Source: Dehalococcoidia bacterium (GTDB lineage Bacteria; Chloroflexota; Dehalococcoidia; SHYB01). From it: DNA of 64,000 nucleotides. Positions 1-64,000 of the stretch are shown one piece after another (the stretch's first letter is position 1; every line of letters begins with the position of its first letter). The notes under the pieces were generated by a model. That model did no database searches. It worked only from the letters and a program-made list of their open reading frames with translations, and was not told the DNA's origin. A program made the position numbers and the translations under genes. The stretch covers positions 1,059,533-1,123,532 of the forward strand of contig OZ242299.1 of assembly GCA_965207995.1 (NCBI GenBank), written 5' to 3'.

Positions 1-725
1 TCGGGAAAGTCGGCGTTGGTGTAGACCTTCTGGACGTCGTCAAGGTCTTCCAGACTGTCGATGAGACGGAGTGTCTGCTTGGCGGCGCCGACGTCGATGG
101 GCATCGGCGTCTTGGCGACCATTTCGAGCTCGGCGGAGAGAATGACGGCCTCCTCGGCCTGCAGACCCTCGCGCACAGCTTCGAGCTTGTCCGGCGGCGC
201 ATGGACTTCCATCGCCGGGCCTTCGGTCTTGACATCGTCCGCGCCGGCGTCGATGGCGGCCAGCGCCAGGTCTTCGAGGACTTCTTCGGGGGCTTCGGCA
301 GAGACGACGCCTTTCTGCTCGAAGAGCCAGGCGACCGAGCCGGCCTCGCCCATGTTCCCACCGATCCTGTTGAAGACGCTGCGCACCTCGGCGACGGTGC
401 GGTTGCGGTTGTCGGTGAGGCCCTGGATGTAGATCGCCGCGCCGCCGGGGCCGTACCCCTCGTAGCTCACCTGCTCGAAGTCGACCTGCTCGCCGCCGAC
501 ACCGGCCCCGCGCTTGATGGCGCGCTCGATGTTGTCGAGCGGCATGTTGCCATCGCGGGCCTTTTGAATGGCGAGGCGGAGCCGGAAGTTGGCCGCCGGG
601 TCGCCGCCGCCCTCCCGGGCCGAGATGGTGATCTCGCGCGTGAGTTTGGTGAAAAGCTGGCCGCGGCGGGCGTCGGTGACGCCCTTCTTATGCTTGATCT
701 GCTTCCATTTGGAGTGGCCGGCCAT
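1..725 (-). CDS. yebC: YebC/PmpR (TACO1) family transcriptional regulator; C-terminal end lies outside the window
   Basis: Reverse translation from ATG (725-723) reads MAGHSKWKQIKHKKGVTDARRGQLFTKLTREITISAREGGGD..., the hallmark YebC N-terminus. The frame stays open to position 1. It is absent from the ORF track because there is no stop inside the window. Confidence 0.9.
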   Translation of the reverse strand, partial: MAGHSKWKQIKHKKGVTDARRGQLFTKLTREITISAREGGGDPAANFRLRLAIQKARDGNMPLDNIERAIKRGAGVGGEQVDFEQVSYEGYGPGGAAIYIQGLTDNRNRTVAEVRSVFNRIGGNMGEAGSVAWLFEQKGVVSAEAPEEVLEDLALAAIDAGADDVKTEGPAMEVHAPPDKLEAVREGLQAEEAVILSAELEMVAKTPMPIDVGAAKQTLRLIDSLEDLDDVQKVYTNADFP

Positions 726-853
726 GTCCGCCCTATTGTACGGCCATTCTGTCAAGTAGCGCGGCCCGGCTATCGGGCGCATACTTGAGGAAACAGCAAA
801 GTTTCACGCCCCCTCACCCCAATGCTGGGCCGGACGGGGCCTGGAGGTGCGCC

Positions 854-1138
854 TTGCCGCATGTACTCGTGCGCCACCGTGTCGATGATTACTCGAAGTG
901 GAACGCCCAGCTCCACCGCGACGCCGACGTCCGCAAGTTCAACGGCTCCATCGGCGGGCGCGTCTACCGCCTCGCCGACGACCCCCACGAGGTGGTGACC
1001 CTGATCGCGTGGGACCGGATGGACCAGGCCCGCGACTTCATGCGCTCGTGGGACTTCCGGGCATTGATCGAGCAAGCGGGCCAGACAGAGCCGTTGGAGG
1101 TACTGCTGCTCGACGAGGTCGAGGAGCTGCTCTCCTAG
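854..1138 (+). CDS. small hypothetical protein (~94 aa), possibly ferredoxin-like/ABM fold
   Basis: Track ORF 785..1138. GGAGG at 843-847 lies 6 nt upstream of in-frame TTG 854, which favours the shorter start. The fold suggestion is a guess from size and pattern only. Confidence 0.4.
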   Translation: MPHVLVRHRVDDYSKWNAQLHRDADVRKFNGSIGGRVYRLADDPHEVVTLIAWDRMDQARDFMRSWDFRALIEQAGQTEPLEVLLLDEVEELLS

Positions 1139-1692
1139 AGAAGGCCCGGCAGCGGGTCGATGACAAGGCGGCGGCCGACCGTATCGACGCGCTTGACCAC
1201 GTCCGCAATAAGCGGAGCGAGAACTTGGCCGCCCGCGCCCTCAATCACGATCACGTCGTTGGCGCCCGTCGCGACGATTTCGGTGACCTCGCCAAGCTCG
1301 GCGCCGTCGGCGGTTTCGACGGCCATGCCGATAAGGTCGTAGTGGTAGTAGACGCCCTCGGGAAGCGGCTGCAGCTCGGCGGCGTCGACGTGGATGTCTT
1401 GGTTGGCGAGCGCGGCGGCCGCCTCACGGGTGTCGACACCTTCGAGCTTCAGAACGCGCACCCGCTTGACGCGGCGGCTGCGCGCGATCACGAAGGCGTC
1501 TCCGGCGATGGCAATCGTGGCGCCCGGGGCGAAGCGCTGGGGATAGTCGCTGAGCTCGTCGACGCGGACCTCGCCCCCTTGGCCATAGGGGCGGCGCACG
1601 ACGCCGACGAGAACGGGGGCTGGAGAGGAGTGGGCGGCCTTCGGCACGGCCTGCTCTTTGGGGACGGGTGAAGGGCGGTCGGACGCCTTCAC
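1135..1692 (-). CDS. rimM: 16S rRNA processing protein RimM
   Basis: 185 aa. VLVGVVRRPYGQGGEVRV...YYHYDLIGMAV...PLIADVVKRVD..IDPLPGLL fits the RimM/PRC-barrel pattern. Conserved rpsP-KH-rimM gene order. Confidence 0.88.
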   Translation of the reverse strand: MKASDRPSPVPKEQAVPKAAHSSPAPVLVGVVRRPYGQGGEVRVDELSDYPQRFAPGATIAIAGDAFVIARSRRVKRVRVLKLEGVDTREAAAALANQDIHVDAAELQPLPEGVYYHYDLIGMAVETADGAELGEVTEIVATGANDVIVIEGAGGQVLAPLIADVVKRVDTVGRRLVIDPLPGLL

Positions 1693-1700
1693 GTCGAGGA

Positions 1701-1928
1701 CTAGGGAATCTCGAGGGTGACGCGGACGCCGCGCTTGACGGCGGCGACTCTAAGTAGCGTGCGCATCGCTTGGACGACGCGGCCCTGGCGGCCTATGATC
1801 TTGCCCTTATCGTCGGTCGCTACTTCAAGACGGATGACGACGCGGTCTTCTTCCTCTATCTCGGAAACAATAACTTCTTCGGGCTTTTCCGCGATCGTCT
1901 TCGCGATGTACTCAATCAGCTCCTTCAT
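1701..1928 (-). CDS. KH-domain RNA-binding protein (YlqC/UPF0109 family)
   Basis: 75 aa. [18 protein letters not shown] contains the GxxG KH motif. The gene sits between rpsP and rimM. Confidence 0.85.
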
Positions 1929-2181
1929 TGGATGTCACCGCCGTGAGCAGATTGCGCTGTTTAAGGATGCGCGCGACGGGATCGGAAGGCTGGGCGCCCC
2001 GTTGTAGCCAGTAGGAGGCCTTTTCCTCATCGATCTCCACCACGGGCGGGTCTGGAAGGGGATTGTAGAATCCGATAACTTCCTTGAAGGCCCCGTCACG
2101 CGGCGCCGACGAGTCCGCGATGACGATACGGTAGTTCGGCGCCTTTTTCATGCCGACGCGGCGAAGCCTTATTTTGAGCAT
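1912..2181 (-). CDS. rpsP: 30S ribosomal protein bS16
   Basis: [41 protein letters not shown] is the typical S16 N-terminus. Confidence 0.95.
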
Positions 2182-2224
2182 GGGCGAAGGGTCCTCAGTC
2201 CGGTTAGCGATTCCGCGAAATCAG

Positions 2225-2253
2225 GAAAGCAACGCAGCTCGCGCGTTGCTTTC
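2225..2253. promoter_or_regulatory. perfect 11-bp stem hairpin in the divergent rpsP / lipoprotein intergenic region
   Basis: gaaagcaacgc-agctcgc-gcgttgctttc. It lies in the 84-bp gap between the rpsP start (2181) and the lipoprotein start (2266). Function unknown; a leader structure or operator is possible. Confidence 0.3.
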
Positions 2254-2265
2254 TAGGATTGTACC

Positions 2266-2932
2266 GATGCCGCTTTCTTATTGTCAAACACAGAAGCGCG
2301 CCGCGCGGCGCTTCGTCCGATGGCTGGCGCCCGCGGCGCTGGCGGTGGCGGCGGCCGCCTGCGGCGGGCCCGAGGAAGCTCCGGCTTCTCCACCGCCACC
2401 CACGCCGGAGACCATAACTGTCGCCGACGCGGGCAGGCTCTTCAGCCTCGTAATTCCGTCGAACTGGCGCGGAGAGCGCATCTCCGACCCCACCGGAAAG
2501 TCGCTCACCGCTCGCCGGGCCATTGAGGGAACCGAACCCCTTCCCGAGGGTCTGCTGCTGTTCTCGGCGGGTTTCCCCGCCAGGGAGGGCGTCCTCGAAC
2601 CTCGCGTCGGAGTCACCATCGAGCCCGCCGCCACGGACGGACTCGACGCCTTCGTAGACGCCGCGCTGGCCCGCACGCGGGAGGCGTTTGTGTCCTTCAC
2701 GTTGATCGACCGGCGCGGCGAGCAGGACGCCGGCGGCCCGGGCTCGGTGCGCACCGAGCACCGCGGGGGCGTCGAGGGCGCCCAGGAGGTGCGCTTCCTC
2801 CAACGGTTCGTCGGCCAAGCCGGTGTGGTGTGGACGGTAGCCTGCGGCGGCCCGGCGGCGGACTGGGACGGCTACGCCGTCCACTGCGAGCGCGCCGTGG
2901 AGAGCCTCGAGATTCTGGTCACCGCGCCCTAG
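2266..2932 (+). CDS. hypothetical lipoprotein
   Basis: Internal ATG 2266 of track ORF 2150..2932 gives MPLSYCQTQKRAARRFVRWLAPAALAVAAAAC: a basic N-region, hydrophobic core and lipobox Cys, followed by a Pro-rich tether. Confidence 0.6.
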
Positions 2933-4200
2933 AGCTCGAAGGCGAGGGGCTCCTCTCCGATCACCTGCTCGGCGCGCAGCACGTCAACGGCGGCGGGGTC
3001 GAGGCCCAGCAACTTGCTGAAGACGTACTCGTTGTGCTTACCCAGCGGAGGGGGCGGCTCGCGGACGTCCATGCGCTGGCCGTCGAAGATCCACGGCGAC
3101 GTCGGCAGCGGCCAGACTCCGTGGGGCCCGAGGTCGACGTCCTGGAACAAATCGCGCTCGGCGAAGTGCTCGTCGGCGAACATCTCCCGCTGGGTGCGGA
3201 CAACGCCGGCGGGGACGCCCGCGGCCTGCAGTCGGCGCAGGAGACCGGGGCCGTCCTCATCGGCGACGGCGGCGCCGAGGGCGGCGTCCACCGCCTCGCG
3301 GTCGGCGACGCGCCCTGCATTCCGCGCCCACCCTGTACCGGCGAGCGTCGGCGGTCGCCCCAGCACCTCGACAAGGCGCTCCCAGGCGGCGTCGCTAGAA
3401 ATCGAGAGTGCGAGCCAGGCATCGTCGCCGCGGCAGCGGTAGGCCCCGTGCGGGGCTTCGTCCCGCTTGGCGTTGCCCACGGAGACGGCGGACCGTCCGT
3501 TCATGGCGAGGTCGACGATGATCTCGCCCAGGTGCGCGATGGAGGCCTCGACGCCGGAGATTTCGAGGAAGAGCCCCTTGCCGTCGCCGGCGCGCTTGTA
3601 GAGCCCCATCACGGCGGCCATGGCGGCGGTGATCGCGGTCACGGTATCGGTGTGGGTGCTGTAGCTGGCGGTGTCGGGCGTCGAGTCCGGGTAATGGCGC
3701 AGCCAGGAATAGCCGGCGAAGCCGTCCATGGCCCCGCCCATGGTCACCCGGTTCCGATAGGGCCCGGTGACCCCGAACCCTGAGACACTGGTGTACACCA
3801 GGTCGGGGCGCACCTTGCGCAGCTGCTCGTAGCCGACGCCGAGCTTCTCCGGGACGCCGGTCACCATGTTGGTGTGCACCACGTCGCTGACCTCGACGAG
3901 CCGGTAGAAGGCGTCGAGGCCGCGCGGGTTGCCGAGGTCGATGGTGGCGCTGCGCTTGTTCCGGTTGGCGCCGACGAAGGCCGCGTTGACGTCGTAGGGC
4001 CGCTCGGGAGACCCCTTGCCGGGGTAGGCATCGAGACCCGGCGGGGCCACGATCGGCCCGCGGGTGTGGTCCATGCGCTGAATCGCCTCGACCTTGATGA
4101 CCTCCGCTCCGAGGAAGCCCAGGATCTCGGCGGCAAAGGGGCCCGCCCAGCCTTCGGCCAGCTCGAGCACGCGAAACCCTGTCAACGGCGGCCCGTCCAC
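2929..4200 (-). CDS. family III CoA-transferase (CaiB/BaiF), paralog 1
   Basis: VDGPPLTGFRVLELAEGWAGPFAAEILGFLGAEVIKVE matches the N-terminal motif. The track ORF runs to 4437, but family similarity begins at GTG 4200. Asp-type active-site segment THTDTVTAITAAMAAVMGL. Confidence 0.85.
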   Translation of the reverse strand: MDGPPLTGFRVLELAEGWAGPFAAEILGFLGAEVIKVEAIQRMDHTRGPIVAPPGLDAYPGKGSPERPYDVNAAFVGANRNKRSATIDLGNPRGLDAFYRLVEVSDVVHTNMVTGVPEKLGVGYEQLRKVRPDLVYTSVSGFGVTGPYRNRVTMGGAMDGFAGYSWLRHYPDSTPDTASYSTHTDTVTAITAAMAAVMGLYKRAGDGKGLFLEISGVEASIAHLGEIIVDLAMNGRSAVSVGNAKRDEAPHGAYRCRGDDAWLALSISSDAAWERLVEVLGRPPTLAGTGWARNAGRVADREAVDAALGAAVADEDGPGLLRRLQAAGVPAGVVRTQREMFADEHFAERDLFQDVDLGPHGVWPLPTSPWIFDGQRMDVREPPPPLGKHNEYVFSKLLGLDPAAVDVLRAEQVIGEEPLAFEL

Positions 4201-4331
4201 TCGCCCGCTCCCCGGCCCCGTGGCCGGCGGCCATTGTACACAGCGGCACGTGGAGCGAAGACTCTCCGGTAGCGTAAGGCACGTATATTGAATGTGGCGG
4301 AACGCATCGGACGAGCATGGAGGAGTCGAAG

Positions 4332-5180
4332 ATGCCCGGCGTGGTAACCCTCTCGTGGGAGGACGTAGACGAACGTTTCGACGGGCTGCTTCCCGCGGGG
4401 ACGCGCAAGGTCTACGGCATCCCGCGCGGTGGGGCAATCGTCGCCGGGCTCCTTCGCCAGCGCGGCATACAGGTGGTGGGGCCGGACGAGGCTGAGGTGA
4501 TCGTCGACGACATCATCGACAGCGGCGAGACCGCCAAGCGCTACGCCGCGCGGTACGGCAAGCCCATCGCCGTCCTGGTCAATAAGGAGCAAGAGGGTCT
4601 GATGGGCGTCTGGGTGGAGTTCCCGTGGGAGGGCGGCCGGGAGGGCGACCTGCGGGACGGCCTCCGGCGCATCATCCAGACCATCGGCGACGATCCCGAC
4701 CGGACGGGGCTCATCGAGACCCCGGACCGCGTCATTGCAGTCTGGAACGAGCTCTTTTCGGGCTACCGCGAGCAGCCCGGCGACGTCATCGAGTGGGTCC
4801 CGGCCGGCGAGGGCGGCATGGTCCTCGTCCGCGGCGTGCCCTTCCGCTCGACCTGCGAACGCCACCTGCTCCCATTCTGGGGCGAGATCGACGCCGCCTA
4901 CCTGCCCGCGGGGCGCGCTATCACGCCGGCCAGCCTCACCCATCTCATCGAGGTCTGCTCGCGCCGACTCCAGACTCAGGAGGCCATGACGAGCCTGATA
5001 GGACAGGCGCTCGACGAGGGCGAGGCCGCAGGCGTTGCCGTGGCCGTCCGCGCCCAGCGCGTCTGCGCCGCTCCCCCGGCGTCGGCGCCCAACGGCGGGC
5101 TCCGCACGACCACGTACTTCTCCGGCGCGTTCGAGATGGACGCGGCGGCAAGGGCGGAGTTTCTGCACGGGGACGGGTGA
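4332..5180 (+). CDS. fusion protein: minimal Gpt-like phosphoribosyltransferase domain + GTP cyclohydrolase I (FolE)-like T-fold domain
   Basis: GGAGGAG at 4319-4325 lies 6 nt before ATG 4332. N-terminal domain: GIPRGGAIVAGLL, PRPP motif VIVDDIIDSGETAK, and VWVEFPWE. C-terminal domain: ETPDRVIAVWNELFSGY, STCERHLLPF, RRLQTQEAMT and GVAVAVRAQRVCA...TTTYFSGAF...RAEFL, which align to FolE. Confidence 0.8.
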   Translation: MPGVVTLSWEDVDERFDGLLPAGTRKVYGIPRGGAIVAGLLRQRGIQVVGPDEAEVIVDDIIDSGETAKRYAARYGKPIAVLVNKEQEGLMGVWVEFPWEGGREGDLRDGLRRIIQTIGDDPDRTGLIETPDRVIAVWNELFSGYREQPGDVIEWVPAGEGGMVLVRGVPFRSTCERHLLPFWGEIDAAYLPAGRAITPASLTHLIEVCSRRLQTQEAMTSLIGQALDEGEAAGVAVAVRAQRVCAAPPASAPNGGLRTTTYFSGAFEMDAAARAEFLHGDG

Positions 5181-5184
5181 TCCC

Positions 5185-6369
5185 CTAAGGGTCTTCATCC
5201 GGCGCGATGCCGGCCTCGGCGAGGACTTGCGCCGTGTGCTCGCCCAAGAGTGGAGCGCGGCCCGGGGATTCCTGAGCGCCGCCTTCATCGGGAGCATGGG
5301 GCCGGAAGGGCAGGCCCGGCGCGGCGATGGCGCCGGCCTCGGGATGTTCCGTTCGCTGGAAGAAGCCGCGCTCCGTCAGGTGCGGGTCGTCGAGCATGTC
5401 GGCCGCGTCGTAGACCGGCGCGACCGGGAAACGGGCCGCCGCCGCGGCGTCGAAAATCTCTTCCCGCGTGTGCTCGGCAAGCCACTCGTACCAGATCACG
5501 CGGAACTCGTCGAAGTGCGCGACGCGGGAGTCGCGGTCGGCGAACTTGGGCGAGCCGATTAGCTCGGGCCGGCCGATCATCTCGAAGATGCGGGGCCACC
5601 AGGCCTCGCCGCGCCCCACGCCCTGCACAGCGATGTAGCCGTCCTTGCAGGGATAGCCGCCGACCAGGTAGGGGCCAAAGACGTCGTTGCCCACGCGCTT
5701 CGAGGGCTCGCCGCCGTAGGCGAAGTTGGGGAAGCGCACCTCGGGGTTGCAGACCAGCGCCTCGGCGATGGAGAAGTCGATGTACGAGCCGCGCCCGGTG
5801 AGGCGGGCCGAAAGGGCCGCGGCGGCCAGCCCCACCGCGGCGACACCGCCGGCGTAGTAGAGCCCCTGGTTTTCGGCGAGCTTGAGCGGCTCGCGCTCCG
5901 GGTCGCCGAGGTTGTACATCGGCCCGCACATGGCCTGGAAGACGAGGTCGGAGCCCTGCCAGTCGCGCTGCGGCCCCGTCTTGCCGAAGGGACTGATCGA
6001 CATCATGACGAGGCGGGGGTTCGACGCCGCGAGCGATTCGTAGGAGAGTCCCAGGCCGTCGAGGACGCCGGGCCCTTCGCTCTCCACGAGTGCCCCGGCC
6101 CGCCCGGCGAGACGGCAGAGAACGGCGCGGTCCCGGTCGTCGTGCACGTCGAGAACGACGCTGCGCTTACCGCCGTTGAGGTAGAGGAAAAGGGCACTCG
6201 TCTCGGGGTGGGGCTGGTCGCCGGCGAAGGGGCCGGCGCGGCGGGCCTCGTCGCCCCCCGGCGGTTCGACCTTGACGACGTCGGCCCCGAACTGGGCGAG
6301 CTGCTTCGTGCAGAAGGGCCCGGCGGCCCCCTGCGTGAGGTCGAGGACGGTGAGCCCGTCCATCAGCAT
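5185..6369 (-). CDS. family III CoA-transferase, paralog 2 (no Asp at the catalytic position)
   Basis: MLMDGLTVLDLTQGAAGPFCTKQLAQFGADVVKVEPPGGDEARR. The active-site-equivalent segment is LYYAGGVAAVGLAAAAL. Confidence 0.85.
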   Translation of the reverse strand: MLMDGLTVLDLTQGAAGPFCTKQLAQFGADVVKVEPPGGDEARRAGPFAGDQPHPETSALFLYLNGGKRSVVLDVHDDRDRAVLCRLAGRAGALVESEGPGVLDGLGLSYESLAASNPRLVMMSISPFGKTGPQRDWQGSDLVFQAMCGPMYNLGDPEREPLKLAENQGLYYAGGVAAVGLAAAALSARLTGRGSYIDFSIAEALVCNPEVRFPNFAYGGEPSKRVGNDVFGPYLVGGYPCKDGYIAVQGVGRGEAWWPRIFEMIGRPELIGSPKFADRDSRVAHFDEFRVIWYEWLAEHTREEIFDAAAAARFPVAPVYDAADMLDDPHLTERGFFQRTEHPEAGAIAAPGLPFRPHAPDEGGAQESPGRAPLLGEHTAQVLAEAGIAPDEDP

Positions 6370-6403
6370 GGCCTGGAGTCCTCCGGAAAGCGGGAGCGCT
6401 GGG

Positions 6404-7204
6404 TTAGGCCGCCGCGGGCTCCGGCGTCTTGAACTCGCCGAGGGTGAAGTACTTGGTGAGGGTGTCCTCCATGTACTGGGGAGCCTCCCACGTCTCCATG
6501 AACCAGCCGGTGGGGCACATGGTCATGATCTCGATGTAGGAGAAGCCCCGGCCCTCGAGCTGGGTCTCGAACGCGCGGCGGAGCATCTTCTTGGTGCGGT
6601 TGATCGCCACCGGCGAGTGCACCGAGCCGCGGGCGGAGTAGGCCGTGCCGTCAAGCTGCGCCAGTAGTTCGGCCATCTTGACTGGGTGGCCGTGCTCCTC
6701 GGCATCGCGTCCTTGGAGCGTGCTCTTCGTCTTCTGGCCCACGATCGTGGCCGCCGTCATGTGGCCGCCAGTCTCCCCGTTCACCGTGTTGTTCAGGCAG
6801 ATCACGGTGAACTTCTCGCCGCGGGCGGCGCAGTGGACCGCCTCGGCGATCCCCTCACTGATCAGATCGCCGTCTCCTTGGATCGTGATGACGAAGCGGT
6901 CAGGCAGCATGCGCTTGACACCGGTGGCCATGGAGGGGGCGCGTCCGTGCAGCGCGTTGATGCGGTCGACGTTGAGGAGTCCGTCGAGTGCGCCGTAGCA
7001 GCCGATGCCCGCGACGTGGACGGTGTCCTCCCGCAGGCCCAGCTCCTCCATCACCTCGGCGATCATGCGGTAGGCCATCGGCTCGCCGCAGCCGGGACAC
7101 ATGTGGTGCGGCGCAGACGTGTCCAACGTCTCGAGCTTGGGAAGCGACCAGACCCGCCGGAGCTTCTCCTTGATCGCCTCTTTCGCCGGATCCTTCTCGT
7201 CCAT
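6404..7204 (-). CDS. 2-oxoacid:ferredoxin oxidoreductase, beta (TPP-binding) subunit
   Basis: CPGCGEPMAYRMI...GIGCYG...IQGDGDLISEGIAEAVHCAARGEKFTVICLNNTVNGETGGH is the typical OFOR beta TPP/Fe-S motif set. Confidence 0.9.
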   Translation of the reverse strand: MDEKDPAKEAIKEKLRRVWSLPKLETLDTSAPHHMCPGCGEPMAYRMIAEVMEELGLREDTVHVAGIGCYGALDGLLNVDRINALHGRAPSMATGVKRMLPDRFVITIQGDGDLISEGIAEAVHCAARGEKFTVICLNNTVNGETGGHMTAATIVGQKTKSTLQGRDAEEHGHPVKMAELLAQLDGTAYSARGSVHSPVAINRTKKMLRRAFETQLEGRGFSYIEIMTMCPTGWFMETWEAPQYMEDTLTKYFTLGEFKTPEPAAA

Positions 7205-7213
7205 GGCCCGCTC

Positions 7214-8338
7214 CTAGGCGCTTACCGGCGCCATCCGTTCGTAGGTCTCGCGAATCTTCGCGGTCAGCTCGGGTATCTCGATCGCCTTGCCCATGCCGAA
7301 CCCCGAGGAGTCCTGGCTGATGCGTCCGATGAAGTCAACGGGCACCTTGCCCAGCACGGTCAGGCGGACGTCGTCGACCATCTGTCCGGCGTTAAGCTCG
7401 AAGACGGCAATGTGCTTCGCCTTCTCCGCCGCCTCGGCAACGGCGTCCTTGGGGAAGGGCCAGAGCGTGATGGGTCGGACGAACCCGATCTTCAGCCCCT
7501 CGTCGCGCAGCAGCTTGACGGCGTACTTCATGAACCGCGCCGCGTAGCCGAAGCCGATCACGACGAGGTCGGCATCGTCGAGGTGCGCCGTCTCCACCAT
7601 CGTGGGCACCGCCTCTTCGAGGTAGGCGATGCGGTCGAGGGCACGCTCCTGATGACCGCCGTAGCCGCCCTCTTCGTCGCGGGCTTTCTGAAGCTCGTCG
7701 CGGCTGCGCGTGCCGAAGAGGAAGGAGTTGATGCGCGGCGTGCGTCCCCGCGCCCCATCGACCGCCCTTCCCGAGAGGTCGGGCAGGTCGGATTCGTCGA
7801 GCCCTTGAAAGTCGACGGCCTCGACGGTGTGGGAGAGCACGTAGTCCGACTGCACCAGCACCGGCGTGGTGAACTTGTGCGCGGTGTAGAAGGCGAGGCG
7901 CATCAGGTCGTAGGCTTCCTGGACGGTGTGCGGCGCGTAGGAGACATAGCGGTACTCGCCGTGGCCGCCGCCGCGCGTCCCGATCCGGTACTCGGTCTGC
8001 CCGCGCGACATGTGGACGAACACATAGGGGATCTGCGCGGCGAACATCTCCGACATGGCCTCTTGCATCAGGCTCATACCGGTGGCGGTGGTGGAGCACA
8101 TCGCCCGCGCGCCGGTGGCGGCGGCGCCCCACACCATGCTGATCGCCTCGCCTTCGCTCTCGGCGTTGATATAGACGCCGCCCGCCTTGCCCATCTCCTT
8201 CGCCATCGCCTCGATCAGGTGCGTGTTTGGCTGGATCGGATAGCTGGCGTAGAAGCGGCAACCGGCATCGATCGCCGCTTGGGCGATGGCTTGGCTGCCG
8301 TCGGCGAGGCGCCGGTCTTGCTGGTCAGTCATGGCCAT
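7214..8338 (-). CDS. 2-oxoacid:ferredoxin oxidoreductase, alpha subunit
   Basis: DGSQAIAQAAIDAGCRFYASYPIQPNTHLIE...NAESEGEAISMVWGAAATGARAM is the typical alpha subunit N-terminus. Confidence 0.9.
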   Translation of the reverse strand: MAMTDQQDRRLADGSQAIAQAAIDAGCRFYASYPIQPNTHLIEAMAKEMGKAGGVYINAESEGEAISMVWGAAATGARAMCSTTATGMSLMQEAMSEMFAAQIPYVFVHMSRGQTEYRIGTRGGGHGEYRYVSYAPHTVQEAYDLMRLAFYTAHKFTTPVLVQSDYVLSHTVEAVDFQGLDESDLPDLSGRAVDGARGRTPRINSFLFGTRSRDELQKARDEEGGYGGHQERALDRIAYLEEAVPTMVETAHLDDADLVVIGFGYAARFMKYAVKLLRDEGLKIGFVRPITLWPFPKDAVAEAAEKAKHIAVFELNAGQMVDDVRLTVLGKVPVDFIGRISQDSSGFGMGKAIEIPELTAKIRETYERMAPVSA

Positions 8339-8341
8339 ACA

Positions 8342-8578
8342 TCAGGCGCGAGCCGCGCCGGGGACGTTTCGGTAGACCTCGGTGATGCAGAAGTCGGGAC
8401 AGATGAGGGCGCACATCTCGCAGCCGGTGCAGCCGTCGAGAAGGATCGGGTAGCGGAAGCCGAGGCGGTTCAACTCCGTCGACATCTCCAACACGTCGAC
8501 GGGGCAGACCTGCACGCAGAGGTCGCAGCCCTTACAGAGCTCGATGTCGATCTCGATTGAGCCGACGGCCTTCGCCAT
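8342..8578 (-). CDS. 2-oxoacid:ferredoxin oxidoreductase, delta subunit (2x[4Fe-4S] ferredoxin)
   Basis: 78 aa with CKGCDLCVQVCP and CTGCEMCALICP cluster motifs. Confidence 0.9.
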   Translation of the reverse strand: MAKAVGSIEIDIELCKGCDLCVQVCPVDVLEMSTELNRLGFRYPILLDGCTGCEMCALICPDFCITEVYRNVPGAARA

Positions 8579-8590
8579 CTTCGCCTCCGT

Positions 8591-9178
8591 CTACACCAGC
8601 GCCGGCGCCCACGCCTCGGCATCAAGGGTCGCCAGGTGCTCCCGGGCATAGGCCGCGCCCGCCTCCATGACCGCCACGTTCTTCGGGATCGTCCCGCGCC
8701 GGTAGGGCGGCGTCAGCGCTTCCAACGCGCCCGCGAGGCGGTCGACGGAGACCAACCCCGTCGACTCGCTCACCGCCGCGAGCATCGCCATCGCCGCGCC
8801 CTGGGCGTTGCCCACTTCCTCGGCGAGCTTCGCCGCCGGAATCGCGACGAGCGCCACGCCCACCGGCGCGCCCTCGCCGGTCACCACGCCGCCGTTGATC
8901 ACGAAGAGGCCGCCGTCGCGGGTCTTGGGACGGACGACAGGCACGACGTTGGGGTGCATCGCGATCGCCATCCACGCGCTGGGAATGATCGGCGGAGCAA
9001 GCAGCGCCTCCGTGCCCGCCACGACGGTGCACTCAACGTTGCCGCCGCGCATCGTGCCGCCGAACGCCGCGAAATGCATGACGTGCTTGGCTTCGGCGTT
9101 GAGCGCCTGCGCGAGGAGCTTAGTGGCGAGCTGGACCCCTTGCCCGCCGATGCCCCCCATGACGATCTCCCGCTCCAT
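8591..9178 (-). CDS. 2-oxoacid:ferredoxin oxidoreductase, gamma subunit
   Basis: IVMGGIGGQGVQLATKLLAQAL is the gamma-subunit P-loop-like motif. It is the first gene of the G-D-A-B order. Confidence 0.88.
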   Translation of the reverse strand: MEREIVMGGIGGQGVQLATKLLAQALNAEAKHVMHFAAFGGTMRGGNVECTVVAGTEALLAPPIIPSAWMAIAMHPNVVPVVRPKTRDGGLFVINGGVVTGEGAPVGVALVAIPAAKLAEEVGNAQGAAMAMLAAVSESTGLVSVDRLAGALEALTPPYRRGTIPKNVAVMEAGAAYAREHLATLDAEAWAPALV

Positions 9179-9372
9179 CGGAAGGCCCCTCCCAGAAGTG
9201 GGGTCACTCTAGCATCGGCCCCAGGGAGCGTCAAACAAGGGGGCGTGGGGCGCCGTTTTTGGTAGGGCGGTGGAGTGAGCGGACGCCGTAGTATCATCGT
9301 TCCCAGCGCAGATCACAGGTTCGGGGGCTGTGGGCCAATGGTGCGGCAGCCTCAGAAGGCAGCAACACAGGC

Positions 9373-9513
9373 ATGGACTACACAGGCTTTCTAGAGACGC
9401 TCGAAATCATGCGCGACCCCGACCTCATGGAGTCGTTCCGGCGCGCGGTGAAGCAGTTCGAGGCCGGGGAGGGCCGGGACTTCGAGGAGTTCGCCGCCGA
9501 ACTCGGAATCTAA
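9373..9513 (+). pseudogene. orphan C-terminal fragment of a Phd/YefM-type antitoxin (46 codons)
   Basis: MDYTGFLETLEIMRDPDLMESFRRAVKQFEAGEGRDFEEFAAELGI resembles the C-terminal half of Phd/YefM antitoxins. There is no N-terminal half in any frame upstream (in-frame stop at 9289) and no toxin gene downstream. Confidence 0.45.
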
Positions 9514-9532
9514 GCGAGCTCCAGCGCCCGCG

Positions 9533-10339
9533 CTACTCGCCGGTGAAGTGGGGTTCGCGCTTGGCGAGGTAGGCGGCGAGGGCTTCCTTGTGGTCCTTGG
9601 TGGTGAGGGTGAAGGCTTCGGCGTAGGCCGAGCCGACGAGGTGCTCGTCGAGGTCTTGCTTGAGCCCCTTGTAGACCATCTCCTTGACGAGGCGGTTGGG
9701 CACCGGCGGCTTGGCGGCGATCTTGCTGGCCAGCGCCATCGTCTCCTCCTCCAGCTTCTCCGCCGGCACGAGCTTGTTGAGCACGCCCAGCTCGCGGGCC
9801 TCCTCGGCGCCGAGCCAGTCGCCGGTGTAGAGCAGCTCCAGCGCCTTGCCGACCCCGAGCGCCCGCGGGTAGAACCACGTCGCTCCGGTGTTGGAGACGA
9901 GCGCCATCTGGAGGAACGCGTTCATGAAGCGGGCCTTCTCGCTCCCGATGCGGAGGTCGCAGGCCAGCGCCCAGTCGAAGCCGTCGGCGACGGCGAAGCC
10001 ATTGACCATCGCGATCGTGGGCATGGGCATGTTCTGCAGGCCGAGCGTCACCTGCTGCGGGTAGTCCCGGATGTAGGTCAGGATCTCGAGCTCCGTCAGG
10101 TCGCCCAAGAGCCGGTCGGTCGTGCCCCGCTCCTCTTTGATGTCGGTGGCCGCGGTGAAGGCGCGGCCCGCGCCGGTGAGAATGAAGACCCGCACGTCCC
10201 GGTCCTCAGAGACGGCGCGCAAGGCGTGCGTCATCTCCTTGAACATCTGCTCGTTGATCGCGTTGAGAACGTCGGGGCGGTTGAGCGTCAGCTTCGCGAT
10301 GTGGTCCTTCTTCTCAAGGATGATGGTCGTGTAGTCCAT
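9533..10339 (-). CDS. crotonase-fold (enoyl-CoA hydratase/isomerase family) protein, paralog 1
   Basis: IAKLTLNRPDVLNAI...VFILTGAGRAFTAATD...PTIAMVNGFAVADGFDWALACDLRI. Confidence 0.85.
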   Translation of the reverse strand: MDYTTIILEKKDHIAKLTLNRPDVLNAINEQMFKEMTHALRAVSEDRDVRVFILTGAGRAFTAATDIKEERGTTDRLLGDLTELEILTYIRDYPQQVTLGLQNMPMPTIAMVNGFAVADGFDWALACDLRIGSEKARFMNAFLQMALVSNTGATWFYPRALGVGKALELLYTGDWLGAEEARELGVLNKLVPAEKLEEETMALASKIAAKPPVPNRLVKEMVYKGLKQDLDEHLVGSAYAEAFTLTTKDHKEALAAYLAKREPHFTGE

Positions 10340-10374
10340 GGATGCTCCCTAGTGGAACGGCTTGGCGCCGCGGA

Positions 10375-11565
10375 TCAAACGACGGCGACGGCGACGACCT
10401 GGAAGACCTGCTCCGGCCGCGCGTTCTGGTGGATGGTGAGCCCGGTCGCGGCGGGAAAGGCGTCGCCGAAGACGTCGCGGCGGACGGCGGCCAGACCCCG
10501 CACCTCGTTCTGCGCCGTCGGCGGCGTGCACTCCAGGGTGTACATGATATCGTCCACCCCGACGCCGGCCTCGGCGCAGATCGCGGCCACGTTGCGGTAG
10601 GCCTGGCGCGCCTGCTCGACGAGGTCGTACTTGTACACCTGGCTCTCGCCCGTCGTGTGGTCGATCGACGCCTGGCCGGAGATGTAGAGCAGGTTCCCCT
10701 TCTTGACCGCGGGCGCCGCCGTCATCTCGCGCCAGGAATCCTCCCAGCCGGACGGCACGATCTGCTCACGGCCGCCGCCGATAATCGCGGTGGCCTCGAT
10801 TTCGAGATGGCCGTGGGGCGAGAGCATGCGGTGGAAGTGCACGCTGCTGGAGGCCGGATAGGTTCCGCCGAAGCGCTGCTCGCGCAGCTTCCTCACCTCG
10901 GGATAGGTGACGGTAGCCTGCGGGTCCACGTAGTTCATCGTGTTGACCACGTCGCCGAACGAGGCGCCGGCGGCGGTAAGCACCTTCTCCATGCGGTCGT
11001 AGCACCACTCGGCCTGCGCGACGGTGTCGTTCGGCTCCAGCGTGATGACGCCCGTGACCCAGACCTTGTTGTCGACCTTGACCGCCGGCGCGTAGGTCAG
11101 ATCCTTGAAGCGCTCGAACTCGGGGCCGGGCGGGATGATGGCTTCCTTCTTTCCCTTGACCGCAATGGCGTTGATCTCGATGAGCGCGTCGGGCCGCAGT
11201 AGGCTATGCACCAACACCCCCGTCGAGGCCACGGGACTCTTGCCCATGTACTGCTCGCGGACGGCCGCGGTGCCGCGAAACTTGCCGAGACCGGGCGGCG
11301 CGATGTAGTCGGTCGTACGCACGATGTTGTCGTAGGTCATCCCCGCCGCTTCGAGCACGACCCCGATCTTCTCCCACGCCACCTTCGACTGCTCAACGAT
11401 GTCGCCCTCACAAAGGACGCGCCGCTTCTCCTCGTTGTAGCTGCTCGCAGTGTGGCCGGAGACGTAGACGACCCCGTCCTTCTCCGTTCCCAACGAGAAC
11501 GTGTAGCGGCGAAGGTCCAGCCAGGGGAACTTGTCGGGGTCGACCGGGATGACGTTTCTGGCCAT
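10375..11565 (-). CDS. triple-tandem RidA/YjgF/TdcF-family domain protein
   Basis: 396 aa split into three ~125-135 aa RidA-like units: ..VYVSGHTA..IEINAIAV / ..VWVTGVI..LEIEATAI / ..LYISGQAS..VFQVVAVAV. Confidence 0.8.
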   Translation of the reverse strand: MARNVIPVDPDKFPWLDLRRYTFSLGTEKDGVVYVSGHTASSYNEEKRRVLCEGDIVEQSKVAWEKIGVVLEAAGMTYDNIVRTTDYIAPPGLGKFRGTAAVREQYMGKSPVASTGVLVHSLLRPDALIEINAIAVKGKKEAIIPPGPEFERFKDLTYAPAVKVDNKVWVTGVITLEPNDTVAQAEWCYDRMEKVLTAAGASFGDVVNTMNYVDPQATVTYPEVRKLREQRFGGTYPASSSVHFHRMLSPHGHLEIEATAIIGGGREQIVPSGWEDSWREMTAAPAVKKGNLLYISGQASIDHTTGESQVYKYDLVEQARQAYRNVAAICAEAGVGVDDIMYTLECTPPTAQNEVRGLAAVRRDVFGDAFPAATGLTIHQNARPEQVFQVVAVAVV

Positions 11566-11640
11566 GGTGGGCGGCTCCTACGAAAGGGATCGGGGCGCGG
11601 AGTAGTCTACCGCACCGCTCAACGTGTCCGAAGCCGGCGG

Positions 11641-13053
11641 CTATTCCAGCGGCGGACGCCGCGTATGCCAACCGGCGGCCTGCTCGTAGGCGAATGCCAA
11701 GTTGAGGACACCGGCATCGTCGAAGGCACGACCGGCGATCTGCAGCCCCACCGGCAGCCCCTCGGAGAACCCGCAGGGAACGGTGGCCGCGGGCAGGCCG
11801 TTCGAGTTGAAGAGCCGGGTGATGCGAGAGAGGAGCATCCGCGAGGGAAACTCCTGGCCGCCCAGCGTCACCACGGGCGCGGCGTACGAGGGCGCGGTGA
11901 CGGGGCAGGTCGGGGTCATAAGGAAGTCGACGCGCTCCAAGACCCGCGCGATTTCGCGGTTCAGTGAGGCCCTCAGCTGGTTGGCCTTCGAGTAGTCCGC
12001 CGCCGTCACGAACAGCCCCGACTCGATGTGTATCCGCGTCACCGGATCGTAGTCGGCGCCCCGACTCAATACCGTCTCCCGATGAACCGCCGCCGCGTCG
12101 GCGGGGATGATCGTGCTCATCACCAAGCCATAGTCCTCCAGGCGCGGCACCGAGACCTCCTCGACCTCCACCCCCAGGCCTGCCACCTGCTCCAACGCGG
12201 CCCGCGTCAGGCGCTCCACCTCCGGCTCGATCAGGTCCCACACGTACTCGCGCAGCACCCCGACGCGGAGTCCGCGCACCTCACCCGTCAGACATTCCTC
12301 GTAGTTGGGGACGGGTGCGTCGGCCGAGGTCGAATCGAGCGGGTCGTGGCCAGCGATGGCCTGCAGCGTCGCCGCCGCGCCCTCGACGGTGCGGGCGAGC
12401 GGCCCGGCGTGGTCGAGCGACCATGAAAGCGGCGTCATGCCCCGGCGGCTCACCAGCCCGTAGGTGGGCTTCAGCCCGGCGAGGCCGCAGAGCGACGCCG
12501 GCACCCGAATCGAGCCGCCCGTGTCGCTGCCGAGGGAGGCGGCGCACTCGCCCGCCGCGACGCTCGCCGCCGACCCCGTGCTCGAGCCGCCGGGCATCCG
12601 CGAGAGGTCCCACGCATTGTGGACGTCGCCGTAGTGGGCGTTGCGGCCCTGTTCCCCGAAGGCGAACTCGGTCATCATCAGCTTGCCGATGATGATCGCG
12701 CCCGAGGCCTTCAGCCCCTCGACGACTGCGCTGTCGGCGGCGGGGACGCGGTCGGCGTCGATCTTGGAGCCGGAGGTGGTGCGGATGCCGGCGGTGTCGT
12801 AGAGGTCTTTGACCCCGACCGGGATGCCGTGCATCGTCCCGCGATACTCGCCGCGCGCCATCTCCGCCTCGGCCTGCTCCGCTGCTTGCTTCGCCTCGTC
12901 GCGCGCAACGGTGATGAACGCATTGACCTCGGGTTCGACCCGCTCGATGCGGTCCAGGAACGCGCCGACGACCTCGACGGGTGAGACCTGCCGCGAGCGC
13001 AGCAGCGCGCTCAGCTCGGGAATCGTACGGAGGCAGAGGTCGCCCACGCTCAT
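11641..13053 (-). CDS. amidase (amidase-signature family)
   Basis: GIPVGVKDLYDTAGIRTTSGSKI and GGSSTGSAASVAAGECAASLGSDTGGSIRVPASLCG contain the Ser-cisSer-Lys signature region. Confidence 0.9.
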   Translation of the reverse strand: MSVGDLCLRTIPELSALLRSRQVSPVEVVGAFLDRIERVEPEVNAFITVARDEAKQAAEQAEAEMARGEYRGTMHGIPVGVKDLYDTAGIRTTSGSKIDADRVPAADSAVVEGLKASGAIIIGKLMMTEFAFGEQGRNAHYGDVHNAWDLSRMPGGSSTGSAASVAAGECAASLGSDTGGSIRVPASLCGLAGLKPTYGLVSRRGMTPLSWSLDHAGPLARTVEGAAATLQAIAGHDPLDSTSADAPVPNYEECLTGEVRGLRVGVLREYVWDLIEPEVERLTRAALEQVAGLGVEVEEVSVPRLEDYGLVMSTIIPADAAAVHRETVLSRGADYDPVTRIHIESGLFVTAADYSKANQLRASLNREIARVLERVDFLMTPTCPVTAPSYAAPVVTLGGQEFPSRMLLSRITRLFNSNGLPAATVPCGFSEGLPVGLQIAGRAFDDAGVLNLAFAYEQAAGWHTRRPPLE

Positions 13054-13244
13054 CGCGTCGGCCCCGGCCGGAACACCAGCACCGGCTCTTCGCCGACGAC
13101 CTCGGCGGCCCGGAGCTTGTCCAACACCTCCCGCAGCGCCACGACGCTCGGGTAGAGGTCGGCGAGGTGATGATCGTCGGCGGTCAGGCCGGCGTCGGCG
13201 GCCAGCGCTCTGAAGTCTTCCAAAGTCAACTCGTCAGGGGGCAT
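13050..13244 (-). CDS. small (64 aa) amidase-associated protein, AtzG/GatC-like (DUF4089-like)
   Basis: ATG 13244 within track ORF 13050..13418. Its TGA overlaps the amidase ATG (ATGA), implying translational coupling. The C-terminus ...EEPVLVFRP resembles the AtzG-type ending as I recall it. Confidence 0.55.
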   Translation of the reverse strand: MPPDELTLEDFRALAADAGLTADDHHLADLYPSVVALREVLDKLRAAEVVGEEPVLVFRPGPTR

Positions 13245-13305
13245 CTCATCCTCCGCGGGTCGTGACGCTGCTATAGTAGCGTCTACCCTCCCCTTCGGCC
13301 CAATC

Positions 13306-14577
13306 ATGTCACGACCTCTCGCGGAACTGTTACGAGGCGTCCGGGTGATAGACCTGTCGCGAGGTCTCGCCGGCCCAAGCTGCACCAGGCTCATGGCCGA
13401 CCTGGGCGCCGAGGTCATTAAGGTCGAGCCTCCCGGCGGCGATCACACCCGTTCCTTCCAGCACCAGCGCGAGGGCCGCAGCGGTTACTTCATCCAGCAG
13501 AACGCCGGCAAGCGGGACATCTCCCTCGACCTCCGCACCGCCGAGGGCAAGGCCGTGCTCGACGAGCTGGTGTCGATCGGGGACGTCGTCGTCGAGAACT
13601 TCCGCCCCGGCGTCATGGCCAACCTGGGCTATGGATATGAGGACCTGCGGCGGCTCAACCCGTCCGTGGTCCTCTGCTCCATCTCGGCCTTCGGCCAGTA
13701 CGGGCCGTACTCCGAGCGGCGCGGCGGCGACTACAACATCCAGGCCCTCAGCGGCATGATGTGGATCAACGGCGACCCCGACGGCCCGCCCATGTGGACG
13801 GGCAACGCCTACTGCGACACAACCACCGGACTGCACGCCTACGGGGCCGCGGTCTCCGCGCTCTACAACCGGCTCCTGACCGGCCGCGGCGAGCACGTCG
13901 ACGTCGCGCTCATGGACTGCGCTATCTGGCAGCAGGAAATCACCTTCCAGGAGTACCTCCTCAGCGACGGCGCTATCGAGCCGACCCGGTCGGGCAGCGG
14001 CCGCACCGACAACGCCCCCGTGAACGTCTACCGCGGCAGGGACGGCTACATGGTCCTCGCCGCCATGAGCGACCCCGCTTGGACCTTGCTCACGGCGACC
14101 ATGGGCATGCCTGAGCTCGAGCACGACGAGCGGTTCGCTACCCGCTGGGACCGCGTCGAACGCATGCGGGAGCTCGACCGCATTATCGAAGGCTGGGTGT
14201 CGAGCTTCGACTCCGTCCAGGACGTCATCGACCTGCTGCTGTCGAAGGGGCTGATCTGCGGCAAGGTCCGCGACATTCCCGAGGTCGTCGCCGACCCCAA
14301 CACCGACGCCCGCGGCATGCTCATGGACATCGACGATCCCGTCATCGAAGCACCGGTCCGCGTCATGAACTCGCCGATGCGCTTCCACGCATCCACCGCA
14401 CGGCCGCGCGGCCCTGCGCCACTGTTGGGGCAGGACTGGGACGAGGTCTTATGCGGCCTCTTGGGAAGGAGCCGCGACGACGCACTGGCGCTAATCGGCA
14501 ACGGCGCGGCGCTCGTCGAGGACCGGGCGCTGCGTCCAATGCTGGCGCGCCTTGATGCCGACGCGGCCACGTCCTGA
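13306..14577 (+). CDS. family III CoA-transferase, paralog 3
   Basis: LRGVRVIDLSRGLAGPSCTRLMADLGAEVIKVEPPGGDHTRS. Asp-type segment YCDTTTGLHAYGAAVSAL. Confidence 0.88.
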   Translation: MSRPLAELLRGVRVIDLSRGLAGPSCTRLMADLGAEVIKVEPPGGDHTRSFQHQREGRSGYFIQQNAGKRDISLDLRTAEGKAVLDELVSIGDVVVENFRPGVMANLGYGYEDLRRLNPSVVLCSISAFGQYGPYSERRGGDYNIQALSGMMWINGDPDGPPMWTGNAYCDTTTGLHAYGAAVSALYNRLLTGRGEHVDVALMDCAIWQQEITFQEYLLSDGAIEPTRSGSGRTDNAPVNVYRGRDGYMVLAAMSDPAWTLLTATMGMPELEHDERFATRWDRVERMRELDRIIEGWVSSFDSVQDVIDLLLSKGLICGKVRDIPEVVADPNTDARGMLMDIDDPVIEAPVRVMNSPMRFHASTARPRGPAPLLGQDWDEVLCGLLGRSRDDALALIGNGAALVEDRALRPMLARLDADAATS

Positions 14578-14581
14578 CCCC

Positions 14582-15850
14582 ATGCGCGAGTCTGCGGAGA
14601 ACGGCAGCGACGGCATGACCACGAGCGGCACACTGCCCCCCTTGGCGGGCCTCCGCGTAGTGGAGTTTGCCGAGCAGATCTCCGCGCCCTTCTGCGGCAA
14701 GCTCCTCGCCGGGCTTGGCGCCGACGTCATCAAGGTGGAGCCGCTCGTCGGCGACCCGCTGCGCGACTACGGACCATTCCTGGACGACCTGCCCCATTCG
14801 GAACGGGGCGGGCTCTTCCACTACCTCAACGGCGGGAAGCGAAGCGTCACCCTCGACCTCGCACCCCGCTCTGGCGAACGGCTGGCTCTCGAGCTCGCGC
14901 GGTGGGCCGACGTCGTCGTCACCGACGGCTCCCTGCCGGCGGCCCTGCGCGACTTGCTGGCCGAGGAGGCGGCGCGCGACCCCGCCCTCATCTGGACGCA
15001 GGTCAGCGTCTTCGGCAACGACGGCCCCCATGCCTCGTTCGTGGGCGGCACGCTGCAAGCGGCCGCCGGCTCCGTTGCCTACCACCTCGGCGACCCCGAC
15101 CGGGCGCCGCTCATGTCACCGGCGCGCGAGGCCGAGTATTGGGGCGGTCTCCAGGGCTGCGCCGCGACGCTCGCCGCCGTCCACAGCCGGGAGCGGGACG
15201 GGGCAGGCCAGGGCGTCGAAATCTCGTCGCTCGAAGCGATCTCCACGCTCGTCGGCGCGCACCGCGACCTCCGCGCGGTACGTTTCGGCGGCGCCATCAC
15301 CGTCGGATTCGGCGGCGACACGCCGCGCCAGGGCTATCACGGCTGGCTGCTGCCCTGGGTCACACTCCCCTGCAAGGACGGCTACGTCACCATCATCTCG
15401 TCCTCGGTCCGTCACTGGCAGCGCTATCTCGACGAGATGGAGGGGCAGGACTGGACGAGCGACCCACGCATCTACAACCTCGACCGGCCCTACATTGAGG
15501 AAGACCTCGGCTTCGACACCCTCGACGCCCTGCAGATGCAGTGGCTTGAAACCAAGACCAAGGCGGAGCTCTTCGAACTCTTCGGACGCCTGCCCGTCCC
15601 GTTCCAGCCGGTGCAGACCATCGCCGAAGTGTTGGATTCGGATCACATGCGGCATCGGAAGTCCCTGGCGCCGGTGAGCTATCCGGGCGGCGAGGCCTAC
15701 GCACCGGGCCTACCGTTCCGCCTTCCCGCCTGCGTCCTGAACCCGGCTCCGGCGCCGCGATTGGGGGCGGACAACCGGCGGGTCTATTGCGAGATGCTTG
15801 GGCTCAAACCCAATGATCTCGTCGCGCTCAGCAGGGCGGGGATCATATGA
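14582..15850 (+). CDS. family III CoA-transferase, paralog 4 (Glu/Tyr instead of Asp at the catalytic position)
   Basis: ATG 14582 lies just after the paralog-3 stop. LAGLRVVEFAEQISAPFCGKLLAGLGADVIKVEP. Active-site-equivalent segment AEYWGGLQGCAATLAAV. Confidence 0.85.
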   Translation: MRESAENGSDGMTTSGTLPPLAGLRVVEFAEQISAPFCGKLLAGLGADVIKVEPLVGDPLRDYGPFLDDLPHSERGGLFHYLNGGKRSVTLDLAPRSGERLALELARWADVVVTDGSLPAALRDLLAEEAARDPALIWTQVSVFGNDGPHASFVGGTLQAAAGSVAYHLGDPDRAPLMSPAREAEYWGGLQGCAATLAAVHSRERDGAGQGVEISSLEAISTLVGAHRDLRAVRFGGAITVGFGGDTPRQGYHGWLLPWVTLPCKDGYVTIISSSVRHWQRYLDEMEGQDWTSDPRIYNLDRPYIEEDLGFDTLDALQMQWLETKTKAELFELFGRLPVPFQPVQTIAEVLDSDHMRHRKSLAPVSYPGGEAYAPGLPFRLPACVLNPAPAPRLGADNRRVYCEMLGLKPNDLVALSRAGII

Positions 15851-17049
15851 GGACCGCCGCGCTGGAGGGCCTGCGGGTGCTCGACCTCGGCCAGATCTGG
15901 GCGGGGCCGCTCTGCGTCCACATGCTCGGCGACATGGGCGCAGAGATCGTCCGCGTCGAGACGCGGGGGCGCGCCGTCGTGTCGGGCCGTCCGGAGTTCG
16001 GCCCCGACGACCCCCCCGAGCACGCCGCGTCCTACTACCTGCGCAACCGCATCTGCCTCAGCGCCGACCTGTCCCATCAAGCAGGCATCGACCTCGTCCG
16101 CGAGCTCGCCCGGATCGTCGACGTCGTGGTGGAGAACTTCGCTCCCCGGACGCTTCCAGGCCTGGGATTGGGCTACGACACCCTCCGCCGGCTCAACCCT
16201 GCGCTGATCATGCTCTCCCTCCCCGCCGCAGGCCTGGACGGCCCCTGGCGCGACCGGCTGACGCAGGGGCCGTCGCTCTCCGCCCTCTACGGCCGCGCCA
16301 GCCTGATCGGCTATCCGGGAGAGGCCTGGCCCCGCGCCGACACCGCCGAGGGCGACCCCTTGGGAGCGTCCTTCGGCTTCATCGCCGTCATGGCCGCGTT
16401 GGCGCACCGCGACAAGACCGGCGAGGGGCAGCAGATCGACCTCGCGCAGGGCGAGGCGCTGCTGGCCGTCGATGCCGAGGCCGTGCTCGAATACTCGATG
16501 AACGGCCGGACGATGGGCTTCCGGGGCAACCGCTCCCCCACCACCGCGCCTCACGGCATCTATCCCTGCGCCGGCGACGACCACTGGATCGCCATCTCCG
16601 CCGAAGGCGAAGGCCAGTATCAGGCGTTGTTGGGGTGCATGGGCCCGGCGGGGGCCTCCCTCCGCCGCTACCGAGACGCCTTCCAGCGCCTCCGCGCCTA
16701 CGAGGAGATCGACGCCGCGGTGGCGGCCTGGACTGTTGGCTTCGACCGCTGGCAGCTTACCTACCGGCTGCAAGCCGCCGGCGTGCCCGCCTATCCCGTC
16801 CTCGACGCCCGCGGCCAGCTCGACGATCCGCACCTTCAGTACCGCCGTCCGCTCGCCGTCGAGTCCGACGTGCCCATGGACGTCGGCAACGTGGCATACA
16901 CGAATCCATGGAAGCTCGAACGGACGCCGGCGCGAATTCGCCGCACCGTGGCGAACATCGGGGCCGACAACGACTTCGTCCTCCGCGACCTGCTCGGCAA
17001 GAGCGCGGCGCGGATCGAAAAATTGACGAGAGACGAAGTCCTCGTCTAG
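15847..17049 (+). CDS. family III CoA-transferase, paralog 5
   Basis: ATGA overlap with paralog 4. LEGLRVLDLGQIWAGPLCVHMLGDMGAEIVRVE. Asp-type segment EGDPLGASFGFIAVMAAL. Confidence 0.88.
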   Translation: MRTAALEGLRVLDLGQIWAGPLCVHMLGDMGAEIVRVETRGRAVVSGRPEFGPDDPPEHAASYYLRNRICLSADLSHQAGIDLVRELARIVDVVVENFAPRTLPGLGLGYDTLRRLNPALIMLSLPAAGLDGPWRDRLTQGPSLSALYGRASLIGYPGEAWPRADTAEGDPLGASFGFIAVMAALAHRDKTGEGQQIDLAQGEALLAVDAEAVLEYSMNGRTMGFRGNRSPTTAPHGIYPCAGDDHWIAISAEGEGQYQALLGCMGPAGASLRRYRDAFQRLRAYEEIDAAVAAWTVGFDRWQLTYRLQAAGVPAYPVLDARGQLDDPHLQYRRPLAVESDVPMDVGNVAYTNPWKLERTPARIRRTVANIGADNDFVLRDLLGKSAARIEKLTRDEVLV

Positions 17050-17081
17050 CGTGGCCCCGCTTGGAGTGAGGAGGAAGGTCC

Positions 17082-17921
17082 ATGTCCTACGAACACATCC
17101 TGTACGAGGTCGACGACGCGGTCGCGGTCATCACGCTCAACCGTCCTGAACTGCTCAACGCCCAGAATGAGGCGCTTAAGGAAGACGTCGACCGCGCCCT
17201 GCGGGCGGCCGACGAGGACGACGACGTCCGCGTCGTCATCCTCAAAGGCGCCGGCCGCGCCTTCTCCGCCGGCCACGACATGAAGCAGTTGCCGCGGGAC
17301 CCCACCGCGTTCGGCGCCGACGATCCCCGCAAGTGGTTCGAGGGCGACACTGAGAAGGTGTCCGAGTTCGTCCGCAAGATCCTGCGGCTCTTCCTCAACA
17401 TCCACTACGCCAAGAAGCCGAACATCGCCCAGGTGCACGGGCACGTGATCGCCGGCGGCTGGGCGATGGCCGCGATGTGCGACCTCATCGTCGCCGCCGA
17501 CGACACCATGATCGCCGACCCCGTCGTGCGCATGGGCTCCTCGGCGGTGGAGGTACTCATGGAGCCGTGGGACCTCGGCGTGCGGAAGGCCAAGGAAGTG
17601 CTGTGGCTCGGCGATCCGATAACGGCTGAGGAGGCGTGGCGGCTCGGCGCGGTGAACAGGGTCGTCCCCCGCGACCAGCTCGACGAGGAGACGATGCGGC
17701 TGGCCCGGAAGATCGCGCTGACGCCGCCGGCCACCCTACAAGCCACGAAACGCTCCATCAACCGCATGCTCGACGGCATGGGCTGGCGCTCCAGCCACGA
17801 GGAGCACACCGAGGTGTGGATCGCCAATCACTTCGGCGACGAGCACAAGCGGCTGCACCGCGAGCGCGAGGACCTGGGACTCCGTGAGTTCATCCGCCGG
17901 CGCGACGAGCCGTACAGGTAG
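17082..17921 (+). CDS. crotonase-fold protein, paralog 2
   Basis: VAVITLNRPELLNAQN...VVILKGAGRAFSAGHD...IAQVHGHVIAGGWAMAAMCDLIVAA. Confidence 0.85.
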   Translation: MSYEHILYEVDDAVAVITLNRPELLNAQNEALKEDVDRALRAADEDDDVRVVILKGAGRAFSAGHDMKQLPRDPTAFGADDPRKWFEGDTEKVSEFVRKILRLFLNIHYAKKPNIAQVHGHVIAGGWAMAAMCDLIVAADDTMIADPVVRMGSSAVEVLMEPWDLGVRKAKEVLWLGDPITAEEAWRLGAVNRVVPRDQLDEETMRLARKIALTPPATLQATKRSINRMLDGMGWRSSHEEHTEVWIANHFGDEHKRLHREREDLGLREFIRRRDEPYR

Positions 17922-17927
17922 GAAGCC

Positions 17928-18776
17928 ATGACGTACGAAACGATCGACTACGAGATAGATGACAGCGCCGCCGTCATCACCCTGAACCGGCCGGAGGTGC
18001 TCAACGCCCAGAACGAGGCGATGAAGGACGAGCTTGCCGACGCCTTTCGCGCCGCCGACGCCGACGGGGACGTCCGCGTCGTGGTGTTGCGGGGGGCGGG
18101 CCGCGCCTTCTCCTCAGGCCACGACCTGAAGTCCTTTCCCCGCGACCCCCTCGCCTTCGGCGCCCCCTCGGCCGACAAGTGGTTCGAGGGCGACACCGAG
18201 ATGGTGCGCCGCATCTTCCACGAGGCGATCTTTCAGAAGTGCATGGCGGTCCACTACACCCGCAAGCCGACCATCGCCCAGGTGCACGGCTACTGCATCG
18301 CCGGCGGCTGGCTGCTGGCTTCGATGTGCGACCTCATCGTCGCCGCCGACGACGCCAGGTTCAGAGACCCCGTCGTGCTCATGGCCGCCGGCGGGCTCGA
18401 GCTGCTGGTCGAGCCCTGGGACGTGGGGGTGCGGAAGGCCAAGGAGCTCATGTGGACAGGCGACTACCTCGAAGCCGAGGAGGCGCACCGGCTCGGCCTG
18501 GTCAACCGGGTCGTCCCCCGCGACCGGCTCGACGAGGAGACGATGCGGATCGCGCGGAGGATCGCCCTGAGCCCGCCGGCTACCCTTCAGGCCACGAAGC
18601 GCTCCATCAACCGCATGCTCGACGGCATGGGCTGGCGCAAGAGCCACGAACAGCACTTCGAGACCTGGACTGCCGCGATGTTCACCGACGAGCACAAGGC
18701 TGGCCACGAGGGGATGAGCGCGAAGAACCTTAGGGCGTTCATTCAGAAGCGCGACGCGCCCTACGAGAAGCCTTAG
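17928..18776 (+). CDS. crotonase-fold protein, paralog 3 (tandem duplicate of paralog 2)
   Basis: Collinear with 17082..17921 over its whole length: AAVITLNRPEVLNAQN...GAGRAFSSGHD...AGGWLLASMCDLIVAA...ATLQATKRSINRMLDGMGWR. Confidence 0.85.
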   Translation: MTYETIDYEIDDSAAVITLNRPEVLNAQNEAMKDELADAFRAADADGDVRVVVLRGAGRAFSSGHDLKSFPRDPLAFGAPSADKWFEGDTEMVRRIFHEAIFQKCMAVHYTRKPTIAQVHGYCIAGGWLLASMCDLIVAADDARFRDPVVLMAAGGLELLVEPWDVGVRKAKELMWTGDYLEAEEAHRLGLVNRVVPRDRLDEETMRIARRIALSPPATLQATKRSINRMLDGMGWRKSHEQHFETWTAAMFTDEHKAGHEGMSAKNLRAFIQKRDAPYEKP

Positions 18777-19492
18777 CCGCCCGGCGTGTCAACCCGGGCG
18801 CGCATCCACTCCAGCACGTCGTCCATCGGCGCGACGCTGGCCACGTAGCGCCACATGTCGAAGAGCGACGCCTTGTGCGCCCAGACGTTCTTGTCGCAAA
18901 CCGCCTCCTCGACCACCACCACGCGAAAGTTCGCCGACACCGCGTCCGTCACCGAGGCGCGGACGCATCCGCTGGTGGCCGCCCCGACGAAGATCAGGGT
19001 GTCGACGCCGCGGTGCTGGAGCACCGGGACGAGGTAGGTGTTGGCGAACGCCGAGCTCGCCTTCTTCCAGATGATCGGCTCGCCGGGGCGGGGGGCGACG
19101 CGGGGGTCGATCTCCACCCACGGCTCCCCGTCGCGCAGGTACTCGGCCAGGCTGGGGAACTTCTCGCCGCGCACCCCGGCATCGCCGCCGCCCGCGGCGT
19201 AGCGGTCGCCGGTGAAGATGACCGGAATGCCCGATTCCCGCGCCGCGTCGATGACGCGGGCCGCCGCCGCGACGGCGCCGTCCGTGATCTCCTGGACGTG
19301 CTCCGACGCGCCGCGCACCCAGGGCTTCGGCTCGGGCGACACATAGCCGCGCTGCAGGTCGATGACAATGACGGCCGGCCGCTCGCCGCCTCGGTAGAAG
19401 TCGGCGCCGTAGCCGGCCTGAAGCTCTTCCGGCGTCACCGACTCGTGGATGTAGCGGACCATCGGGTCCGGTTTCAGGAAATTCAGGCTCAT
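18773..19492 (-). CDS. isochorismatase-family cysteine hydrolase, paralog 1
   Basis: Start MSLNFLKPDP at 19492 inside the longer track ORF. AVIVIDLQRGY (Asp) and GAATSGCVRASVTDA (Cys) fit the hydrolase triad. Confidence 0.85.
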   Translation of the reverse strand: MSLNFLKPDPMVRYIHESVTPEELQAGYGADFYRGGERPAVIVIDLQRGYVSPEPKPWVRGASEHVQEITDGAVAAAARVIDAARESGIPVIFTGDRYAAGGGDAGVRGEKFPSLAEYLRDGEPWVEIDPRVAPRPGEPIIWKKASSAFANTYLVPVLQHRGVDTLIFVGAATSGCVRASVTDAVSANFRVVVVEEAVCDKNVWAHKASLFDMWRYVASVAPMDDVLEWMRARVDTPGG

Positions 19493-20214
19493 GAGCCGGC
19501 CGCCCCGTTTCGCTCGCCGAATTCGGCCATCCAGTCGATGACGTCCTCCAGAGAGGCCACGGTGGCGATATAGCGCCAGAGGTCGAACAGGGTTGCCTTG
19601 TGCGCCCAGAGGCTCTTGTCGCAGACCGCCTGCTCGACCACGACGGTGCGGAAGTTGCCAGCGATCGCGTCTACCGCCGCCGCGCGCACGCAGCCGCTCG
19701 TCGCCGTGCCCGCGATGATGCACGTGTCGACCTTATATTGCACCAAGAGCGGGGCGAGGTAGGTGCCGAAGAACCCCGAGGCCGCCTGCTTCCAGACGAC
19801 GACCTCCCCGCTCCTAGGAGCGAGGCGCTCGTCGATCTCCACCCAGGGAAGGCCCTCCCGCATGTACGCCGCCAGATGAGGGAACTTCTCCCCGCGGACG
19901 CCGCAGTCACTGCCGTCGGGCAGGTACCGCGTTCCGGTGTAGAAGACGGGCAGGCCCGCCGTTCGCGCGGCCTCGATCAGCTGCCCCGTCGCGGCGGTCG
20001 CGCCGTCGATGAGCTCGGCGATACCCTCCGGCAGCCCCTTCACCCAAGGCTTCGGCTCGGGCGAAACGTAGCCGCGCTGCATGTCGATCACCAGCAGCGC
20101 GGGGCGTTCGCCCTTCCGGTAGAAGTCGTGGTCGGGCTCGCCGGCGGCCTCCTCCGGCGTCAGCGACGCGCTGATGTAGGCAATGTTCGGGTCGGGTTCG
20201 AGGAACTTGAGCAT
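19489..20214 (-). CDS. isochorismatase-family cysteine hydrolase, paralog 2
   Basis: MLKFLEPDPNIAY..ALLVIDMQRGY..GTATSGCVRAAAVDA. ATGA overlap with paralog 1. Confidence 0.85.
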   Translation of the reverse strand: MLKFLEPDPNIAYISASLTPEEAAGEPDHDFYRKGERPALLVIDMQRGYVSPEPKPWVKGLPEGIAELIDGATAATGQLIEAARTAGLPVFYTGTRYLPDGSDCGVRGEKFPHLAAYMREGLPWVEIDERLAPRSGEVVVWKQAASGFFGTYLAPLLVQYKVDTCIIAGTATSGCVRAAAVDAIAGNFRTVVVEQAVCDKSLWAHKATLFDLWRYIATVASLEDVIDWMAEFGERNGAAGS

Positions 20215-20288
20215 CGCGCGTGGGGCCTTCTCGCCGGAGGGTACGGGCAGTATACGCGAATAGGGGTTGCAACCCTGTCGATTGTAGG

Positions 20289-20297
20289 TGCTATAAT
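20289..20297 (+). promoter_or_regulatory. extended -10 promoter element (TGcTATAAT) upstream of the SBP operon
   Basis: tgctataat is a perfect TGnTATAAT in a GC-rich background, ~95 nt upstream of ATG 20394. A possible TTGCAA lies 19 nt upstream. Confidence 0.5.
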
Positions 20298-20339
20298 GCC
20301 CGACGCCTACGTGCCCTAGGTACGTGCGCTTGATTCTAT

Positions 20340-20350
20340 GGGGGGGGGGG
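20340..20350 (+). repeat. G11 homopolymer in the 5' leader of the SBP gene
   Basis: Eleven consecutive G. The tract can pair with CGCCCCCC at 20363-20370 to form an 8-bp all-GC hairpin. Confidence 0.9.
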
Positions 20351-20393
20351 CGCGTGTCTTTTCGCCCCCCGGAATGAGGAGAGAAAGCAGGTC

Positions 20394-22217
20394 ATGCGAA
20401 AGAAGCTCTTTACGATCCCGATTGTGCTGCTGGCCGTCGTGTTGGCGGTCGCCGCGTGCGGCGACGCCGACCCCACCGCGGCCCCGCAGCCTACCCCCGA
20501 GCCCCAGGTGGTCGAGGTTGTCGTCACCGCCACGCCCGACCCGGACGCACCGGCGGCGGCGACCGCCGAACCCGTGGAAGTCGTGGTCACCGCTACCCCT
20601 GGGCCGACCCCGACGCCAGCGCCGACTCCCGAGCCCGTAGAGGTCGTCGTAACCGCGACGCCAACCGCCGCTCCCGCGCCGGTAGCAGCCAACATCGTGG
20701 TCACGCTCGACACGCTCGAACGTGAGCTCTGGCTGCACCACTACGGCGGCTCGACGATGTTCAACCCGCGCCACACGATGAACGAGCAGCTCGCCGTCTG
20801 GACGCCCGGGTACACGGAAGCTCAGCTCGCGGAGTCGTGGGAGCTTTCCGGTGACTCCACCGTCCTCACGATCAAGCTGCGCGAGAACATCCCGTTCCAC
20901 GACGGCGATACGCTCGTCGCCGAAGACGTGGTCCGCACCTATTCCCTCATCTACGAAGAGGAAGCGAGCCACCAGGGCCTACGCACCATCCAGCCGCTCT
21001 TCGGCGACACCAAGGAGTCGCTCCTTGAGCACATCCGGGCCGTCGACGACAACACGGTCGAGATGCGGTCGGAGATTCCCTATGCGCAATGGCTCGAGTC
21101 GATCTTCGGCTCGACGAACACGCCGTACCTCGTAGTGAACTCCAGCTACCTCGACGCCGTGGGGGTCGACGAAGCCGCGGCGTCGCCGGTGGGCACCGGC
21201 CCGTTTGAATTCGACGAGCACAACCGCGGCGAGTCGATTCGCGTCCGGGCCGTCCAAGACCATTGGCGCCAGACCCCGTCGGTGGCGACCGTCACCTTCC
21301 AGATCGTTCCCCAATACGCCACGCAGCTGGCGCTCATCGCCTCGGGGCGGGCCGACATCATGAGCATCTCGCCCCTCCAGGTGGCGCAGGCTCGGAACGT
21401 CGGCGCACAACTGAAGGTCGACGACACCGGCTACAACGTCTGGTACGCCATCCGCGGCCTGATCCAGCCGGAGCACGATAACTACGACCCCACCGTGCCG
21501 TGGGTCGACGGCGACGACCCCGAGTCGGCGGCCAAGGTCCGCCTCGCGCTAAACTTGGCGATCGACCGCCAGTCGATCATCGACAACCTCTATGGCGGAA
21601 TCGGGACGCTGAACGGACTCGGCGCCTGCACCTTCCCCGGCCAGACGCACTGGTCCGGCACCTCCGAGCCTTACCCGTATGACTTGGAGCAGGCGAAGGC
21701 GCTCCTGGCCGAGGCCGGGTACGCGGACGGGTTCGACATTTCGATCGCGAACGTCGATCAACCGAGCGGGCCGGTCGGCCTGGCACTGCATGAAGCCGTC
21801 GCCGACTCCTGGCGCCAGTTGGGCCTGAACGTGACCAACGTTCCCGGCGAGTGGACGAACTTCAGGGAAATCCTGATCAACATCACGGATCCGGAGTTGA
21901 CCTACTACTGGTACTGCAACGCTAACTACGCCGATCCGATGGGGTACTACAACCTCTTCTACCACAAGCGCTTCCCGCTCTGGTTCGGCAGCGACGAGAT
22001 GCAGGTGAGGCTTGACGCCGCCAACGCGGCCCTGCTCCCCGACGAGCGGGCACCCCTCATCACGGCGGTCAACCAGTACATGTACGACAACCACTACTGG
22101 ATCCCGATGTTCGTCCTGCCCAAGCTCTACGCAACCTCCGTGCGGGTCGGCGAGTGGCCCTTGATTCCAGGACACCTGCGAGTCCACAACCTCGAATTCC
22201 TGCAGGTCAACCAGTAG
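20394..22217 (+). CDS. ABC transporter substrate-binding lipoprotein (family 5, peptide/opine/nickel type), SBP-1
   Basis: Signal plus lipobox MRKKLFTIPIVLLAVVLAVAAC, a Pro/Thr tether with 3x (P)VEVVVTATP, then a typical family-5 body (...PFHDGD..T..DV). Confidence 0.88.
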   Translation: MRKKLFTIPIVLLAVVLAVAACGDADPTAAPQPTPEPQVVEVVVTATPDPDAPAAATAEPVEVVVTATPGPTPTPAPTPEPVEVVVTATPTAAPAPVAANIVVTLDTLERELWLHHYGGSTMFNPRHTMNEQLAVWTPGYTEAQLAESWELSGDSTVLTIKLRENIPFHDGDTLVAEDVVRTYSLIYEEEASHQGLRTIQPLFGDTKESLLEHIRAVDDNTVEMRSEIPYAQWLESIFGSTNTPYLVVNSSYLDAVGVDEAAASPVGTGPFEFDEHNRGESIRVRAVQDHWRQTPSVATVTFQIVPQYATQLALIASGRADIMSISPLQVAQARNVGAQLKVDDTGYNVWYAIRGLIQPEHDNYDPTVPWVDGDDPESAAKVRLALNLAIDRQSIIDNLYGGIGTLNGLGACTFPGQTHWSGTSEPYPYDLEQAKALLAEAGYADGFDISIANVDQPSGPVGLALHEAVADSWRQLGLNVTNVPGEWTNFREILINITDPELTYYWYCNANYADPMGYYNLFYHKRFPLWFGSDEMQVRLDAANAALLPDERAPLITAVNQYMYDNHYWIPMFVLPKLYATSVRVGEWPLIPGHLRVHNLEFLQVNQ

Positions 22218-22247
22218 AGGCCACCACCGGCAACAGGCTGCGATACA

Positions 22248-23492
22248 TTGGAGATGCAAACGGAACGCCCCCGCGCGCGGGGGCGTTCCGGCATCTCTAG
22301 AGGTCCGCTCGCGGGCACCCGCGTCCTCGACCTGACGGGGCCGCCCGGTCAGCTGTGCGTCAAGATGCTGGCCGACGCCGGCGCCGACGTCATTAGCGTC
22401 GAGCCTCCCGGCGGCTCTCCCGCAAGGTCGCGTCCGCCGTTCATCGACGGCCTTTCCGGCCCGGACTCAAGCCTCTACTTCCTGCACTACAACGGGAACA
22501 AGCGGAGCATAACGTTGAACTTGGCCGCACCCGGCGGTCAGTACTTGTTCCGCCGCCTGATCCGCACCGTCGACGTCCTGGTGGAGACTCTGCCCCCCGG
22601 CTACCTCGACGACCTCGGGTTGACCCACGAGTCGCTCCGCGGGGAGAACCCGGGCCTCGTCCACACCAGCATCACGCACTTCGGCAGGTTGGGACCCTAC
22701 ACCGACTACCAGGGCAGCGACATGGTCTGCTTCGCCCTCGGCGGCGTCATGTCGCAGGCCGGCGAGCCGGGGTCGCCGCCCATCACGGCGCCCGGTGAGC
22801 TTGCCTACGCGCTGGCCGGCTCCTACGCCGCCGTCGGGACCAACGTGGCGCTCTTTCGGAGCCTCATGTCGGGGCGCGGCCAGATGGTCGAAGTCGCCGT
22901 CCACGAGGCCGCCGTCCACGTGGCGGGATACGCCGTCCCGATCTTCAGCGCCACGGGCCGGAAACCCTTCCGCCAGAGCTGGAAGCAGCGCCTCTTCGAC
23001 CTCTACGACGTCTATCCCTGCCGCGACGGCTACGCCCGCATCTTCATCATGCCCAGGAAGCACTGGCGCTCGCTGCTCGACTGGCTGGGAAACCCGGACG
23101 ACCTCGGCTCCGAGCTCTTCGAAGACCAGCAGCTCCGGTGGGAGAACAGCGAGCTCATCGATCCCTTCGTGGAGGGTCTGACGAGGCGCTACGACAAGGT
23201 CGACCTCTTTGAGGAAGGCCAGCGCCGGGGTATCACCGTCTCCCCGCTCAACACGCCGCGCGAGTTCGTCGAGAACGAGCAGACCGAAGCTCGAGGACTG
23301 TTCCGCAAGACGACGCATCGGGAGATCGGCGAGTACCGCCAGATGGGCTCCATGCACCGCTACAGCGGACTGCCGGACCCGGCTCCCGCTCCCGCCCCCA
23401 CCCCGGGCGAGCACAACCGCGAGGTCTATTGCGAAGAGCTCGGCCTGATGGCGACCGACCTCCCAAAGCTCGAAGAGGCCGGCGTGATATGA
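22248..23492 (+). CDS. family III CoA-transferase, paralog 6 (no Asp at the catalytic position)
   Basis: LAGTRVLDLTGPPGQLCVKMLADAGADVISVEPPGGSPARS. Active-site-equivalent segment LAYALAGSYAAVGTNVAL. Confidence 0.85.
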   Translation: MEMQTERPRARGRSGISRGPLAGTRVLDLTGPPGQLCVKMLADAGADVISVEPPGGSPARSRPPFIDGLSGPDSSLYFLHYNGNKRSITLNLAAPGGQYLFRRLIRTVDVLVETLPPGYLDDLGLTHESLRGENPGLVHTSITHFGRLGPYTDYQGSDMVCFALGGVMSQAGEPGSPPITAPGELAYALAGSYAAVGTNVALFRSLMSGRGQMVEVAVHEAAVHVAGYAVPIFSATGRKPFRQSWKQRLFDLYDVYPCRDGYARIFIMPRKHWRSLLDWLGNPDDLGSELFEDQQLRWENSELIDPFVEGLTRRYDKVDLFEEGQRRGITVSPLNTPREFVENEQTEARGLFRKTTHREIGEYRQMGSMHRYSGLPDPAPAPAPTPGEHNREVYCEELGLMATDLPKLEEAGVI

Positions 23493-24682
23493 GTACGACG
23501 GCTGATCGTTCTCTAGAAACCGAGCGCCCGCTGGAGGGCATCCGGGTGCTCTCGTTCACCGCCGGCGCGGCGGGCCCGACGTGCGCGAGCTGCCTCGCCT
23601 TCTTCGGCGCCGAGGTGCTGCACATCGAGTCCCGGATGCGCCCCGACGGCCACCGCGGCGGCCACAACCCCGATGCTTGGAACAAGACCCCCACCTTCAT
23701 CAAGCTGCACCGCAACCAGAAGAGCGTCACCATCAATTTGCGGGAAGCGGAGGGCGTCGCGCTCGCCAGAGACCTCGTCCGGATCAGCGACGTCGTCGTC
23801 GAGAACTTCTCCCTCGGCGTCCTCGCCAATTGGGGCCTCGGCTACGACGACCTTCGGCGCATCAGGCCGGACGTCGTGGCCGTCGGCCTCCGCGGCTTCG
23901 GCTCCACCGGCCCCTACGCCGGGTTCGCCAGCTATGGCCCCAACCTCGGCGCTTTTCTGGGGAACTCGTATCTGTGGAACTACCCCGGCGGCGGCACGCC
24001 GACGGCCGAGGCCCGCGTCCAGCACCCCGACTTCATGTCGGGAGTCTGCGCCGCATTCGCCGTGATGTCGGCGCTCATTCACCGGGCCCGCACCGGAGAG
24101 GGGCAGTGGATCGACGCCGGCGAGATCGACGTCGGCGCCCAGCCCCTCGGCCCCATCTACCTCGACTATCTCGTCAACGGCGCGGAGGCCCGCCCACAAG
24201 GGAACCGGACCGCATGGGCCCGGCACTCAGGCGTTTACCCCTGCCGCGGAGACGACCAATGGTGCGCTATCTCGGCAGAGACGGACGAGCAGATGGAACG
24301 GCTCATTGAGAGCATTGAGGGCGACCCTGAGAGCGCGGAGCAGCTCGACGAGCAGATCGAAGCCTGGACGCGCGCCCGTACCAAGTTCGAGGTCATGGAA
24401 CACCTCCAAGCGCGGGGCGTTCCAGCGGCGGCCGTCCAGGATGTCGAGGAAGTGCTCGCCGACCCGCACCTGCGGGCGCGGGGCTTCTTCGTCGGGCTCG
24501 AAGAGCCCGAAATGGGACTCGTCGAGGCCGAGGACTTTCCGGTCCAACTCTCAGATACCCCAGGGTGCTACGATGAGCACGCCCCGCTGCTGGGCCAGCA
24601 CACCGAGGAGGTCTGCGTCGCCCACCTCGGCATGGACCCCGGCGAGGTAACCAGACTCATGACGGAACGGAAGCTGTACTAG
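23489..24682 (+). CDS. family III CoA-transferase, paralog 7
   Basis: ATG 23489 overlaps the paralog-6 stop (ATGA). LEGIRVLSFTAGAAGPTCASCLAFFGAEVLHIE. Asp-type segment HPDFMSGVCAAFAVMSAL. Confidence 0.88.
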   Translation: MSTTADRSLETERPLEGIRVLSFTAGAAGPTCASCLAFFGAEVLHIESRMRPDGHRGGHNPDAWNKTPTFIKLHRNQKSVTINLREAEGVALARDLVRISDVVVENFSLGVLANWGLGYDDLRRIRPDVVAVGLRGFGSTGPYAGFASYGPNLGAFLGNSYLWNYPGGGTPTAEARVQHPDFMSGVCAAFAVMSALIHRARTGEGQWIDAGEIDVGAQPLGPIYLDYLVNGAEARPQGNRTAWARHSGVYPCRGDDQWCAISAETDEQMERLIESIEGDPESAEQLDEQIEAWTRARTKFEVMEHLQARGVPAAAVQDVEEVLADPHLRARGFFVGLEEPEMGLVEAEDFPVQLSDTPGCYDEHAPLLGQHTEEVCVAHLGMDPGEVTRLMTERKLY

Positions 24683-24704
24683 CCGGCGGGCCCGGAGTGA
24701 CGAT

Positions 24705-25505
24705 ATGAGCGAATCCCCCGTGCTCTACGAGAAGGCCGACCACGTGGTTACGATCACGATGAACCGGCCGGAGAAGAAGAACGCCATCAACATGGCGATG
24801 CGCGAGCGGCTGCTGGAGGCCTGGGCCACCTTCCGGGACGACGACGACGCCTGGGTGGCAATCCTGACCGGCACCGGCGACGCCTTTTCCTCCGGCGGCG
24901 ACCTCAAGGAGAACCTCGACAAGGCCGAAGGCCGGATGCGCGAACCCTGGCCCAGCGGGCGCGCGGTCAAAGCCCCCAGCGTCTATAGCGACTTCGTCTG
25001 GGAAGAAGGCGTCTACAAGCCCGTCATCGCCGCGGTCAACGGCTATGCGGGCGGGGGCGGCTTCGCGATGGCCTTGGGCTCCGACATCCGCATCGCCTCC
25101 GACAACGCCACCTTCGGCTGCGCCGCGGTTCGCTGGTCGCACATGGCGGGCGGACAGGCCCACATGCTGCCGCGCGTCGTGCCCTTGGGCTGGGCCTTCT
25201 GGCTCCTCTACACCGGCCAGATGATCGACGCCGCCCAGGCGCTCAGCATCGGTCTCGTGCAACAGGTGACCTCGCGGGACGACCTCTTGCCCGCGGCGAG
25301 GAGCCTCGCCAGCGTCATCTGCGTCAACGGGCCTCTCGTCGCCCAATATCACAAGGAATTCATCTACAAGAGCATGGACCAGCCCCTCAGCTCCGCCCGG
25401 TTCATGGAGCGCGTCCTCTACGAGCAGCTCCGCGGCAGGCCGGACTACAACGAGGGGACCAGGGCCTTCCTGCAGAAACGTCCGCCCGACTACGGCGGCA
25501 GTTAG
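24705..25505 (+). CDS. crotonase-fold protein, paralog 4
   Basis: VVTITMNRPEKKNAIN...ILTGTGDAFSSGGD...AAVNGYAGGGGFAMALGSDIRIA. Confidence 0.85.
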   Translation: MSESPVLYEKADHVVTITMNRPEKKNAINMAMRERLLEAWATFRDDDDAWVAILTGTGDAFSSGGDLKENLDKAEGRMREPWPSGRAVKAPSVYSDFVWEEGVYKPVIAAVNGYAGGGGFAMALGSDIRIASDNATFGCAAVRWSHMAGGQAHMLPRVVPLGWAFWLLYTGQMIDAAQALSIGLVQQVTSRDDLLPAARSLASVICVNGPLVAQYHKEFIYKSMDQPLSSARFMERVLYEQLRGRPDYNEGTRAFLQKRPPDYGGS

Positions 25506-25514
25506 GGCGCTACT

Positions 25515-26432
25515 TTGGGCAAGTTCATAGGCGGACGGCTGCTCCAATCGATAGTCGCCCTGTGGGTGATCACACTCGCCGTCTTCATCTTGGTCCGCCA
25601 GGCGGGCGACCCCATCACAAGCCTTCTCCCGCTGAATGCGCTGCCCGAGCAGCGCGAGGCGCTTCGAGAGAGAATCGGCTTGGACAAGTCCTACGTCGAG
25701 CAGTACTTCATCTATATGGGAGACCTGCTCCAAGCCGACTTCGGCGAGTCCAGATTTCTGAGGCAGGACGCATTGGATACGGCGTTGAGCAAGTTCCCCG
25801 CGACCTTGGAACTTGCCGGATTCAGCATGTTAGTCCTTTTGATTATCGCCGTGCCGGCTGGGGTCTATTCCGCCATGAATCGAGGGACGATAGGCGACCT
25901 TGTCGTGCGGTTTATCGCGGTCCTCGGGAACGCCTTCCCCTCGTTTTGGCTGGGGATCGTGTTCATTCTGGTGTTCGCCGTCTGGCTCAACTGGCTGCCG
26001 CCGGCAGGGAGGGGAGAGCCGGAAAACCTCGTCCTCCCCGTACTCACCCTGTCGTGGTTCCTCGCCGGCGGGCTCATGCGCGTGGTGCGGTCCAGCATGT
26101 TGGAAGTCATGGGGCGGGACTACGTCCGAACGGCCCGCGCCAAGGGCCTGTCGGACCGGTCGATCACGTGGCGCCACGTCTTCCGCAACGCCCTCCTCCC
26201 CATCACCACCTATGGCGGCATCCTGTTCCTGAATATGCTGACCGGCACGATCATCGTCGAGACCGTCTTCGGCTGGCCGGGCATGGGGCGAGAGGTCATC
26301 ACCTCGGTGACCCGGGCGGACTACCCGATGGTGCAGACCATCACCCTGCTGCTGGGGTTCATCTATGTCTTTGGAAACTTCTTCATCGACATCGCCTACT
26401 TCTATATCGATCCGCGGCTGCGCAGGGCCTGA
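25515..26432 (+). CDS. ABC transporter permease (DppB/OppB-like)
   Basis: TTG start. Multiple TM segments and the EAA-like loop YVRTARAKGLSDRSITWRHVFRNALLP. Confidence 0.88.
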   Translation: MGKFIGGRLLQSIVALWVITLAVFILVRQAGDPITSLLPLNALPEQREALRERIGLDKSYVEQYFIYMGDLLQADFGESRFLRQDALDTALSKFPATLELAGFSMLVLLIIAVPAGVYSAMNRGTIGDLVVRFIAVLGNAFPSFWLGIVFILVFAVWLNWLPPAGRGEPENLVLPVLTLSWFLAGGLMRVVRSSMLEVMGRDYVRTARAKGLSDRSITWRHVFRNALLPITTYGGILFLNMLTGTIIVETVFGWPGMGREVITSVTRADYPMVQTITLLLGFIYVFGNFFIDIAYFYIDPRLRRA

Positions 26433-26444
26433 CTTGGGGAACCG

Positions 26445-27335
26445 ATGACGGCGGCGCAAGCGGCTTCTTTGGAACGGCCCTCGGGATGGGACCGGACGCG
26501 CAGGATCGCGCGTTGGTGCCAGACCTGGTGGGCCGCCGTCCTCATCGCGGCGCTGGCGGTTGTCGCCATCTTCGCCCCCCTCATCGCCACCCACGACCCC
26601 ATCACCAACGCCCTTCCCGAAGCGCTGCGGGCGCCCTGGGGAATCGAAGGCGGCGGCTCCGACCACCTCCTCGGCACCGACCAGAACGGGCGGGACCTGT
26701 TCAGCCGCATCGTGTACGGCTCGCGGATCACACTCGGCGTCGCGCTGCTCACTATCAGCTTGAGTGCCGTACTTGGCAGCCTGTTGGGGCTCTTGGCCGG
26801 CTACCGGGGCGGGCTCACCGATACGGTCATCATGCGGTTTGCCGACGTCCTGCTCTCGCTGCCGATCTTCCTGCTGGCAATCGTGGTCGCCGCGGCGCTG
26901 GGACCCAGCCTCGAGAACGTCATCGGCATCATCGCGATCTTGCTCTGGCCCTATTTCACGCGGCAGATACGCGGTGAGACCCTGGCGCTCAGGAATCTCG
27001 AATACGTCGAGGCGTCGCGCGCACTGGGCGCCTCGGACCTAAGGATCATGCTCCGGCACCTCCTCCCCAACCTCGTGCCCAGCATCATCGTCTTCGCGAC
27101 GCTGCAGGCGAACCTCGTGATTGTGGCCGAAGCCTCGCTGAGCTTCCTGGGCGTCGGCGTGCCGCCGCCCGCGGTCAGCTGGGGACGCATGGTCTCCGAG
27201 GGCATCGACTTCGTGTACATCGCCTGGTGGGTGGCGGCGATCCCCGGCATCGCGATCTCGTTCGTCGTTCTGAGCGTCGCCTTCCTCGGCGACACCATGC
27301 GGGACCGGCTCGACCCAACCCTCCGGAACCGCTAG
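26445..27335 (+). CDS. ABC transporter permease (DppC/OppC-like)
   Basis: HLLGTDQNGRDLFSRIVYGSRITL and EYVEASRALGASDLRIMLRHLLPN motifs. Confidence 0.88.
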   Translation: MTAAQAASLERPSGWDRTRRIARWCQTWWAAVLIAALAVVAIFAPLIATHDPITNALPEALRAPWGIEGGGSDHLLGTDQNGRDLFSRIVYGSRITLGVALLTISLSAVLGSLLGLLAGYRGGLTDTVIMRFADVLLSLPIFLLAIVVAAALGPSLENVIGIIAILLWPYFTRQIRGETLALRNLEYVEASRALGASDLRIMLRHLLPNLVPSIIVFATLQANLVIVAEASLSFLGVGVPPPAVSWGRMVSEGIDFVYIAWWVAAIPGIAISFVVLSVAFLGDTMRDRLDPTLRNR

Positions 27336-27357
27336 CCCCGACTTGAATCCCTGAGAG

Positions 27358-28167
27358 GTGAGAACAATGGCTGAAGAAGACGTGCTGCTGATTGACAAAG
27401 TCGAAGACGGAAAAATCTGGGTGCTGACCATGAACCGCCCCCACCGCCTCAACGCCGTCGGCGGCGGGATGATGGGCAAGATGACGGAGACGTGGAAGGA
27501 GTTCCGCGACGACCCCGAGGCCCGCGTCGCCATCCTCACGGCGACCGGGCGGGCATTCTCGGCGGGCATCGACCTGAAGGAAGCCGCCGAGAACGAGGAG
27601 AGGCGCCAGCGCGGCGAGGACGTGCCCCCGCCCGACGAGCGGTGGATCCCGCTCAGCGAGCGGTTCGAGCTGTGGAAGCCGACCATCGCCGCGGTCAACG
27701 GCATCGCCGTGGCCGGCGGGTTCATGTACGCCCTCCAATGCGACATCCGCATCGCCGCCGAGGGCGCGGAATTTGGCGTGCCCGAGGTACGCTGGAACCG
27801 CGCCGGCGGACAGTGGATGACCTGCCTCACCCGCGTCATCGGCCTCGGCCACGCGCTCGAGCTCTGCCTCTGGGGCGACGGGCGCATCAGCGCCCAGCGC
27901 GCCTACGAGATCGGCTTCGTCAACAAGGTCGTGCCGCAGGAGCAGCTGATGGACGAGGCCATGGCCTGGGCCCGGCGCATGTTAAAACTCGCGCCGCGGG
28001 CCGCCTCCAACATCAAGGAGTGCATCTACCGCGGATACTACCTCTCGCCCCTGGACGGCGAGGCCCTCGGCAAGGCCATCGAGCAAAACCTCGAAGGCAT
28101 GGAAGACAGCGTCGAGGGACCGAAGGCCTTCGCCGAGAAGCGCGACCCGGTCTTCAAGAACCGGTAA
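27358..28167 (+). CDS. crotonase-fold protein, paralog 5
   Basis: IWVLTMNRPHRLNAV...ILTATGRAFSAGID...AAVNGIAVAGGFMYALQCDIRIA..FGVPEVRW. ATG 27367 is an alternative start. Confidence 0.85.
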   Translation: MRTMAEEDVLLIDKVEDGKIWVLTMNRPHRLNAVGGGMMGKMTETWKEFRDDPEARVAILTATGRAFSAGIDLKEAAENEERRQRGEDVPPPDERWIPLSERFELWKPTIAAVNGIAVAGGFMYALQCDIRIAAEGAEFGVPEVRWNRAGGQWMTCLTRVIGLGHALELCLWGDGRISAQRAYEIGFVNKVVPQEQLMDEAMAWARRMLKLAPRAASNIKECIYRGYYLSPLDGEALGKAIEQNLEGMEDSVEGPKAFAEKRDPVFKNR

Positions 28168-28174
28168 CGGCTCG

Positions 28175-29098
28175 ATGCCTATCGACCCACAGGCCCAAGC
28201 CGCGGAAGACGCCTGGGACGCCCTCGGCATCCCGCCGCTCGAGACGCTGCCGCCCGCCGAGGCGCGCGCCCGGTTCGAGGCGCTGCCGGCGCTCGAAGGG
28301 CCGCCCGTGGGACGCGTCGAGGACCGGATGGCCCCGGGGCCGGACGGCGACGTCCCCGTCCGCGTCTATTGGCCCGAAGGCGAAGGCCCCCGGCCCGCGT
28401 TCATGTACTTCCACGGCGGCGGCTGGGTCGTCGGCTCCGTCGCCAACCAGGACGGCACCGTCCGCCACCTCGTGCGGGAGTCCGGCTGCGTCGGTGTCTC
28501 GGTCGAGTACCGCATGGCGCCGGAGCACCGCTTCCCCACGGCCGCCGAGGACTGCTACACGGCCACGAAATGGGCCGCCGACAACGCGGCGGCGCTCGGC
28601 GTACGTCCAGGCAGGCTCGCGGTGCTGGGCGTGAGCTCGGGCGGCAACCTCGCCGCGGCGGTCGCGCTCATGGCCCGCGACCGCGCCACGCCGGACCTCG
28701 CCCTGCAAACGCTCGTCGTGCCCGTCCTGGCCCGCGACTTCACCACGGCGTCGTATCTCGAAAAGGCCGACGGCCCCGGCCTCACCCGACGGCGGATGCA
28801 GTGGTACTGGGACCTCTATCTGCGTGACGAATCCGACGCCGCCAATCCCTACGCCTCCCCGGCGGCGGCGGAGAGTCTCGCCGGCCTGCCTCCGGCCCTC
28901 GTGCTCACCGCCGAGTACGACGTCCTGCGCGACGAGGGGCGGCAATACGCCAAGCGCCTTCAGGAGGCGGGAGTCTCGACGACCCATCTCGACTACGCGG
29001 GAATGACCCACCTCTTCTTCAACCGCTGGAACGCCATCGACCGCGCCCGAGAGGCCATCGCGATCGTCGGCGCCGAGCTCGCCCAGCGCCTCGCCTGA
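28175..29098 (+). CDS. alpha/beta hydrolase, hormone-sensitive-lipase-type esterase
   Basis: HGGGW oxyanion motif (MYFHGGGWVVGS) and nucleophile elbow GVSSGGNLAA. Confidence 0.85.
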   Translation: MPIDPQAQAAEDAWDALGIPPLETLPPAEARARFEALPALEGPPVGRVEDRMAPGPDGDVPVRVYWPEGEGPRPAFMYFHGGGWVVGSVANQDGTVRHLVRESGCVGVSVEYRMAPEHRFPTAAEDCYTATKWAADNAAALGVRPGRLAVLGVSSGGNLAAAVALMARDRATPDLALQTLVVPVLARDFTTASYLEKADGPGLTRRRMQWYWDLYLRDESDAANPYASPAAAESLAGLPPALVLTAEYDVLRDEGRQYAKRLQEAGVSTTHLDYAGMTHLFFNRWNAIDRAREAIAIVGAELAQRLA

Positions 29099-29179
29099 CC
29101 GGGCCCGGCTTCGCTTGCCGTCGGTTGCCGTTCCGTACAGAATAGGCCGCGTCTCGGCGTCCCTTAAGGAGCGTTCACC

Positions 29180-29947
29180 ATCGGCAACCGTCTGCAAGAC
29201 CTCGCCACCATCATCACCGGCGGCGCGTCCGGCATCGGCCGGGCCACGGTCCTGTCGTGTGCCCGGGAGGGCGCGCGCGTGCTCGCGGCCGACCGTAACG
29301 CACGGGGCCTCGAGGAGACCCGCGCGTTGGCCAAGGACGAGGGCCTGTCGGTCGAAACGTTCACCGTGGACGTCTCCAAGGCCGACATGGTCTCCGGCAT
29401 GGTCGAGCGGGCGCTCACCGACTTTGGACGCCTGGACGTACTGGTCAACGCCGCCGGCACCCTGATGCGCACGCCGGCGGTCGCCGAGGTCACCGAGCGG
29501 GATTGGGACCTCATGATGTCGACCAACCTGAAGGGGCCGTTCCTCTGCATCCGGGCGGCGGTCCCGGCGATGATCCAAAACGGCGGCGGCGCCATCGTCA
29601 ACATCTCTTCGATGGCGGGAGTGCAAGGGGCAAGCGCCTCGGTGCCCTACTCCATCGCCAAGGCGGGGCTGATCCACCTGACCACCGTCACCGCCAACCA
29701 ATACACCTCGCTCGGCATCCGCATCAACTGCATAGCCCCCGGCCCGGTGGACACGCCGCAGTCGCGGGGCGGCACCCAGAGCGCCGAGGCCCTCGCCGAG
29801 CTCGGCCAGCTGCACCCGATGGGCCGCATCGGACAACCCGAGGAGATCGCGAGCGTGATCGTGTTCTTAGCTTCGGGCGAGGCCTCCTACATGAGCGGGC
29901 ACACCCTCATCGTCGACGGCGGACTGTGGACGGTCAGCAGAGGTTGA
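29180..29947 (+). CDS. short-chain dehydrogenase/reductase (SDR); start codon uncertain and non-canonical
   Basis: The Rossmann motif TGGASGIGRA (29210-29239) lies upstream of the first GTG (29279). Between the in-frame stop (29165-29167) and the motif there is no ATG/GTG/TTG. AAGGAG (29166-29171) lies 8 nt before ATC 29180. Catalytic YSIAK is present. Confidence 0.75.
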   Translation: MGNRLQDLATIITGGASGIGRATVLSCAREGARVLAADRNARGLEETRALAKDEGLSVETFTVDVSKADMVSGMVERALTDFGRLDVLVNAAGTLMRTPAVAEVTERDWDLMMSTNLKGPFLCIRAAVPAMIQNGGGAIVNISSMAGVQGASASVPYSIAKAGLIHLTTVTANQYTSLGIRINCIAPGPVDTPQSRGGTQSAEALAELGQLHPMGRIGQPEEIASVIVFLASGEASYMSGHTLIVDGGLWTVSRG

Positions 29948-29948
29948 G

Positions 29949-30185
29949 GTGGAGAAGCTCATCGAAATAGCGGACCGGGCGGCGGCGGACTACGGCTTCC
30001 GTCAGATCGTCCAATGGAGCCCCGACGACATCGTGGGCGAATGGGGCCTCTCCGACCAGGAGGCGGACGTGCTCAAGGGGCCGCTCAAGGATGCGCTCGA
30101 CGAACTGCCGATTCCCGTCGAGCCGGCAGACCTGCCCCGCGAGCAGGAGCGGTTGGCCCGTATTATCCGGGACGGGTTGAGCTAG
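29949..30185 (+). CDS. small hypothetical protein (78 aa), LigA/NHLP-clan-like pattern
   Basis: GTG start 2 nt after the SDR stop. MEKLIEIADRAAADYGFRQIVQWSPDDIVGEWGLSDQEADVLKG resembles small LigA-like helical proteins, from memory only. Confidence 0.45.
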   Translation: MEKLIEIADRAAADYGFRQIVQWSPDDIVGEWGLSDQEADVLKGPLKDALDELPIPVEPADLPREQERLARIIRDGLS

Positions 30186-30195
30186 GGGGAACACC

Positions 30196-31035
30196 ATGCG
30201 GCGCGGCTACGCGGACACTGCTTCGGGTCAGGTGCACTACATCACGGAGGGCGACGGCGACGCGCTCGTGCTGCTGCACCAAGCGCCGCTCTCGGCGAAG
30301 ACGTACCTCAACCTCATCCCCGAGCTTTCGCCGCGGTTCCGCGTCATCGCCGTCGACACGCCCGGCTGCGGCAACTCCGACCCGCCGCCCGACGACGCGA
30401 AGATCGGCGATCTCTCGGGAGCCGCGGTCGGAGTGCTCGACGCGCTCGGCATCGAGCGGGCGCACGTCTTCGGCCTCCACACCGGAGCGAGCATCGGCGC
30501 AGAGCTCGCCGCCGGCTGGCCGGCGCGGGTAGACCGGCTGGTGCTGATGGGCTTTCCCCTCGTGGAAGACCAGGCGGAGCGTGCGGCTCTGCTCGAAGGC
30601 CTCCAGGCGCACTCGGAGTCGCTCGCGACCATCGCCGCCGACGGGTCGCACCTGCCCAAGATCTGGGCCGAGGCCACCATGGCCGTGCTGAAGCACTGGT
30701 GGTTCACCGAGACGATGCCGACGCAGGCCGTGCCGGACCACCTCCTGCGGTTCATGGCCCAGTACGCGGTCGACGCGCAGCTGGCGCGCGAGAACATCTG
30801 GCCGGTCTACCGCGCCGTCTTCACCTACGACGCGGCCGCGCGGCTCCCCTCGATTCAAGCACCGACCCTGCACATCGAGGCCGGCAGCCCCTTCGAGGCC
30901 GACTTCTGCCGCCGCAGCGACCGCCTACGCGAGCTGATCCCAAGCCTGGAGACGATGACGCTGGAGCGGGGCGACGCCAACGCGGCCGAGTTCGCGGCGT
31001 CCGACCTCGCGGGCGCGATCAGCGGCTTCCTGTAG
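30196..31035 (+). CDS. alpha/beta-fold protein with atypical nucleophile elbow (G-L-H-T-G)
   Basis: VLLHQAPLS stands in place of the HG motif, and HVFGLHTGASIGAELA sits where GxSxG is expected. Paralog of 60505..61305. Confidence 0.7.
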   Translation: MRRGYADTASGQVHYITEGDGDALVLLHQAPLSAKTYLNLIPELSPRFRVIAVDTPGCGNSDPPPDDAKIGDLSGAAVGVLDALGIERAHVFGLHTGASIGAELAAGWPARVDRLVLMGFPLVEDQAERAALLEGLQAHSESLATIAADGSHLPKIWAEATMAVLKHWWFTETMPTQAVPDHLLRFMAQYAVDAQLARENIWPVYRAVFTYDAAARLPSIQAPTLHIEAGSPFEADFCRRSDRLRELIPSLETMTLERGDANAAEFAASDLAGAISGFL

Positions 31036-31053
31036 CCCCGCCGACGGTCGAGA

Positions 31054-32172
31054 TCAGTCGAAGCGGAAGAGCCGGGCCGTATTCCCGCCGGCGATCTTCG
31101 CCTTCTCGTCGTCGGGCACGCCTTCCAGAATGCCGGCCACGATCTCCCGCGACCGCGGGAAGGTGGACTCGGCGTGCGGGTAGTCCGAGCCCCAGCAGAG
31201 GCAGTTGATGCCGATGTGGTCGCGGAGCCGCACGGCGAGCGCGTCCTCCTGGAAGCTGATGAAGACGCTGTTGTGGAAAAGGTCGCTGGGGATGGCGTCG
31301 GTGCTGAAGCGGGGAACGAAATCCACCGGCCGCTGGGTGTAGACGTTGTCCATCTTGTCGAGGAAGTAGGCCGCCCAGGCCGCCTCGTACTCGATCGCGC
31401 CGACCCTGAGTTTGGGGTAGCGGTCGAAGACGCCGGCGAACATCATCCAGACGATCGCGTTTCGGGCGCGCAGGTCGGAGTTCGTCAGCTCATAGGGGTC
31501 GGACAAGACCTTCAGGGTCAACTCGGGCGCTTCGGGCCACCACCGCGCCGTGCCGACGTGGAAGGTCAGGGGCATTTCGAGGTCCTGCGCCGCGGCCCAT
31601 AGCGGCTCGTAGACCGGGTCGTAGTAGGGCGGCTCCAGCGGCCCGACCGGGATCATCGCCCCGCCCAGGCCCATCTTCGCCGCCCGCTCCAGCTCCGCCA
31701 CGGCCTCGGCGACGTCGTCGACGTTGAGCATCGCCAGGCCCCGGAGGCGGTTGGGATACGGCTGGCAATACTCAGCCAGCCAATCGTTGTACGCGCGAAA
31801 CATCGCCGACACCAAATCGCCCGCCGGGATCATCCACCCAGAAAGCGAAATCGACGGATACAGCACGTCGCCGGTGACGCCGTCCAGGTCCATATTCTTG
31901 ACGCGGACGTGGGGGTCGTAGCCCGCCACGGGGACCTCCCCATACCGGCCCACCATGGAGAGCTTCTCCCGCTCTTCGAACCGCAGGCCCGCCTGGAGGT
32001 TGCTCCCCATCAGCCCGAACCGGATGTTTCCGTCGGCGTACCACTGGTCGGTGTTGTTCTCATGGACGACGTAGGGGGCACGGTCCTTGAACGCGGCCTC
32101 GATGCGCGTCTGCCAGAGGTCCGGCGGTTCGAAGACGTGGGAGTCGGAGGAGAAGAGCCTGTAAGAAGCCAT
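31054..32172 (-). CDS. amidohydrolase_2 family protein (ACMSD/LigW/LigI-type metal-dependent hydrolase or decarboxylase), paralog 1
   Basis: MASYRLFSSDSHVFEPPDLW...CWGSDYPHAESTFPRS matches the PF04909-type N- and C-terminal motifs. Confidence 0.8.
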   Translation of the reverse strand: MASYRLFSSDSHVFEPPDLWQTRIEAAFKDRAPYVVHENNTDQWYADGNIRFGLMGSNLQAGLRFEEREKLSMVGRYGEVPVAGYDPHVRVKNMDLDGVTGDVLYPSISLSGWMIPAGDLVSAMFRAYNDWLAEYCQPYPNRLRGLAMLNVDDVAEAVAELERAAKMGLGGAMIPVGPLEPPYYDPVYEPLWAAAQDLEMPLTFHVGTARWWPEAPELTLKVLSDPYELTNSDLRARNAIVWMMFAGVFDRYPKLRVGAIEYEAAWAAYFLDKMDNVYTQRPVDFVPRFSTDAIPSDLFHNSVFISFQEDALAVRLRDHIGINCLCWGSDYPHAESTFPRSREIVAGILEGVPDDEKAKIAGGNTARLFRFD

Positions 32173-32206
32173 CGCTCGCGGTCCTTAGCCTCCCGGAGCG
32201 GGCGCC

Positions 32207-33337
32207 CTAGTTGATGTTGTAGAGGCGCGCCGCGTTGAGCGCCGTGATCTTCCGCCGCTCTTCCTCGGTGACGTCGCCCAAGATGTCCTCGAGGATTTCC
32301 CGCGACCGCGGGAACGTCGACTCCGCGTGGGGATAGTCGGAGCCCCAGCAGAGGTTGTCCACACCGATGATGTCCCGGTCGCGGACGCCGAGCCCGTCCT
32401 CTTGGAAGCTGTGGTAGACGTTCCGGCGCATGAAGTCGGTCGGCACAGCCCCGTCCTTGAAGCGGTAGGGGGTCAGCTGTTTGCGCTCGCGGTAGACGTA
32501 GTCCAGCCGCCCCATGAAGAAGGGGAGCCAGGCCAGCTCATGCTCCAGTTGGATGAACTTGAGCGTCGGATACCGCTCGCAGATGCCCGAGAAGATGATG
32601 TGGCACAGGGTCATGCGCACCCAGTACTCGTTGTTGGCCCGCGTCGCGCCCGAAGGAGTGACGTTCGTCTGGTTCTTCCCCGGCGTCGGCAGCGACCCCG
32701 GACGGTTCGTGCCGACATGAAGGCTGATCGGCAGGCCCGCCTCTTCGGCGGCCGCCCAGAAAGGCTCATATCGTGGCTGATCGTACGACTCGCCCGGCCT
32801 GGGAAAGACGCTGATCATGGCACCGCCCAGCCCATTCTTGGCGACCCGGTAGAGCTCTTGGATCCCGGCCTCGATGTCGTCGTCCAGGACCAGCATGGCG
32901 ACGCCCTTTAGGCGGTCGGTGTCCGCGCTGCAGAAGTCGGCCAGCCAGTCGTTGTAGGCGGCGAAGATTTCCCGTGTGAGCGCGGGGTCCTCGACCGCGC
33001 TGTACATGTGAAGCCCGACCGAGGGGTAGATGAGGTCCGAGTGGATGCCGTCCTGGTCCATATCGACCAGCCGGGGAGCCGGCTCATAGGCCCCGGGGAT
33101 GATCCCGGTGATCTTTCCCTCGAGCTTGATGTCCTCCGGCGTCTCAAAGCGGAGGCCCGCCGCGGTGAGACCGCCGAGGGTCGCCCCGATGGGCTTCTCG
33201 TCGACGTAGAAGTCGTCGTTCTCGCCCTTGATCAGGACGGGAGCCCGGTCCTTGAACTTGCCGGTCATCCGTTCCGTCCAGAGACCGGGCGGCTCCACGA
33301 TGTGGGAGTCTGAAGAAATGATCTTGTGTTCGTCCAT
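32207..33337 (-). CDS. amidohydrolase_2 family protein, paralog 2 (tandem)
   Basis: KIISSDSHIVEPPGLW...CWGSDYPHAESTFPRS; collinear with 31054..32172. Confidence 0.8.
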   Translation of the reverse strand: MDEHKIISSDSHIVEPPGLWTERMTGKFKDRAPVLIKGENDDFYVDEKPIGATLGGLTAAGLRFETPEDIKLEGKITGIIPGAYEPAPRLVDMDQDGIHSDLIYPSVGLHMYSAVEDPALTREIFAAYNDWLADFCSADTDRLKGVAMLVLDDDIEAGIQELYRVAKNGLGGAMISVFPRPGESYDQPRYEPFWAAAEEAGLPISLHVGTNRPGSLPTPGKNQTNVTPSGATRANNEYWVRMTLCHIIFSGICERYPTLKFIQLEHELAWLPFFMGRLDYVYRERKQLTPYRFKDGAVPTDFMRRNVYHSFQEDGLGVRDRDIIGVDNLCWGSDYPHAESTFPRSREILEDILGDVTEEERRKITALNAARLYNIN

Positions 33338-33427
33338 ATCGCGGACTCCTTGCAGACCCTCCGGAGCGCCGATTATAGCATAGCGCCGGGGGCGCTCCCT
33401 TCCGTTGCCAAGCTGAACGGGCGCGGC

Positions 33428-34144
33428 CTATTTCGCGCCGATACGCACCGCGACATTGATCAGGTTCCTGCGCACCGCCTGCCGCATGCGCGGGCCGTCC
33501 GGGTGGGCTCGCGCCGCGGTGAGCCGGGGGTTGTCGTCGCGGTAAACGTCGGGGCTCTCGACCTCCCACATGATGACGTACGTCGGCTCCGCGGCGACGT
33601 GCTCGTGCAGCTCGTCCGGCTCGAATTTGTCGACGCGCCGCCCGATGCGGCCCGCCATGAACCCCGGAACCGCGGCGAGCTCCGGGAAGACGTCCCGTTC
33701 CTGCCACCGAAGGTACTCCGCCTCCATGGACGGGTCCAAGTCCATGCGCGCGGTGAACAGGCACGGCGTTGCCGGCGGTGATCCGGCCCCAATCGTCACG
33801 AACGTCTCGTACACCGCCCGCGAACTGTCGAGGAAATAGGCCGCCATCGCCTGCGCGCCCGGCCGGCCGGGGTCGTCCTTCGCCAGACAGCCGGGCCGGG
33901 GACACGGGGGGTCGCAGATGCACATCACCCCGAAGGCCGGCGAGTCGAAGACGTCGAGGTCCGGGACCTCGAAAAGCTGCAGATACTCCGGCTCTCCCTG
34001 CACCGACTTGAAGGTGACGGCGCTGTGGAAGCCGGCGTCCAGGAGGTCGGGGAAGTGCCGGGCATCGCACCAACGCTCGAACCGCTCCGCGGTCCCTGCC
34101 GGTATGTTGAACCGGGAGGTGAAGAGGAGGTCCCCGCTAGGCAT
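33428..34144 (-). CDS. hypothetical protein with two internal ~100-aa repeats (EthD/DUF4286-like ferredoxin fold suspected)
   Basis: Start MPSGDLLFTSRF at 34144 overlaps the permease stop. Both halves share the pattern F..W......FP.L......F........Y..L.E. Similar organisation to 43518..44207. Confidence 0.5.
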   Translation of the reverse strand: MPSGDLLFTSRFNIPAGTAERFERWCDARHFPDLLDAGFHSAVTFKSVQGEPEYLQLFEVPDLDVFDSPAFGVMCICDPPCPRPGCLAKDDPGRPGAQAMAAYFLDSSRAVYETFVTIGAGSPPATPCLFTARMDLDPSMEAEYLRWQERDVFPELAAVPGFMAGRIGRRVDKFEPDELHEHVAAEPTYVIMWEVESPDVYRDDNPRLTAARAHPDGPRMRQAVRRNLINVAVRIGAK

Positions 34145-35039
34145 TGGGAGTCTCCTGGGCCGGAGACGCGTCCGCCTCTTCTGCGGCCTTTTTCTTCGGG
34201 CGGGCGATCCCAAGCCTCGCCGTCTTGGGGTTGATCGTCTCGTTCAGGCCGTCGCCGACAAGGTTCAGTGACAGGACGACAAGGAGGATCGCGAGGCCGG
34301 GGAAGATGGCGGTCCACGGGGCGTAGCGGAGCTCCCGCTGCGCGGTGAAGACCATGCGGCCCCAGCTCGATGTGTTGGGGTCGGCGAGGCCGAGGAAGCT
34401 CAAACCGGCCTCGGAGAGGATCGCCTGGCTCATCAGGAAGGTCGCCGTGACGAGGATGATCGGCATCGCCGAGGGGAGTATCTCCCGGAAGATGATCGTG
34501 AGATGCCCCGCGCCAACGGCTCTGGCCGCTTCGACGAACTGACGCTGCCTGAACGCGATGTACTCGCCCCTGACCAGGCGCGCCGTCACCGGCCAGAAGG
34601 CGACCGTCAGCGCCAGCACGATGTTCCAGTTGGTCGAGCCCAGCATGGCGACCAGGAGAATGGCCAGCAGCACCCGGGGGATCACGAAGAACATGTCGAT
34701 GAACCGCGACAGGATGAAGTCGGGCCAGCCGCCGAAGTACCCCGCGAACGAGCCCACCACGATGCCGATGGCCGTTGATATAGCGATGGTGGTCACCGCG
34801 AGGAGCAGCGTCGTCCGGGCGCCCCAAAGGATCTCGCTGAAGATCTGTCGCCCGAGGGAGTCGGTGCCGAACCAGTGGGAGGCGGAGGGCGCCAGGGTCG
34901 AAATTGCCAAGTCCGTGTCCAGGGAGGGGGCCGGGGCGATGAGCGGCGCCAGCAGGCCGACGATCACGAAGAGGAGCACGACGATGAGCCCCGCGAGTGC
35001 GAGCCGCCGTTGGCTGAACCTTCTCCAAAACAGCGCCAT
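34137..35039 (-). CDS. ABC transporter permease (DppC/OppC-like)
   Basis: HWFGTDSLGRQIFSEILWGARTTL and QFVEAARAVGAGHLTIIFREILPS motifs. Confidence 0.88.
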   Translation of the reverse strand: MALFWRRFSQRRLALAGLIVVLLFVIVGLLAPLIAPAPSLDTDLAISTLAPSASHWFGTDSLGRQIFSEILWGARTTLLLAVTTIAISTAIGIVVGSFAGYFGGWPDFILSRFIDMFFVIPRVLLAILLVAMLGSTNWNIVLALTVAFWPVTARLVRGEYIAFRQRQFVEAARAVGAGHLTIIFREILPSAMPIILVTATFLMSQAILSEAGLSFLGLADPNTSSWGRMVFTAQRELRYAPWTAIFPGLAILLVVLSLNLVGDGLNETINPKTARLGIARPKKKAAEEADASPAQETPNA

Positions 35040-35043
35040 CAGC

Positions 35044-36063
35044 TCACGTGCCCCTTCGCACCCTGGGATCGGCGAGCCCGTACACGACGTCGACGATCAG
35101 GTTGATGGCGATCACCAGAACGGCAGTGATGAAGAAGATGCCCTGGACCAGCGGGTAGTCGCGGGCGAGGAGCGCATCGAACATCAAGCGCCCGATTCCC
35201 GGCCACGCGAAGACGGTCTCCACCAGCACCGCGCCGCCGAGGAGGTAGGTCAGGCTGATGCCGATCAGCGTGACCATGGGAAGGAGGCTGTTCCGGAGAA
35301 CGTGTCTGTTGAAGGTACGCCGCTCACCGAGCCCCTTGGCCCTCGCGGTCAGGACGTAGTTCTCGGTCGATTGCTCCAGGATGCTCGTCCGGCTGAAGCG
35401 CGCGTACATCGCCATGCTGATGAGGCTCAGCGAGAAGACCGGCAGGATGGCGTGCTTGACCACCGACCAGTAGTAGGCCAGCGTCCCCGAGTCGAGCCGC
35501 GGGTCGACGAAGCCGCCCACGGGGAAGATCTCCAGTCGCACCGAGAACAGGAAGATCAGCATGATCGCGACCCAGAACTCCGGCGTCGAATAGCCCACCA
35601 GCGAAATCAGCCGGAGCCCGTTGTCGCGCGCCGAATTCGGCTTCCTCGCGGAGTAGATGCCCAGCAGCGTCCCCGCTACAAGACCGAGGATCAGCGCCGG
35701 CACCATGAGGATGAACGTCTCGGGCAGGGCGTTGAGCACCACGTTCAGCACGCCGTCGTTGAACCGCGACGACTGGCCGAGGTCGCCTTGGACGAGGTCG
35801 CCGACGTAGCGGCCGTACTGCTCCAGGATAGGCTTGTCCAAGCCGAGCTGGGCGCGGAACTCTTCGAGCTGTTCGGCGGTGAAGGCCGAACCGGAGCCGT
35901 ACCGATAGTTGATAGCGTCGCCAGGCGCGGCGTGCAACAGGAAGAACAGCAGGCTGATGACGAAGAGCACCGTCGCCGCGACCGCGATGAGGCGCAGCCC
36001 AACGAGTCGCACGACGCGCGCGTCGGGGAGCGGTGGTCTGAAGGCCCGTGGCATATCTGGCAT
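35044..36063 (-). CDS. ABC transporter permease (DppB/OppB-like)
   Basis: NYVLTARAKGLGERRTFNRHVLRNSLLP EAA loop plus multiple TM segments. Confidence 0.88.
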   Translation of the reverse strand: MPDMPRAFRPPLPDARVVRLVGLRLIAVAATVLFVISLLFFLLHAAPGDAINYRYGSGSAFTAEQLEEFRAQLGLDKPILEQYGRYVGDLVQGDLGQSSRFNDGVLNVVLNALPETFILMVPALILGLVAGTLLGIYSARKPNSARDNGLRLISLVGYSTPEFWVAIMLIFLFSVRLEIFPVGGFVDPRLDSGTLAYYWSVVKHAILPVFSLSLISMAMYARFSRTSILEQSTENYVLTARAKGLGERRTFNRHVLRNSLLPMVTLIGISLTYLLGGAVLVETVFAWPGIGRLMFDALLARDYPLVQGIFFITAVLVIAINLIVDVVYGLADPRVRRGT

Positions 36064-36114
36064 TTCCCGCCCAACGGGTCCTAGCGCGCGTTCATCCGCC
36101 CCTCAAAGAGAAGC

Positions 36115-36141
36115 GTGGGCCTTGCCGACGGCAAGGCCCAC
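36115..36141 (-). promoter_or_regulatory. perfect 12-bp intercistronic hairpin between the SBP gene and the permease genes
   Basis: gtgggccttgcc-gac-ggcaaggcccac lies in the 156-nt gap after SBP-2. Such a hairpin is typically read as an SBP-mRNA stabiliser or partial terminator. Confidence 0.5.
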
Positions 36142-36219
36142 GTCATCCTCTCATCCTGTTAGCGGTCGGCGCGGGCCGCCCGCTTCTGTGAACGCGCTAT
36201 GGCTGCTTCGCCGACGCTG

Positions 36220-38046
36220 CTACTCCTCGTCCCACGCGATGTCGAACGGTTCGAGGGGCGGCTCGGTGAAGATGCCCCAGCCCAGCGGCAGGTTCAGCAC
36301 CCTGGCGTCCGCGACCATGTTGGAGAGCACCGTCGTGATCGGGATTGTCGGCAGCTCGTCGGCGAGCACCTCTTGGACCTGGCGCATCGCGTCGACCTGC
36401 TCGTTCCCGGCCGTGCTCAAAAACTTCGCCATGTTCTCGTCGAAGACGGGGCTGTTGAGCGTGAAGTTGTTGCTCCAGTAGGTCCCCGTGCCCGGAACGA
36501 TGCGGGCGCTGTTGAAGTAGCCGTTCATGATGAACGGAATCGTCCACATGTTGAGCTGCAGCACGACGTTGTAGCCGCTCCAAGGGTCGTCGACGGGCGC
36601 CTCGTATATCTTGGCGAACGGCGCGATCTCGTCGCCCTGGTCTATCGACACCTCGATGCCGACTTCCTTCCAATAACCGAACACGGCGTCGGCCAGCTCC
36701 GGCGCGGGGAAGGTCGGATAGCCGATGAACTTGAGCTCAAAGCGCGTGCCGTCCGACCCTCTGGCATAACCGGCCTCGTCGAGAAGCTGTTCCGCTCTCG
36801 CCGGGTCGTAGTTGTACCGGCCCATGAAGTCGCCCTGGAACCGCACGCCGTTGGGGCCCGCGTGCGAGATGTGCCCGCCGGCCACCGTTACGGTGTTCAG
36901 GTACAGCTTCTCAACGATGGTGTCCCGGTCGATCGCATGGGCGAGCGCGTGCCGGACGCGCTTGTCGTCCAAGGGCGGGATGTTGTTGTTGAGCCAGAAC
37001 GTGTCCTGGTCGCCGCTCACCGGCGCAAGCTGGATCACCTGGAACCGATCGTCGTCTCGGAAGCGCGCCACGTCTCGCGGCGGCAGGGGCGGGAAGGCCG
37101 GGCTCACGTGAATCTCGCCCCGGTCAAGGGCCGCCACCGTCGCGTCCGCGTCGGGAATGATCCGGTAGATGATCCGGTTGAAGTAAGGCGGGGCGCCTCT
37201 CCACTCCGGGTTGCGGACCAGCGTAACGTGGCTGCCCTGGCTCCACTCCCCGAGCATGTAGGGCCCGGCCACCACCGGGTCATTGTTGGTGGGATGGTTG
37301 GCCATTTCCGTGCCTTCGTAGATGTGCTTCGGCACGATGGGGCCGTACTGCGGCGTCAGGAGACCCCACAACTCTTGCGGGTTGTTCAGGTTCAGGACGA
37401 CCTCGTCGTCCGCCGGAGTCTCGATGCTGGCGACGTTGCTCCAGAAGATGCCGCCGAAGGGGTGGTTGTTGAGCAGCGCGTCCCCGATGCTGAACTCGAC
37501 GTCCGCCGAGGTGACCGGTTGTCCGTCGCTCCAGACCCAGTCGTCGCTGAGCTTGAACGCATAGCGGGTCCGCTCGGCGTTCACTTCCCAAGACTCGGCC
37601 AGCCGCGGGATCGGTTGTCCGTTCGCGTCGGTTGTCACCAAAGAGGTGGCCATGAACATGCCGGGCATGCTGAAGCCTTGCAGCGTGAACGCCCACTGCA
37701 GCGTCGTGGGGTCGGCGGCAAGCCGGATCACCAAGTCCTCTTGCTCAGGCGGTGCGGCGGTCGGAGGAACGGCCGTTGCCGTGGGCGCCGGCATGGCCGT
37801 CGCCGTCGGCGCCGGCATGGCCGTCGCCGTGGCCTTGGGCATCATGGCATCGCCCCCTGCCGGCCCTTCGGGTCCCGCCGGTCCCGACGGGCCTGCCGGT
37901 CCCGCTGGGCCTGCCGGTCCTGCTGGGCCTGCCGGTCCCGCTGGGCCTGCCGGTCCTTGAGCCCCCTCGCAGGCCGTCAAGACGAGAACGATCGCTAGGA
38001 GCATGCCAAATAGAGCAAATACGGGTTTAGTCCTCCGTCTCATCAC
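36220..38046 (-). CDS. ABC transporter substrate-binding lipoprotein (family 5), SBP-2, with collagen-like tether
   Basis: MMRRRTKPVFALFGMLLAIVLVLTAC lipobox, then GAQ(GPA)7GPSGPAGPEGPA, then a PT-rich linker and a family-5 body. Confidence 0.88.
   Translation of the reverse strand: MMRRRTKPVFALFGMLLAIVLVLTACEGAQGPAGPAGPAGPAGPAGPAGPAGPSGPAGPEGPAGGDAMMPKATATAMPAPTATAMPAPTATAVPPTAAPPEQEDLVIRLAADPTTLQWAFTLQGFSMPGMFMATSLVTTDANGQPIPRLAESWEVNAERTRYAFKLSDDWVWSDGQPVTSADVEFSIGDALLNNHPFGGIFWSNVASIETPADDEVVLNLNNPQELWGLLTPQYGPIVPKHIYEGTEMANHPTNNDPVVAGPYMLGEWSQGSHVTLVRNPEWRGAPPYFNRIIYRIIPDADATVAALDRGEIHVSPAFPPLPPRDVARFRDDDRFQVIQLAPVSGDQDTFWLNNNIPPLDDKRVRHALAHAIDRDTIVEKLYLNTVTVAGGHISHAGPNGVRFQGDFMGRYNYDPARAEQLLDEAGYARGSDGTRFELKFIGYPTFPAPELADAVFGYWKEVGIEVSIDQGDEIAPFAKIYEAPVDDPWSGYNVVLQLNMWTIPFIMNGYFNSARIVPGTGTYWSNNFTLNSPVFDENMAKFLSTAGNEQVDAMRQVQEVLADELPTIPITTVLSNMVADARVLNLPLGWGIFTEPPLEPFDIAWDEE
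37858..37965 (-). repeat. coding (Gly-X-Y)12 collagen-like repeat
   Basis: Twelve uninterrupted GXY triplets, read directly from the codons (GGA CCG GCA / GGC CCA GCG alternation). Confidence 0.9.
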
Positions 38047-38091
38047 CGAACTCCTTCCCGGATAGCCGCACCTCGGACGTATTCGAACATT

Positions 38092-39102
38092 CTACGACCC
38101 CTGTAAAGCCGCAATCCGCTTCCAGTGTGGGCAGGCCGCGTAGTGGCTGTCGGTCGTGGGTTCCAACACCGGGTCGTTCGTCGAGCAATCGTCCGCGGCG
38201 TGGGGGCACCGCGTGTGGAAGCGGCAGCCCGCCGGCGGGTTCGTCGACGACGGCACCTCGCCCGTGAGCGAGAGCTTGACGCGCTCCCTCGTCTTCTTCG
38301 GGTCGGCGATGGGATTCACCGAGAGCAGCGCCTGCGTATAGGGGTGCCGGGGCCGGGAGAAGACCTCCTCCTTGGTCCCGATCTCGACGATCCGCCCCAG
38401 GTACATGATGGCGACCCTGGAGGCCATCGTCTGCAGAACGTTCAGGTCGTGCGAGATCAGGACGATGCTGATGCCCAAGTCGCGGTTGAGCTCGCGCAGC
38501 AGCATAAGAATCGCCCCGCGGATCGACATGTCGAGCGAAGCCACGGGCTCGTCGGCCAGCACCAGGCTCGGTTCGAGGGCCAGGGCCCGCGCGATGGCCA
38601 CACGCTGCTTCGAGCCCCCGCTGAGCTCGTAGGGGAACTTGCTCGCGTAGTACTCCGGCGGCGTGAGCTTCACCCTTTCCAGCAGCTCCAGGGCTTGCCG
38701 CCCCTGCTCCTCCGGGCTTCCGATCCTGTGTACCTGGAAGGGCTGCCGCAGCACCGAGCCGATCCGTCGCCGGGGATTCAAGGAGCCCTCGGGGTCTTGG
38801 AAGACCATCTGCACCTGCCGACGGAAGGCCTTCTTGTCTCCTCCCGACAGGCCGTGAATCTCGCGGCCTTTGAACACCACCTCCCCCGACGTGGGGTTCA
38901 CCAGCCCGCAGATCAGGCGGGATAGCGTGCTCTTTCCGCAGCCGCTCTCGCCGGCCACCCCCAAGATCTCGCCGTCCCGGATGTCCAGGCTGACGCCGTC
39001 GACGGCCCGGCTCACCCGCTCGCCGCGCAGCGTGAACCGGCGGAAGTGCTTGTGCACGTCCTTCACCTGAAGCAGGACGCCGTTTTCCGATCCGTCACTC
39101 AT
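38092..39102 (-). CDS. ABC transporter ATP-binding protein (OppF/DppF-like)
   Basis: Start MSDGSENGVLLQVKD at 39102. Walker A GESGCGKST, signature LSGGSKQRV, Walker B LVLADEP. The C-terminal oligopeptide-type extension carries Cys residues. Confidence 0.9.
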   Translation of the reverse strand: MSDGSENGVLLQVKDVHKHFRRFTLRGERVSRAVDGVSLDIRDGEILGVAGESGCGKSTLSRLICGLVNPTSGEVVFKGREIHGLSGGDKKAFRRQVQMVFQDPEGSLNPRRRIGSVLRQPFQVHRIGSPEEQGRQALELLERVKLTPPEYYASKFPYELSGGSKQRVAIARALALEPSLVLADEPVASLDMSIRGAILMLLRELNRDLGISIVLISHDLNVLQTMASRVAIMYLGRIVEIGTKEEVFSRPRHPYTQALLSVNPIADPKKTRERVKLSLTGEVPSSTNPPAGCRFHTRCPHAADDCSTNDPVLEPTTDSHYAACPHWKRIAALQGS

Positions 39103-40054
39103 AGAGCCAGCACTTAACGGAGTGGTTCTCGCCCAGGTCGGTCCGAATCGGCACGTGCTCCCGGCACTTGTCCATCGCCCGCTCACACCGGGGATGGAAG
39201 CGGCACCCCCGGGGAGGCTCGATCATCGAGGGCACCTCGCCGGGGATGAACGGCAGCGCCTCCGAGTCCGACCGCGCCACCTTGGCCGAGTTGATCAGCC
39301 CCTGCGTGTAGGGGTGCTTCGGGGCGTCGAAGATGGTGTAGATGTCCCCCGTCTCCACGATCTCGCCCGCGTACATGACGTAGACCCGGTCGCAGATCTC
39401 CGCGGCCACCCCCAGGTCGTGCGTGATCAGCAGGCAGGAGAACTGCCGCTCCCGCTGTAGACGCTGCAGCAGCTCGATGAGCTGGTCCTGGATCGACACG
39501 TCGACGGCGGTGAACGGCTCGTCGGCGATCAGCACCGACGGGTCGCACCCCAGCGCCATGCCCATGAGCACGCGCTGCTTCATCCCGCCGCTCAACTCAT
39601 GGGGGTAGCTCTCCCCGACGTTGGCCGCGTCTCCCAGCCCCATCGCCTGAAGAATATCGACCGACTGCGCCTCGGCTTCGGCCTTCGACAGCCCCTTATG
39701 CAGGACGAGCGGCTCCGCCACCTGCGACTTGATCTTCATCACTGGGTTCAGATAGGTGAGTGGGTCCTGGAAGACCATCGAGATCCTGCGGCCGCGAATC
39801 CCGTCGAGCTCCTCCTCGTCCAGCGCCAGCAGGTCCTCGCCCTCGAAGAGGACCTTGCCCCCTATCGTCTCCGCCTCCCTCGGAGGCAGCCGAACGATCG
39901 AAAGCGCCGTCATCGACTTGCCGCAGCCCGACTCGCCCACCAGCCCCACGATCTCGCCCTCGTTGACCGTGAGGTTGACGCCGTCGACGGCCTTGAGGAC
40001 GCCTTCCTCAAGGTAGATGTGGGTCTTCAGGTCCTGTATCTCTAGAATTGGCAT
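39095..40054 (-). CDS. ABC transporter ATP-binding protein (OppD/DppD-like)
   Basis: Start MPILEIQDLKTH at 40054. GESGCGKSM, LSGGMKQRV, VLIADEP. Confidence 0.9.
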   Translation of the reverse strand: MPILEIQDLKTHIYLEEGVLKAVDGVNLTVNEGEIVGLVGESGCGKSMTALSIVRLPPREAETIGGKVLFEGEDLLALDEEELDGIRGRRISMVFQDPLTYLNPVMKIKSQVAEPLVLHKGLSKAEAEAQSVDILQAMGLGDAANVGESYPHELSGGMKQRVLMGMALGCDPSVLIADEPFTAVDVSIQDQLIELLQRLQRERQFSCLLITHDLGVAAEICDRVYVMYAGEIVETGDIYTIFDAPKHPYTQGLINSAKVARSDSEALPFIPGEVPSMIEPPRGCRFHPRCERAMDKCREHVPIRTDLGENHSVKCWLYE

Positions 40055-40121
40055 GGCCGGCGCGGTGTCGGGGTTGGGGCTGCAAAGATAGCAGGTTTCT
40101 CCTCCGGCGGGGCCCCGGAGT

Positions 40122-40150
40122 TTGACAGCGGTCATAGTCGCGCCTAGGAT
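40122..40150 (+). promoter_or_regulatory. sigma70-like promoter TTGACA-N17-TAGGAT for the aminotransferase operon
   Basis: Perfect -35 hexamer, 17-nt spacer counted by hand and a TAnnnT -10, ~33 nt before ATG 40183. Confidence 0.5.
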
Positions 40151-40182
40151 TCGGCCACCCCTAGTCGCGAGGGTTTTTCTGT

Positions 40183-41562
40183 ATGCCGGAACCGGACGCC
40201 GCCACGCTGAGAGAGACCGCCAAGGCGCATCTGTGGCCCACGTTTGGGAAGGACCCGTCCTTCTTCGACTCCCCCGCCTCGATCCTCGTCTCGGGTCGGG
40301 GCTCAATGGTCACCGACATCGACGGCGGCCAATACCTCGACGCCACCTCGTCCGCCTTCGCCTCGACGCTGGGCTTCAACCACCCCGTCGTCGTCGAGGC
40401 GATGATCCAAGAGATGTCGAACCTCGTGCAGAACCCGAGCGGTTGGCCCGCTCCCGTCTCTCAGGTGCGGCTGGCGGAAAAGCTGGCGTCGCTCTCCCCC
40501 GGCACGCTTCAGTACACGATGTTCGCCTGCAACGGTACCGACGCCAACGAAACGGCCATCAAGATGGCCCGGCAGTACCACAAGATGATGGGCAACGGGA
40601 GCAAGTTCAAGGTCATCGGCCGCAGCTACAACTACCACGGCATGAGCCTCGCCACTCTCGCCGCCGGCGCGGTGACTCCCCGCCGAAAGTTCTTCGAGCC
40701 GCTGCCCGGCGGCTTCTATCACATCAACCCGCCCTACAGCTACCGCAACAGGTACGGCGACGACTACGAGGCGTCGGCGGAGGGCTACGCCAACGAGCTG
40801 CGCGAGCTCATCGAGCTTGAGGACCCCTCGACCGTCGCCTGCTACATTGGCGAGCAGACCATCACCGCCCGCGGCGTCATTCCGCCGCCCAAGGGCTACA
40901 TGCCGAAGATCCGCGAGATCTGCGACGAATACGACGTCATCCTCATCGTCGACGAGGTCGTCACCGGCATCGGCCGCACCGGCGGCTGGCTTGAGTGCCT
41001 GGAGTACGACTACGTCCCCGACATCGTCACCATGGCCAAGGGCATCACGGCGGGGCACGCCCCCCTCTCGGCGACACACGTCAAGGAGGAGATCGCCACC
41101 ACCTTCTTCGGCTCGCCGGACCGCTACCTCCAGCACGGCTATACCTACGGCGGCATGGCCGTCTCCTGCGCCGCCGGCTTGGCCGCCATGCAGTTCATCG
41201 AGGAAACGGGCCTCTTCGCCACCGTCGAGTCGCGCAACGCGGAAATCACGAGCCGGCTGCGGCCGCTGGCGGACAACAGCCCGGTCATCGGTGACCTCCG
41301 CTCCCACGGCATGCTCTTCGGTCTTGAGCTGGTCAGCGACAAGGAGACCAAAGAGGTCTGGCCGGGGCCCGATCTCGCGGAAATCGCCAAGAAGGTCGCC
41401 GCCGTGGGCAAGGAGCTCGGCGTCATGCTCGCGGCCTATGAGTACGAGGGCAAGATGGTCCTCGTCCTCGCCCCGCCATTGAACGTGACCGACGGCGAGC
41501 TCGACGCCATGATCACGGCGCTCGAAGCCGCGGTCAAAGCCATTGAAGCGGACTTCGCCTAA
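40183..41562 (+). CDS. class III (omega-type) pyridoxal-phosphate aminotransferase
   Basis: LWPTFGK...GSMVTDIDGGQYLD...LIVDEVVTGIGRTGGW...DIVTMAKGITAG (PLP lysine). Confidence 0.88.
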   Translation: MPEPDAATLRETAKAHLWPTFGKDPSFFDSPASILVSGRGSMVTDIDGGQYLDATSSAFASTLGFNHPVVVEAMIQEMSNLVQNPSGWPAPVSQVRLAEKLASLSPGTLQYTMFACNGTDANETAIKMARQYHKMMGNGSKFKVIGRSYNYHGMSLATLAAGAVTPRRKFFEPLPGGFYHINPPYSYRNRYGDDYEASAEGYANELRELIELEDPSTVACYIGEQTITARGVIPPPKGYMPKIREICDEYDVILIVDEVVTGIGRTGGWLECLEYDYVPDIVTMAKGITAGHAPLSATHVKEEIATTFFGSPDRYLQHGYTYGGMAVSCAAGLAAMQFIEETGLFATVESRNAEITSRLRPLADNSPVIGDLRSHGMLFGLELVSDKETKEVWPGPDLAEIAKKVAAVGKELGVMLAAYEYEGKMVLVLAPPLNVTDGELDAMITALEAAVKAIEADFA

Positions 41563-41600
41563 GCCCCCCTGCGGACCGGAACGGTCCAGGCGGTGACGTC

Positions 41601-42587
41601 GTGAAGCAGACGACCCGGTTGCGCCAACTCTTCGAGCGGCCTGAGATCTTTGTCCTCCCCGGCTGCACCAACGCCTTCGAGGCGCAGCTCGTCCAATGGA
41701 TCGGCTACGAGGCCTGCTACATGTCCGGCGCCGGAACCTCCGGCACCCTGGCCGGCCTCCCCGACGCCGGCCTCCTCTCCGGCAGCGAAATGGTGATGAA
41801 CGCCGGGTACATGGCCCAGGCCGTCGACATCCCGTTGGTCTCCGACGCCGACACCGGCTACGGCAACGCTGTCAACGTCCGCCGCACCGTCCACGCCTTC
41901 ATCCGCGCCGGGGTCGCCGGAATCCACATCGAGGACCAGGTTGCCCCGAAGCGCTGCGGCTTCGTCGCCGGGAAACAGGTCATCCCGATGGACGAGGCCG
42001 TCGGCAAGTACCGCGCCGCCGTCGACGCCCGCAACGAGCTCGACGAGGACTTCATCATCATCGCGCGCACCGACGCCCGGGGCGCCGTCGGCGGGACGCT
42101 CGAAGACGCGCTGGCGAGGTCGAAGGCCTACCGGAAGGCCGGCGCCGACATCGCCTATGTCGAGGGCCTGCAGGACATGGCCGAGGTCAGGGAGGCCATC
42201 GCCGAGGTCGGCCCGCCCATCATGTTCACCCTCCTGGCGCTGCAAGATCCGCCGACCCATGAGGAGATGGAGGGTCTTGGCATCGCCTGCGCCTTCTATC
42301 CCGGCCTCGCCCGCCGGATGACCTATCGCATCAACTGGGAGTTCCTCCACGACTTCAAGGACCGCGGCCTCGACGCCCTGCGCGAGTGGGAGTCGTGGGA
42401 GGAGACCCACGCGTGGAAGTACCCCGAGCCGCCCCACCGCTTCGACCTCGCCGGCTTCCCCAAGGTGCGGGAACTCGAGGAGAAGTACATGGCGCCCGAG
42501 GAGCTGGAGAAGTACGCCAAGTCCATCGGCCTCTACACGCCGGGCGAAGCCTCCCGCCCCTGGTCGATGACCGGCAAGAAGTCGTAG
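41601..42587 (+). CDS. isocitrate lyase/PEP mutase superfamily lyase, paralog A
   Basis: GTG start. SDADTGYGNAVNVRRTV..AGVAGIHIEDQVAPKRCGFVAGK..IIARTDAR. Confidence 0.85.
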   Translation: MKQTTRLRQLFERPEIFVLPGCTNAFEAQLVQWIGYEACYMSGAGTSGTLAGLPDAGLLSGSEMVMNAGYMAQAVDIPLVSDADTGYGNAVNVRRTVHAFIRAGVAGIHIEDQVAPKRCGFVAGKQVIPMDEAVGKYRAAVDARNELDEDFIIIARTDARGAVGGTLEDALARSKAYRKAGADIAYVEGLQDMAEVREAIAEVGPPIMFTLLALQDPPTHEEMEGLGIACAFYPGLARRMTYRINWEFLHDFKDRGLDALREWESWEETHAWKYPEPPHRFDLAGFPKVRELEEKYMAPEELEKYAKSIGLYTPGEASRPWSMTGKKS

Positions 42588-42603
42588 ACCGTCGAGCCGC
42601 ATC

Positions 42604-43503
42604 GTGAGAGACGACATCCGCCAGTTCTGGGACCGCACCCTCGCGGAGTTGGCCGCCACGCCCATGGCCGAGGTCGTGGAACCCGTCGAGCAGAGCGGCT
42701 ACATCCTCGAGGGGAACGCCAAGACACTGGTGAACCACCGCGTCACCCTGACGACCCTCGGCGGCGTACCGATTCGCGCGTGGTACACCGTCCCCACCGG
42801 CGACGCTCCCTCCGGCGGCTGGCCGGCCGTCATGGCCATCCCCGGCTACATCGGCGTGATGGTCCTGCCGGTGCACCTCGTGCGCTACGGCTACGCGACC
42901 CTGACCCTCTATCCGAGAGGGCAGGGCGAGAGCCGTGAAGAATGGACGATTCCTGAAGGATCCACTGCGCTCACCTATCAATTGGAGGACAAGGACGCCT
43001 ACTACTACCGCGGCGGCTTCATGGACTGCGTCCGCGGCCTCGACTTCCTCTTCAGCCGCCCCGAACTCAACCCGCGGCGCGTGGGAGTCCTCGGCTCCAG
43101 CCAGGGCGGCGGCATGACCCTTGCCACGGCGTCGCTCGACCGGCGGATCGGGGCCGCCGTCGCCGAGGTTCCCTGGCCCTGCAACTTCCCCGTCGCGGCG
43201 GAACGCGCCTTCTTCCCCTACGACGAGCTCCGCGAATACCTCGAACGCCACCCCGGCCGCAGGGAGCAGATCCTGTCGAACCTGGAGTTCTTCGACCCCA
43301 TGAACCTGGTCGAAGCCATCACCTGCCCGACCGCCGTCGGCCTCGCCCTCCACGACGATTACCACCCCTGCGAAACGTCCATGCCCGTCTTCGAGCGCAT
43401 TCCGCCGACCAAGGCGCTCCACGTCTACGCCGACATTCAGACCATGGACAAGAGCGTCTTCGCCGTCCACACCAAGGACTGGTTCGACCGGTATCTGCGC
43501 TAA
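42604..43503 (+). CDS. acetyl-xylan-esterase/cephalosporin-C-deacetylase (AXE1) family alpha/beta hydrolase
   Basis: FWDRTLAELAATP...IRAWYTVP...GSSQGGGMTLA nucleophile elbow. Confidence 0.8.
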   Translation: MRDDIRQFWDRTLAELAATPMAEVVEPVEQSGYILEGNAKTLVNHRVTLTTLGGVPIRAWYTVPTGDAPSGGWPAVMAIPGYIGVMVLPVHLVRYGYATLTLYPRGQGESREEWTIPEGSTALTYQLEDKDAYYYRGGFMDCVRGLDFLFSRPELNPRRVGVLGSSQGGGMTLATASLDRRIGAAVAEVPWPCNFPVAAERAFFPYDELREYLERHPGRREQILSNLEFFDPMNLVEAITCPTAVGLALHDDYHPCETSMPVFERIPPTKALHVYADIQTMDKSVFAVHTKDWFDRYLR

Positions 43504-43517
43504 GGCAGGAGAGGGCC

Positions 43518-44207
43518 GTGCAAGGCAAATACCCCCGCAGCATCTACATCGTCCTCACCAACCCGCTTCCCGGCAAGGAGGCGGAGTTCAACTACTGGTA
43601 CAACTACGTCCACGCCCCCGACGGCCTGGGCTGGGGCACCTTCGACCGCATCTACCGCTACAAGGCCGTCGAGGAGCGCCCCGAGCGCTTTCTCGCCATC
43701 TGGGAGTCCGACTACACCGATCTGACGGACGGCCTGGCGAAGGCCGACCGCGACACCGAAGACCTCATCGAGCGCGGTCGCCTCTGGCCCGTCTTCGAAC
43801 GGGCATGGTCGCGCCCCTTCGGCTCCATCGGTCCGACCGCGCCGCCGAACGGGAGGGACGTCACCCTCATCACGACCACCCAGATGAGCTGCGTCCCGAA
43901 GCACGCCGAGGCCTTCGCCCGCTGGCACGACGCCGTGCACGTGAACCAGACCCTGCAAGCCGGCTCCTACCACACCGTCTATCGATTCCAGCGGTCCGAC
44001 CAGCCCTCGGCCAATGCGGTGGAGTTTTTCACCGTCTACGAAAGCGACGCCGACCCCACCGCCCTGCCGGAGTCCGCGCACGACTGGTTCGGACCAGTCG
44101 ACGGAGGCCACGTGAAACCGCGCGACACGGGAGGGAGCCTTCCTCAGGACCTCGTCATCCAGGTCGAGCCGCACTGGAAGGCGACCTGGCTCCCCATCTG
44201 GCCCTGA
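43518..44207 (+). CDS. hypothetical protein with two internal ferredoxin-fold-like repeats
   Basis: IYIVLTNPLPGKEAEFNYWYNYVHAPD...FLAIWESD is repeated as ITTTQMSCVPKHAEAFARWHDAVHVNQ...FFTVYESD. Confidence 0.5.
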   Translation: MQGKYPRSIYIVLTNPLPGKEAEFNYWYNYVHAPDGLGWGTFDRIYRYKAVEERPERFLAIWESDYTDLTDGLAKADRDTEDLIERGRLWPVFERAWSRPFGSIGPTAPPNGRDVTLITTTQMSCVPKHAEAFARWHDAVHVNQTLQAGSYHTVYRFQRSDQPSANAVEFFTVYESDADPTALPESAHDWFGPVDGGHVKPRDTGGSLPQDLVIQVEPHWKATWLPIWP

Positions 44208-44211
44208 CGAC

Positions 44212-45060
44212 TTAGGGCTTCAGCGCGTCGTAGCAGGCCCGGCTCAGACTCGAGATCAGCCGCATCGCCACCGTGTGTCCGGGCACGCCTTCCGGCAGCT
44301 CCACCGGCACCTCGTCGGTGTAGGCGGCGAGGATGAACAGCGGCGCGTCGTCGAAGTACACGATGCCCACGTCGTTGAAATTGCGCAGGCTCGTGCTGGT
44401 CCCCGTCTTGTGCGCGACCTTCGTCCGGTAGGGAAGCTGCGCCGGCAGCCGGTCGCGCAGGCGCTGCCAGCTCATGATCTGCAGCGCGTCCCGGCAATCG
44501 TCAGGCGTGCAGCCCAGCGTCTCGGCGGCACTGGCGTCGGTCGTTCCCTGAACGAGCCGGTCGAGCAGCAGAGCCATGTCGTTCGGCGTCGTCGTGTTGA
44601 CGGCCTCGATCGGACGGAAGGTTCCCAGGCCGGGCGTCGGGACGCCGTGGCGGTGCTCCGTGTTCTTCATGCCGATGGACTGGCACAGCGCATTCACCGC
44701 GTCCAGCCCCACCAGGTCGGCCACGATGCCCGTGCACGTGTTGTCGCTGATGATGATCATCAGGATCACGGCGTCCCGCAGCGTGATCAAGAACCCCGGC
44801 TGGAGGAATTGGAAGCAACCCCAGTCCGTCTTCTGGTGCTCGGCGTCGATCTCCACCGGCTGGTCGAGGGAGAGGCGGCCCGCGCGCGCCGCCGCGAAGG
44901 TCGCCGCCATGATCGCGACCTTGCGCGTGCTCGCCGACGGCACGACCACGTCCCCGTGGCGGCTCGCCGTCCGGCCCATCGCGATGCTCTTGACCGACCA
45001 GCCGGTGTGGAACGGCTGCTCGTCGCACAGACGGTTCAGCGTGGCGGCAAGCTCATCCAC
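44212..45060 (-). CDS. class A beta-lactamase-like serine hydrolase without a recognisable signal peptide
   Basis: S-x-x-K (SASTRKV), SDN (IISDNTC) and KTG (HKTGTS) are all present. The N-terminus MDELAATLNRLCDEQ is not a secretion signal. Confidence 0.8.
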   Translation of the reverse strand: MDELAATLNRLCDEQPFHTGWSVKSIAMGRTASRHGDVVVPSASTRKVAIMAATFAAARAGRLSLDQPVEIDAEHQKTDWGCFQFLQPGFLITLRDAVILMIIISDNTCTGIVADLVGLDAVNALCQSIGMKNTEHRHGVPTPGLGTFRPIEAVNTTTPNDMALLLDRLVQGTTDASAAETLGCTPDDCRDALQIMSWQRLRDRLPAQLPYRTKVAHKTGTSTSLRNFNDVGIVYFDDAPLFILAAYTDEVPVELPEGVPGHTVAMRLISSLSRACYDALKP

Positions 45061-45078
45061 GGCAAGGCACAGGGGCTA

Positions 45079-45978
45079 TCAGGAGCTCAACCTCAGGAAA
45101 CGGTCGGCATTCGAACCCAGTAGCCCGTCGACCTCCGCCTCGTCGAAGTCGACGCCGTACTCGGCGCCGAGCGCCGGCAGGTCCCGGAACATCTCCACCG
45201 TCTCCTTTAGCGACAGCATCGGCCGGAAGACCGGGAAGTCTGTGCCGAATAGCAGGCGCTGCATCCCGACGGTGTCCCGCATCTTCCCTAGGGCGCGGAG
45301 CGAGACCTCAGGGTTGTCCCGTATCCTGAGCTGCCACGCCGAAAGGTCCATGACAACGTTCGGTCGGCCGTAGAACACCGTCAGCGCCTCTTGCCACCAG
45401 TCTCCGGCGGCGTGGGCGATGATGATGCCCATGTTGGGGAAGTCGGTCGCCACCTCGTCGAAGTCGATGGGGCGCGTGTACCGGCTGTACAGGTGGGGAT
45501 ACGAGCAGGGCCCCGCGTGAAAGAGGACCGGCACGTCGAAGGCCGCGCACAGCTCGTAGATCGCGTAGCACGTGCGCTCGTGGGGCAAATACCCCACCGA
45601 CGGATGCAGCTTGATGCCCCGGACGTTCCACTCCTTGATGGCCTTTTCAAAGAGGTCGGCGGCCCCGGGACGGCGGGGATCGATCCCATAGAACGGAACG
45701 ATCCTTTCCGGGAACAGCTCGTGGGCGTTGACGATGAGCCGGTTCTCCTCATTGATGGGGAACGGCGGGTCCCCCAACCGCGCGGCGAAGTCGGCCACGA
45801 ACATCACCGTCTTGTCGACGCCGGCCTCGTCCATCTCCTCCACGATCTCGCGCGTCGTCTGCTCCCAATCGAAGTCGGGCCGCTCCGCCTTCGCGCGGCC
45901 GGCTATATCCATGCCGCTGAAGGTATCGTAGTGCCGCTCCAGTACGGACCACATGTGGCGGTGAACGTCGACGATCAT
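45079..45978 (-). CDS. amidohydrolase_2 / TIM-barrel metal-dependent hydrolase
   Basis: MIVDVHRHMW (HxH motif)...IKLHPSVGY...VLFHAG...GTDFP. Confidence 0.8.
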   Translation of the reverse strand: MIVDVHRHMWSVLERHYDTFSGMDIAGRAKAERPDFDWEQTTREIVEEMDEAGVDKTVMFVADFAARLGDPPFPINEENRLIVNAHELFPERIVPFYGIDPRRPGAADLFEKAIKEWNVRGIKLHPSVGYLPHERTCYAIYELCAAFDVPVLFHAGPCSYPHLYSRYTRPIDFDEVATDFPNMGIIIAHAAGDWWQEALTVFYGRPNVVMDLSAWQLRIRDNPEVSLRALGKMRDTVGMQRLLFGTDFPVFRPMLSLKETVEMFRDLPALGAEYGVDFDEAEVDGLLGSNADRFLRLSS

Positions 45979-46060
45979 CAGGTGTGCTCCGGAGTGTCAA
46001 GGGTGGAAGCGGCCCTATTCTGCCCCGAACCCGGAAGGGCGGCAAGTTGACGGGCGCGGC

Positions 46061-46400
46061 GGCGGCGCCTTAAGCCTCTCCCCCTCTGGGGGAGATTTGA
46101 GAGAGGGCACGCGCCAGCAGAGCGCGTCGGAGGCGGGGCAGGGAGGTCTTACCTCTTCTCCCGTGGGGGAGACCCTTGCAAATCCGCGCTGGCTACAGGG
46201 GATCTTCCACGGAGGGCCGACCCTTGTGGTCGCCCTCCCCTGTAGGGGCGATTCACGAATCGCCCACCCTACCCGGACGGCCTCGTGGACCTTGGCCGAG
46301 GCTACGCAAAGGTCTCCTCCGGGAGAAGATCGAGATGAGGGGCGCCCCTTAAACCTCCCTCCCCCGGGAGGGACTGAGGGCGGGCAGTCCGATCGCGCCA
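46061..46400. repeat. cluster of REP-like GC-rich palindromes
   Basis: Hairpins tctccccc-tct-gggggaga (46077-46095), tctccc..gggaga (46157-46172), ggagggccgacc-cttgt-ggtcgccctcc (46211-46240), ggcgattc-ac-gaatcgcc (~46247-46265) and tccctc-ccccgg-gaggga (46356-46373). Elements at 46061-46110 and 46338-46385 are related (gcgcc..ttaa.cctc.c.cccc). Confidence 0.7.
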
Positions 46401-46408
46401 CCGCCCGC

Positions 46409-46437
46409 TTGACACACCCTCCACACGCGGCCATAAT
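46409..46437 (+). promoter_or_regulatory. near-consensus sigma70 promoter TTGACA-N17-CATAAT with no ORF downstream
   Basis: ttgaca (46409-46414), a 17-nt spacer counted base by base, and cataat (46432-46437). It points toward the 3' end of the convergent MMPL gene. Confidence 0.5.
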
Positions 46438-46460
46438 CGTATCAGAACTTACGTTCTTGG

Positions 46461-46640
46461 GCGGGATGCCATAGCGACACCCTACGGACGCGTGGGAGCT
46501 GGGCGCTACGGCTCCGGCGGGCGGCGGGATCGGCCATTGCCCTGCGGACGCGCAGGAGACAGGGCCATTGCTGTGGCGGGCGGCGGGAGCGGCCCAATGC
46601 CCTGTGGACGCGCGGGAGACAAGGCCGTTCCCGTCGCGGG
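46461..46640. repeat. three tandem ~60-bp repeats
   Basis: Conserved core CCCTRYGGACGCGYRGGAG at 46480, 46540 and 46600, an exact 60-bp period. Units 2 and 3 are nearly identical (gcgggcggcggga.cggcc.a.tgccctg.ggacgcgc.ggagaca.ggcc.tt). Confidence 0.8.
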
Positions 46641-46715
46641 TTGTGCAAGGGTCTCGTGGGGAGAAGATTGAGATGGGGGCCCCCAGGCAGCCCCCAATCG
46701 GCGAGCAAACCTCAG

Positions 46716-48938
46716 TTACGAAGGAACCCCAATGCGGGAAGGCCACCAGTTCCACCGGCCGAACATCGACACCAGGGCCGGCACGATCAGCGTGCGTGTG
46801 ATGAACGTGTCGATCAGCACGCCGGCGGCAACGCCGAACCCGAGCTGCACCAAGTCCTGAAGCGGCAGGGTCGTCAGCGCCGAGAACGTGCCGGCGAGGA
46901 TGATGCCCGCCGACGTGATCACCGGGCCGGTGCGCGCCAGTGCATGGCGGGTCGCCTCCTCCAACGGGGCTTCCCGGGCCTCCTCGCGGATCCGGGACAT
47001 CAGATAGATGTTGTAGTCCACGCTCAGCGCGTTGAGGAACACGAACAGGAAGAACGGCACCGCCGGCCCAATGCCGGCATGACCCGCCAAGAAGACGAAC
47101 ACCCCGACGACAAGGCCGAGCGTGGCGAAGTAGGTGAACGCGATCGTAGCCATCAGATACAGCGGCGCGATCAGCGAGCGCAGCAGCAGGGCCAGCACCA
47201 CGCCGATGGCCAACAGGATGAGCGGGAGCACCACGAGCGAGTCGCGGTTGCCCGCGGTGCGGGTGTCGTAGGCCTCCGCGGTGTCCCCGCCGAGGAGCAC
47301 GCTTCCCGGAGGCAGGCCCACAGCCGCGGCGCGCTCCCGGACGAGGCTGCGCAGCTCGGGTACCGCGTCGAGCGCCTCCCGCGAGAAGGGGTTCGCCTCG
47401 AGTACGACGTCGATGCGCGCCGCGCCGCCATCGTCGGAGACGAACCGCCGCGCATTTGCCTCCGGCAGTTGCGAGGCGGGCGGCCCCGCGATACCGAGCG
47501 GTCGGCTCGGTCCGGACGCGTCGGCGACGCCCGGATGCTCGACCAGCCCCCACGTGATGGAGTCCAACTGCTCAAGCCCGCCGGCGTCGAGCGCATCGGC
47601 GCCCGGAGGCAGTGAGACATACAGCTGCGTTGGCGAGATCTCGCCCGCCGGGAAGCCGCTGCGCAACAGCTCGAAGCTGCGAACGGATTCCGTGTTGCTC
47701 GGCAGGCTCGCAAGCTGGTCGTAGTTGGCGCGGAACGGGACCAGGCCCGCCACCAGGACGCCGAGGCCCAGAACCGTCACCGCCAGCGTCACGACCGGCC
47801 GCCGCAGCACCGCCGCGCCGATCCTGCCGTAGGTGCTGCGCCGCCAGTCGACCTGCGGCGCAGCCGCCGTCTCCAACCGAGGCTGCATGGGCCAAAAGGC
47901 CCGCCGTCCGAAGATGGTCAGCACCGCGGGGATGAGTGTGAGCGCCGCCAGCATCATCACCGCCACGGCGATGGCGATGACCGGCCCGAGCGCCTGGTAG
48001 GAACCCAGCGTCGCCAGCCCGAGCGCGGCGCTCGCGACCAGGATCGTCGCCCCTGCCGACCCCACCGCGCCGCCGACGCCGCGCAGCGTGCGCCGCATCG
48101 CCTCGTGGCGGTCGTCATGCCGGGTCAGCTCTTCGCGAAAGCGCGCCGAGACGAACAGCACGTAGTCGGTCCCCGTGCCGAACAGCACCACGGTCATGAT
48201 GCCGATCGTCTGACCGGAAACGGGCAGATCGAACACCTGGGCCGACCAACCCCCCAAGGCGCTCGCGATCTGAAAGACGAGCCCCACACCCAGCAACGGG
48301 ACCGCCGCCATGATCGGCGAGCGGTAGATGATGATCAGCAGCACCAGCACCAGCAGCACGGTCACCAGCAGCAGCAGCGAATTGATCTGCGAGAACACGC
48401 CGATTAGGTCGACGAGCAGCCCGCCCGGACCGCCGACGGCTACCTCGGCGCCCGCCAAGTCATGAGCCGCCGAGCGGTCGCGGATCGCCTCCACCGTGTC
48501 GGCGAAGGGTTGCTCGCCCGGCTCCCCGGCAACCTCCACGAAGACGTACATCGTGGTGCCGTCGGCAGAGACCAGGCCGGACGGCTGACCCCCGGCCGGG
48601 TCGGGAGCCCGCACCTGGACCACGTTGTCCGGCGCCTCGGGGCTCGACAGCCAAGCCCCGAGGTCGGCCGCCGCCGCGTACGCCGGAGGCCCCAGACCCC
48701 CCGGTTCGCGAAAGACAACCAAGACCGGCGTCCCCGCCGACGAGAAGCGCTCCCGCCCAAGCTCGAACGCCCGCGTCGCCTCGGCGTCCTCCGGCAGGAA
48801 GAGCGCCTGCTCGTTCTCGCTGGCCTCTCCGAGTCCGGGAAGCTGCGAGATCAATAGCCCGGCCACGACGATCCACGCGACAAGGGTTACCCACTTGCCG
48901 CGTGGACTGGATACGAAGTCGGTGAGACGACCTAGCAC
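46716..48938 (-). CDS. MMPL-family (RND superfamily) membrane transporter
   Basis: 740 aa with two blocks of TM helices separated by soluble loops. N-terminus MLGRLTDFVSSPRGKWVTLVAWIVVAGLLISQLP and ...TGTDYVLFVSARFREEL / ...LSVDYNIYLMSRIREE motifs are typical of MmpL proteins. Confidence 0.85.
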   Translation of the reverse strand: MLGRLTDFVSSPRGKWVTLVAWIVVAGLLISQLPGLGEASENEQALFLPEDAEATRAFELGRERFSSAGTPVLVVFREPGGLGPPAYAAAADLGAWLSSPEAPDNVVQVRAPDPAGGQPSGLVSADGTTMYVFVEVAGEPGEQPFADTVEAIRDRSAAHDLAGAEVAVGGPGGLLVDLIGVFSQINSLLLLVTVLLVLVLLIIIYRSPIMAAVPLLGVGLVFQIASALGGWSAQVFDLPVSGQTIGIMTVVLFGTGTDYVLFVSARFREELTRHDDRHEAMRRTLRGVGGAVGSAGATILVASAALGLATLGSYQALGPVIAIAVAVMMLAALTLIPAVLTIFGRRAFWPMQPRLETAAAPQVDWRRSTYGRIGAAVLRRPVVTLAVTVLGLGVLVAGLVPFRANYDQLASLPSNTESVRSFELLRSGFPAGEISPTQLYVSLPPGADALDAGGLEQLDSITWGLVEHPGVADASGPSRPLGIAGPPASQLPEANARRFVSDDGGAARIDVVLEANPFSREALDAVPELRSLVRERAAAVGLPPGSVLLGGDTAEAYDTRTAGNRDSLVVLPLILLAIGVVLALLLRSLIAPLYLMATIAFTYFATLGLVVGVFVFLAGHAGIGPAVPFFLFVFLNALSVDYNIYLMSRIREEAREAPLEEATRHALARTGPVITSAGIILAGTFSALTTLPLQDLVQLGFGVAAGVLIDTFITRTLIVPALVSMFGRWNWWPSRIGVPS

Positions 48939-48994
48939 TGAGGAATTCCTTCTGGGGCTAGTCCAAGCCGTTGGAGTCTACACGCTCGATGAAA

Positions 48995-50836
48995 CTAGGA
49001 CTCCTCCGGCGGGATGAGCACCGAGTCGATCACGTGGATCGTCCCATTCGCCGCCTCGATGTCCGTGATCAGCACCCGCGCCTCGTTCAGCAGCACCGTG
49101 TCGCCCTCGACCGTGATGTTCACCGCATCTCCCTGCACCGTCGTCACGGAGTCCAGCGTCACCACGTCCGCCGCCTTCGCGTTCCCCGCCACCACGTGGT
49201 ACAGCAGGACTTCAGTAAGGGCGGGAATGTCGCCCAGCAGCGCCTCCACCGTCCCCTCCGGCAGCGCCGCGAACGCCTCGTCCGTGGGCGCGAACACCGT
49301 GAACGGCCCCTCGCCCTGCAGCGTCTCGACCAAGTTGGCCGCCTGCAGCGCCGCCACGAGCGTCTCGAACCGACCGTCGCCCACCGCGACATCTACGATG
49401 GTGCCAAAGTCTTCCGGCGGAATGAGCACCGAGTCGATCACGTGGATCGTCCCGTTCGCCGCCTCGATGTCCGTGATCAGCACCCGCGCATCGTTCAGCC
49501 GTACCGTCTCGCCCTCGACCGTGATGTTCACCGCATCTCCCTGCACCGTGGTCACGGAGTCAAGCGTCACCACGTCCGCCGCCTTCGCGTCCCCCGCCAC
49601 CACGTGGTACAGCAGGATGTCAGTGAGGGCGGGGATGTCGCCCAACAGCGCCTCCACCGTCCCCTCCGGCAGCGCCGCGAACGCGTCGTCGGTCGGCGCG
49701 AACACCGTGAACGGCCCTTCGCCCTGCAGCGTCTCGACCAAGCCGGCCGCCTGCAGCGCCGCCACCAGCGTCTCGAATCGACCATCACCCACGGCAATGT
49801 CTACGATGGTGCCGAGGTCTTCGGGCGGGATGAGCACCGAGTCGATCACGTGGATCGTCCCATTCGCCGCCTCGATGTCCGTGATCACCACCCGCGCCTC
49901 GTTCAGCAGCACCGTGTCGCCCTCGACCGTGATATTCACCGCATCTCCCTGCACCGTGGTCACCGAGTCAAGCGTTACCACGTCCGCCGCCTTCGCGTTC
50001 CCCGCTACCACGTGGTACAGCAGGATCTCAGTAAGCGCGGGGATGTCGCCCAACAGCGCCTCGACCGTCCCCTCCGGCAGCGCCGCGAACGCCTCGTCCG
50101 TCGGCGCGAAGACCGTAAACGGTCCTTCGCCCTGCAGCGTCTCCACCAGTCCGGCCGCCTGCAAAGCTGCGACCAGCGTCTCGAACCGGCCGTCGCCCAC
50201 GGCGATATCCACGATGGTGCCAAAGTCTTCCGGCGGAATGAGCACCGAGTCGATCACGTGGATCGTCCCGTTCGCCGCCTCGATGTCCGCGATCACCACC
50301 CGCGCCTCGTTCAGCAGCACCGTGTCGCCCTCGACCGTGATCGTAACCGCGTCTCCCTGCACCGTGATCACGGAGTCCAGCGTCACCACGTCCGCCGCCT
50401 TCGCGTTCCCCGCCACCACGTGGTACAGCAGGATGTCCGTCAGCGCGGGGATGTCGCCCAACAGCGCCTCCACCGTTCCCTCCGGCAGCGCCGCGAACGC
50501 GTCGTCCGTGGGCGCGAACACCGTGAACGGTCCCTCGCCCTGCAGCGTCTCGGCCAAGCCGGCCGCCTGCAACGCAGCCACCAGCGTCTCGAACCGCTCG
50601 TCGCCCACCGCGATATCCACGATCGTCCCAGGCTCCGGCTCCGGCGTTGCCGTAGGCACGGGTGTTGCCGTGGGCGCCGGTGTTGCCGTGGGCGGCAGCG
50701 GCGTTGGATCGCTGCTACCGCAGGCAGCCACACCAATGGCAAGCAGGCCTGCCGCGACGAGCCCCACCAGCCACCGGCGAACGCTCGGCCCCCGCTCTAA
50801 GGCAGCTCCAAATCGATCGGTCCTGTTCCTGAACAT
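48995..50836 (-). CDS. lipoprotein with four tandem fasciclin (FAS1) domains
   Basis: Start [10 protein letters not shown] at 50836. Signal/lipobox [14 protein letters not shown] and a PT tether, then 4 x 136 aa with [14 protein letters not shown]...[17 protein letters not shown]1 motifs. Confidence 0.88.
48998..50629 (-). repeat. 4 x 408-bp near-identical tandem coding repeat (one FAS1 domain each)
   Basis: The landmark atgagcaccgagtcgatcacgtgg recurs at 49014, 49422, 49830 and 50238, an exact 408-bp period. Units differ at only a few percent of positions by eye. Confidence 0.9.
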
Positions 50837-50869
50837 GTCACCCCTCCGATCCGCCCTTGGTTCAGATTG

Positions 50870-50894
50870 CCGACTATCCTCATCGATAGGTCGG
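50870..50894. promoter_or_regulatory. imperfect inverted repeat, candidate operator
   Basis: CCGACTATC-ctcatc-GATAGGTCGG (9 of 10 arm positions pair, with one bulge), 34-58 nt upstream of the fasciclin start. Confidence 0.35.
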
Positions 50895-50917
50895 TATAGG
50901 CGGTATATAGTCCGCAT

Positions 50918-50947
50918 AGTATATGAGTATATGCAACATACCGTCAA
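50918..50947 (-). promoter_or_regulatory. candidate promoter TTGACG-N18-TATACT for the fasciclin-MMPL operon
   Basis: Reverse strand reads ttgacg (50947-50942), an 18-nt spacer and tatact (50923-50918). It lies in an AT-rich island with four GTATA(T) copies. Confidence 0.35.
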
Positions 50948-50977
50948 CCCTGCCGGTGGGCCGACTTCCTAGGCGAG

Positions 50978-51904
50978 ATGAATATAATCTACAAACCTGC
51001 TATATTCCCTCCCATGGACCAGGGCTTGGAACAAAGCGCTCAGACGGCACTGCTTAAGGACAGATACGAGCAGGCCTTGATGGCCGGTGACGGCGACGAG
51101 GCCCGCAGGATCGTCGCCGACGCCCTCGACCGGGGGACCGACCCCCCGACCATCTACTTCGGCATCTTTGCGCCCGCGCTGGTCGCGATAGGGCACGCCT
51201 GGCGAAGGGGACAGCTGACCATCGCGGCGGAGCACCACGCCACCAGCATCACCCTCCAGCAAATCGCCCACGTCGGAGAGGTCTGGCGCCTCAACCGCAA
51301 GAAGGACATCGGCGCGAGCGTGGTCGTCGCGGCCGTGGAAGGCGAAATGCACGCGGTCGGTGTGAGGATGATCGCCGACCTCTTCGACATGGACGGCTGG
51401 CACGTCTCCGACCTGGGGCAGAACAACCCCACGGATGATCTCGTCGACCTCGTCGGCGAACGCAAGCCCGATCTGGTGATCCTGTCGCTCTCCCAGCCCG
51501 ACCTCATCCCCGTGGCGGCGAGGGCTGCGGCGACGCTCACGGCCCTCGAGCATAGGCCCGCCGTCTTCGTTGGCGGTCCCGGCCTCTCCCAAGAGCCGCA
51601 GGCAGGCCAAGTCGCAGCCGACTTGGTCTCCTCATCCCCCTTCGAGGCACTGCGCGTGGGGAGGCAGCTCGCCGGCATCGACAAAGAGCACTTAACGCTG
51701 GAGGACCACCTCAGCGCGCTGGGACATCGCATCCTCGCCTTGCGCAGGCAGCGCGGATGGAGCCAGCAGGAGCTCGCGCTCCGGGCCGGGCTCGACCGCA
51801 CCTACCTCAGCGCCGTCGAGAAGGGCAAGCAGAACATCACGATCGGAGCGGCGCTGAAGATTGCGGATGCGCTGGGTGCCTCGCTCTCCGACCTGATCGA
51901 TTGA
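50978..51904 (+). CDS. cobalamin-binding (CarH/LitR-like sensor module) protein with C-terminal XRE-family HTH
   Basis: HAWRRGQLTIAAEHHAT (W-x9-E-H), VEGEMHAVG (ExHxxG), then ~41 aa to ILSLS and ~26 aa to VGGPG. C-terminal LRRQRGWSQQELALRAGLDRTYLSAVEKGKQNITIGAALKIADALG. ATG 51014 is an alternative start, since TATAAT lies at 50983-50988. Confidence 0.8.
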   Translation: MNIIYKPAIFPPMDQGLEQSAQTALLKDRYEQALMAGDGDEARRIVADALDRGTDPPTIYFGIFAPALVAIGHAWRRGQLTIAAEHHATSITLQQIAHVGEVWRLNRKKDIGASVVVAAVEGEMHAVGVRMIADLFDMDGWHVSDLGQNNPTDDLVDLVGERKPDLVILSLSQPDLIPVAARAAATLTALEHRPAVFVGGPGLSQEPQAGQVAADLVSSSPFEALRVGRQLAGIDKEHLTLEDHLSALGHRILALRRQRGWSQQELALRAGLDRTYLSAVEKGKQNITIGAALKIADALGASLSDLID

Positions 51905-51968
51905 CGCCGGCGCCGACAGCACCCCCCGCTGGGCGCCGCCGCGCGACGACGGGAGGAGGGAGGGAGCC

Positions 51969-52045
51969 TGGTACCCCTGGCGCGACTCGAACGCGCGACA
52001 CACGGTTTAGGAAACCGTTGCTCTATCCACCTGAGCTACAGGGGC
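51969..52045 (-). tRNA. tRNA-Arg (anticodon CCT)
   Basis: Reverse complement GCCCCTG-TA-GCTC-AGGTGGATA-GAGC-A-ACGGT-TTCCTAA-ACCGT-GTGTC-GCGCG-TTCGAGT-CGCGC-CAGGGGT-A-CCA folds as a 77-nt cloverleaf. CCA is encoded. Positions 1:72 form a G:U pair. Confidence 0.9.
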
Positions 52046-52086
52046 ACGCGCGGATATAGTCGATTCTACCACCGGAGCGGCGGCGG

Positions 52087-52617
52087 CTACTTCCGGGGCT
52101 CTATCCCCCGCTCCTTCATCATGTTCTTGATGAAGGGAAGCAGGCCGCCCGCCTCCATGATCTGCATCGGCGGGCTCCCCTCGGGCCACGCCTCGGCCTG
52201 CAAGACCGTGCCCTTGGTCAGGTTCTTCGTCTCCCCGGTCAGCAGACTTACCTCGCCCTCGTCGCCTTCGTCGAAGGCCTCGGAGACGCCGGGGCACCAC
52301 AGCGTCGGCATCCCGATGTTCACCGAGCTGCGCAGGAAGATGCGCGACGTCGACTCCGCCAGTACCGCCGCGATGCCGTTGAGCTGCAGCATGAGCGCGC
52401 CGTTCCGGCTCGAGCCGCAGCCGAAGTTCCGCCCCGCCACGATGAGGTCGCCCGGCTGCACCTCGTCGACCCAGCCCGGCCGGTTGGTGGAGAAGCAGTA
52501 CGGGGCGGCGTCCTCGTCGCTCAGCTTCCTCGCCAAGACGATGTGCCCCGGCATCATGAGGTCCGTGGCGACGTTGTCGCCGAACTTCCATACCCTGCCT
52601 TTGAAGATCGTCTGCAT
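52087..52617 (-). CDS. aconitase-family dehydratase small subunit (LeuD/HacB-like)
   Basis: Start MQTIFKGRVWKFGDNVATDLMMPG at 52617 inside a longer track ORF. GRNFGCGSSRNGA motif. Confidence 0.85.
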   Translation of the reverse strand: MQTIFKGRVWKFGDNVATDLMMPGHIVLARKLSDEDAAPYCFSTNRPGWVDEVQPGDLIVAGRNFGCGSSRNGALMLQLNGIAAVLAESTSRIFLRSSVNIGMPTLWCPGVSEAFDEGDEGEVSLLTGETKNLTKGTVLQAEAWPEGSPPMQIMEAGGLLPFIKNMMKERGIEPRK

Positions 52618-52628
52618 CGAGGGCGCCC

Positions 52629-53894
52629 CTAGAGGAATTTTCTCGGGTCGGTGATGTATCCGGTCACCGCCGACGCCGCAACCACCGCCGGATTCGAAAG
52701 ATAGACAAAGGCCTCCGGGCTCCCCTGCCGGCCCATGAAGTTCCGGTTCGTCGACGAGATCGACACCTCGCCGTCGCCGAGCACGCCCATGTGACCCCCG
52801 AAGCACGGGCCGCACGTCGAGTGCTCGATGTTCGCCCCCGCGTCGGCGAAGACCTCCCAAAGCCCCTCCTTCAGGCACTCCCGCCAGATCGCCTGCGACG
52901 CCGGGCTGCACAGCAGCCGCACCTCGGGGTGCACCTCGCGGCCCTTCAGAATCCGCGCCGCCGCCCGGAAGTCTTCCATGCGGGCGTTGGTGCACGACCC
53001 GATCAGCGCCTGGTCGATCTTGATCTTCTCCGGCGCCAGGTCACCGATGGACTTCACGTTCGACGGATCGTGCGGGCACGCTACCTGCGGCTCCAGGTCC
53101 GTCACGTCGAGCGTGAGACGCTCGGCGTAGTGCGCGTCCTCGTCAGGGAAGACGTGCTCATAGGAGCGGTCAACCCGCCCCTCCAGAAATTCGTCCACCT
53201 TCTCGTCGGCCTCGAAGATGGCGAACTTCGCCCCCATCTCGACGCCCATGTTCGAAATCGTCCACCGGCTCGAAAGCGACATCGCCTCCGCGGCCGGGCC
53301 CCGGAACTCCATCGACTTGTAGAGGCCGACCTCGCTCCCCCACGTCCCCAGGATCTTCAGCACGATGTCCTTCCCGAAGATGAAGTCGTCGACCCCCGCA
53401 TACGTCCCTTCGAGGCGGACCTCCATGCTTTCCGGAACGCGGAACCAATACTCGCCGAAGATCAGGCAGAGCAGGCTGTCCATCGCCGCGTTCGTCGCGC
53501 AGGCGTTGAAGACGCCCCCGGACGTCGAGTGGGAGTCCGGCATGGCGATCAGGTCGCCCGGCGCGATCATCCCGTTTTCCGGATAGAGTTGGTGCAGGAT
53601 GCCGTGGCGCCCGTACTCCCAGTAGTTCTTGATCCCGAAGTCCTTCACCGCCTGCCGCAGCTTTATGACCTGGTTGGCCGCCACCACGGAGGGCGGCGGC
53701 GCCAGGTGGTCCTCGACCATGTAGACCCCGTCGGGATTCGCCAGCTCGGTCACGCCGAGCTCGTAGAGCTGCGCCAGTTGGGTGTTCGCCGATGTCGCCG
53801 TCGCGTCGACGCGGCACCAGAGGAACTCTCCCGGCTTCACCTCGTCCCGGTCGCCGTGAGCGGCGAGTATCTTCTCCGCTATGGTCATTCCCAT
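52629..53894 (-). CDS. aconitase-family dehydratase large subunit (LeuC/HacA-like)
   Basis: Start MGMTIAEKILAAH at 53894. Fe-S ligand motifs IGSCTNARMED and STCGPCFGGHMG. Confidence 0.88.
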   Translation of the reverse strand: MGMTIAEKILAAHGDRDEVKPGEFLWCRVDATATSANTQLAQLYELGVTELANPDGVYMVEDHLAPPPSVVAANQVIKLRQAVKDFGIKNYWEYGRHGILHQLYPENGMIAPGDLIAMPDSHSTSGGVFNACATNAAMDSLLCLIFGEYWFRVPESMEVRLEGTYAGVDDFIFGKDIVLKILGTWGSEVGLYKSMEFRGPAAEAMSLSSRWTISNMGVEMGAKFAIFEADEKVDEFLEGRVDRSYEHVFPDEDAHYAERLTLDVTDLEPQVACPHDPSNVKSIGDLAPEKIKIDQALIGSCTNARMEDFRAAARILKGREVHPEVRLLCSPASQAIWRECLKEGLWEVFADAGANIEHSTCGPCFGGHMGVLGDGEVSISSTNRNFMGRQGSPEAFVYLSNPAVVAASAVTGYITDPRKFL

Positions 53895-54036
53895 GGGCCG
53901 TTCCTCAATTCCGCGGTGCGGGCCGCGCATCCGCCGGCGCGTGTAAGATACCCGCCGTGGCGTTCGGTTCGGAGAGCCAACAGTTTAGCAACAAGAGCGA
54001 TAGACCACCAACGTTGGTGGAGGGGAAGGTAGCGGC

Positions 54037-54996
54037 GTGAAGCAGACGACACGGCTCCAGGAGCTCTTCCATAGCGGCGAGGTCTTCATCATCCCCGGAG
54101 GGGCCTGCGCCCTCCACGCGCGCATCTACGAGGCGGCGGGCTACGACTGCGCCTACATGTCCGGCGCGCAGACCAGCGCCCACATCCTCGGCATCCCCGA
54201 CGCCGGCCTCATCACCATGACCGAGATGGTCGAGAACGCGGGGCGCATGGCCGCCGCCGTTGACATACCCGTCATCTCCGACGCCGACCAGGGGTTCGGC
54301 AACGCCATCAACGTCCGCCGCACCGTGGCCTCGTTCATCCGTGCCGGCGTCGCCGGCATCCACATCGAAGACCAGCCGATGCCCAAGCGGTGCGGCAACG
54401 TCATGGGCAAGACCGTTATCCCCGTCGAGGAGGCCGTCGGCAAGTACCAAGCCGCCGTCGACGCCAAGAACGACCTCGATCCCGACTTCGTCGTCATCGC
54501 TCGCTGCGACGCCCGGGGCGCCGCCGGCGGCACCGTCGACGAGGCCATCCGCAGGCTCCGCGCCTACAAGGAGACCGGCGTCGACGTCCTTTATTTCGAG
54601 CAGCCCCTGAGCCTCGACGAGATCCGCACCGTCCGCGCCGCCGTCGACGGCCCCCTCATGGCGACCACCCACCTCCTCCAGCCCCCGCCAAGCCCCGAAG
54701 AGCTCGGCGCCGCCGGCCTCTCCGCCGTCTTCATCCCCGGCCTGATCCTCGAGCCGTCCCTGAAAGCCGCGTGGGAGTACGCCCACGATTTCAAGGCGCG
54801 CGGCTACGAGGCGCAGCGGGAGCTGGCCGAGAAGGAGTGGCGCTACCCCATGCCCCACGTCTTCGACGTCGTCGGCTTCCCCAAGGTCTTCGAGTGGGAG
54901 GAGAAGTACCTGCCCGCGGAAGACGTCCAGCAGCGGTACGAGGGGTCGGTCGGCGGCTACGACCCGCGGGCTTCCGCGCGGGCCGGCGGGGGTTAG
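54037..54996 (+). CDS. isocitrate lyase/PEP mutase superfamily lyase, paralog B
   Basis: GTG start. VKQTTRLQELF (same N-terminus as paralog A), SDADQGFGNAINVRRTV..IHIEDQPMPKRCGNVMGK..IARCDAR. Confidence 0.85.
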   Translation: MKQTTRLQELFHSGEVFIIPGGACALHARIYEAAGYDCAYMSGAQTSAHILGIPDAGLITMTEMVENAGRMAAAVDIPVISDADQGFGNAINVRRTVASFIRAGVAGIHIEDQPMPKRCGNVMGKTVIPVEEAVGKYQAAVDAKNDLDPDFVVIARCDARGAAGGTVDEAIRRLRAYKETGVDVLYFEQPLSLDEIRTVRAAVDGPLMATTHLLQPPPSPEELGAAGLSAVFIPGLILEPSLKAAWEYAHDFKARGYEAQRELAEKEWRYPMPHVFDVVGFPKVFEWEEKYLPAEDVQQRYEGSVGGYDPRASARAGGG

Positions 54997-55505
54997 CTCA
55001 GCAGGGCGACGACGGCGGACGGAAGGTCGGCGGTGCTGCGCTCGATCGGCGGCATCTCCTCGCCGTTCCTGGCCGCCTCGTCCAGCCCCTTGTCGAGGGC
55101 CGCGAGCACACGGTCGAGGCTCGCCATTTCCTCGGCGTCCAGATACCGGGTAACGGTCCGCACGCGGCTGAGCGTGCGCTCGTGGACACGTTCCTGCAGC
55201 GTCTTGCCCTCGGCCGTGAGCTTGACGAGAACCAGCCGCCGGTTCGTGGGGTCTTCCAGCCGCTCCGTCAGTCCCATCGAGACCAGCTTGTCCACCATGC
55301 CCGTCGCCGCGCCGCGCGTGACCCCCGTGAGGCGCGCAATCTGGGTCATGAACATCGGCCCGTTGCTGAGCTCGCGAAGGACCTTCAACTGGCTGACGGT
55401 AAGAGAGTCGACGGCCCCCGCCCCTTCAAACTCGGCGGTGAGGAAGCTCACGAGCCTGCTCACCGTGGCACGGAGCCGTTCGTCGATGTCGTGGTGGATG
55501 ACCAA
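54993..55505 (-). CDS. MarR-family transcriptional regulator
   Basis: LTVSQLKVLRELSNGPMFMTQIARLTGVTRGAATGMVDKLVSMGLTERLEDPTNRRLVLVKLTAEGK is a winged-HTH MarR pattern. Confidence 0.88.
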   Translation of the reverse strand: MVIHHDIDERLRATVSRLVSFLTAEFEGAGAVDSLTVSQLKVLRELSNGPMFMTQIARLTGVTRGAATGMVDKLVSMGLTERLEDPTNRRLVLVKLTAEGKTLQERVHERTLSRVRTVTRYLDAEEMASLDRVLAALDKGLDEAARNGEEMPPIERSTADLPSAVVALLS

Positions 55506-55591
55506 ACCCTCCGGGAAAGCTCGCGGAATTATACAACGATTGTGCGCCCCGTCACAAAGCCCATCGTTTAGATGATAAACCTTTCATTATC

Positions 55592-55620
55592 TTGACAGTG
55601 CAGGTGTCGTGCGGTAGCTT
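55592..55620 (+). promoter_or_regulatory. sigma70-like promoter TTGACA-N17-TAGCTT for SBP-3, overlapped by an AT-rich pseudo-palindrome (candidate MarR operator)
   Basis: ttgaca 55592-55597, a 17-nt spacer and tagctt 55615-55620. Immediately upstream is tagatgataaacctttcattatctt (55569-55593), an imperfect palindrome. Confidence 0.45.
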
Positions 55621-55717
55621 GGCACGACCCTGCATCGGGGTGGGACGCCGGTGCTCCCGGGCTCCGCTTACCCGATGGCTACGAACCTTCGCTTGCAGAA
55701 AGGTAGGGAGGGTTGGC

Positions 55718-57673
55718 ATGAAGACTCTACGACGCAGGTTCACTCGCCGCTTCGCTAGTCTCGCGGTCTTGGGCGTGATCATCGCCCTGGTTGCGGCCGC
55801 GTGCGCATCGGAAGGGCCGCCTGGCCCCGCAGGACCGGCGGGCCCAGCAGGGCCGGCAGGACCCGCAGGACCGGCAGGACCCGCGGGACCGCAGGGGCCC
55901 GAAGGACCGCAGGGCGGCGACGCCATGCCCGCGCCGACGGCGACGCCGGTGCCCCCTACCGCGACCCCCGAGCCCCCGAAGGCGATGTTCATGACGCCTG
56001 ACGAGCTCATACCGGAGGGTCTAGAGCAAGCCCACCCGCTCATCTACCAGTACCACTGGAGCCGCTTGGCGCCGCCCGCCGCCGGCCCGCCGGACACCGG
56101 CGGAACGCTACGGCTCAGCATCTCCTTCGAGCCGAATAACTGGTCGTCCTTGGAAGGCAACTTCGGCACCCTGATCTACGGCACCCTGGTCTACAACGGG
56201 CTGGTCCGCGCCGACATGCGCCTGTCCGAGGCGCTGAAGGGTAACGACAACCTCCGGGCCCTCGTCGTCGCCTGCGACCTCTGCGAGAGCTTTGAGGTCA
56301 AGTCGCCGTCCCAATACGTCTTCAACCTGCGCGAGGGCGCCCAGTGGCACCAGACCGACCCGCTGAACGGCAGGCCGATCACCGCGGCCGACGTCAAGTC
56401 AGCCTATGACCGGTACCTCGACACCGGCGCCCTTCGGCAGTACGGCCAGTTCCAGACCGTCGAGAGCATCGAGGCTCCCGACGACAGCACGGTCGTCATC
56501 AACCTCAAGTTCCCGCGCTCCGGCTTCCTCGAAGCGATTACCGCCCCGGCGTTCATGATCCTGCCTCCTGAGGCCTTCGATAGAGAGGGCGGGGCAGCGG
56601 TGGAGCCGCCGCTCGGTTCCGGCTCCTTCGTCTTGAAGGAGCACCAGCGCGGCGCGCGGCTCGTCTTCGAGAGCAATCCAAACTACTTCAAGACCGACGA
56701 GTTCGGCATCCAAATCCCGTACCTCGACCAGATCGAAGTCACCGCCCTGGACGCCACCGCGCGGTCGGCTGCCTGGAGGACGGGCAACCTCGACCAGACC
56801 CTGGCGCTCAACAATGCGACGGTGACGTCGCTCCTCCAGGAAGAGACCGTCCCCGACACGGCCAACCTCCGCATCGAGGAGGCGAACACCGCGGGCGCCT
56901 CCTTCTTCCAGATGCAGCTCCGCGAGGCGCCCTTCAACGACATCCGGGTCCGCCGGGCCCTGTCGATGGCGATCGACCGAGAGCTCATGATCGAGCTCGC
57001 CCATCAGGTCGGCTACTGCCAGCCGCAGGCGATTCCAACGTGGTGGCAGGGTTTGAGCTACCCGCCGGCCTGCGGTGAGGCCGCATGGACCGAGTACAAC
57101 CCCGACGCCGCGCGCGACCTCCTCGCCCAGGCCGGCTTCGGGCCGGATAACCCGCTCGAGTTCACCTTGACCGGGCATGGCACGGGCGGCGAAATCAATC
57201 CGCGCTTCATCGCCATGTTCGAGGTCGCCCAGCAGTCGTGGGAGGACATTGGCGTCAACGTCAACATTGTCACCATCGAGCGGACCCTATTGGAGAGCCA
57301 ACTCCGTAGTAGGGAATTCACCGGCATGATCGGCGGCACGGGCGTCGGCGGCGGCAACGACTTGGACTCCTACGCTCAGAAGGTCCGAAGCGATGGGCCG
57401 GAGAACTTCTCCGGCATCAACGACCCTGAGATCGACCGCTTGGTCGACCTCCAGCAACGGAGCGTCGACCAAGCGGAGCGCCGCCAAGCGGCCACCGCCC
57501 TGGCCCAGCGGTTGGACGACCAGGTCTACCTGCTCGCGTTGACCTCGGGGTACTTCGGCGAGTTCACCCGCCCCTACATCCAGAACTGGGCCACCCACGC
57601 CCTCTACCTCTGGATGCACGGGTTCGGTTCGCACGCAATGGAGAACACTTGGATTCTTGAGTCGGCCCGCTGA
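55718..57673 (+). CDS. ABC transporter substrate-binding lipoprotein (family 5), SBP-3, with collagen-like tether
   Basis: RBS aggtagggagg precedes ATG 55718. MKTLRRRFTRRFASLAVLGVIIALVAAAC lipobox, GPP(GPA)7GPQGPEGPQ, a PT linker and a family-5 body. Confidence 0.88.
   Translation: MKTLRRRFTRRFASLAVLGVIIALVAAACASEGPPGPAGPAGPAGPAGPAGPAGPAGPQGPEGPQGGDAMPAPTATPVPPTATPEPPKAMFMTPDELIPEGLEQAHPLIYQYHWSRLAPPAAGPPDTGGTLRLSISFEPNNWSSLEGNFGTLIYGTLVYNGLVRADMRLSEALKGNDNLRALVVACDLCESFEVKSPSQYVFNLREGAQWHQTDPLNGRPITAADVKSAYDRYLDTGALRQYGQFQTVESIEAPDDSTVVINLKFPRSGFLEAITAPAFMILPPEAFDREGGAAVEPPLGSGSFVLKEHQRGARLVFESNPNYFKTDEFGIQIPYLDQIEVTALDATARSAAWRTGNLDQTLALNNATVTSLLQEETVPDTANLRIEEANTAGASFFQMQLREAPFNDIRVRRALSMAIDRELMIELAHQVGYCQPQAIPTWWQGLSYPPACGEAAWTEYNPDAARDLLAQAGFGPDNPLEFTLTGHGTGGEINPRFIAMFEVAQQSWEDIGVNVNIVTIERTLLESQLRSREFTGMIGGTGVGGGNDLDSYAQKVRSDGPENFSGINDPEIDRLVDLQQRSVDQAERRQAATALAQRLDDQVYLLALTSGYFGEFTRPYIQNWATHALYLWMHGFGSHAMENTWILESAR
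55814..55912 (+). repeat. coding (Gly-X-Y)11 collagen-like repeat
   Basis: Codons ggg ccg cct / ggc ccc gca / gga ccg gcg ... read directly: 11 uninterrupted GXY triplets followed by GGDAMP, as in SBP-2. Confidence 0.9.
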
Positions 57674-57723
57674 CGTAGGCCACCATACGGCAGCGGCAAA
57701 GGACCGCAAGGATCATCGATTTG

Positions 57724-57757
57724 GGTACAGGGCGCCGTCCTCCCGGCGCCCTGTACC
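57724..57757 (+). terminator. rho-independent-type terminator after SBP-3
   Basis: Perfect 13-bp stem ggtacagggcgcc-gtcctccc-ggcgccctgtacc followed by atttgt, 50 nt after the stop. Confidence 0.6.
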
Positions 57758-57833
57758 ATTTGTAGGCCCAATCAGGGGCCATAGCTTGACCGGCCCCGCG
57801 CGCGGGGTCCGATAGGAAGTGCGAGGGGGACGT

Positions 57834-58946
57834 ATGGACATCCCGCCGCCGACACAGCAAGACTGCGCCCAGTTCGACTTCATCGAAGGGCTCAAGGTCC
57901 ACAACTACACCAAGTACGTGCGGTCGATCCTCGACGACTACCCCGGCCGCGCCCGGGCCTACGAGCAGGAACGCGGCTACGCCCCGAGGAGCATCGAAGA
58001 GGCGGGCATCCTGATTGAACAGGACCCCCTCTACGCCTTCGCCGCCTCCATCGCCCACTACTCCCAGGCCTACATGTGGCTCGCGGTCCGCGACTCGCTG
58101 ACCCCGCACGAGGACATGCTGACGTCCCAGGTCGACGAGCTGCTGCCCCCCAACCCCAAGGGCAAGCTCGAGCTCGATCCCGACCTCAGGCTGCCCAAGT
58201 GGTACACCGAGGTCGACACCCACCTCCAGCTCGGCGGCTACGGCGGCGACCCGCTCGTCGCTTTCATCTATACCAGGGGCCTCCCCATCTTCCGCACGCG
58301 CTGGCGCAAGCAGGGCTACCCCAAGGAGACCTTCTTGGCCTTCGCCCACATGGCCCCCCGCCGCGACTACAAGCGCATCCTCGACATGGGCTGCGCCGCC
58401 GGCGGCAGCACCATGATCCTCCGCGAGGCCTTCCCCGACGCCGAGGAAGTCATCGGCATCGACTTCGCCGAGCAGGCCCTCAAGTGGGGCCACATCGCCG
58501 CCGAGGACAAGGGCTTCGAGATCACCCTCGCCCAACGCGACGCCGCCGACACCGGCTACGAGGACGGAAGCTTCGACCTCGTCTCCTCACACTTCCTCTA
58601 TCACGAGACCCCGCCCGACGTGATGCTGCGCTCGCTGCGCGAGTGCTACCGCCTCCTCGAGCCCGGCGGGCACCTCCTCATGATGGAGCTCCCCTGGTAT
58701 CACGCCATCGAGCCCCAGTACGGCTTCATGCTAGAGTTCGACACCCGCGGCAACGCCGAGCCCTTCCTCGGCCCCACCCACTCCATGAACGTCCCGGCAA
58801 TCCTCAGCGACATCGGCTTCGAAAACGTCCGCGAGGGGCCCAACCCCTACCATGACGAGACCTACTTCGGCGGAGTCGGCCTTATGCGCGACGGCCGTTT
58901 CCACGATTGGCAGCGCTGGGTGACGCAGGCGGACAAACCTCTCTAG
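57834..58946 (+). CDS. class I SAM-dependent methyltransferase with a ~170-aa N-terminal extension
   Basis: ILDMGCAAGGSTMIL (motif I), VIGIDFAEQAL, DLVSSHFLYHE and LLEPGGHLLMMEL. ATG 57834 follows gaggggga. Confidence 0.8.
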   Translation: MDIPPPTQQDCAQFDFIEGLKVHNYTKYVRSILDDYPGRARAYEQERGYAPRSIEEAGILIEQDPLYAFAASIAHYSQAYMWLAVRDSLTPHEDMLTSQVDELLPPNPKGKLELDPDLRLPKWYTEVDTHLQLGGYGGDPLVAFIYTRGLPIFRTRWRKQGYPKETFLAFAHMAPRRDYKRILDMGCAAGGSTMILREAFPDAEEVIGIDFAEQALKWGHIAAEDKGFEITLAQRDAADTGYEDGSFDLVSSHFLYHETPPDVMLRSLRECYRLLEPGGHLLMMELPWYHAIEPQYGFMLEFDTRGNAEPFLGPTHSMNVPAILSDIGFENVREGPNPYHDETYFGGVGLMRDGRFHDWQRWVTQADKPL

Positions 58947-58965
58947 AAAGCGAGCGAGGCCTCCC

Positions 58966-59244
58966 ATGCCCAAGGACTGGACCGTCGTTCCGCCGTATCA
59001 CGGCCTCAAGGACCCCGAGGCGGACAGGCTCTTCGGCGTCATCCTCTCGCTCGGCGTCGAGGTCTGGACGCTCCGAGACCGCATCAACCTCCTGGAAGAA
59101 GTCCTCGAGGCCAAGGGCATCGACGTCAAGGCCGAGATCGACACCCGCGCCCGCGATAACAACCGCATCCCCGAGCTGGAGGAGGATCGCGACGCCTTCA
59201 TGGAGCGCTTCCTCCGCGCCCTCGACCTGCGCTTCCGCGCCTAG
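58966..59244 (+). CDS. hypothetical protein (92 aa)
   Basis: Coding-like, charged helical sequence between the methyltransferase and the M24 gene. I recognise no family. Confidence 0.45.
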   Translation: MPKDWTVVPPYHGLKDPEADRLFGVILSLGVEVWTLRDRINLLEEVLEAKGIDVKAEIDTRARDNNRIPELEEDRDAFMERFLRALDLRFRA

Positions 59245-59269
59245 CAACCCTCGAGAAACTGGCAGCTCC

Positions 59270-60508
59270 ATGAGGGAACAGCAACTCCGCCGCGCCATGA
59301 ACGAGCAGGGCATCGACGCCCTCCTCGTCACCACGCCGCAGAACGTCTTCTACCTCACCGGCTACCGCGTCTTCGGCTTCACCCACTTCGAGTCCTTCGC
59401 CATCCTCCCCGCCGACGCCGCCGAGCCCGCCCTCGTCACCGGCCACTTCGGACTGCTGCAGGTCGCCGGCGCCTGCGACCGCCCCCTGCGCCTCTTCACC
59501 TTCGACGACACCCACTTCAACGCCGTCTTTCCCACCGACCTCGCCTCCCCCATCGTCCCCTGGCCAACCGCCCCCGAGGCCGAACAGCGCCTGGCCGCCG
59601 TCCTCTCACGGACCCAGCGCACCGGCGCCGTCGACCCCGTCGACGCCCTTGCGGTCGCCCTGGACTCGCTCGGCCTCTCCAACGCCCGCCTCGCCTTCGA
59701 CGACCTCAACCTCGCCCTCCGCCTCAACCAGGACGCGCAGGTCGACCCGCGCCCCGTCGACGCCCGCCCCCTCCTCCAGTCGGTCCGGCTCGTCAAGACC
59801 CCCGGCGAGCTCGCCGCCATGAGAAAGGCCGCCGCCCTCACCCAGGAAGCCTTCTCTGAAGCCATCGCGGCGGCCCGCCCGGGCACCGCGACCGCCGCCA
59901 TCGGCCGTATCTTCAACACCGAGCTCGCCAAGCGCGGCGCAACGACCCCTATCGGCGCCAAGGGCTTCGGCATGGCCCAGATGCTGCACCCCACTCTCGA
60001 ACCCGGCGCACTCGTCCCCTGCGCCGCCATCGCCGTCCACGACTGGTACAACACCGACATGGGCCGCACCCTCGTCGTCGGCCCGCCCACCGCCGAGCAG
60101 CGACGCATCCACGGCCTCCTCGAGTCGGCCTTCGACGCCCTCGAGGAACGCATGCGGCCCGGCGCGGCCACCCGCGACGTCTTCCCCATCATCGAAGACA
60201 GCGTCCGGCGCGGCGGCGGCGACCCCGGCCGCCTCGCCCTCTATGTCCACGCGATCGGCATCGACAGCTACGACTACGGCCACAACGCCCGCCAACCCGG
60301 CTTCATGCTCGAAGAAGGCGCCACCTTCTGCGTCTATGCCCTCTATATGGCCCCCGAGGCCGGCGGCGCGGCATTCATCGAAGAGGAATACGCCATCGGT
60401 GAGTCCGGGCCGGAGGCGCTCTACACCATCCCTCGCAGGCTCATCGAAGTAACGGCGGACGGCATCGGCGCCGAGGCCGCGATGGCTGGAACGGCGGGCC
60501 GCTCATGA
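59270..60508 (+). CDS. M24-family protein (Xaa-Pro dipeptidase / creatinase-like)
   Basis: ATG 59270 inside a longer track ORF. Creatinase_N-like N-terminus MREQQLRRAMNEQGIDALLVTTPQNVFYLTGY. The pita-bread region HDWYNTDMGRT...HAIGID...IEEEY has partly non-canonical metal-ligand positions by eye. Confidence 0.75.
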   Translation: MREQQLRRAMNEQGIDALLVTTPQNVFYLTGYRVFGFTHFESFAILPADAAEPALVTGHFGLLQVAGACDRPLRLFTFDDTHFNAVFPTDLASPIVPWPTAPEAEQRLAAVLSRTQRTGAVDPVDALAVALDSLGLSNARLAFDDLNLALRLNQDAQVDPRPVDARPLLQSVRLVKTPGELAAMRKAAALTQEAFSEAIAAARPGTATAAIGRIFNTELAKRGATTPIGAKGFGMAQMLHPTLEPGALVPCAAIAVHDWYNTDMGRTLVVGPPTAEQRRIHGLLESAFDALEERMRPGAATRDVFPIIEDSVRRGGGDPGRLALYVHAIGIDSYDYGHNARQPGFMLEEGATFCVYALYMAPEAGGAAFIEEEYAIGESGPEALYTIPRRLIEVTADGIGAEAAMAGTAGRS

Positions 60509-61305
60509 GCCCGACCCGAAAAGGCTACGTCGCCCTCGACCACGGCCAGGTCCACTACCGCGAGGCCGGCAATGGCCCATGCCTCGTCTTCCTCCACCAA
60601 GCCGCCGGCGACTCTCGGGCCTTCGAACCGGTGATCGACCTGCTGACCGGCGGCTACCGCTGCGTCGCCATCGACCTCCCCGGCTTCGGAAGGTCCGACT
60701 ACGCGCCCGAGGCGCTGACCGTGCCCGGCTACGCGGCCGTCGTGATCGAGACCCTGGACGCCTTGGGCGTCGACCGCGCCAGCCTCTTCGGCCAGCACGG
60801 CGGCGCTGCCGTCGCCGCCGAGATCGCCGCGAGTCAACCCGGCCGCGTCGAGCGCCTGATTCTCTCGGGCTCCCCGCTGTACACCAAGGAGCAAGGCGAG
60901 GCCAACCTCGCCGGCTTCCCCCGCCTCGTCCTCAAAGAGGACGGCAGCCATCTCATCGACTTCTACACCTACATGGCCACCTGGACCCCGCCGAAGGACG
61001 ACGCCGAAGCCAAGGCGATGACCTACGAGCTCGTCGGACGCCTCCGGCCCGGCCCGAGAAATGTGGAGGCCTACGCCGCCGCCTTCACCTACGATCTCGA
61101 AGCTAGCCTGCGCCGTATCAGCGCGCCGACCCTGGTGCTGGCGGGCGAGAAGGCCCCCGGCGTCAAGGACGTCGAGCCCGTCTGCTCCTTCCTGGCCGAC
61201 GCCAGCAGCGCTATCGTTCCCAACGTCGGCAACTGGCTGGAGGCGGAGCCCCGCGTCTTGGCCGATATCGTGCGGGGCTTTCTCGAACAAGACGGACAGC
61301 AATAG
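60505..61305 (+). CDS. alpha/beta-fold protein with atypical nucleophile elbow (G-Q-H-G-G)
   Basis: VFLHQAAGD and SLFGQHGGAAVAAEIA. Paralog of 30196..31035. ATGA overlap with the M24 gene. Confidence 0.7.
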   Translation: MSPTRKGYVALDHGQVHYREAGNGPCLVFLHQAAGDSRAFEPVIDLLTGGYRCVAIDLPGFGRSDYAPEALTVPGYAAVVIETLDALGVDRASLFGQHGGAAVAAEIAASQPGRVERLILSGSPLYTKEQGEANLAGFPRLVLKEDGSHLIDFYTYMATWTPPKDDAEAKAMTYELVGRLRPGPRNVEAYAAAFTYDLEASLRRISAPTLVLAGEKAPGVKDVEPVCSFLADASSAIVPNVGNWLEAEPRVLADIVRGFLEQDGQQ

Positions 61306-61315
61306 GAGGTTCGCG

Positions 61316-62023
61316 ATGCCCCAATGGGACGACGTGATGACGGACAACGACAAGAAGCTCATGGGCATGGGCTTCGACATGCGCAAGCCGACCGGCTTCG
61401 GCGAGAACCCCGCTTTGGTCGTCATCGACATGAACAAGGGCGCGGTCGGTGAAGACTCGCCCGTCTACGAGCAGTTCGACCGCTACCCCCGCACCTGCGG
61501 CGAATACGGCTGGCGCGCCCTCCCCTACATCCAGCGCATCCTCGCAAAGGCGCGCGAGACCAAGATCCCCATCGTCTACAGCCGGCACGTCTTCCGGGCC
61601 ACCCACGGCCTGCCCCGGCACGACGATCCGGAATTCGCCTACAGCGAGCTCAGCCCCCAGTCGGAGATCGTCGATGAACTCGCCCCCGAGCCGGGAGAGC
61701 TGATGATCGAAAAGACGCGGGCCAGCGTCTTCTTCAGCACGCCGCTCCTCTACGTCCTGATGAACCAGAAAGTCGACACCCTCATCATCACCGGCAACTC
61801 CACGAGCGGCTGCGTCCGCGCCACCGTCGTCGACGCCTCCTACTACTCACCCGCGTTCAAGGTCGTCATGGCCGAGGAGGCGATCTTCGACCGCATCGAG
61901 CTCTCCCACAAGGCGGGCCTTTTCGACATGCAGCTCAAGTACGCCGACCTGAAGACAACCGACGAAATCATCGCCTACCTCGACCAAGTCCAGGCAGTCA
62001 GGGCCGAGACGGCGACGGCCTAG
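61316..62023 (+). CDS. isochorismatase-family cysteine hydrolase, paralog 3
   Basis: RBS aggagg before ATG 61316. ALVVIDMNKG (Asp) and GNSTSGCVRATVVDA (Cys). Confidence 0.85.
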   Translation: MPQWDDVMTDNDKKLMGMGFDMRKPTGFGENPALVVIDMNKGAVGEDSPVYEQFDRYPRTCGEYGWRALPYIQRILAKARETKIPIVYSRHVFRATHGLPRHDDPEFAYSELSPQSEIVDELAPEPGELMIEKTRASVFFSTPLLYVLMNQKVDTLIITGNSTSGCVRATVVDASYYSPAFKVVMAEEAIFDRIELSHKAGLFDMQLKYADLKTTDEIIAYLDQVQAVRAETATA

Positions 62024-62047
62024 ACCCAGCCCACCGGAGGCTCCACC

Positions 62048-62968
62048 ATGCCGCTTCCTCCCGACCGATTCGACTACGTCCCCCTCACCGACCGGCCCGT
62101 CCTCAAATGGCCCGGCGGCGCTCGGGTGGCCTTTTGGATCGCCCCGAATGTCGAGCACTACGAGTACCTCCCGCCGCCCAGCGACATCCGCAACCCCTGG
62201 CCGCGCGTGCCGCACCCCGACGCCATGTCCTACGCCCTGCGCGACTACGGCAACCGGGTCGGAATCTGGCGCATGATCGAAGTGACGGACAAACACGACA
62301 TGCGCTGCACCGTCTCCCTCAACGAGGCCGTCCTCGAGCACTACCCCGAGATCCGCGACGCCATGGTCGAGCGCGACTGGGACTACATGACCCACGGCAT
62401 CTACAACACGCAATACATCACGACCTACGACGAAGAGCAGGAGCGCGAGTTCTACCGCGACTGCCGCGACACGCTCATGAAGCACACCGGCAAGCCCCTC
62501 AAGGGGATGCTCGGCCCGTCGCTCTCCACTACCGACCGCACCCCCGACCTCATGGCCGAGGCCGGCCTCACCTACCACACCGACTGGTTCCACGACGACC
62601 AGCCGTTCCCCCTCAAGGTGAAGTCGGGCAAGCTCATCTCGATGCCCTACTCCATCGAGCTGAACGACGCGCCCTACTTCAACGCGCGGTCGGCATGGGA
62701 AGCCGACGAGTTCGCCAGCATGTGCAAGCGGCAGTTCGACCGGCTCTACGCCGAAGGCGAGTCCAACGGCCGGGTGATGTGCATCGCCCTCCACCCCTTC
62801 CAGATCGGCCAGCCCCACCGCATCAAGTACCTCGACGACATCCTCTCCTACATCCTCTCCCATGAGGGCGTCTGGAAGACGACGGCCGACGAGATCACCG
62901 ACTACTACCTCGAGAACTACTACGACGACACCGTCGCCTTCATCGAAGAGCGGAAGGCGTCCCGCTAG
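62048..62968 (+). CDS. polysaccharide-deacetylase-fold protein, PuuE (allantoinase)-like, paralog 1
   Basis: KWPGGARVAFWIAPNVEHYEY...YGNRVGIWRM...HGIYN...CIALHPFQIGQPHRIKYLD is a typical PuuE-like pattern. Confidence 0.8.
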   Translation: MPLPPDRFDYVPLTDRPVLKWPGGARVAFWIAPNVEHYEYLPPPSDIRNPWPRVPHPDAMSYALRDYGNRVGIWRMIEVTDKHDMRCTVSLNEAVLEHYPEIRDAMVERDWDYMTHGIYNTQYITTYDEEQEREFYRDCRDTLMKHTGKPLKGMLGPSLSTTDRTPDLMAEAGLTYHTDWFHDDQPFPLKVKSGKLISMPYSIELNDAPYFNARSAWEADEFASMCKRQFDRLYAEGESNGRVMCIALHPFQIGQPHRIKYLDDILSYILSHEGVWKTTADEITDYYLENYYDDTVAFIEERKASR

Positions 62969-63001
62969 ATCGGCCCCCGCGCGGGGGAAGGAGTCAGGCC
63001 T

Positions 63002-63913
63002 ATGCCCGGCATGCGCAGACCAGGAATGGACAACGACTACTACGACTATTCGCCAATCTCCACGCGGAAACCGCTGGCATGGCCCGGCGGAGCGCGGGTC
63101 GCCCTCTGCGTCATCGTCGCCCTGGAGCACTACGAGTACCGGTTCGTCGACGGCGCATTCGTCCCCGCCGACGTGCCCGGCGGCGGCCTCGGACGGCGCC
63201 CCTTTCCCGACCTCGCCGCCTACTCCCACCGCGAGTACGGCAACCGCGTCGGCCTCTACCGCGTCCTTGAAGTCCTCGACAAGTACGGCATCAAGGCCAC
63301 CGCGGCCATCGACGCCACCATCGCGGAGCATTACCCCGACGTCGTCGCCGAATGCAAGAGCCGCGGCTACGAGTTCATCGGCCACGGCAAGGCCCTGACC
63401 AACATGATCACCAGCAACATGACCGAAGACGAGGAGCGGGCTTACGTCAAGAGCGCGCTGGACACCGTCGAAAGCGCCACCGGCTCCCGCCCCCGCGGTT
63501 GGTGGGGCGCCGAGTCCGGAGAGAGCACCAGGACGCCCGCCATTTTGGCCGAAGAGGGCATCAACTACGTCTGCGATTGGCCCAACGACGAGCAGCCCTA
63601 TCCGATGAAGGTCCCCAAGGGCGCCATGTACTCCCTGCCCACCATGATCGAGTTCGACGACGTCTACGCCCACTGGAACCGCCACGTGCCCCTTGAGCGG
63701 TGGGCGCGCATCGTCACCGAGGGCTTCGACGTCATGTACGCCGACGGGGCGGCCCAGCCCCGCCTGCTGGCCTGGACCATCCACCCCTGGCTCATCGGCC
63801 AGCCGTTCCGCATCCGCCACCTCGACAACATCCTCGGCCACATCCTGGGGCGGGCGGGAATCTGGCAGGCCACGGGCGGCGAGATCATCGACTGGTACGC
63901 CGGGAACGCATGA
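63002..63913 (+). CDS. polysaccharide-deacetylase-fold protein, PuuE-like, paralog 2
   Basis: AWPGGARVALCVIVALEHYEY...YGNRVGLYRV...WTIHPWLIGQPFRIRHLD. The exact start is ambiguous (ATG at 63002, 63011 or 63026). Confidence 0.8.
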   Translation: MPGMRRPGMDNDYYDYSPISTRKPLAWPGGARVALCVIVALEHYEYRFVDGAFVPADVPGGGLGRRPFPDLAAYSHREYGNRVGLYRVLEVLDKYGIKATAAIDATIAEHYPDVVAECKSRGYEFIGHGKALTNMITSNMTEDEERAYVKSALDTVESATGSRPRGWWGAESGESTRTPAILAEEGINYVCDWPNDEQPYPMKVPKGAMYSLPTMIEFDDVYAHWNRHVPLERWARIVTEGFDVMYADGAAQPRLLAWTIHPWLIGQPFRIRHLDNILGHILGRAGIWQATGGEIIDWYAGNA

Positions 63914-63948
63914 TTCGAATGGCATGAGGAAACCGCGAGGCCACGGTC

Positions 63949-64000
63949 GTGAGTAGCCAGTATCCGCACTTGATGTCGCCGTTGCGCATCGGCCCCGTCG
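63949..64000 (+). CDS. probable NADH:flavin oxidoreductase (Old Yellow Enzyme family), N-terminal 17 codons only
   Basis: GTG 63949 then SSQYPHLMSPLRIGPV, resembling the conserved OYE N-terminus (..LFSPL.IG...). It runs off the window. Confidence 0.4.
   Translation, partial: MSSQYPHLMSPLRIGPV

Follow-up and report, generated by a model that had tools for sequence, protein, structure and literature searches.

A small phosphoribosyltransferase (PRTase) domain fused to GTP cyclohydrolase I (FolE) occurs widely in phages that use 7-deazaguanines in place of guanine. Examples include Sphingomonas phage MMDA13 gp31 and the corresponding proteins of Pseudomonas phages PaMx25, NP1 and JG012 and of Vibrio phage VpKK5, which combine the same two domains in 270-310 aa and are annotated solely as 'GTP cyclohydrolase I'. 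A full-text literature search turned up no account of either a PRTase-FolE fusion or a dead FolE. Taken singly, the two domains have well-described relatives in the T-fold enzyme FolE (PF01227, TIGR00063; structures 1wm9, 1fbx and 1a8r) and in Gpt/XGPRT (E. coli 1a95, 1nul and 4jls; Yersinia 5xtk and 6kp5). A further parallel is found in the biosynthesis of 7-deazapurine nucleosides, such as toyocamycin, in which ToyH is the PRTase of the pathway. Such PRTases are likewise genetically coupled to FolE, QueD and QueE, and they are full-size, separate enzymes of actinomycete secondary-metabolite clusters. In the tubercidin clusters, a PF00156 enzyme acts on CDG (bioRxiv 10.64898/2026.04.15.718813).

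Here, we describe a chromosomal member of the fusion family from a soil-type Chloroflexota bacterium, encoded in a 64,000-nt stretch of DNA that we refer to as the window. The gene (4332..5180, plus strand) is an open frame of 282 codons with a TGA stop, and a Shine-Dalgarno sequence read directly from the letters, GGAGGAG (4319..4325, plus strand), lies 6 nt before the ATG at 4332. The start is further backed by the orthologues, which likewise begin with MPG at the same codon. The protein is 34-47% identical to the phage fusions over 89-98% of its length and shares every invariant N-domain residue with them. Whereas the phage genes adjoin QueD, QueE, QueC or DpdA, the window's gene stands alone in the chromosome, away from any que or dpd genes, and no QueC above the cut-off was found in the genome, which also sets it apart from the 7-deazapurine nucleoside clusters. 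As the first-pass annotation had described, it is a lone plus-strand gene between minus-strand CoA-transferase genes. Both neighbours belong to family III (PF02515): the divergent upstream one occupies 2929..4200 (minus strand, E 2.7e-88, its start set from a 423-aa orthologue in L003), and the convergent downstream one 5185..6369 (minus strand, E 1.2e-94). The neighbourhood comprises CoA-transferase, oxoacid:ferredoxin oxidoreductase, S16, RimM and YebC genes, and gene order, followed on two contigs, shows the same neighbours on both. The GC3 of the fusion gene (0.89) equals that of the host. The flanking CoA-transferase gave no lead as a probe for the empty site in sister genera, in which each genome holds 24 to >100 paralogues and the best match reaches 49% identity; a promoter and terminator consensus scan of 4100-5400 returned no sites, an outcome that is uninformative for a Chloroflexota genome of 70% GC.

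The same first reading had joined a Gpt-like PRTase to a FolE-like domain in one chain and had raised the prospect that an assembly artefact or frameshift brought two genes together. Such an artefact is ruled out, as the same 282-codon frame recurs in five species and a database search recovered >100 full-length homologues from independent assemblies. The fusion is one real chain that unites two guanine-related folds.

The C-terminal half (residues 103-282; 4638..5177, plus strand) is homologous to FolE, with a predicted secondary structure of the FolE type and an eroded active site. Pfam GTP_cyclohydroI (PF01227) covers residues 111-279 (E 3.1e-41; 141 bits, cut-off 27), and T. thermophilus FolE (1wm9) was aligned to this half by HMMER at E 5.5e-28; the full-length AF2 model has a pLDDT of 93.5. 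All NCBIfam FolE models nevertheless score below their cut-offs (TIGR00063, 121 vs 181.6; NF006825, 145 vs 174; NF006826, 135 vs 162; NF006824, 71 vs 202). The phage fusions keep the motifs CEHH, G-x-S-K, QER and H-x-C-x-x-x-R-G, motifs that the window's gene has lost. In E. coli FolE numbering, which we assume from the positions of these motifs, C175-E176-R177-H178 (4854..4865, plus strand) stands for CEHH, with His112 replaced by Arg, and T198-P199-A200-S201 (4923..4934, plus strand) for G-L-S135-K136, with loss of the triphosphate-binding and catalytic Ser and Lys. Q216-E217-A218 (4977..4985, plus strand) keeps Gln151 and Glu152 for guanine recognition and replaces Arg153 with Ala, and R243-V-C245-A-A-P-P249-A250 (5058..5081, plus strand) stands for H179-x-C181-x-x-x-R185-G186, a segment with the lowest pLDDT inside the T-fold (~78). 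Taken together, the substitutions are H112R, S135A, K136S, R153A, H179R, R185P and G186A, and the triphosphate- and substrate-binding residues Ser135, Lys136, Arg139 and Arg185 are replaced by A200, S201, H204 and P249. The HMMER alignment with 1wm9 upholds the by-eye register that had been proposed for CERH, QEA and R243, and shifts one motif by a single residue, with GLSK aligning to TPAS rather than to PASL.

It is almost certain that the T-fold half does not work as a GTP cyclohydrolase I, in agreement with the first-pass annotation, which had noted the exchange of catalytic His for Arg. Both catalytic His and most triphosphate-binding residues are gone, so this half would no longer turn over GTP. 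The equivalents of His112 and His179, at positions 177 and 243, are His in 84/84 canonical fusions. At position 177, Arg is found in 8 of the 9 members of the window's clade and is common to nearly all chromosomal lineages (g1, g78, g115, g31 and P0098/P0104), and the orthologue G006 has His again. R243, S201 and A250 are fixed in all nine clade members, and the chromosomal lineages as a whole have R, F, C, H or Q at position 243 and S, N, D or E at position 201. The Zn ligands Cys110, His113 and Cys181, which were said to be kept, do occur in the window's protein (C175, H178 and C245), together with Glu111, but they are not kept throughout the family: orthologue P0004 has CERN and C181F, and orthologue P0011 (G002) has C110S and C181P. 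Among columns that are ≥90% conserved in the 84 canonical fusions, the clade has changed 11 of 39 in the T-fold and 0 of 17 in the PRTase (Fisher p 0.024), and 10 of the 11 changed columns are catalytic, Zn-binding or phosphate-binding active-site positions. This pattern looks like erosion of an active site and not like the building of a new one, since the replaced positions vary by lineage, some orthologues no longer have the Zn ligands and the T-fold core is deleted in one genus.

The T-fold half might still self-associate in the manner of FolE. Four copies of residues 101-282 modelled together scored 0.62 against 0.00 for the best control, with at least 56% of contacts shared between runs and a partner pLDDT of at least 78. 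When the tool was calibrated, 20 of 30 proteins solved as pairs attained the mark for self-association, as did 1 of 23 solved as single chains; the score of 0.62 is a property of the model and may reflect likeness to solved FolE decamers rather than binding by this copy.

The N-terminal half (residues 1-100; 4332..4631, plus strand), which FolE lacks, is a loop-less Gpt-like PRTase domain in which all 17 conserved columns are kept. A profile built from 95 N-domains matched the XGPRT/Gpt structures 5xtk and 1a95 at E 9e-9, and Gpt/XGPRT is the best match by both sequence profile and fold. The AF2 model of the domain (pLDDT 93.9) retrieved E. coli and Yersinia XGPRT as the best Foldseek matches (e.g., 4jls, TM 0.67 by query, prob 1.0), and the top ~25 matches are all XGPRT or purine PRTases (TM 0.62-0.69 by query). 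The domain scores below the curated family cut-offs: PF00156 gives 12.6-15.8 against a cut-off of 26.3, and 31 of the 95 family members match it at E<=0.01, and the Gpt model NF006613 gives 13.1 against 138. The motifs GIPRGG, VIVDDIIDSGET and VWVEFPWE are present in the protein. P31-R32-G33-G34 (4422..4433, plus strand), the pyrophosphate loop, aligns to Gpt VSRGG (S36-R37-G-G) and is invariant in 95/95 aligned fusions. The PRPP-binding motif (D59, D60, D63, S64, G65 and T67; 4497..4532, plus strand) aligns to Gpt residues 85-96, IVIDDLVDTGGT; its D59, D60, D63, S64 and G65 are likewise invariant in all 95, and D63 aligns with Asp92, the proposed catalytic residue of Gpt. WVEFPWE (4611..4631, plus strand), with W94, P98 and W99 invariant in 95/95, is the counterpart of Gpt W134-IEQPWD, in which Trp134 is the base-stacking residue of the XGPRT structures. 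Gpt and the mini-PRTase have in common the RGG loop, the DD..D(S/T)G.T pattern, a Lys before the last strand and W-x-E-x-P-W-(D/E).

The mini-PRTase differs from Gpt in being ~50 residues shorter and fused to a T-fold. The profile alignment leaves Gpt residues 58-80, the flexible catalytic loop II, without an equivalent, which bears out the missing flexible-loop segment of the first-pass annotation, and ~10 residues before Trp134 are missing as well. Loop II is important for catalysis in the type I PRTases that have been studied, and because it is missing here the domain may only bind its ligand. Stand-alone mini-PRTases of 106-152 aa were found by an exhaustive profile search, one of them in a phage module for nucleotide metabolism that includes ThyX and MazG-like genes but not FolE; a search for short proteins with residues 1-104 gave six matches, every one of them short and one or more marked as partial in the source record. 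In phages, the mini-PRTase domain is fused to both non-homologous types of GTP cyclohydrolase I, FolE and FolE2.

Judging from the tree, the window's gene descends from a phage DNA-modification fusion, with the Dehalococcoidia clade nested among phage forms. All the fusions are united in a single clade that excludes host FolE (support 100, starred). The 16 degenerate chromosomal forms group together (SH-aLRT 89, not starred, with long branches included) and sit within a starred set that also includes the phage-borne P0017-P0019; the stem branch is long, at 1.04 changes per column. Canonical (CEHH) fusions lie directly after QueD and QueE in phage and prophage contigs, in QueD-QueE-fusion-DpdA clusters, and in cultured phages, Queuovirinae among them, they adjoin DpdA. 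The phage relatives nearest to the window's clade are found in stretches of the type QueD-QueE-fusion-MazG-RNR-adenylosuccinate-synthetase-PolA, where neither QueC nor DpdA is in view. Neither an origin in a phage 7-deazaguanine cluster nor the conservation of the PRTase half was visible to the first reading, which worked from the sequence alone.

The gene is vertically inherited within one genus, in which 5 of 7 genomes carry the full-length fusion. The 282-codon orthologue has neither stop nor frameshift in the five species at dS 0.16-0.51. The dN/dS ratio is 0.20-0.37 for the whole fusion (N-domain 0.11-0.29, T-fold 0.24-0.42), against 0.04-0.15 for host FolE, which places the fusion gene 2-4 times higher. 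In both halves, non-synonymous changes are fewer than the neutral expectation (binomial p 2e-4 to 6e-9), and purifying selection acts on each of them. In genus g125, only the mini-PRTase and the first helices are left (149 aa), the T-fold core being deleted, and no T-fold remnant was found downstream of the shortened gene. The PRTase half is probably the selected unit of the fusion. That the small domain stayed intact after the cyclohydrolase half died, and was left by itself in one genus, argues that it has a function of its own and makes this a clean protein in which to test it.

With these observations in mind, we favour, at a probability of roughly 0.45, the reading that this is a phage gene that has been domesticated, with the mini-PRTase as its working part and a catalytically dead T-fold as the scaffold that carries it. 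The phage 'mini-Gpt-FolE' fusion would be the first enzyme of the 7-deazaguanine DNA-modification pathway and the chromosomal gene its vertical descendant, in which the FolE half might have been retained as a folded, self-associating T-fold; this scaffold role is suggested by the models. The ~100-residue loop-less PRTase retains all PRPP-, pyrophosphate- and base-contacting residues common with Gpt. It would bind PRPP together with a base of the 6-oxopurine type (guanine, xanthine, hypoxanthine or a 7-deazaguanine base) and form the nucleoside monophosphate, a purine-base salvage step otherwise missing from the genome of the genus. Catalysis, as distinct from mere binding, and the substrate are both points that we infer. 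The PRTase-fold proteins of the genome are PyrR, Apt, NadD-PyrE, Prs, ComF and PurF, whereas Hpt, Gpt and Xpt were not found in it (93% complete). Hpt is absent across the whole bacterial family, including seven genera without the fusion; since these genera also do without Hpt, the gap is tolerated and does not by itself call for the fusion.

A serious but rather doubtful alternative is that the mini-PRTase is a non-catalytic sensor or sponge for GMP, GTP, (p)ppGpp or PRPP on a dead T-fold oligomer, which would make the protein regulatory and not an enzyme. The missing catalytic loop fits such a role, PRTase folds that only bind ligands are known (e.g., PurR and PyrR), and a ppGpp-bound PRTase-like structure, 5vog, is among the Foldseek matches of the N-domain; the fusion of the phage domain to FolE as well as to FolE2 would also suit a regulator of the GTP cyclohydrolase step. 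However, the PRTase domain is fully conserved in a clade where no FolE activity remains to be regulated, and stand-alone copies occur in a phage module without FolE. The invariance of D63 and D59-D60 speaks for catalysis as well, yet binding-only PRTase folds also keep the PRPP motif. If the gene were instead a functionless, slowly decaying relic of an old prophage, its solitary position, its long stem branch and a dN/dS above that of host FolE would be expected. This we regard as quite improbable, given 282 codons without a stop or frameshift in five species, the significant deficit of non-synonymous changes in both halves, erosion limited to the FolE active site and a host-like GC3.

Two further readings concern the T-fold half itself. 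The first-pass annotation had allowed that it might have a new activity of the purine, pterin or deazapurine type or act as a sensor, and one can picture a rebuilt active or ligand site in which Arg177 and Arg243 stand for His, Zn is kept and Gln216/Glu217 still recognise guanine, so that a purine, pterin or deazapurine without triphosphate is acted on or sensed. The prevalence of R177 in chromosomal lineages, the fixation of R243, S201 and A250 in the clade, the retained Q216 and E217 and the purifying selection on this half would all agree with such a site. A new site would however be expected to be conserved, and the replaced positions other than R177 vary by lineage; together with the Zn ligand losses in P0004 and P0011/G002, the return of His in G006 and the deletion of the T-fold core in g125, this makes the proposal unlikely. 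A GTP cyclohydrolase I that still works with Arg in place of both His is extremely improbable. The window's protein does have the Zn ligands, Glu111, Gln151 and Glu152, and its Pfam score is 141 bits, but His112 and His179 are invariant in the canonical fusions and in host FolE, Ser135, Lys136 and Arg185 are lost too, orthologues have given up Zn ligands, no FolE equivalog model reaches its cut-off and a proper FolE is encoded elsewhere in the genome.

Returning to the domesticated phage gene with a working mini-PRTase, we tentatively extend this reading as a possibility: the loop-less mini-PRTase, which hundreds of phage 7-deazaguanine clusters contain, might be an autonomous enzyme and represent a new minimal class of 6-oxopurine/7-deazapurine PRTase on a pseudoenzyme T-fold ring, supplying salvage where Hpt, Gpt and Xpt are lacking. 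It would then need no neighbouring GTP cyclohydrolase activity, and the window's clade would amount to a natural separation-of-function experiment. The T-fold, for its part, presents as a clear pseudoenzyme case, having lost exactly its active-site residues while still under purifying selection.

The gene also bears on automatic annotation. A separate canonical FolE is encoded elsewhere in the genome (250 bits, with CEHH, GISK and AEHLCMTMRGV), and likewise in each sister species, and the label 'GTP cyclohydrolase I', which the fusion receives from automatic annotation, would lead metabolic reconstructions of these Chloroflexota to count a second folE in error. In G039, G047 and G049, what look like fusions with an internal stop were ruled out as members of the family, each being a ThrC gene followed by an ordinary FolE.

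The fusion gene is an open frame of 282 codons on the plus strand (4332-5180), with a ribosome-binding site (GGAGGAG) 6 nt 5' of its ATG in the window sequence. As the first-pass annotation had placed it, the gene lies between two family III CoA-transferase genes, divergent from the first and convergent with the second (2929-4200 and 5185-6369, both minus strand). Such CoA-transferases are hugely expanded in the window's bacterial family (the two window genes; sister genomes G007-G013), and in tblastn searches of five genomes from sister genera (E ≤ 1e-30), the window's 394-aa CoA-transferase matched 24 to 101 times per genome. The downstream copy is intact in the window and split into two calls in two relatives (273+121 aa and 276+37 aa; locus L003 8858-10041 and the contig of P0013, the fusion of species G006), where it may be decaying. 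On the P0013 contig, a Fic gene is inserted after the fusion.

Pfam assigned residues 111-279 to GTP_cyclohydroI (E 3e-41) and gave the single fusion sequence a weak PRTase match (E 0.088), while the fusion scored under the curated cut-offs of all four NCBIfam FolE models. A profile built from 95 N-domains matched XGPRT/Gpt structures in two blocks (E 9e-9), and in that alignment Gpt residues 58-80, the flexible loop, had no counterpart. The AlphaFold model of residues 1-104 was confident (pLDDT 93.9), its top structural matches being E. coli and Yersinia XGPRT (TM 0.62-0.69 by query). At twelve positions the 95 N-domains do not vary (P31, R32, G33, G34, D59, D60, D63, S64, G65, W94, P98, and W99); by sequence alignment they fall on Gpt residues which, in the XGPRT structures, form the pyrophosphate loop and the PRPP motif (with its proposed catalytic Asp) or serve as the base-stacking Trp.

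For the FolE half, the register previously set by eye was confirmed by aligning the protein with HMMER to the solved enzyme of T. thermophilus (1wm9, E 5.5e-28) and by a 21-sequence alignment. With E. coli residue numbers assigned by motif position, CEHH is CERH in the window protein (His112 becoming R177), G-L-S135-K136 is T-P-A-S, Q151-E152-R153 is Q-E-A, and H179-x-C181-x-x-x-R185-G is R-V-C-A-A-P-P-A. The Zn ligands, reported as kept, are indeed all present in the window protein but lost in some orthologues: one reads CERN with Phe in place of Cys181, and that of species G002 lacks both cysteines, as confirmed on its DNA. Among columns at least 90% conserved across 84 canonical fusions (i.e., relatives with intact FolE motifs), the window's clade has all 17 PRTase-half columns unchanged, versus 28 of the 39 T-fold columns (Fisher p 0.024). 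Ten of the 11 changed T-fold columns are FolE active-site positions (His112, Gly133, Ser135, Lys136, Arg139, His179, Cys181, Arg185, Gly186, and a C-terminal Arg); the eleventh is an Asp column, at residue 161 of the window protein. Positions with structural roles are retained, as is the Gln-Glu pair that recognises guanine. P0013, basal in this clade, still has CEHH yet shows the remaining losses, so His179 and the phosphate-binding residues were lost first. Modelled as four copies, the T-fold half scored 0.62 (best of three controls, 0.00), with at least 56% of contacts common to the runs and partner pLDDT of at least 78; in the calibration, 20 of 30 proteins solved as pairs attained this mark, compared with 1 of 23 solved as single chains. 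Because FolE decamers are in the PDB, this score may stem from resemblance to them rather than from binding.

The architecture itself is no artefact, since more than 100 of the 319 relatives recovered by a word-indexed protein search span 90-100% of the query. All relatives under ~50% identity carry canonical FolE motifs, and those whose contigs were inspected are located in phage or prophage sequence, immediately after QueD (PTPS) and QueE (radical SAM). In cultured phages, for example the Queuovirinae members PaMx25, NP1, and JG012, Sphingomonas phage MMDA13, and Vibrio phage VpKK5, the fusion sits between queD and dpdA/tgt, annotated only as 'GTP cyclohydrolase I'. The record of Pseudomonas phage PaMx25 (NC_041953; L010 5862-6792) shows two CDS, a hypothetical gp38 in another frame and folE gp37 (191 aa), which is probably a mis-annotation because a single frame matches query residues 28-278 in tblastn. 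The FolE half of the P0227 fusion is split by an intein that carries an HNH endonuclease (Pfam Intein_splicing and HNH_3); P0233 has the same N-domain match and nearly equal length (582-583 aa for the pair, P0233 being 583 aa). An exhaustive profile search placed the N-domain in 1074 representative clusters (E ≤ 1e-10), one of which (P0250, L090 2967-4661) joins it to FolE2 (PF02649), a type IB GTP cyclohydrolase not homologous to FolE, in a gene that immediately follows QueC, QueD, and QueE. The two kinds of cyclohydrolase are joined to the domain in analogous fusions. Stand-alone forms of 106-152 aa also occur among these matches; ThyX and MazG-like genes accompany one of them, in a phage module for nucleotide metabolism. 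Our literature search found no paper describing the PRTase-FolE fusion, and the principal study consulted on 7-deazaguanine pathways of phages makes no mention of a phosphoribosyl domain on FolE.

Within the window's genus, the degenerate fusion is full-length in five of seven genomes and a fragment at a contig end in one more; it was found in none of eight genomes from seven sister genera of the family. Its neighbouring genes are the same on the contigs of P0005 and P0013, the two for which gene order was examined. The host belongs to the class Dehalococcoidia (Chloroflexota), and the N-domain occurs in 15 of 401 genomes sampled from this class, across four families and six genera; the other carriers inspected are chromosomal too, three with unrelated metabolic neighbours, and their full-length fusions have His112 replaced (CERH or CEEH) with differing further losses. 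An ML tree set all fusions apart from host FolE (support 100*) and grouped the 16 chromosomal degenerate forms (SH-aLRT 89, not starred, long branches) inside a starred set that also contains the canonical fusions P0017, P0018, and P0019, of which two could be traced to phage contigs. We read this as a putative single old capture from phage into Dehalococcoidia, the tree support being short of proof for one event. The phage contigs of the closest canonical relatives (P0018, L068 2222-12312; P0019) run QueD-QueE-fusion-MazG-like-RNR-adenylosuccinate synthetase (PurZ-like)-PolA, with neither QueC nor DpdA in view. This gene order may point to a 7-deazapurine route that acts on nucleotides ahead of replication; the PRTase would there attach the base to PRPP.

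Nei-Gojobori dN/dS across five species of the window's genus was 0.20-0.37 for the whole gene, 0.11-0.29 for the N-domain, and 0.24-0.42 for the T-fold half, against 0.04-0.15 for housekeeping FolE in the same genomes. Constraint is thus weaker than on the core enzyme. Each half has fewer non-synonymous changes than neutral (binomial p 2e-4 to 6e-9), no stops or frameshifts occur in the five species, and GC3 (0.89) equals that of the host; together with the dN/dS ranges, these results indicate that the gene is not a neutral relic.

Most likely, the fusion is a domesticated phage gene whose mini-PRTase is the working part and whose dead FolE domain serves as scaffold. The mini-PRTase would convert base and PRPP to nucleotide, a mechanism to which we give slightly less than even odds (about 0.45). 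The main rival is that it only binds its ligands as a sensor, a reading favoured by the missing catalytic loop. That the T-fold half was instead rebuilt into a new active site, as the new activity first proposed for it would have it, is unlikely: its replacements, R177 excepted, are not shared between lineages, some orthologues do without the Zn ligands, and genus g125 has deleted the T-fold core, leaving a 149-aa mini-PRTase with the first helices and, by tblastn, no T-fold remnant downstream.

Elsewhere in its genome the host encodes a separate canonical FolE (250 bits). It also has a single Tgt and a tandem pair of PTPS/QueD-like genes, and these Tgt and PTPS loci (G000:C1:2602691-2603553 and C1:506393-507457) lie outside the window. 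No QueC scores above cut-off, which suggests salvage of a queuosine precursor rather than de novo synthesis. Its PRTase-fold proteins are PyrR, Apt, NadD-PyrE, Prs, ComF, and PurF; since Hpt, Gpt, and Xpt were not found in the genome, the fusion N-domain is its only candidate 6-oxopurine PRTase. This salvage gap lends weak support to a PRTase role, because the whole bacterial family lacks Hpt whether the fusion is present or not. The host also carries nicotinate-nucleotide adenylyltransferase (NadD) and orotate phosphoribosyltransferase (PyrE) in one 383-aa protein (G000:C1:1547300-1549500; L064 872-2020, minus strand).

Follow-up and report, generated by a model that had tools for sequence, protein, structure and literature searches.

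The regulator described here is encoded in a 64,000-nucleotide stretch of a Dehalococcoidia genome, hereafter the window, and is divergent from a gene for a lipoprotein with fasciclin (FAS1) domains (Table 1). The fasciclin gene has its true ATG at 50836-50834, with a Shine-Dalgarno sequence (GGAGGGG) upstream, and is followed on the same strand, after a gap of 56 bp, by a gene for an MMPL-family transporter; this synteny is retained in the related loci L001, L011 and L063, and the two genes probably form one operon. No B12 biosynthesis or transport gene adjoins the regulator in the window, and no carotenoid genes lie nearby. The reading frame on which the first-pass annotation was based, 50978-51904, does exist and contains every string quoted from it, but translation probably starts at Met13 (51014) and not at Met1, since homologues (292-302 aa) align from Met13 onwards and the ATG of Met1 falls inside 34 bp that were inserted into the upstream operator in this lineage only.

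Table 1. Features of the regulator locus, in window coordinates; residues are numbered from Met1.
Feature	Position	Strand	Details
MMPL-family transporter	46716..48938	-	Pfam MMPL, E 1.9e-121; directly downstream of fasciclin gene
Fasciclin lipoprotein, four FAS1 domains	48995..50836	-	Predicted target; Pfam Fasciclin x4, E 2.4e-160
Candidate regulator promoter	50883..50911	+	TCGATA, 17-nt spacer, TATAGT; 9/12 matches; weak
Candidate operator O3, palindromic GCGGTATATAGTCCGC core	50897..50918	.	PWM 9.5 bits on one strand, 9.4 on the other
Predicted sigma-70-type promoter of fasciclin operon	50918..50947	-	TTGACG, 18-nt spacer, TATACT
Left half of canonical operator O1 (ACCGTCAAC)	50940..50948	+	Distance to O3 43 bp, matching relatives
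34-bp insertion splitting O1	50949..50982	.	Between motif positions 9 and 10; intergenic alignment
Longest regulator ORF	50978..51904	+	308 aa, from Met1
Right half of O1 (TATAATCTACAAA)	50983..50995	+	Part of 22-mer 50974-50995
Regulator gene	51014..51904	+	296 aa from Met13; probable true CDS
B12-binding_2 four-helix bundle	aa 27-94; 51056..51259	+	Pfam PF02607, E 2.8e-13, 50.3 bits (cut-off 23)
G72xxW75 and E85-H86	codons 51191-51235	+	In B12-binding_2 bundle; light-type signature
B12-binding Rossmann domain	aa 114-213; 51317..51616	+	Pfam PF02310, E 1.6e-16, 60.7 bits (cut-off 32.1)
G122-E-M-H125-A-V-G128	codons 51341-51361	+	In Rossmann domain; H125 predicted lower axial His
G147xxxP151 (G147-Q-N-N-P151)	51416-51430	+	In Rossmann domain; GxxxP loop
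C-terminal Cro/C1 (XRE) HTH (HTH_3)	aa 253-306; 51734..51895	+	Pfam PF01381, E 3.4e-15, 56.2 bits (cut-off 23)

The three Pfam matches of the regulator are far beyond chance. They place a B12-binding helical bundle, a Rossmann domain and a C-terminal helix-turn-helix (HTH) in the order that the first-pass annotation had given, all above their thresholds, and they bear out the XRE type that it had assigned to the last of these, which also passes the gathering score of PF13560 (HTH_31; 44.5 against 27). The same search returns no MerR match, leaving the C-terminal HTH as the only DNA-binding domain. Its recognition-helix region, GLDRTYLSAVExGxQN, is nearly invariant in homologues of 35-98% identity, and the domain matches the PDB entries of C.AhdI, SinR and HipB with E values of 1e-8 to 1e-6.

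Light-responsive cobalamin domains carry a signature defined by SignatureFinder as GxxW, EH, GxxH and GxxxP, of which the Wx9EH cap and GxxxP set them apart from other cobalamin domains (PMC11796333). All four elements are present in the regulator, and their conservation was counted in 110 homologues spanning 35-98% identity. Both the Gly and the Trp of GxxW (G72-H-A-W75) occur in all 110, as does the His of the E85-H86 pair, while the Glu is found in 102/110 and is replaced by Gly in 8/110; H125 of GxxH, the presumed lower axial ligand, is again present in 110/110, and in the GxxxP loop, which aligns with LGPNTP of 8JBS, P151 is kept in 110/110 and G147 in 107/110. The G199-G200 pair is likewise invariant (110/110), and S170 is among the residues conserved in 109-110 of the 110. 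The two motifs first read by eye, W75-x9-E85-H86 and E123-x-H125-x-x-G128, are where they were said to be, and the hand counts of 41 residues from G128 to S170 and 26 between S172 and G199-G200 are correct. The spacing of the classical cobalamin motif therefore holds, although its 'SxL' element reads S170-L171-S172, with Ser in the third position. The signature Trp is followed by Arg76, and an equivalent of His132 of Thermus thermophilus CarH (TtCarH) is absent (His occupies this position in 33/110 homologues); as His132 gives TtCarH its bis-His light state, the regulator must have a different light-state chemistry, as CtMerR does.

An AF2 model of the regulator (pLDDT 90.7) shows a four-helix bundle capping the Rossmann domain as in CarH (TM 0.79-0.81 to the B12 domains of 8JBS and 8C31), then a low-pLDDT hinge and five helices, with a long helix (aa ~236-258) preceding the HTH. 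The best Foldseek matches to this model are all B12 photoreceptors. By sequence the nearest solved B12 domain is that of CtMerR from Chloracidobacterium thermophilum (8JBS, dark; 8JBT, light; PMC11796333), the top structure match at E 9.7e-18, with which the regulator has in common GxxW, EH, GxxH, GxxxP and an Arg directly behind the signature Trp; the alignment pairs W-R-R-G...E-H, the axial His and GxxxP of the two proteins residue for residue, and superposition on 8JBS gives TM ~0.8 (0.79-0.80 by Foldseek, rmsd 2.6-3.9 Å). The superposition on CarH that had been proposed as a check gives TM 0.81 to the B12 domain of TtCarH (8C31), and by alignment end-points the equivalence to W131/E141/H142/H177 fits; like the other computational checks put forward there, this one favours the first-pass annotation. 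Photocobilins are matched with a Foldseek E of ~1e-14 and a sequence E of 1.1e-16, and the AerR/PpaA fold (7TE2) at TM 0.72; the methyltransferase corrinoid protein MttC reaches just 0.47-0.51.

CtMerR, an experimentally shown AdoCbl-dependent, light-responsive tetramer (PMC11796333), carries an N-terminal MerR-type DNA-binding domain, whereas the regulator has no MerR domain and ends in an XRE HTH; its predicted operators, which are paired pseudo-palindromes, are a further difference. With CarH/LitR (TtCarH 5C8D/5C8E/8C31, Myxococcus CarH, Bacillus and Streptomyces LitR) it has in common the two-part B12 module, the Wx9EH cap and the axial His of ExHxxG, as well as a presumed one-component repressor logic and, in its family, photolyase and photoprotection genes as predicted targets, but the domain order is reversed and an XRE domain takes the place of the MerR winged helix. 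Because the MerR domain is absent and the regulator scores only 64.2 bits on the NCBIfam CarH model NF052513 (cut-off 400), with the B12 part alone matched, it is outside the CarH/LitR family. Photocobilins (SasPcob 8J2W/8J2X, AbDPcob 8J2Y; PMC10979010) likewise place an N-terminal light-type B12 module before an output module, but theirs is a photoglobin that binds biliverdin and is in some cases joined by a diguanylate cyclase, where the regulator has a DNA-binding HTH; its C-terminal 65 aa are HTH_3, with no globin-like region in Pfam or the AF2 model, and the rmsd of ~15 Å to photocobilins indicates that only the B12 part matches. The AerR/PpaA antirepressors also have the B12-binding fold and tie light and B12 to gene control, but they stand alone without a DNA-binding domain, work through CrtJ/PpsR and differ in upper-ligand chemistry.

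The architecture had been called unusual, which is apt for its domain order and its DNA-binding fold, both different from those of CarH, but not for its frequency: a GTDB genome scan finds a B12-binding module with a C-terminal XRE domain in at least 181 species-level genomes, and the HTH fusion is kept in ~118 sequence clusters. The ~180 hosts are mostly uncultured Chloroflexota. That the architecture lacked characterisation was also correct as far as our literature search extends, which found no paper characterising a protein with a B12 domain and a C-terminal XRE domain; a 2024 survey does state, in general terms, that light-type B12 domains occur with an HTH domain attached at one terminus or the other (PMC11796333).

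Across the family a conserved pseudo-palindromic site of 18-22 bp (TGTCAAnTATAnTCnACA) precedes the regulator gene by ~40 bp, at -38 to -41 from the start in most related loci, and overlaps predicted -35, -10 or start regions. A second, inverted site is found 31-32 bp away in at least 12 loci, against a background chance of 0.6%. Intact canonical operators are seen, for example, in L009, with three sites in 9885-9975, and in L033, with two sites 32 bp apart in 9885-9945. A site matrix (PWM) built solely from distant loci and seeded upstream of regulators gives 31 matches in 3,840 bp ahead of the regulator genes of the close group, compared with 2 in 607,688 bp elsewhere, and it is from this co-occurrence that we assign the pseudo-palindrome to the regulator as its predicted site. 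The HTH resembles those of the Cro/C1 repressors C.AhdI and C.Esp1396I (1Y7Y, 3CLC), SinR and HipB, and paired-operator repressors of this kind usually bind with one dimer on each of two neighbouring pseudo-palindromes, a mode that fits the paired sites seen here. These Cro/C1 repressors, however, are small and without a sensor domain, while oligomerisation of the regulator is predicted to come from its cofactor-bound B12 module.

Other explanations of the upstream blocks were considered and set aside. As mere sigma-70 boxes they would not be expected to behave as they do: inverted pairs recur before unrelated genes, with three pairs ahead of several such genes in the single genome of locus L033, and they track the regulator across phyla, so that a transcription-factor site fits better. 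The operator of CarH reportedly consists, in the CarH-DNA structure paper, of three tandem 11-bp direct repeats (nAnnTnnACAn); the spacing of our site does not fit such a repeat, and we treat the ACA that the two share as coincidence. We also rejected an intergenic RNA element, as Rfam at gathering thresholds finds only the tRNA in the 64 kb, and no cobalamin riboswitch.

In the window itself the sites are weak and the canonical operator is broken. The top PWM match (12.3 bits) is the 22-mer 50974-50995, which starts at the canonical -40 from the Met13 ATG and includes the right half of O1, the left half being separated from it by the 34-bp insertion; both halves retain the canonical geometry. 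The insertion, which holds the Met1 ATG, is shared only by the window and L001, a relative with 98% identity. The idea that it is a repeated mobile element was rejected, since a search tolerating up to 8 substitutions turns up no second copy in the window. O3 (9.5 bits) is one of just two loci in the 64 kb to reach 9 bits or more; no other part of the intergenic alignment is as well conserved (with GCGG..TAT..C..CA invariant), and at each of the two predicted promoters O3 overlaps the -10 element together with the start region. Given the split in O1, control of the fasciclin operon and the regulator in this lineage probably runs mostly through O3. The fasciclin promoter, identified by consensus match alone, has 10/12 matches against 0.1 expected in shuffles, and its equivalent in L009 has 11/12; at the position corresponding to the regulator promoter, relatives have TTGACG-17-TAGCAT, and in L011 the consensus scan found no promoter. 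The left half of the site doubles as a -35 element, and in the window its reverse complement in O1 is that of the fasciclin promoter (TTGACG, 50947-50942).

The positions of the sites suggest what the regulator may control. In close members, including that of the window, the site falls on the promoter of the divergent fasciclin lipoprotein (and MMPL) operon; of the 33 loci with a FAS1 gene, 32 have it divergent to the regulator, and sites scoring 12 bits or more occur within 300 bp in 26. The predicted targets in the window genome are thus this operon and the regulator gene itself. In Mycobacterium kansasii, fasciclin and MmpL genes are light-induced (PMC9861118). In distant members, pairs of sites are found ahead of DICT-photolyase, SDR-DUF2867 and YbgA genes as well, and there the predicted targets are photolyase-containing photoprotection clusters.

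We consider it fairly probable, by analogy with characterised systems, that the regulator is a one-component AdoCbl-dependent photoreceptor repressor inactivated by light. The mechanism we propose starts from the observed domains, signature residues, fold, family and conserved sites with their positions, and is modelled on CarH and CtMerR, from which we infer AdoCbl binding, photolysis, the oligomeric state, repression over activation and the identity of the protein at the sites. In the dark, the N-terminal B12 module of helical bundle and Rossmann domain would take up adenosylcobalamin, with His125 as lower axial ligand and the adenosyl group enclosed by the Trp75/Glu85-His86 cap and by Pro151 of a neighbouring subunit. 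Binding would drive the formation of head-to-tail dimers and probably a tetramer, which would offer pairs of C-terminal HTHs to the pseudo-palindromes over promoter elements, usually two or three sites on one face of the DNA. Light from UV to green would cut the Co-C bond, loosen the oligomer, free the DNA and turn the target genes on. That the factor is light- and/or B12-responsive, as the first-pass annotation held, is still something we infer, strengthened by the photolyase-cluster targets and the cobT/cobS neighbours in relatives.

Those neighbours also favour a different, though in our view unlikely, role for the regulator as a sensor of cobalamin availability, which would bind AdoCbl or another cobalamin and repress when B12 is plentiful, as a protein counterpart of the cobalamin riboswitch, with light having no physiological part. 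In 8 related loci cobT and cobS follow the regulator and cobU is nearby, bringing in genes of nucleotide-loop assembly and salvage; corrinoid salvage is common among Dehalococcoidia, some of the hosts, many of them uncultured, may live in the dark, and the window has no cobalamin riboswitch. The family nevertheless keeps the light-type Wx9EH cap (Glu in 102/110) and GxxxP (PMC11796333), its distant members have the operator ahead of photolyase, YbgA and SDR-DUF2867, which are genes of light damage and not of B12, and the targets in the window, fasciclin and MMPL, have no B12 link. Moreover, AdoCbl-bound proteins are all intrinsically light-labile.

We give still less credence to a B12-independent XRE repressor of the surface-protein operon, in which the B12-like module would serve oligomerisation or another ligand, as in Myxococcus CarA. 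CarH paralogues that do not need B12 are described (PMC9304148), the signature Glu is Gly in 8/110 members, and in the window the regulator has no B12 gene beside it. Against this, the axial His, the Trp, the cap His, the Pro of GxxxP, the GG pair and S170 persist in 109-110 of 110 sequences that are as little as 35% identical, which is hard to explain without a cofactor; the fold is closest to cofactor-bound photoreceptor structures, and in 8 loci the regulator has genes for B12 salvage beside it. A mis-fused or mis-annotated corrinoid carrier of a methyltransferase, which the JGI name of several members ('methanogenic corrinoid protein MtbC1 / XRE regulator'), weak NCBIfam matches to MtgC, MtbC and MtaC models and the classical motif spacing (S-x-x and GG) might suggest, is effectively refuted by scores far under the cut-offs (TIGR02370, 49 against 215.3; MtgC, 52 against 370), by the low TM to MttC and by a conserved neighbourhood without methyltransferase partner genes, and the HTH fusion recurs in too many clusters and genomes to be an assembly artefact.

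To our knowledge, the characterised B12-dependent light-switch transcription factors (CarH, LitR, CtMerR) all use an N-terminal MerR domain. If the AdoCbl-dependent photoreceptor reading is true, wiring the sensor to a C-terminal XRE domain would show the B12 light module to be a portable input, and the family would test if light-controlled oligomerisation alone can gate an unrelated DNA-binding fold. We suggest tentatively, and with less assurance than the photoreceptor reading itself, that the regulator may found a second class of B12-based light-sensing transcription factors, non-MerR and with the sensor ahead of the XRE output, acting as a tetramer on paired pseudo-palindromic operators, controlling a cell-surface adhesion module by light and usable as an optogenetic green-light switch; the last would be a repressor/operator pair orthogonal to CarH. 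The predicted operator (TGTCAAnTATAnTCnACA, in pairs 31-32 bp apart) and the predicted regulons are testable in vitro despite the uncultured hosts. For the organisms, it would be a fasciclin lipoprotein and MMPL adhesion module, and not pigments or DNA repair, that is light-controlled in marine, sponge- or coral-associated Chloroflexota, and the family as a whole suggests that Dehalococcoidia and other Chloroflexota, which are rarely deemed light-responsive, may be able to perceive light, with photolyase clusters or surface fasciclins as the output.

The protein joins a predicted B12 sensor to a DNA-binding domain, as the first-pass annotation had proposed: all three Pfam domains score well over their gathering cut-offs and stand in sensor-then-XRE (Cro/C1 helix-turn-helix) order, the reading frame exists with every peptide string originally quoted from it, and the motifs W75-x9-E85-H86 and E123-x-H125-x-x-G128 are both present. 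The classical cobalamin-motif spacing holds, with 41 residues between G128 and S170 and 26 between S172 and G199-G200, but the middle element reads S-L-S, not S-x-L. Since homologues are 292-302 aa long and their alignment begins at Met13, translation probably starts there (51014) and not at Met1, from which residues are numbered here; the Met1 ATG is an in-frame upstream codon created by, and lying within, a lineage-specific 34-bp insertion.

A 2024 study found that four elements, GxxW, EH, GxxH and GxxxP, set light-responsive cobalamin domains apart from enzyme and carrier ones, and validated this signature by spectroscopy and by crystal structures (8JBS, 8JBT) of CtMerR from Chloracidobacterium thermophilum (PMC11796333). 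The window protein has all four (G72xxW75, E85-H86, G122xxH125 and G147xxxP151). Among 110 aligned full-length homologues (35-98% identity) G72, W75, H86, H125, P151 and G199-G200 are each invariant, S170 is kept in 109 and E85 in 102, while eight members, sponge Caldilineaceae among them, have Gly at position 85. Position 76, directly after the signature Trp, is Arg, as in CtMerR, and is His in just 33 of the 110; the Thermus thermophilus protein TtCarH has His132 there, the source of its bis-His light state, which the window protein lacks. Because position 76 is mostly not His and position 85 is Gly in eight members, the alignment suggests that light-state chemistry varies within the family.

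CtMerR is also the top solved-structure match by sequence (E 9.7e-18), with W-R-R-G...E-H, the axial His and G-x-x-x-P all in register; on end-points alone, W131/E141/H142/H177 of TtCarH fit if a 4-residue length difference sits between cap and axial His. An AlphaFold2 model built from 25 family members is confident (pLDDT 90.7, pTM 0.71), and its top PDB matches are B12 photoreceptors without exception (photocobilins at E about 1e-14). Superposition on the B12 domain of TtCarH, a check suggested at first pass, gives TM 0.81 (rmsd 3.2 Å), and on that of CtMerR 0.79-0.80 (2.6-3.9 Å), against only 0.47-0.51 for the corrinoid carrier MttC.

The family is moderately widespread. About 118 clusters in a search of 5.8 billion proteins share the three-domain architecture, named at source just 'helix-turn-helix domain-containing protein' or 'MtbC1/XRE regulator', and a pattern-limited scan of one genome per GTDB species, a lower bound, yielded at least 181 relatives. 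These belong chiefly to MAGs of Dehalococcoidia and other Chloroflexota, sponge Caldilineaceae included, with scattered members in Acidobacteriota, Bipolaricaulia, Fraserbacteria and Candidatus Uabimicrobium; the Dehalococcoidia MAG locus L001 is 98% identical and shares the window's gene order, which places the window in that lineage. Some genomes carry two paralogues (loci L007 and L057 in OX638325.1; L034 and L056 in CAZVRK01), and at L073 two copies in opposite orientation flank SDR-DUF2867 and YbgA genes. Family-wide, the recognition region of the HTH (GLDRTYLSAVExGxQN) hardly varies, and a shared DNA target is therefore predicted.

A candidate operator, nnTGTCAAnTATAnTCnACAnn, is an 18-22 bp pseudo-palindrome common to the regions upstream of the regulators, beginning 38-41 bp ahead of the aligned start codon in most loci. 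In a non-circular test, a matrix built from distant loci alone (35-46% identity, other neighbouring genes) gave, at a threshold of 14 bits, 31 matches within the 120-bp upstream stretches of 32 close-group regulators (3,840 bp in all) and only 2 in the other 607,688 bp. At least 12 distant loci have a second, inverted copy 31-32 bp upstream, and in the close group further sites lie at distances of 26 and 43-46 bp; by chance, 0.6% of such spans would hold a second site scoring 10 bits or more. With a spacing of three helical turns, a pair of pseudo-palindromes provides four half-sites, as a tetramer of HTH-bearing subunits would require. Predicted sites overlap predicted promoter elements, which favours repression: at distant locus L033 they lie over the spacer, the -10 and the start region of TTGACA-17-TAACAT, and at L009 the left half-site, read in reverse complement, forms the -35 of a strong predicted divergent promoter (TTGACA-17-TATACT, 11/12 consensus matches). 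Operator-like sequence (e.g. CTTGTGGAATATGTTCAACAAA, 19 bits) also occurs within the regulator coding sequence at +420 from the start in the distant loci L033, L038, L041, L047 and L049, either as an internal site or as a by-product of codon conservation.

In the 64-kb window, sites of at least 9 bits occur at two loci only, both in the 180-bp fasciclin-regulator intergenic region, where both predicted promoters overlap the palindromic site (Table). The canonical site is split by the 34-bp insertion precisely between motif positions 9 and 10. The window and L001 copies of the insertion differ at 6 of 34 bases, and no second copy was found in the window.

Table. Features of the regulator, its operator region and the divergent genes (window positions unless marked aa)
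Feature	Position	Strand	Details
Regulator ORF	50978-51904	+	308 aa
B12-binding_2	aa 27-94		Pfam, E 2.8e-13
B12-binding	aa 114-213		Pfam, E 1.6e-16
HTH_3	aa 253-306		Pfam, E 3.4e-15
MMPL-family transporter gene	46716-48938	-	directly downstream of fasciclin gene
Fasciclin gene	48995-50836		four FAS1 domains
Predicted regulator promoter	50883-50911		weaker
Candidate palindromic site	50897-50918		GCGGTATATAGTCCGC; most conserved block of intergenic alignment
Predicted fasciclin promoter	50947-50918		TTGACG-18-TATACT; 10/12 consensus matches
Left half of split canonical site	50942-50948		CGTCAAC; canonical 43 bp from palindromic site
34-bp insertion	50949-50982		window and L001 only; absent from every other relative
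Second candidate site (at least 9 bits)	50974-50995
Right half of split canonical site	50983-50993		TATAATCTACA; site start at canonical -40 from Met13

In 32 of 33 FAS1-containing loci, every close relative of the window among them, the regulator has a multi-domain fasciclin lipoprotein gene divergently upstream, and in 26 of the 33 a site scoring 12 bits or more falls within 300 bp of the fasciclin start; where Caldilineaceae have a gene between the two, the site remains at the fasciclin gene. FAS1 domain number ranges from 1 to 6 across related loci, and 49005-50630 of the window's gene comprises 4.0 tandem copies of a 408-bp unit, 91% alike. A longer antisense frame (49014-50972, +, 652 aa) was rejected as a high-GC artefact. 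The fasciclin-MMPL pairing recurs in L001, L011 and L063, and there is precedent for such an operon being under light control, since light-induced genes of Mycobacterium kansasii include fasciclin-domain and MmpL genes (PMC9861118). Downstream, a tRNA-Arg (CCT) gene (51969-52045, -) lies 65 bp past the regulator stop codon on the opposite strand, with no terminator-like hairpin found between them. Genes for the small and large subunits of an aconitase-family protein, for a PEP-mutase/isocitrate-lyase-family protein and for a MarR regulator (52087-55505) make up a metabolic cluster of their own, in which no operator-like site occurs; in a family-5 solute-binding protein (55592-57673, +) the signal/lipoprotein region is followed by a collagen-like repeat of Gly-Pro-Ala/Gly-Pro-Gln (GPAGPAGPAG...).

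Paired sites in the distant members stand ahead of gene clusters for DNA photolyase, a DICT-domain protein, an SDR with DUF2867, YbgA (DUF523 plus DUF1722), a FabI-like protein and an epimerase-SRPBCC fusion, which together make up a classic photoprotection set. At eight loci (L052, L053, L057, L069, L071, L074, L078, L079) cobT and cobS come after the regulator, and cobU and an inositol-monophosphatase-family gene are close by (about 10900-14000 of those loci); this linkage to B12 salvage ties the family directly, at the genomic level, to cobalamin nucleotide-loop assembly.

The first-pass interpretation, a light- and/or B12-responsive transcription factor, is supported. From the analogy with CarH and CtMerR and the site geometry, we infer as the probable mechanism an AdoCbl-dependent repressor, which would oligomerise in the dark, bind paired operators through its XRE domains and be released from DNA by light. 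The cobTS linkage favours a sensor of B12 availability with no role for light, yet the photoreceptor-specific signature and predicted photolyase targets make that unlikely. Independence of B12, as in CarA, is highly improbable given that the cofactor-contacting residues are invariant, and a methyltransferase corrinoid protein is rejected on scores, fold and context.

Although the proposed mode of working resembles that of CarH, LitR and CtMerR, the regulator falls outside that family: it lacks their MerR domain, its domain order is reversed, its operator type differs and its CarH model score is 64 against a cut-off of 400. Nor is it a photocobilin, since it has no photoglobin domain. Light-type B12 domains have been reported with HTH and other domains attached at either end (PMC11796333), and complex B12 photoreceptors of this sort are said to 'lack functional characterisation' (PMC10979010); in the literature searched we found no characterisation of a B12 domain with a C-terminal XRE. 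For this family the present analysis contributes a testable operator prediction, a set of predicted regulons and the disruption of the operator in one lineage.
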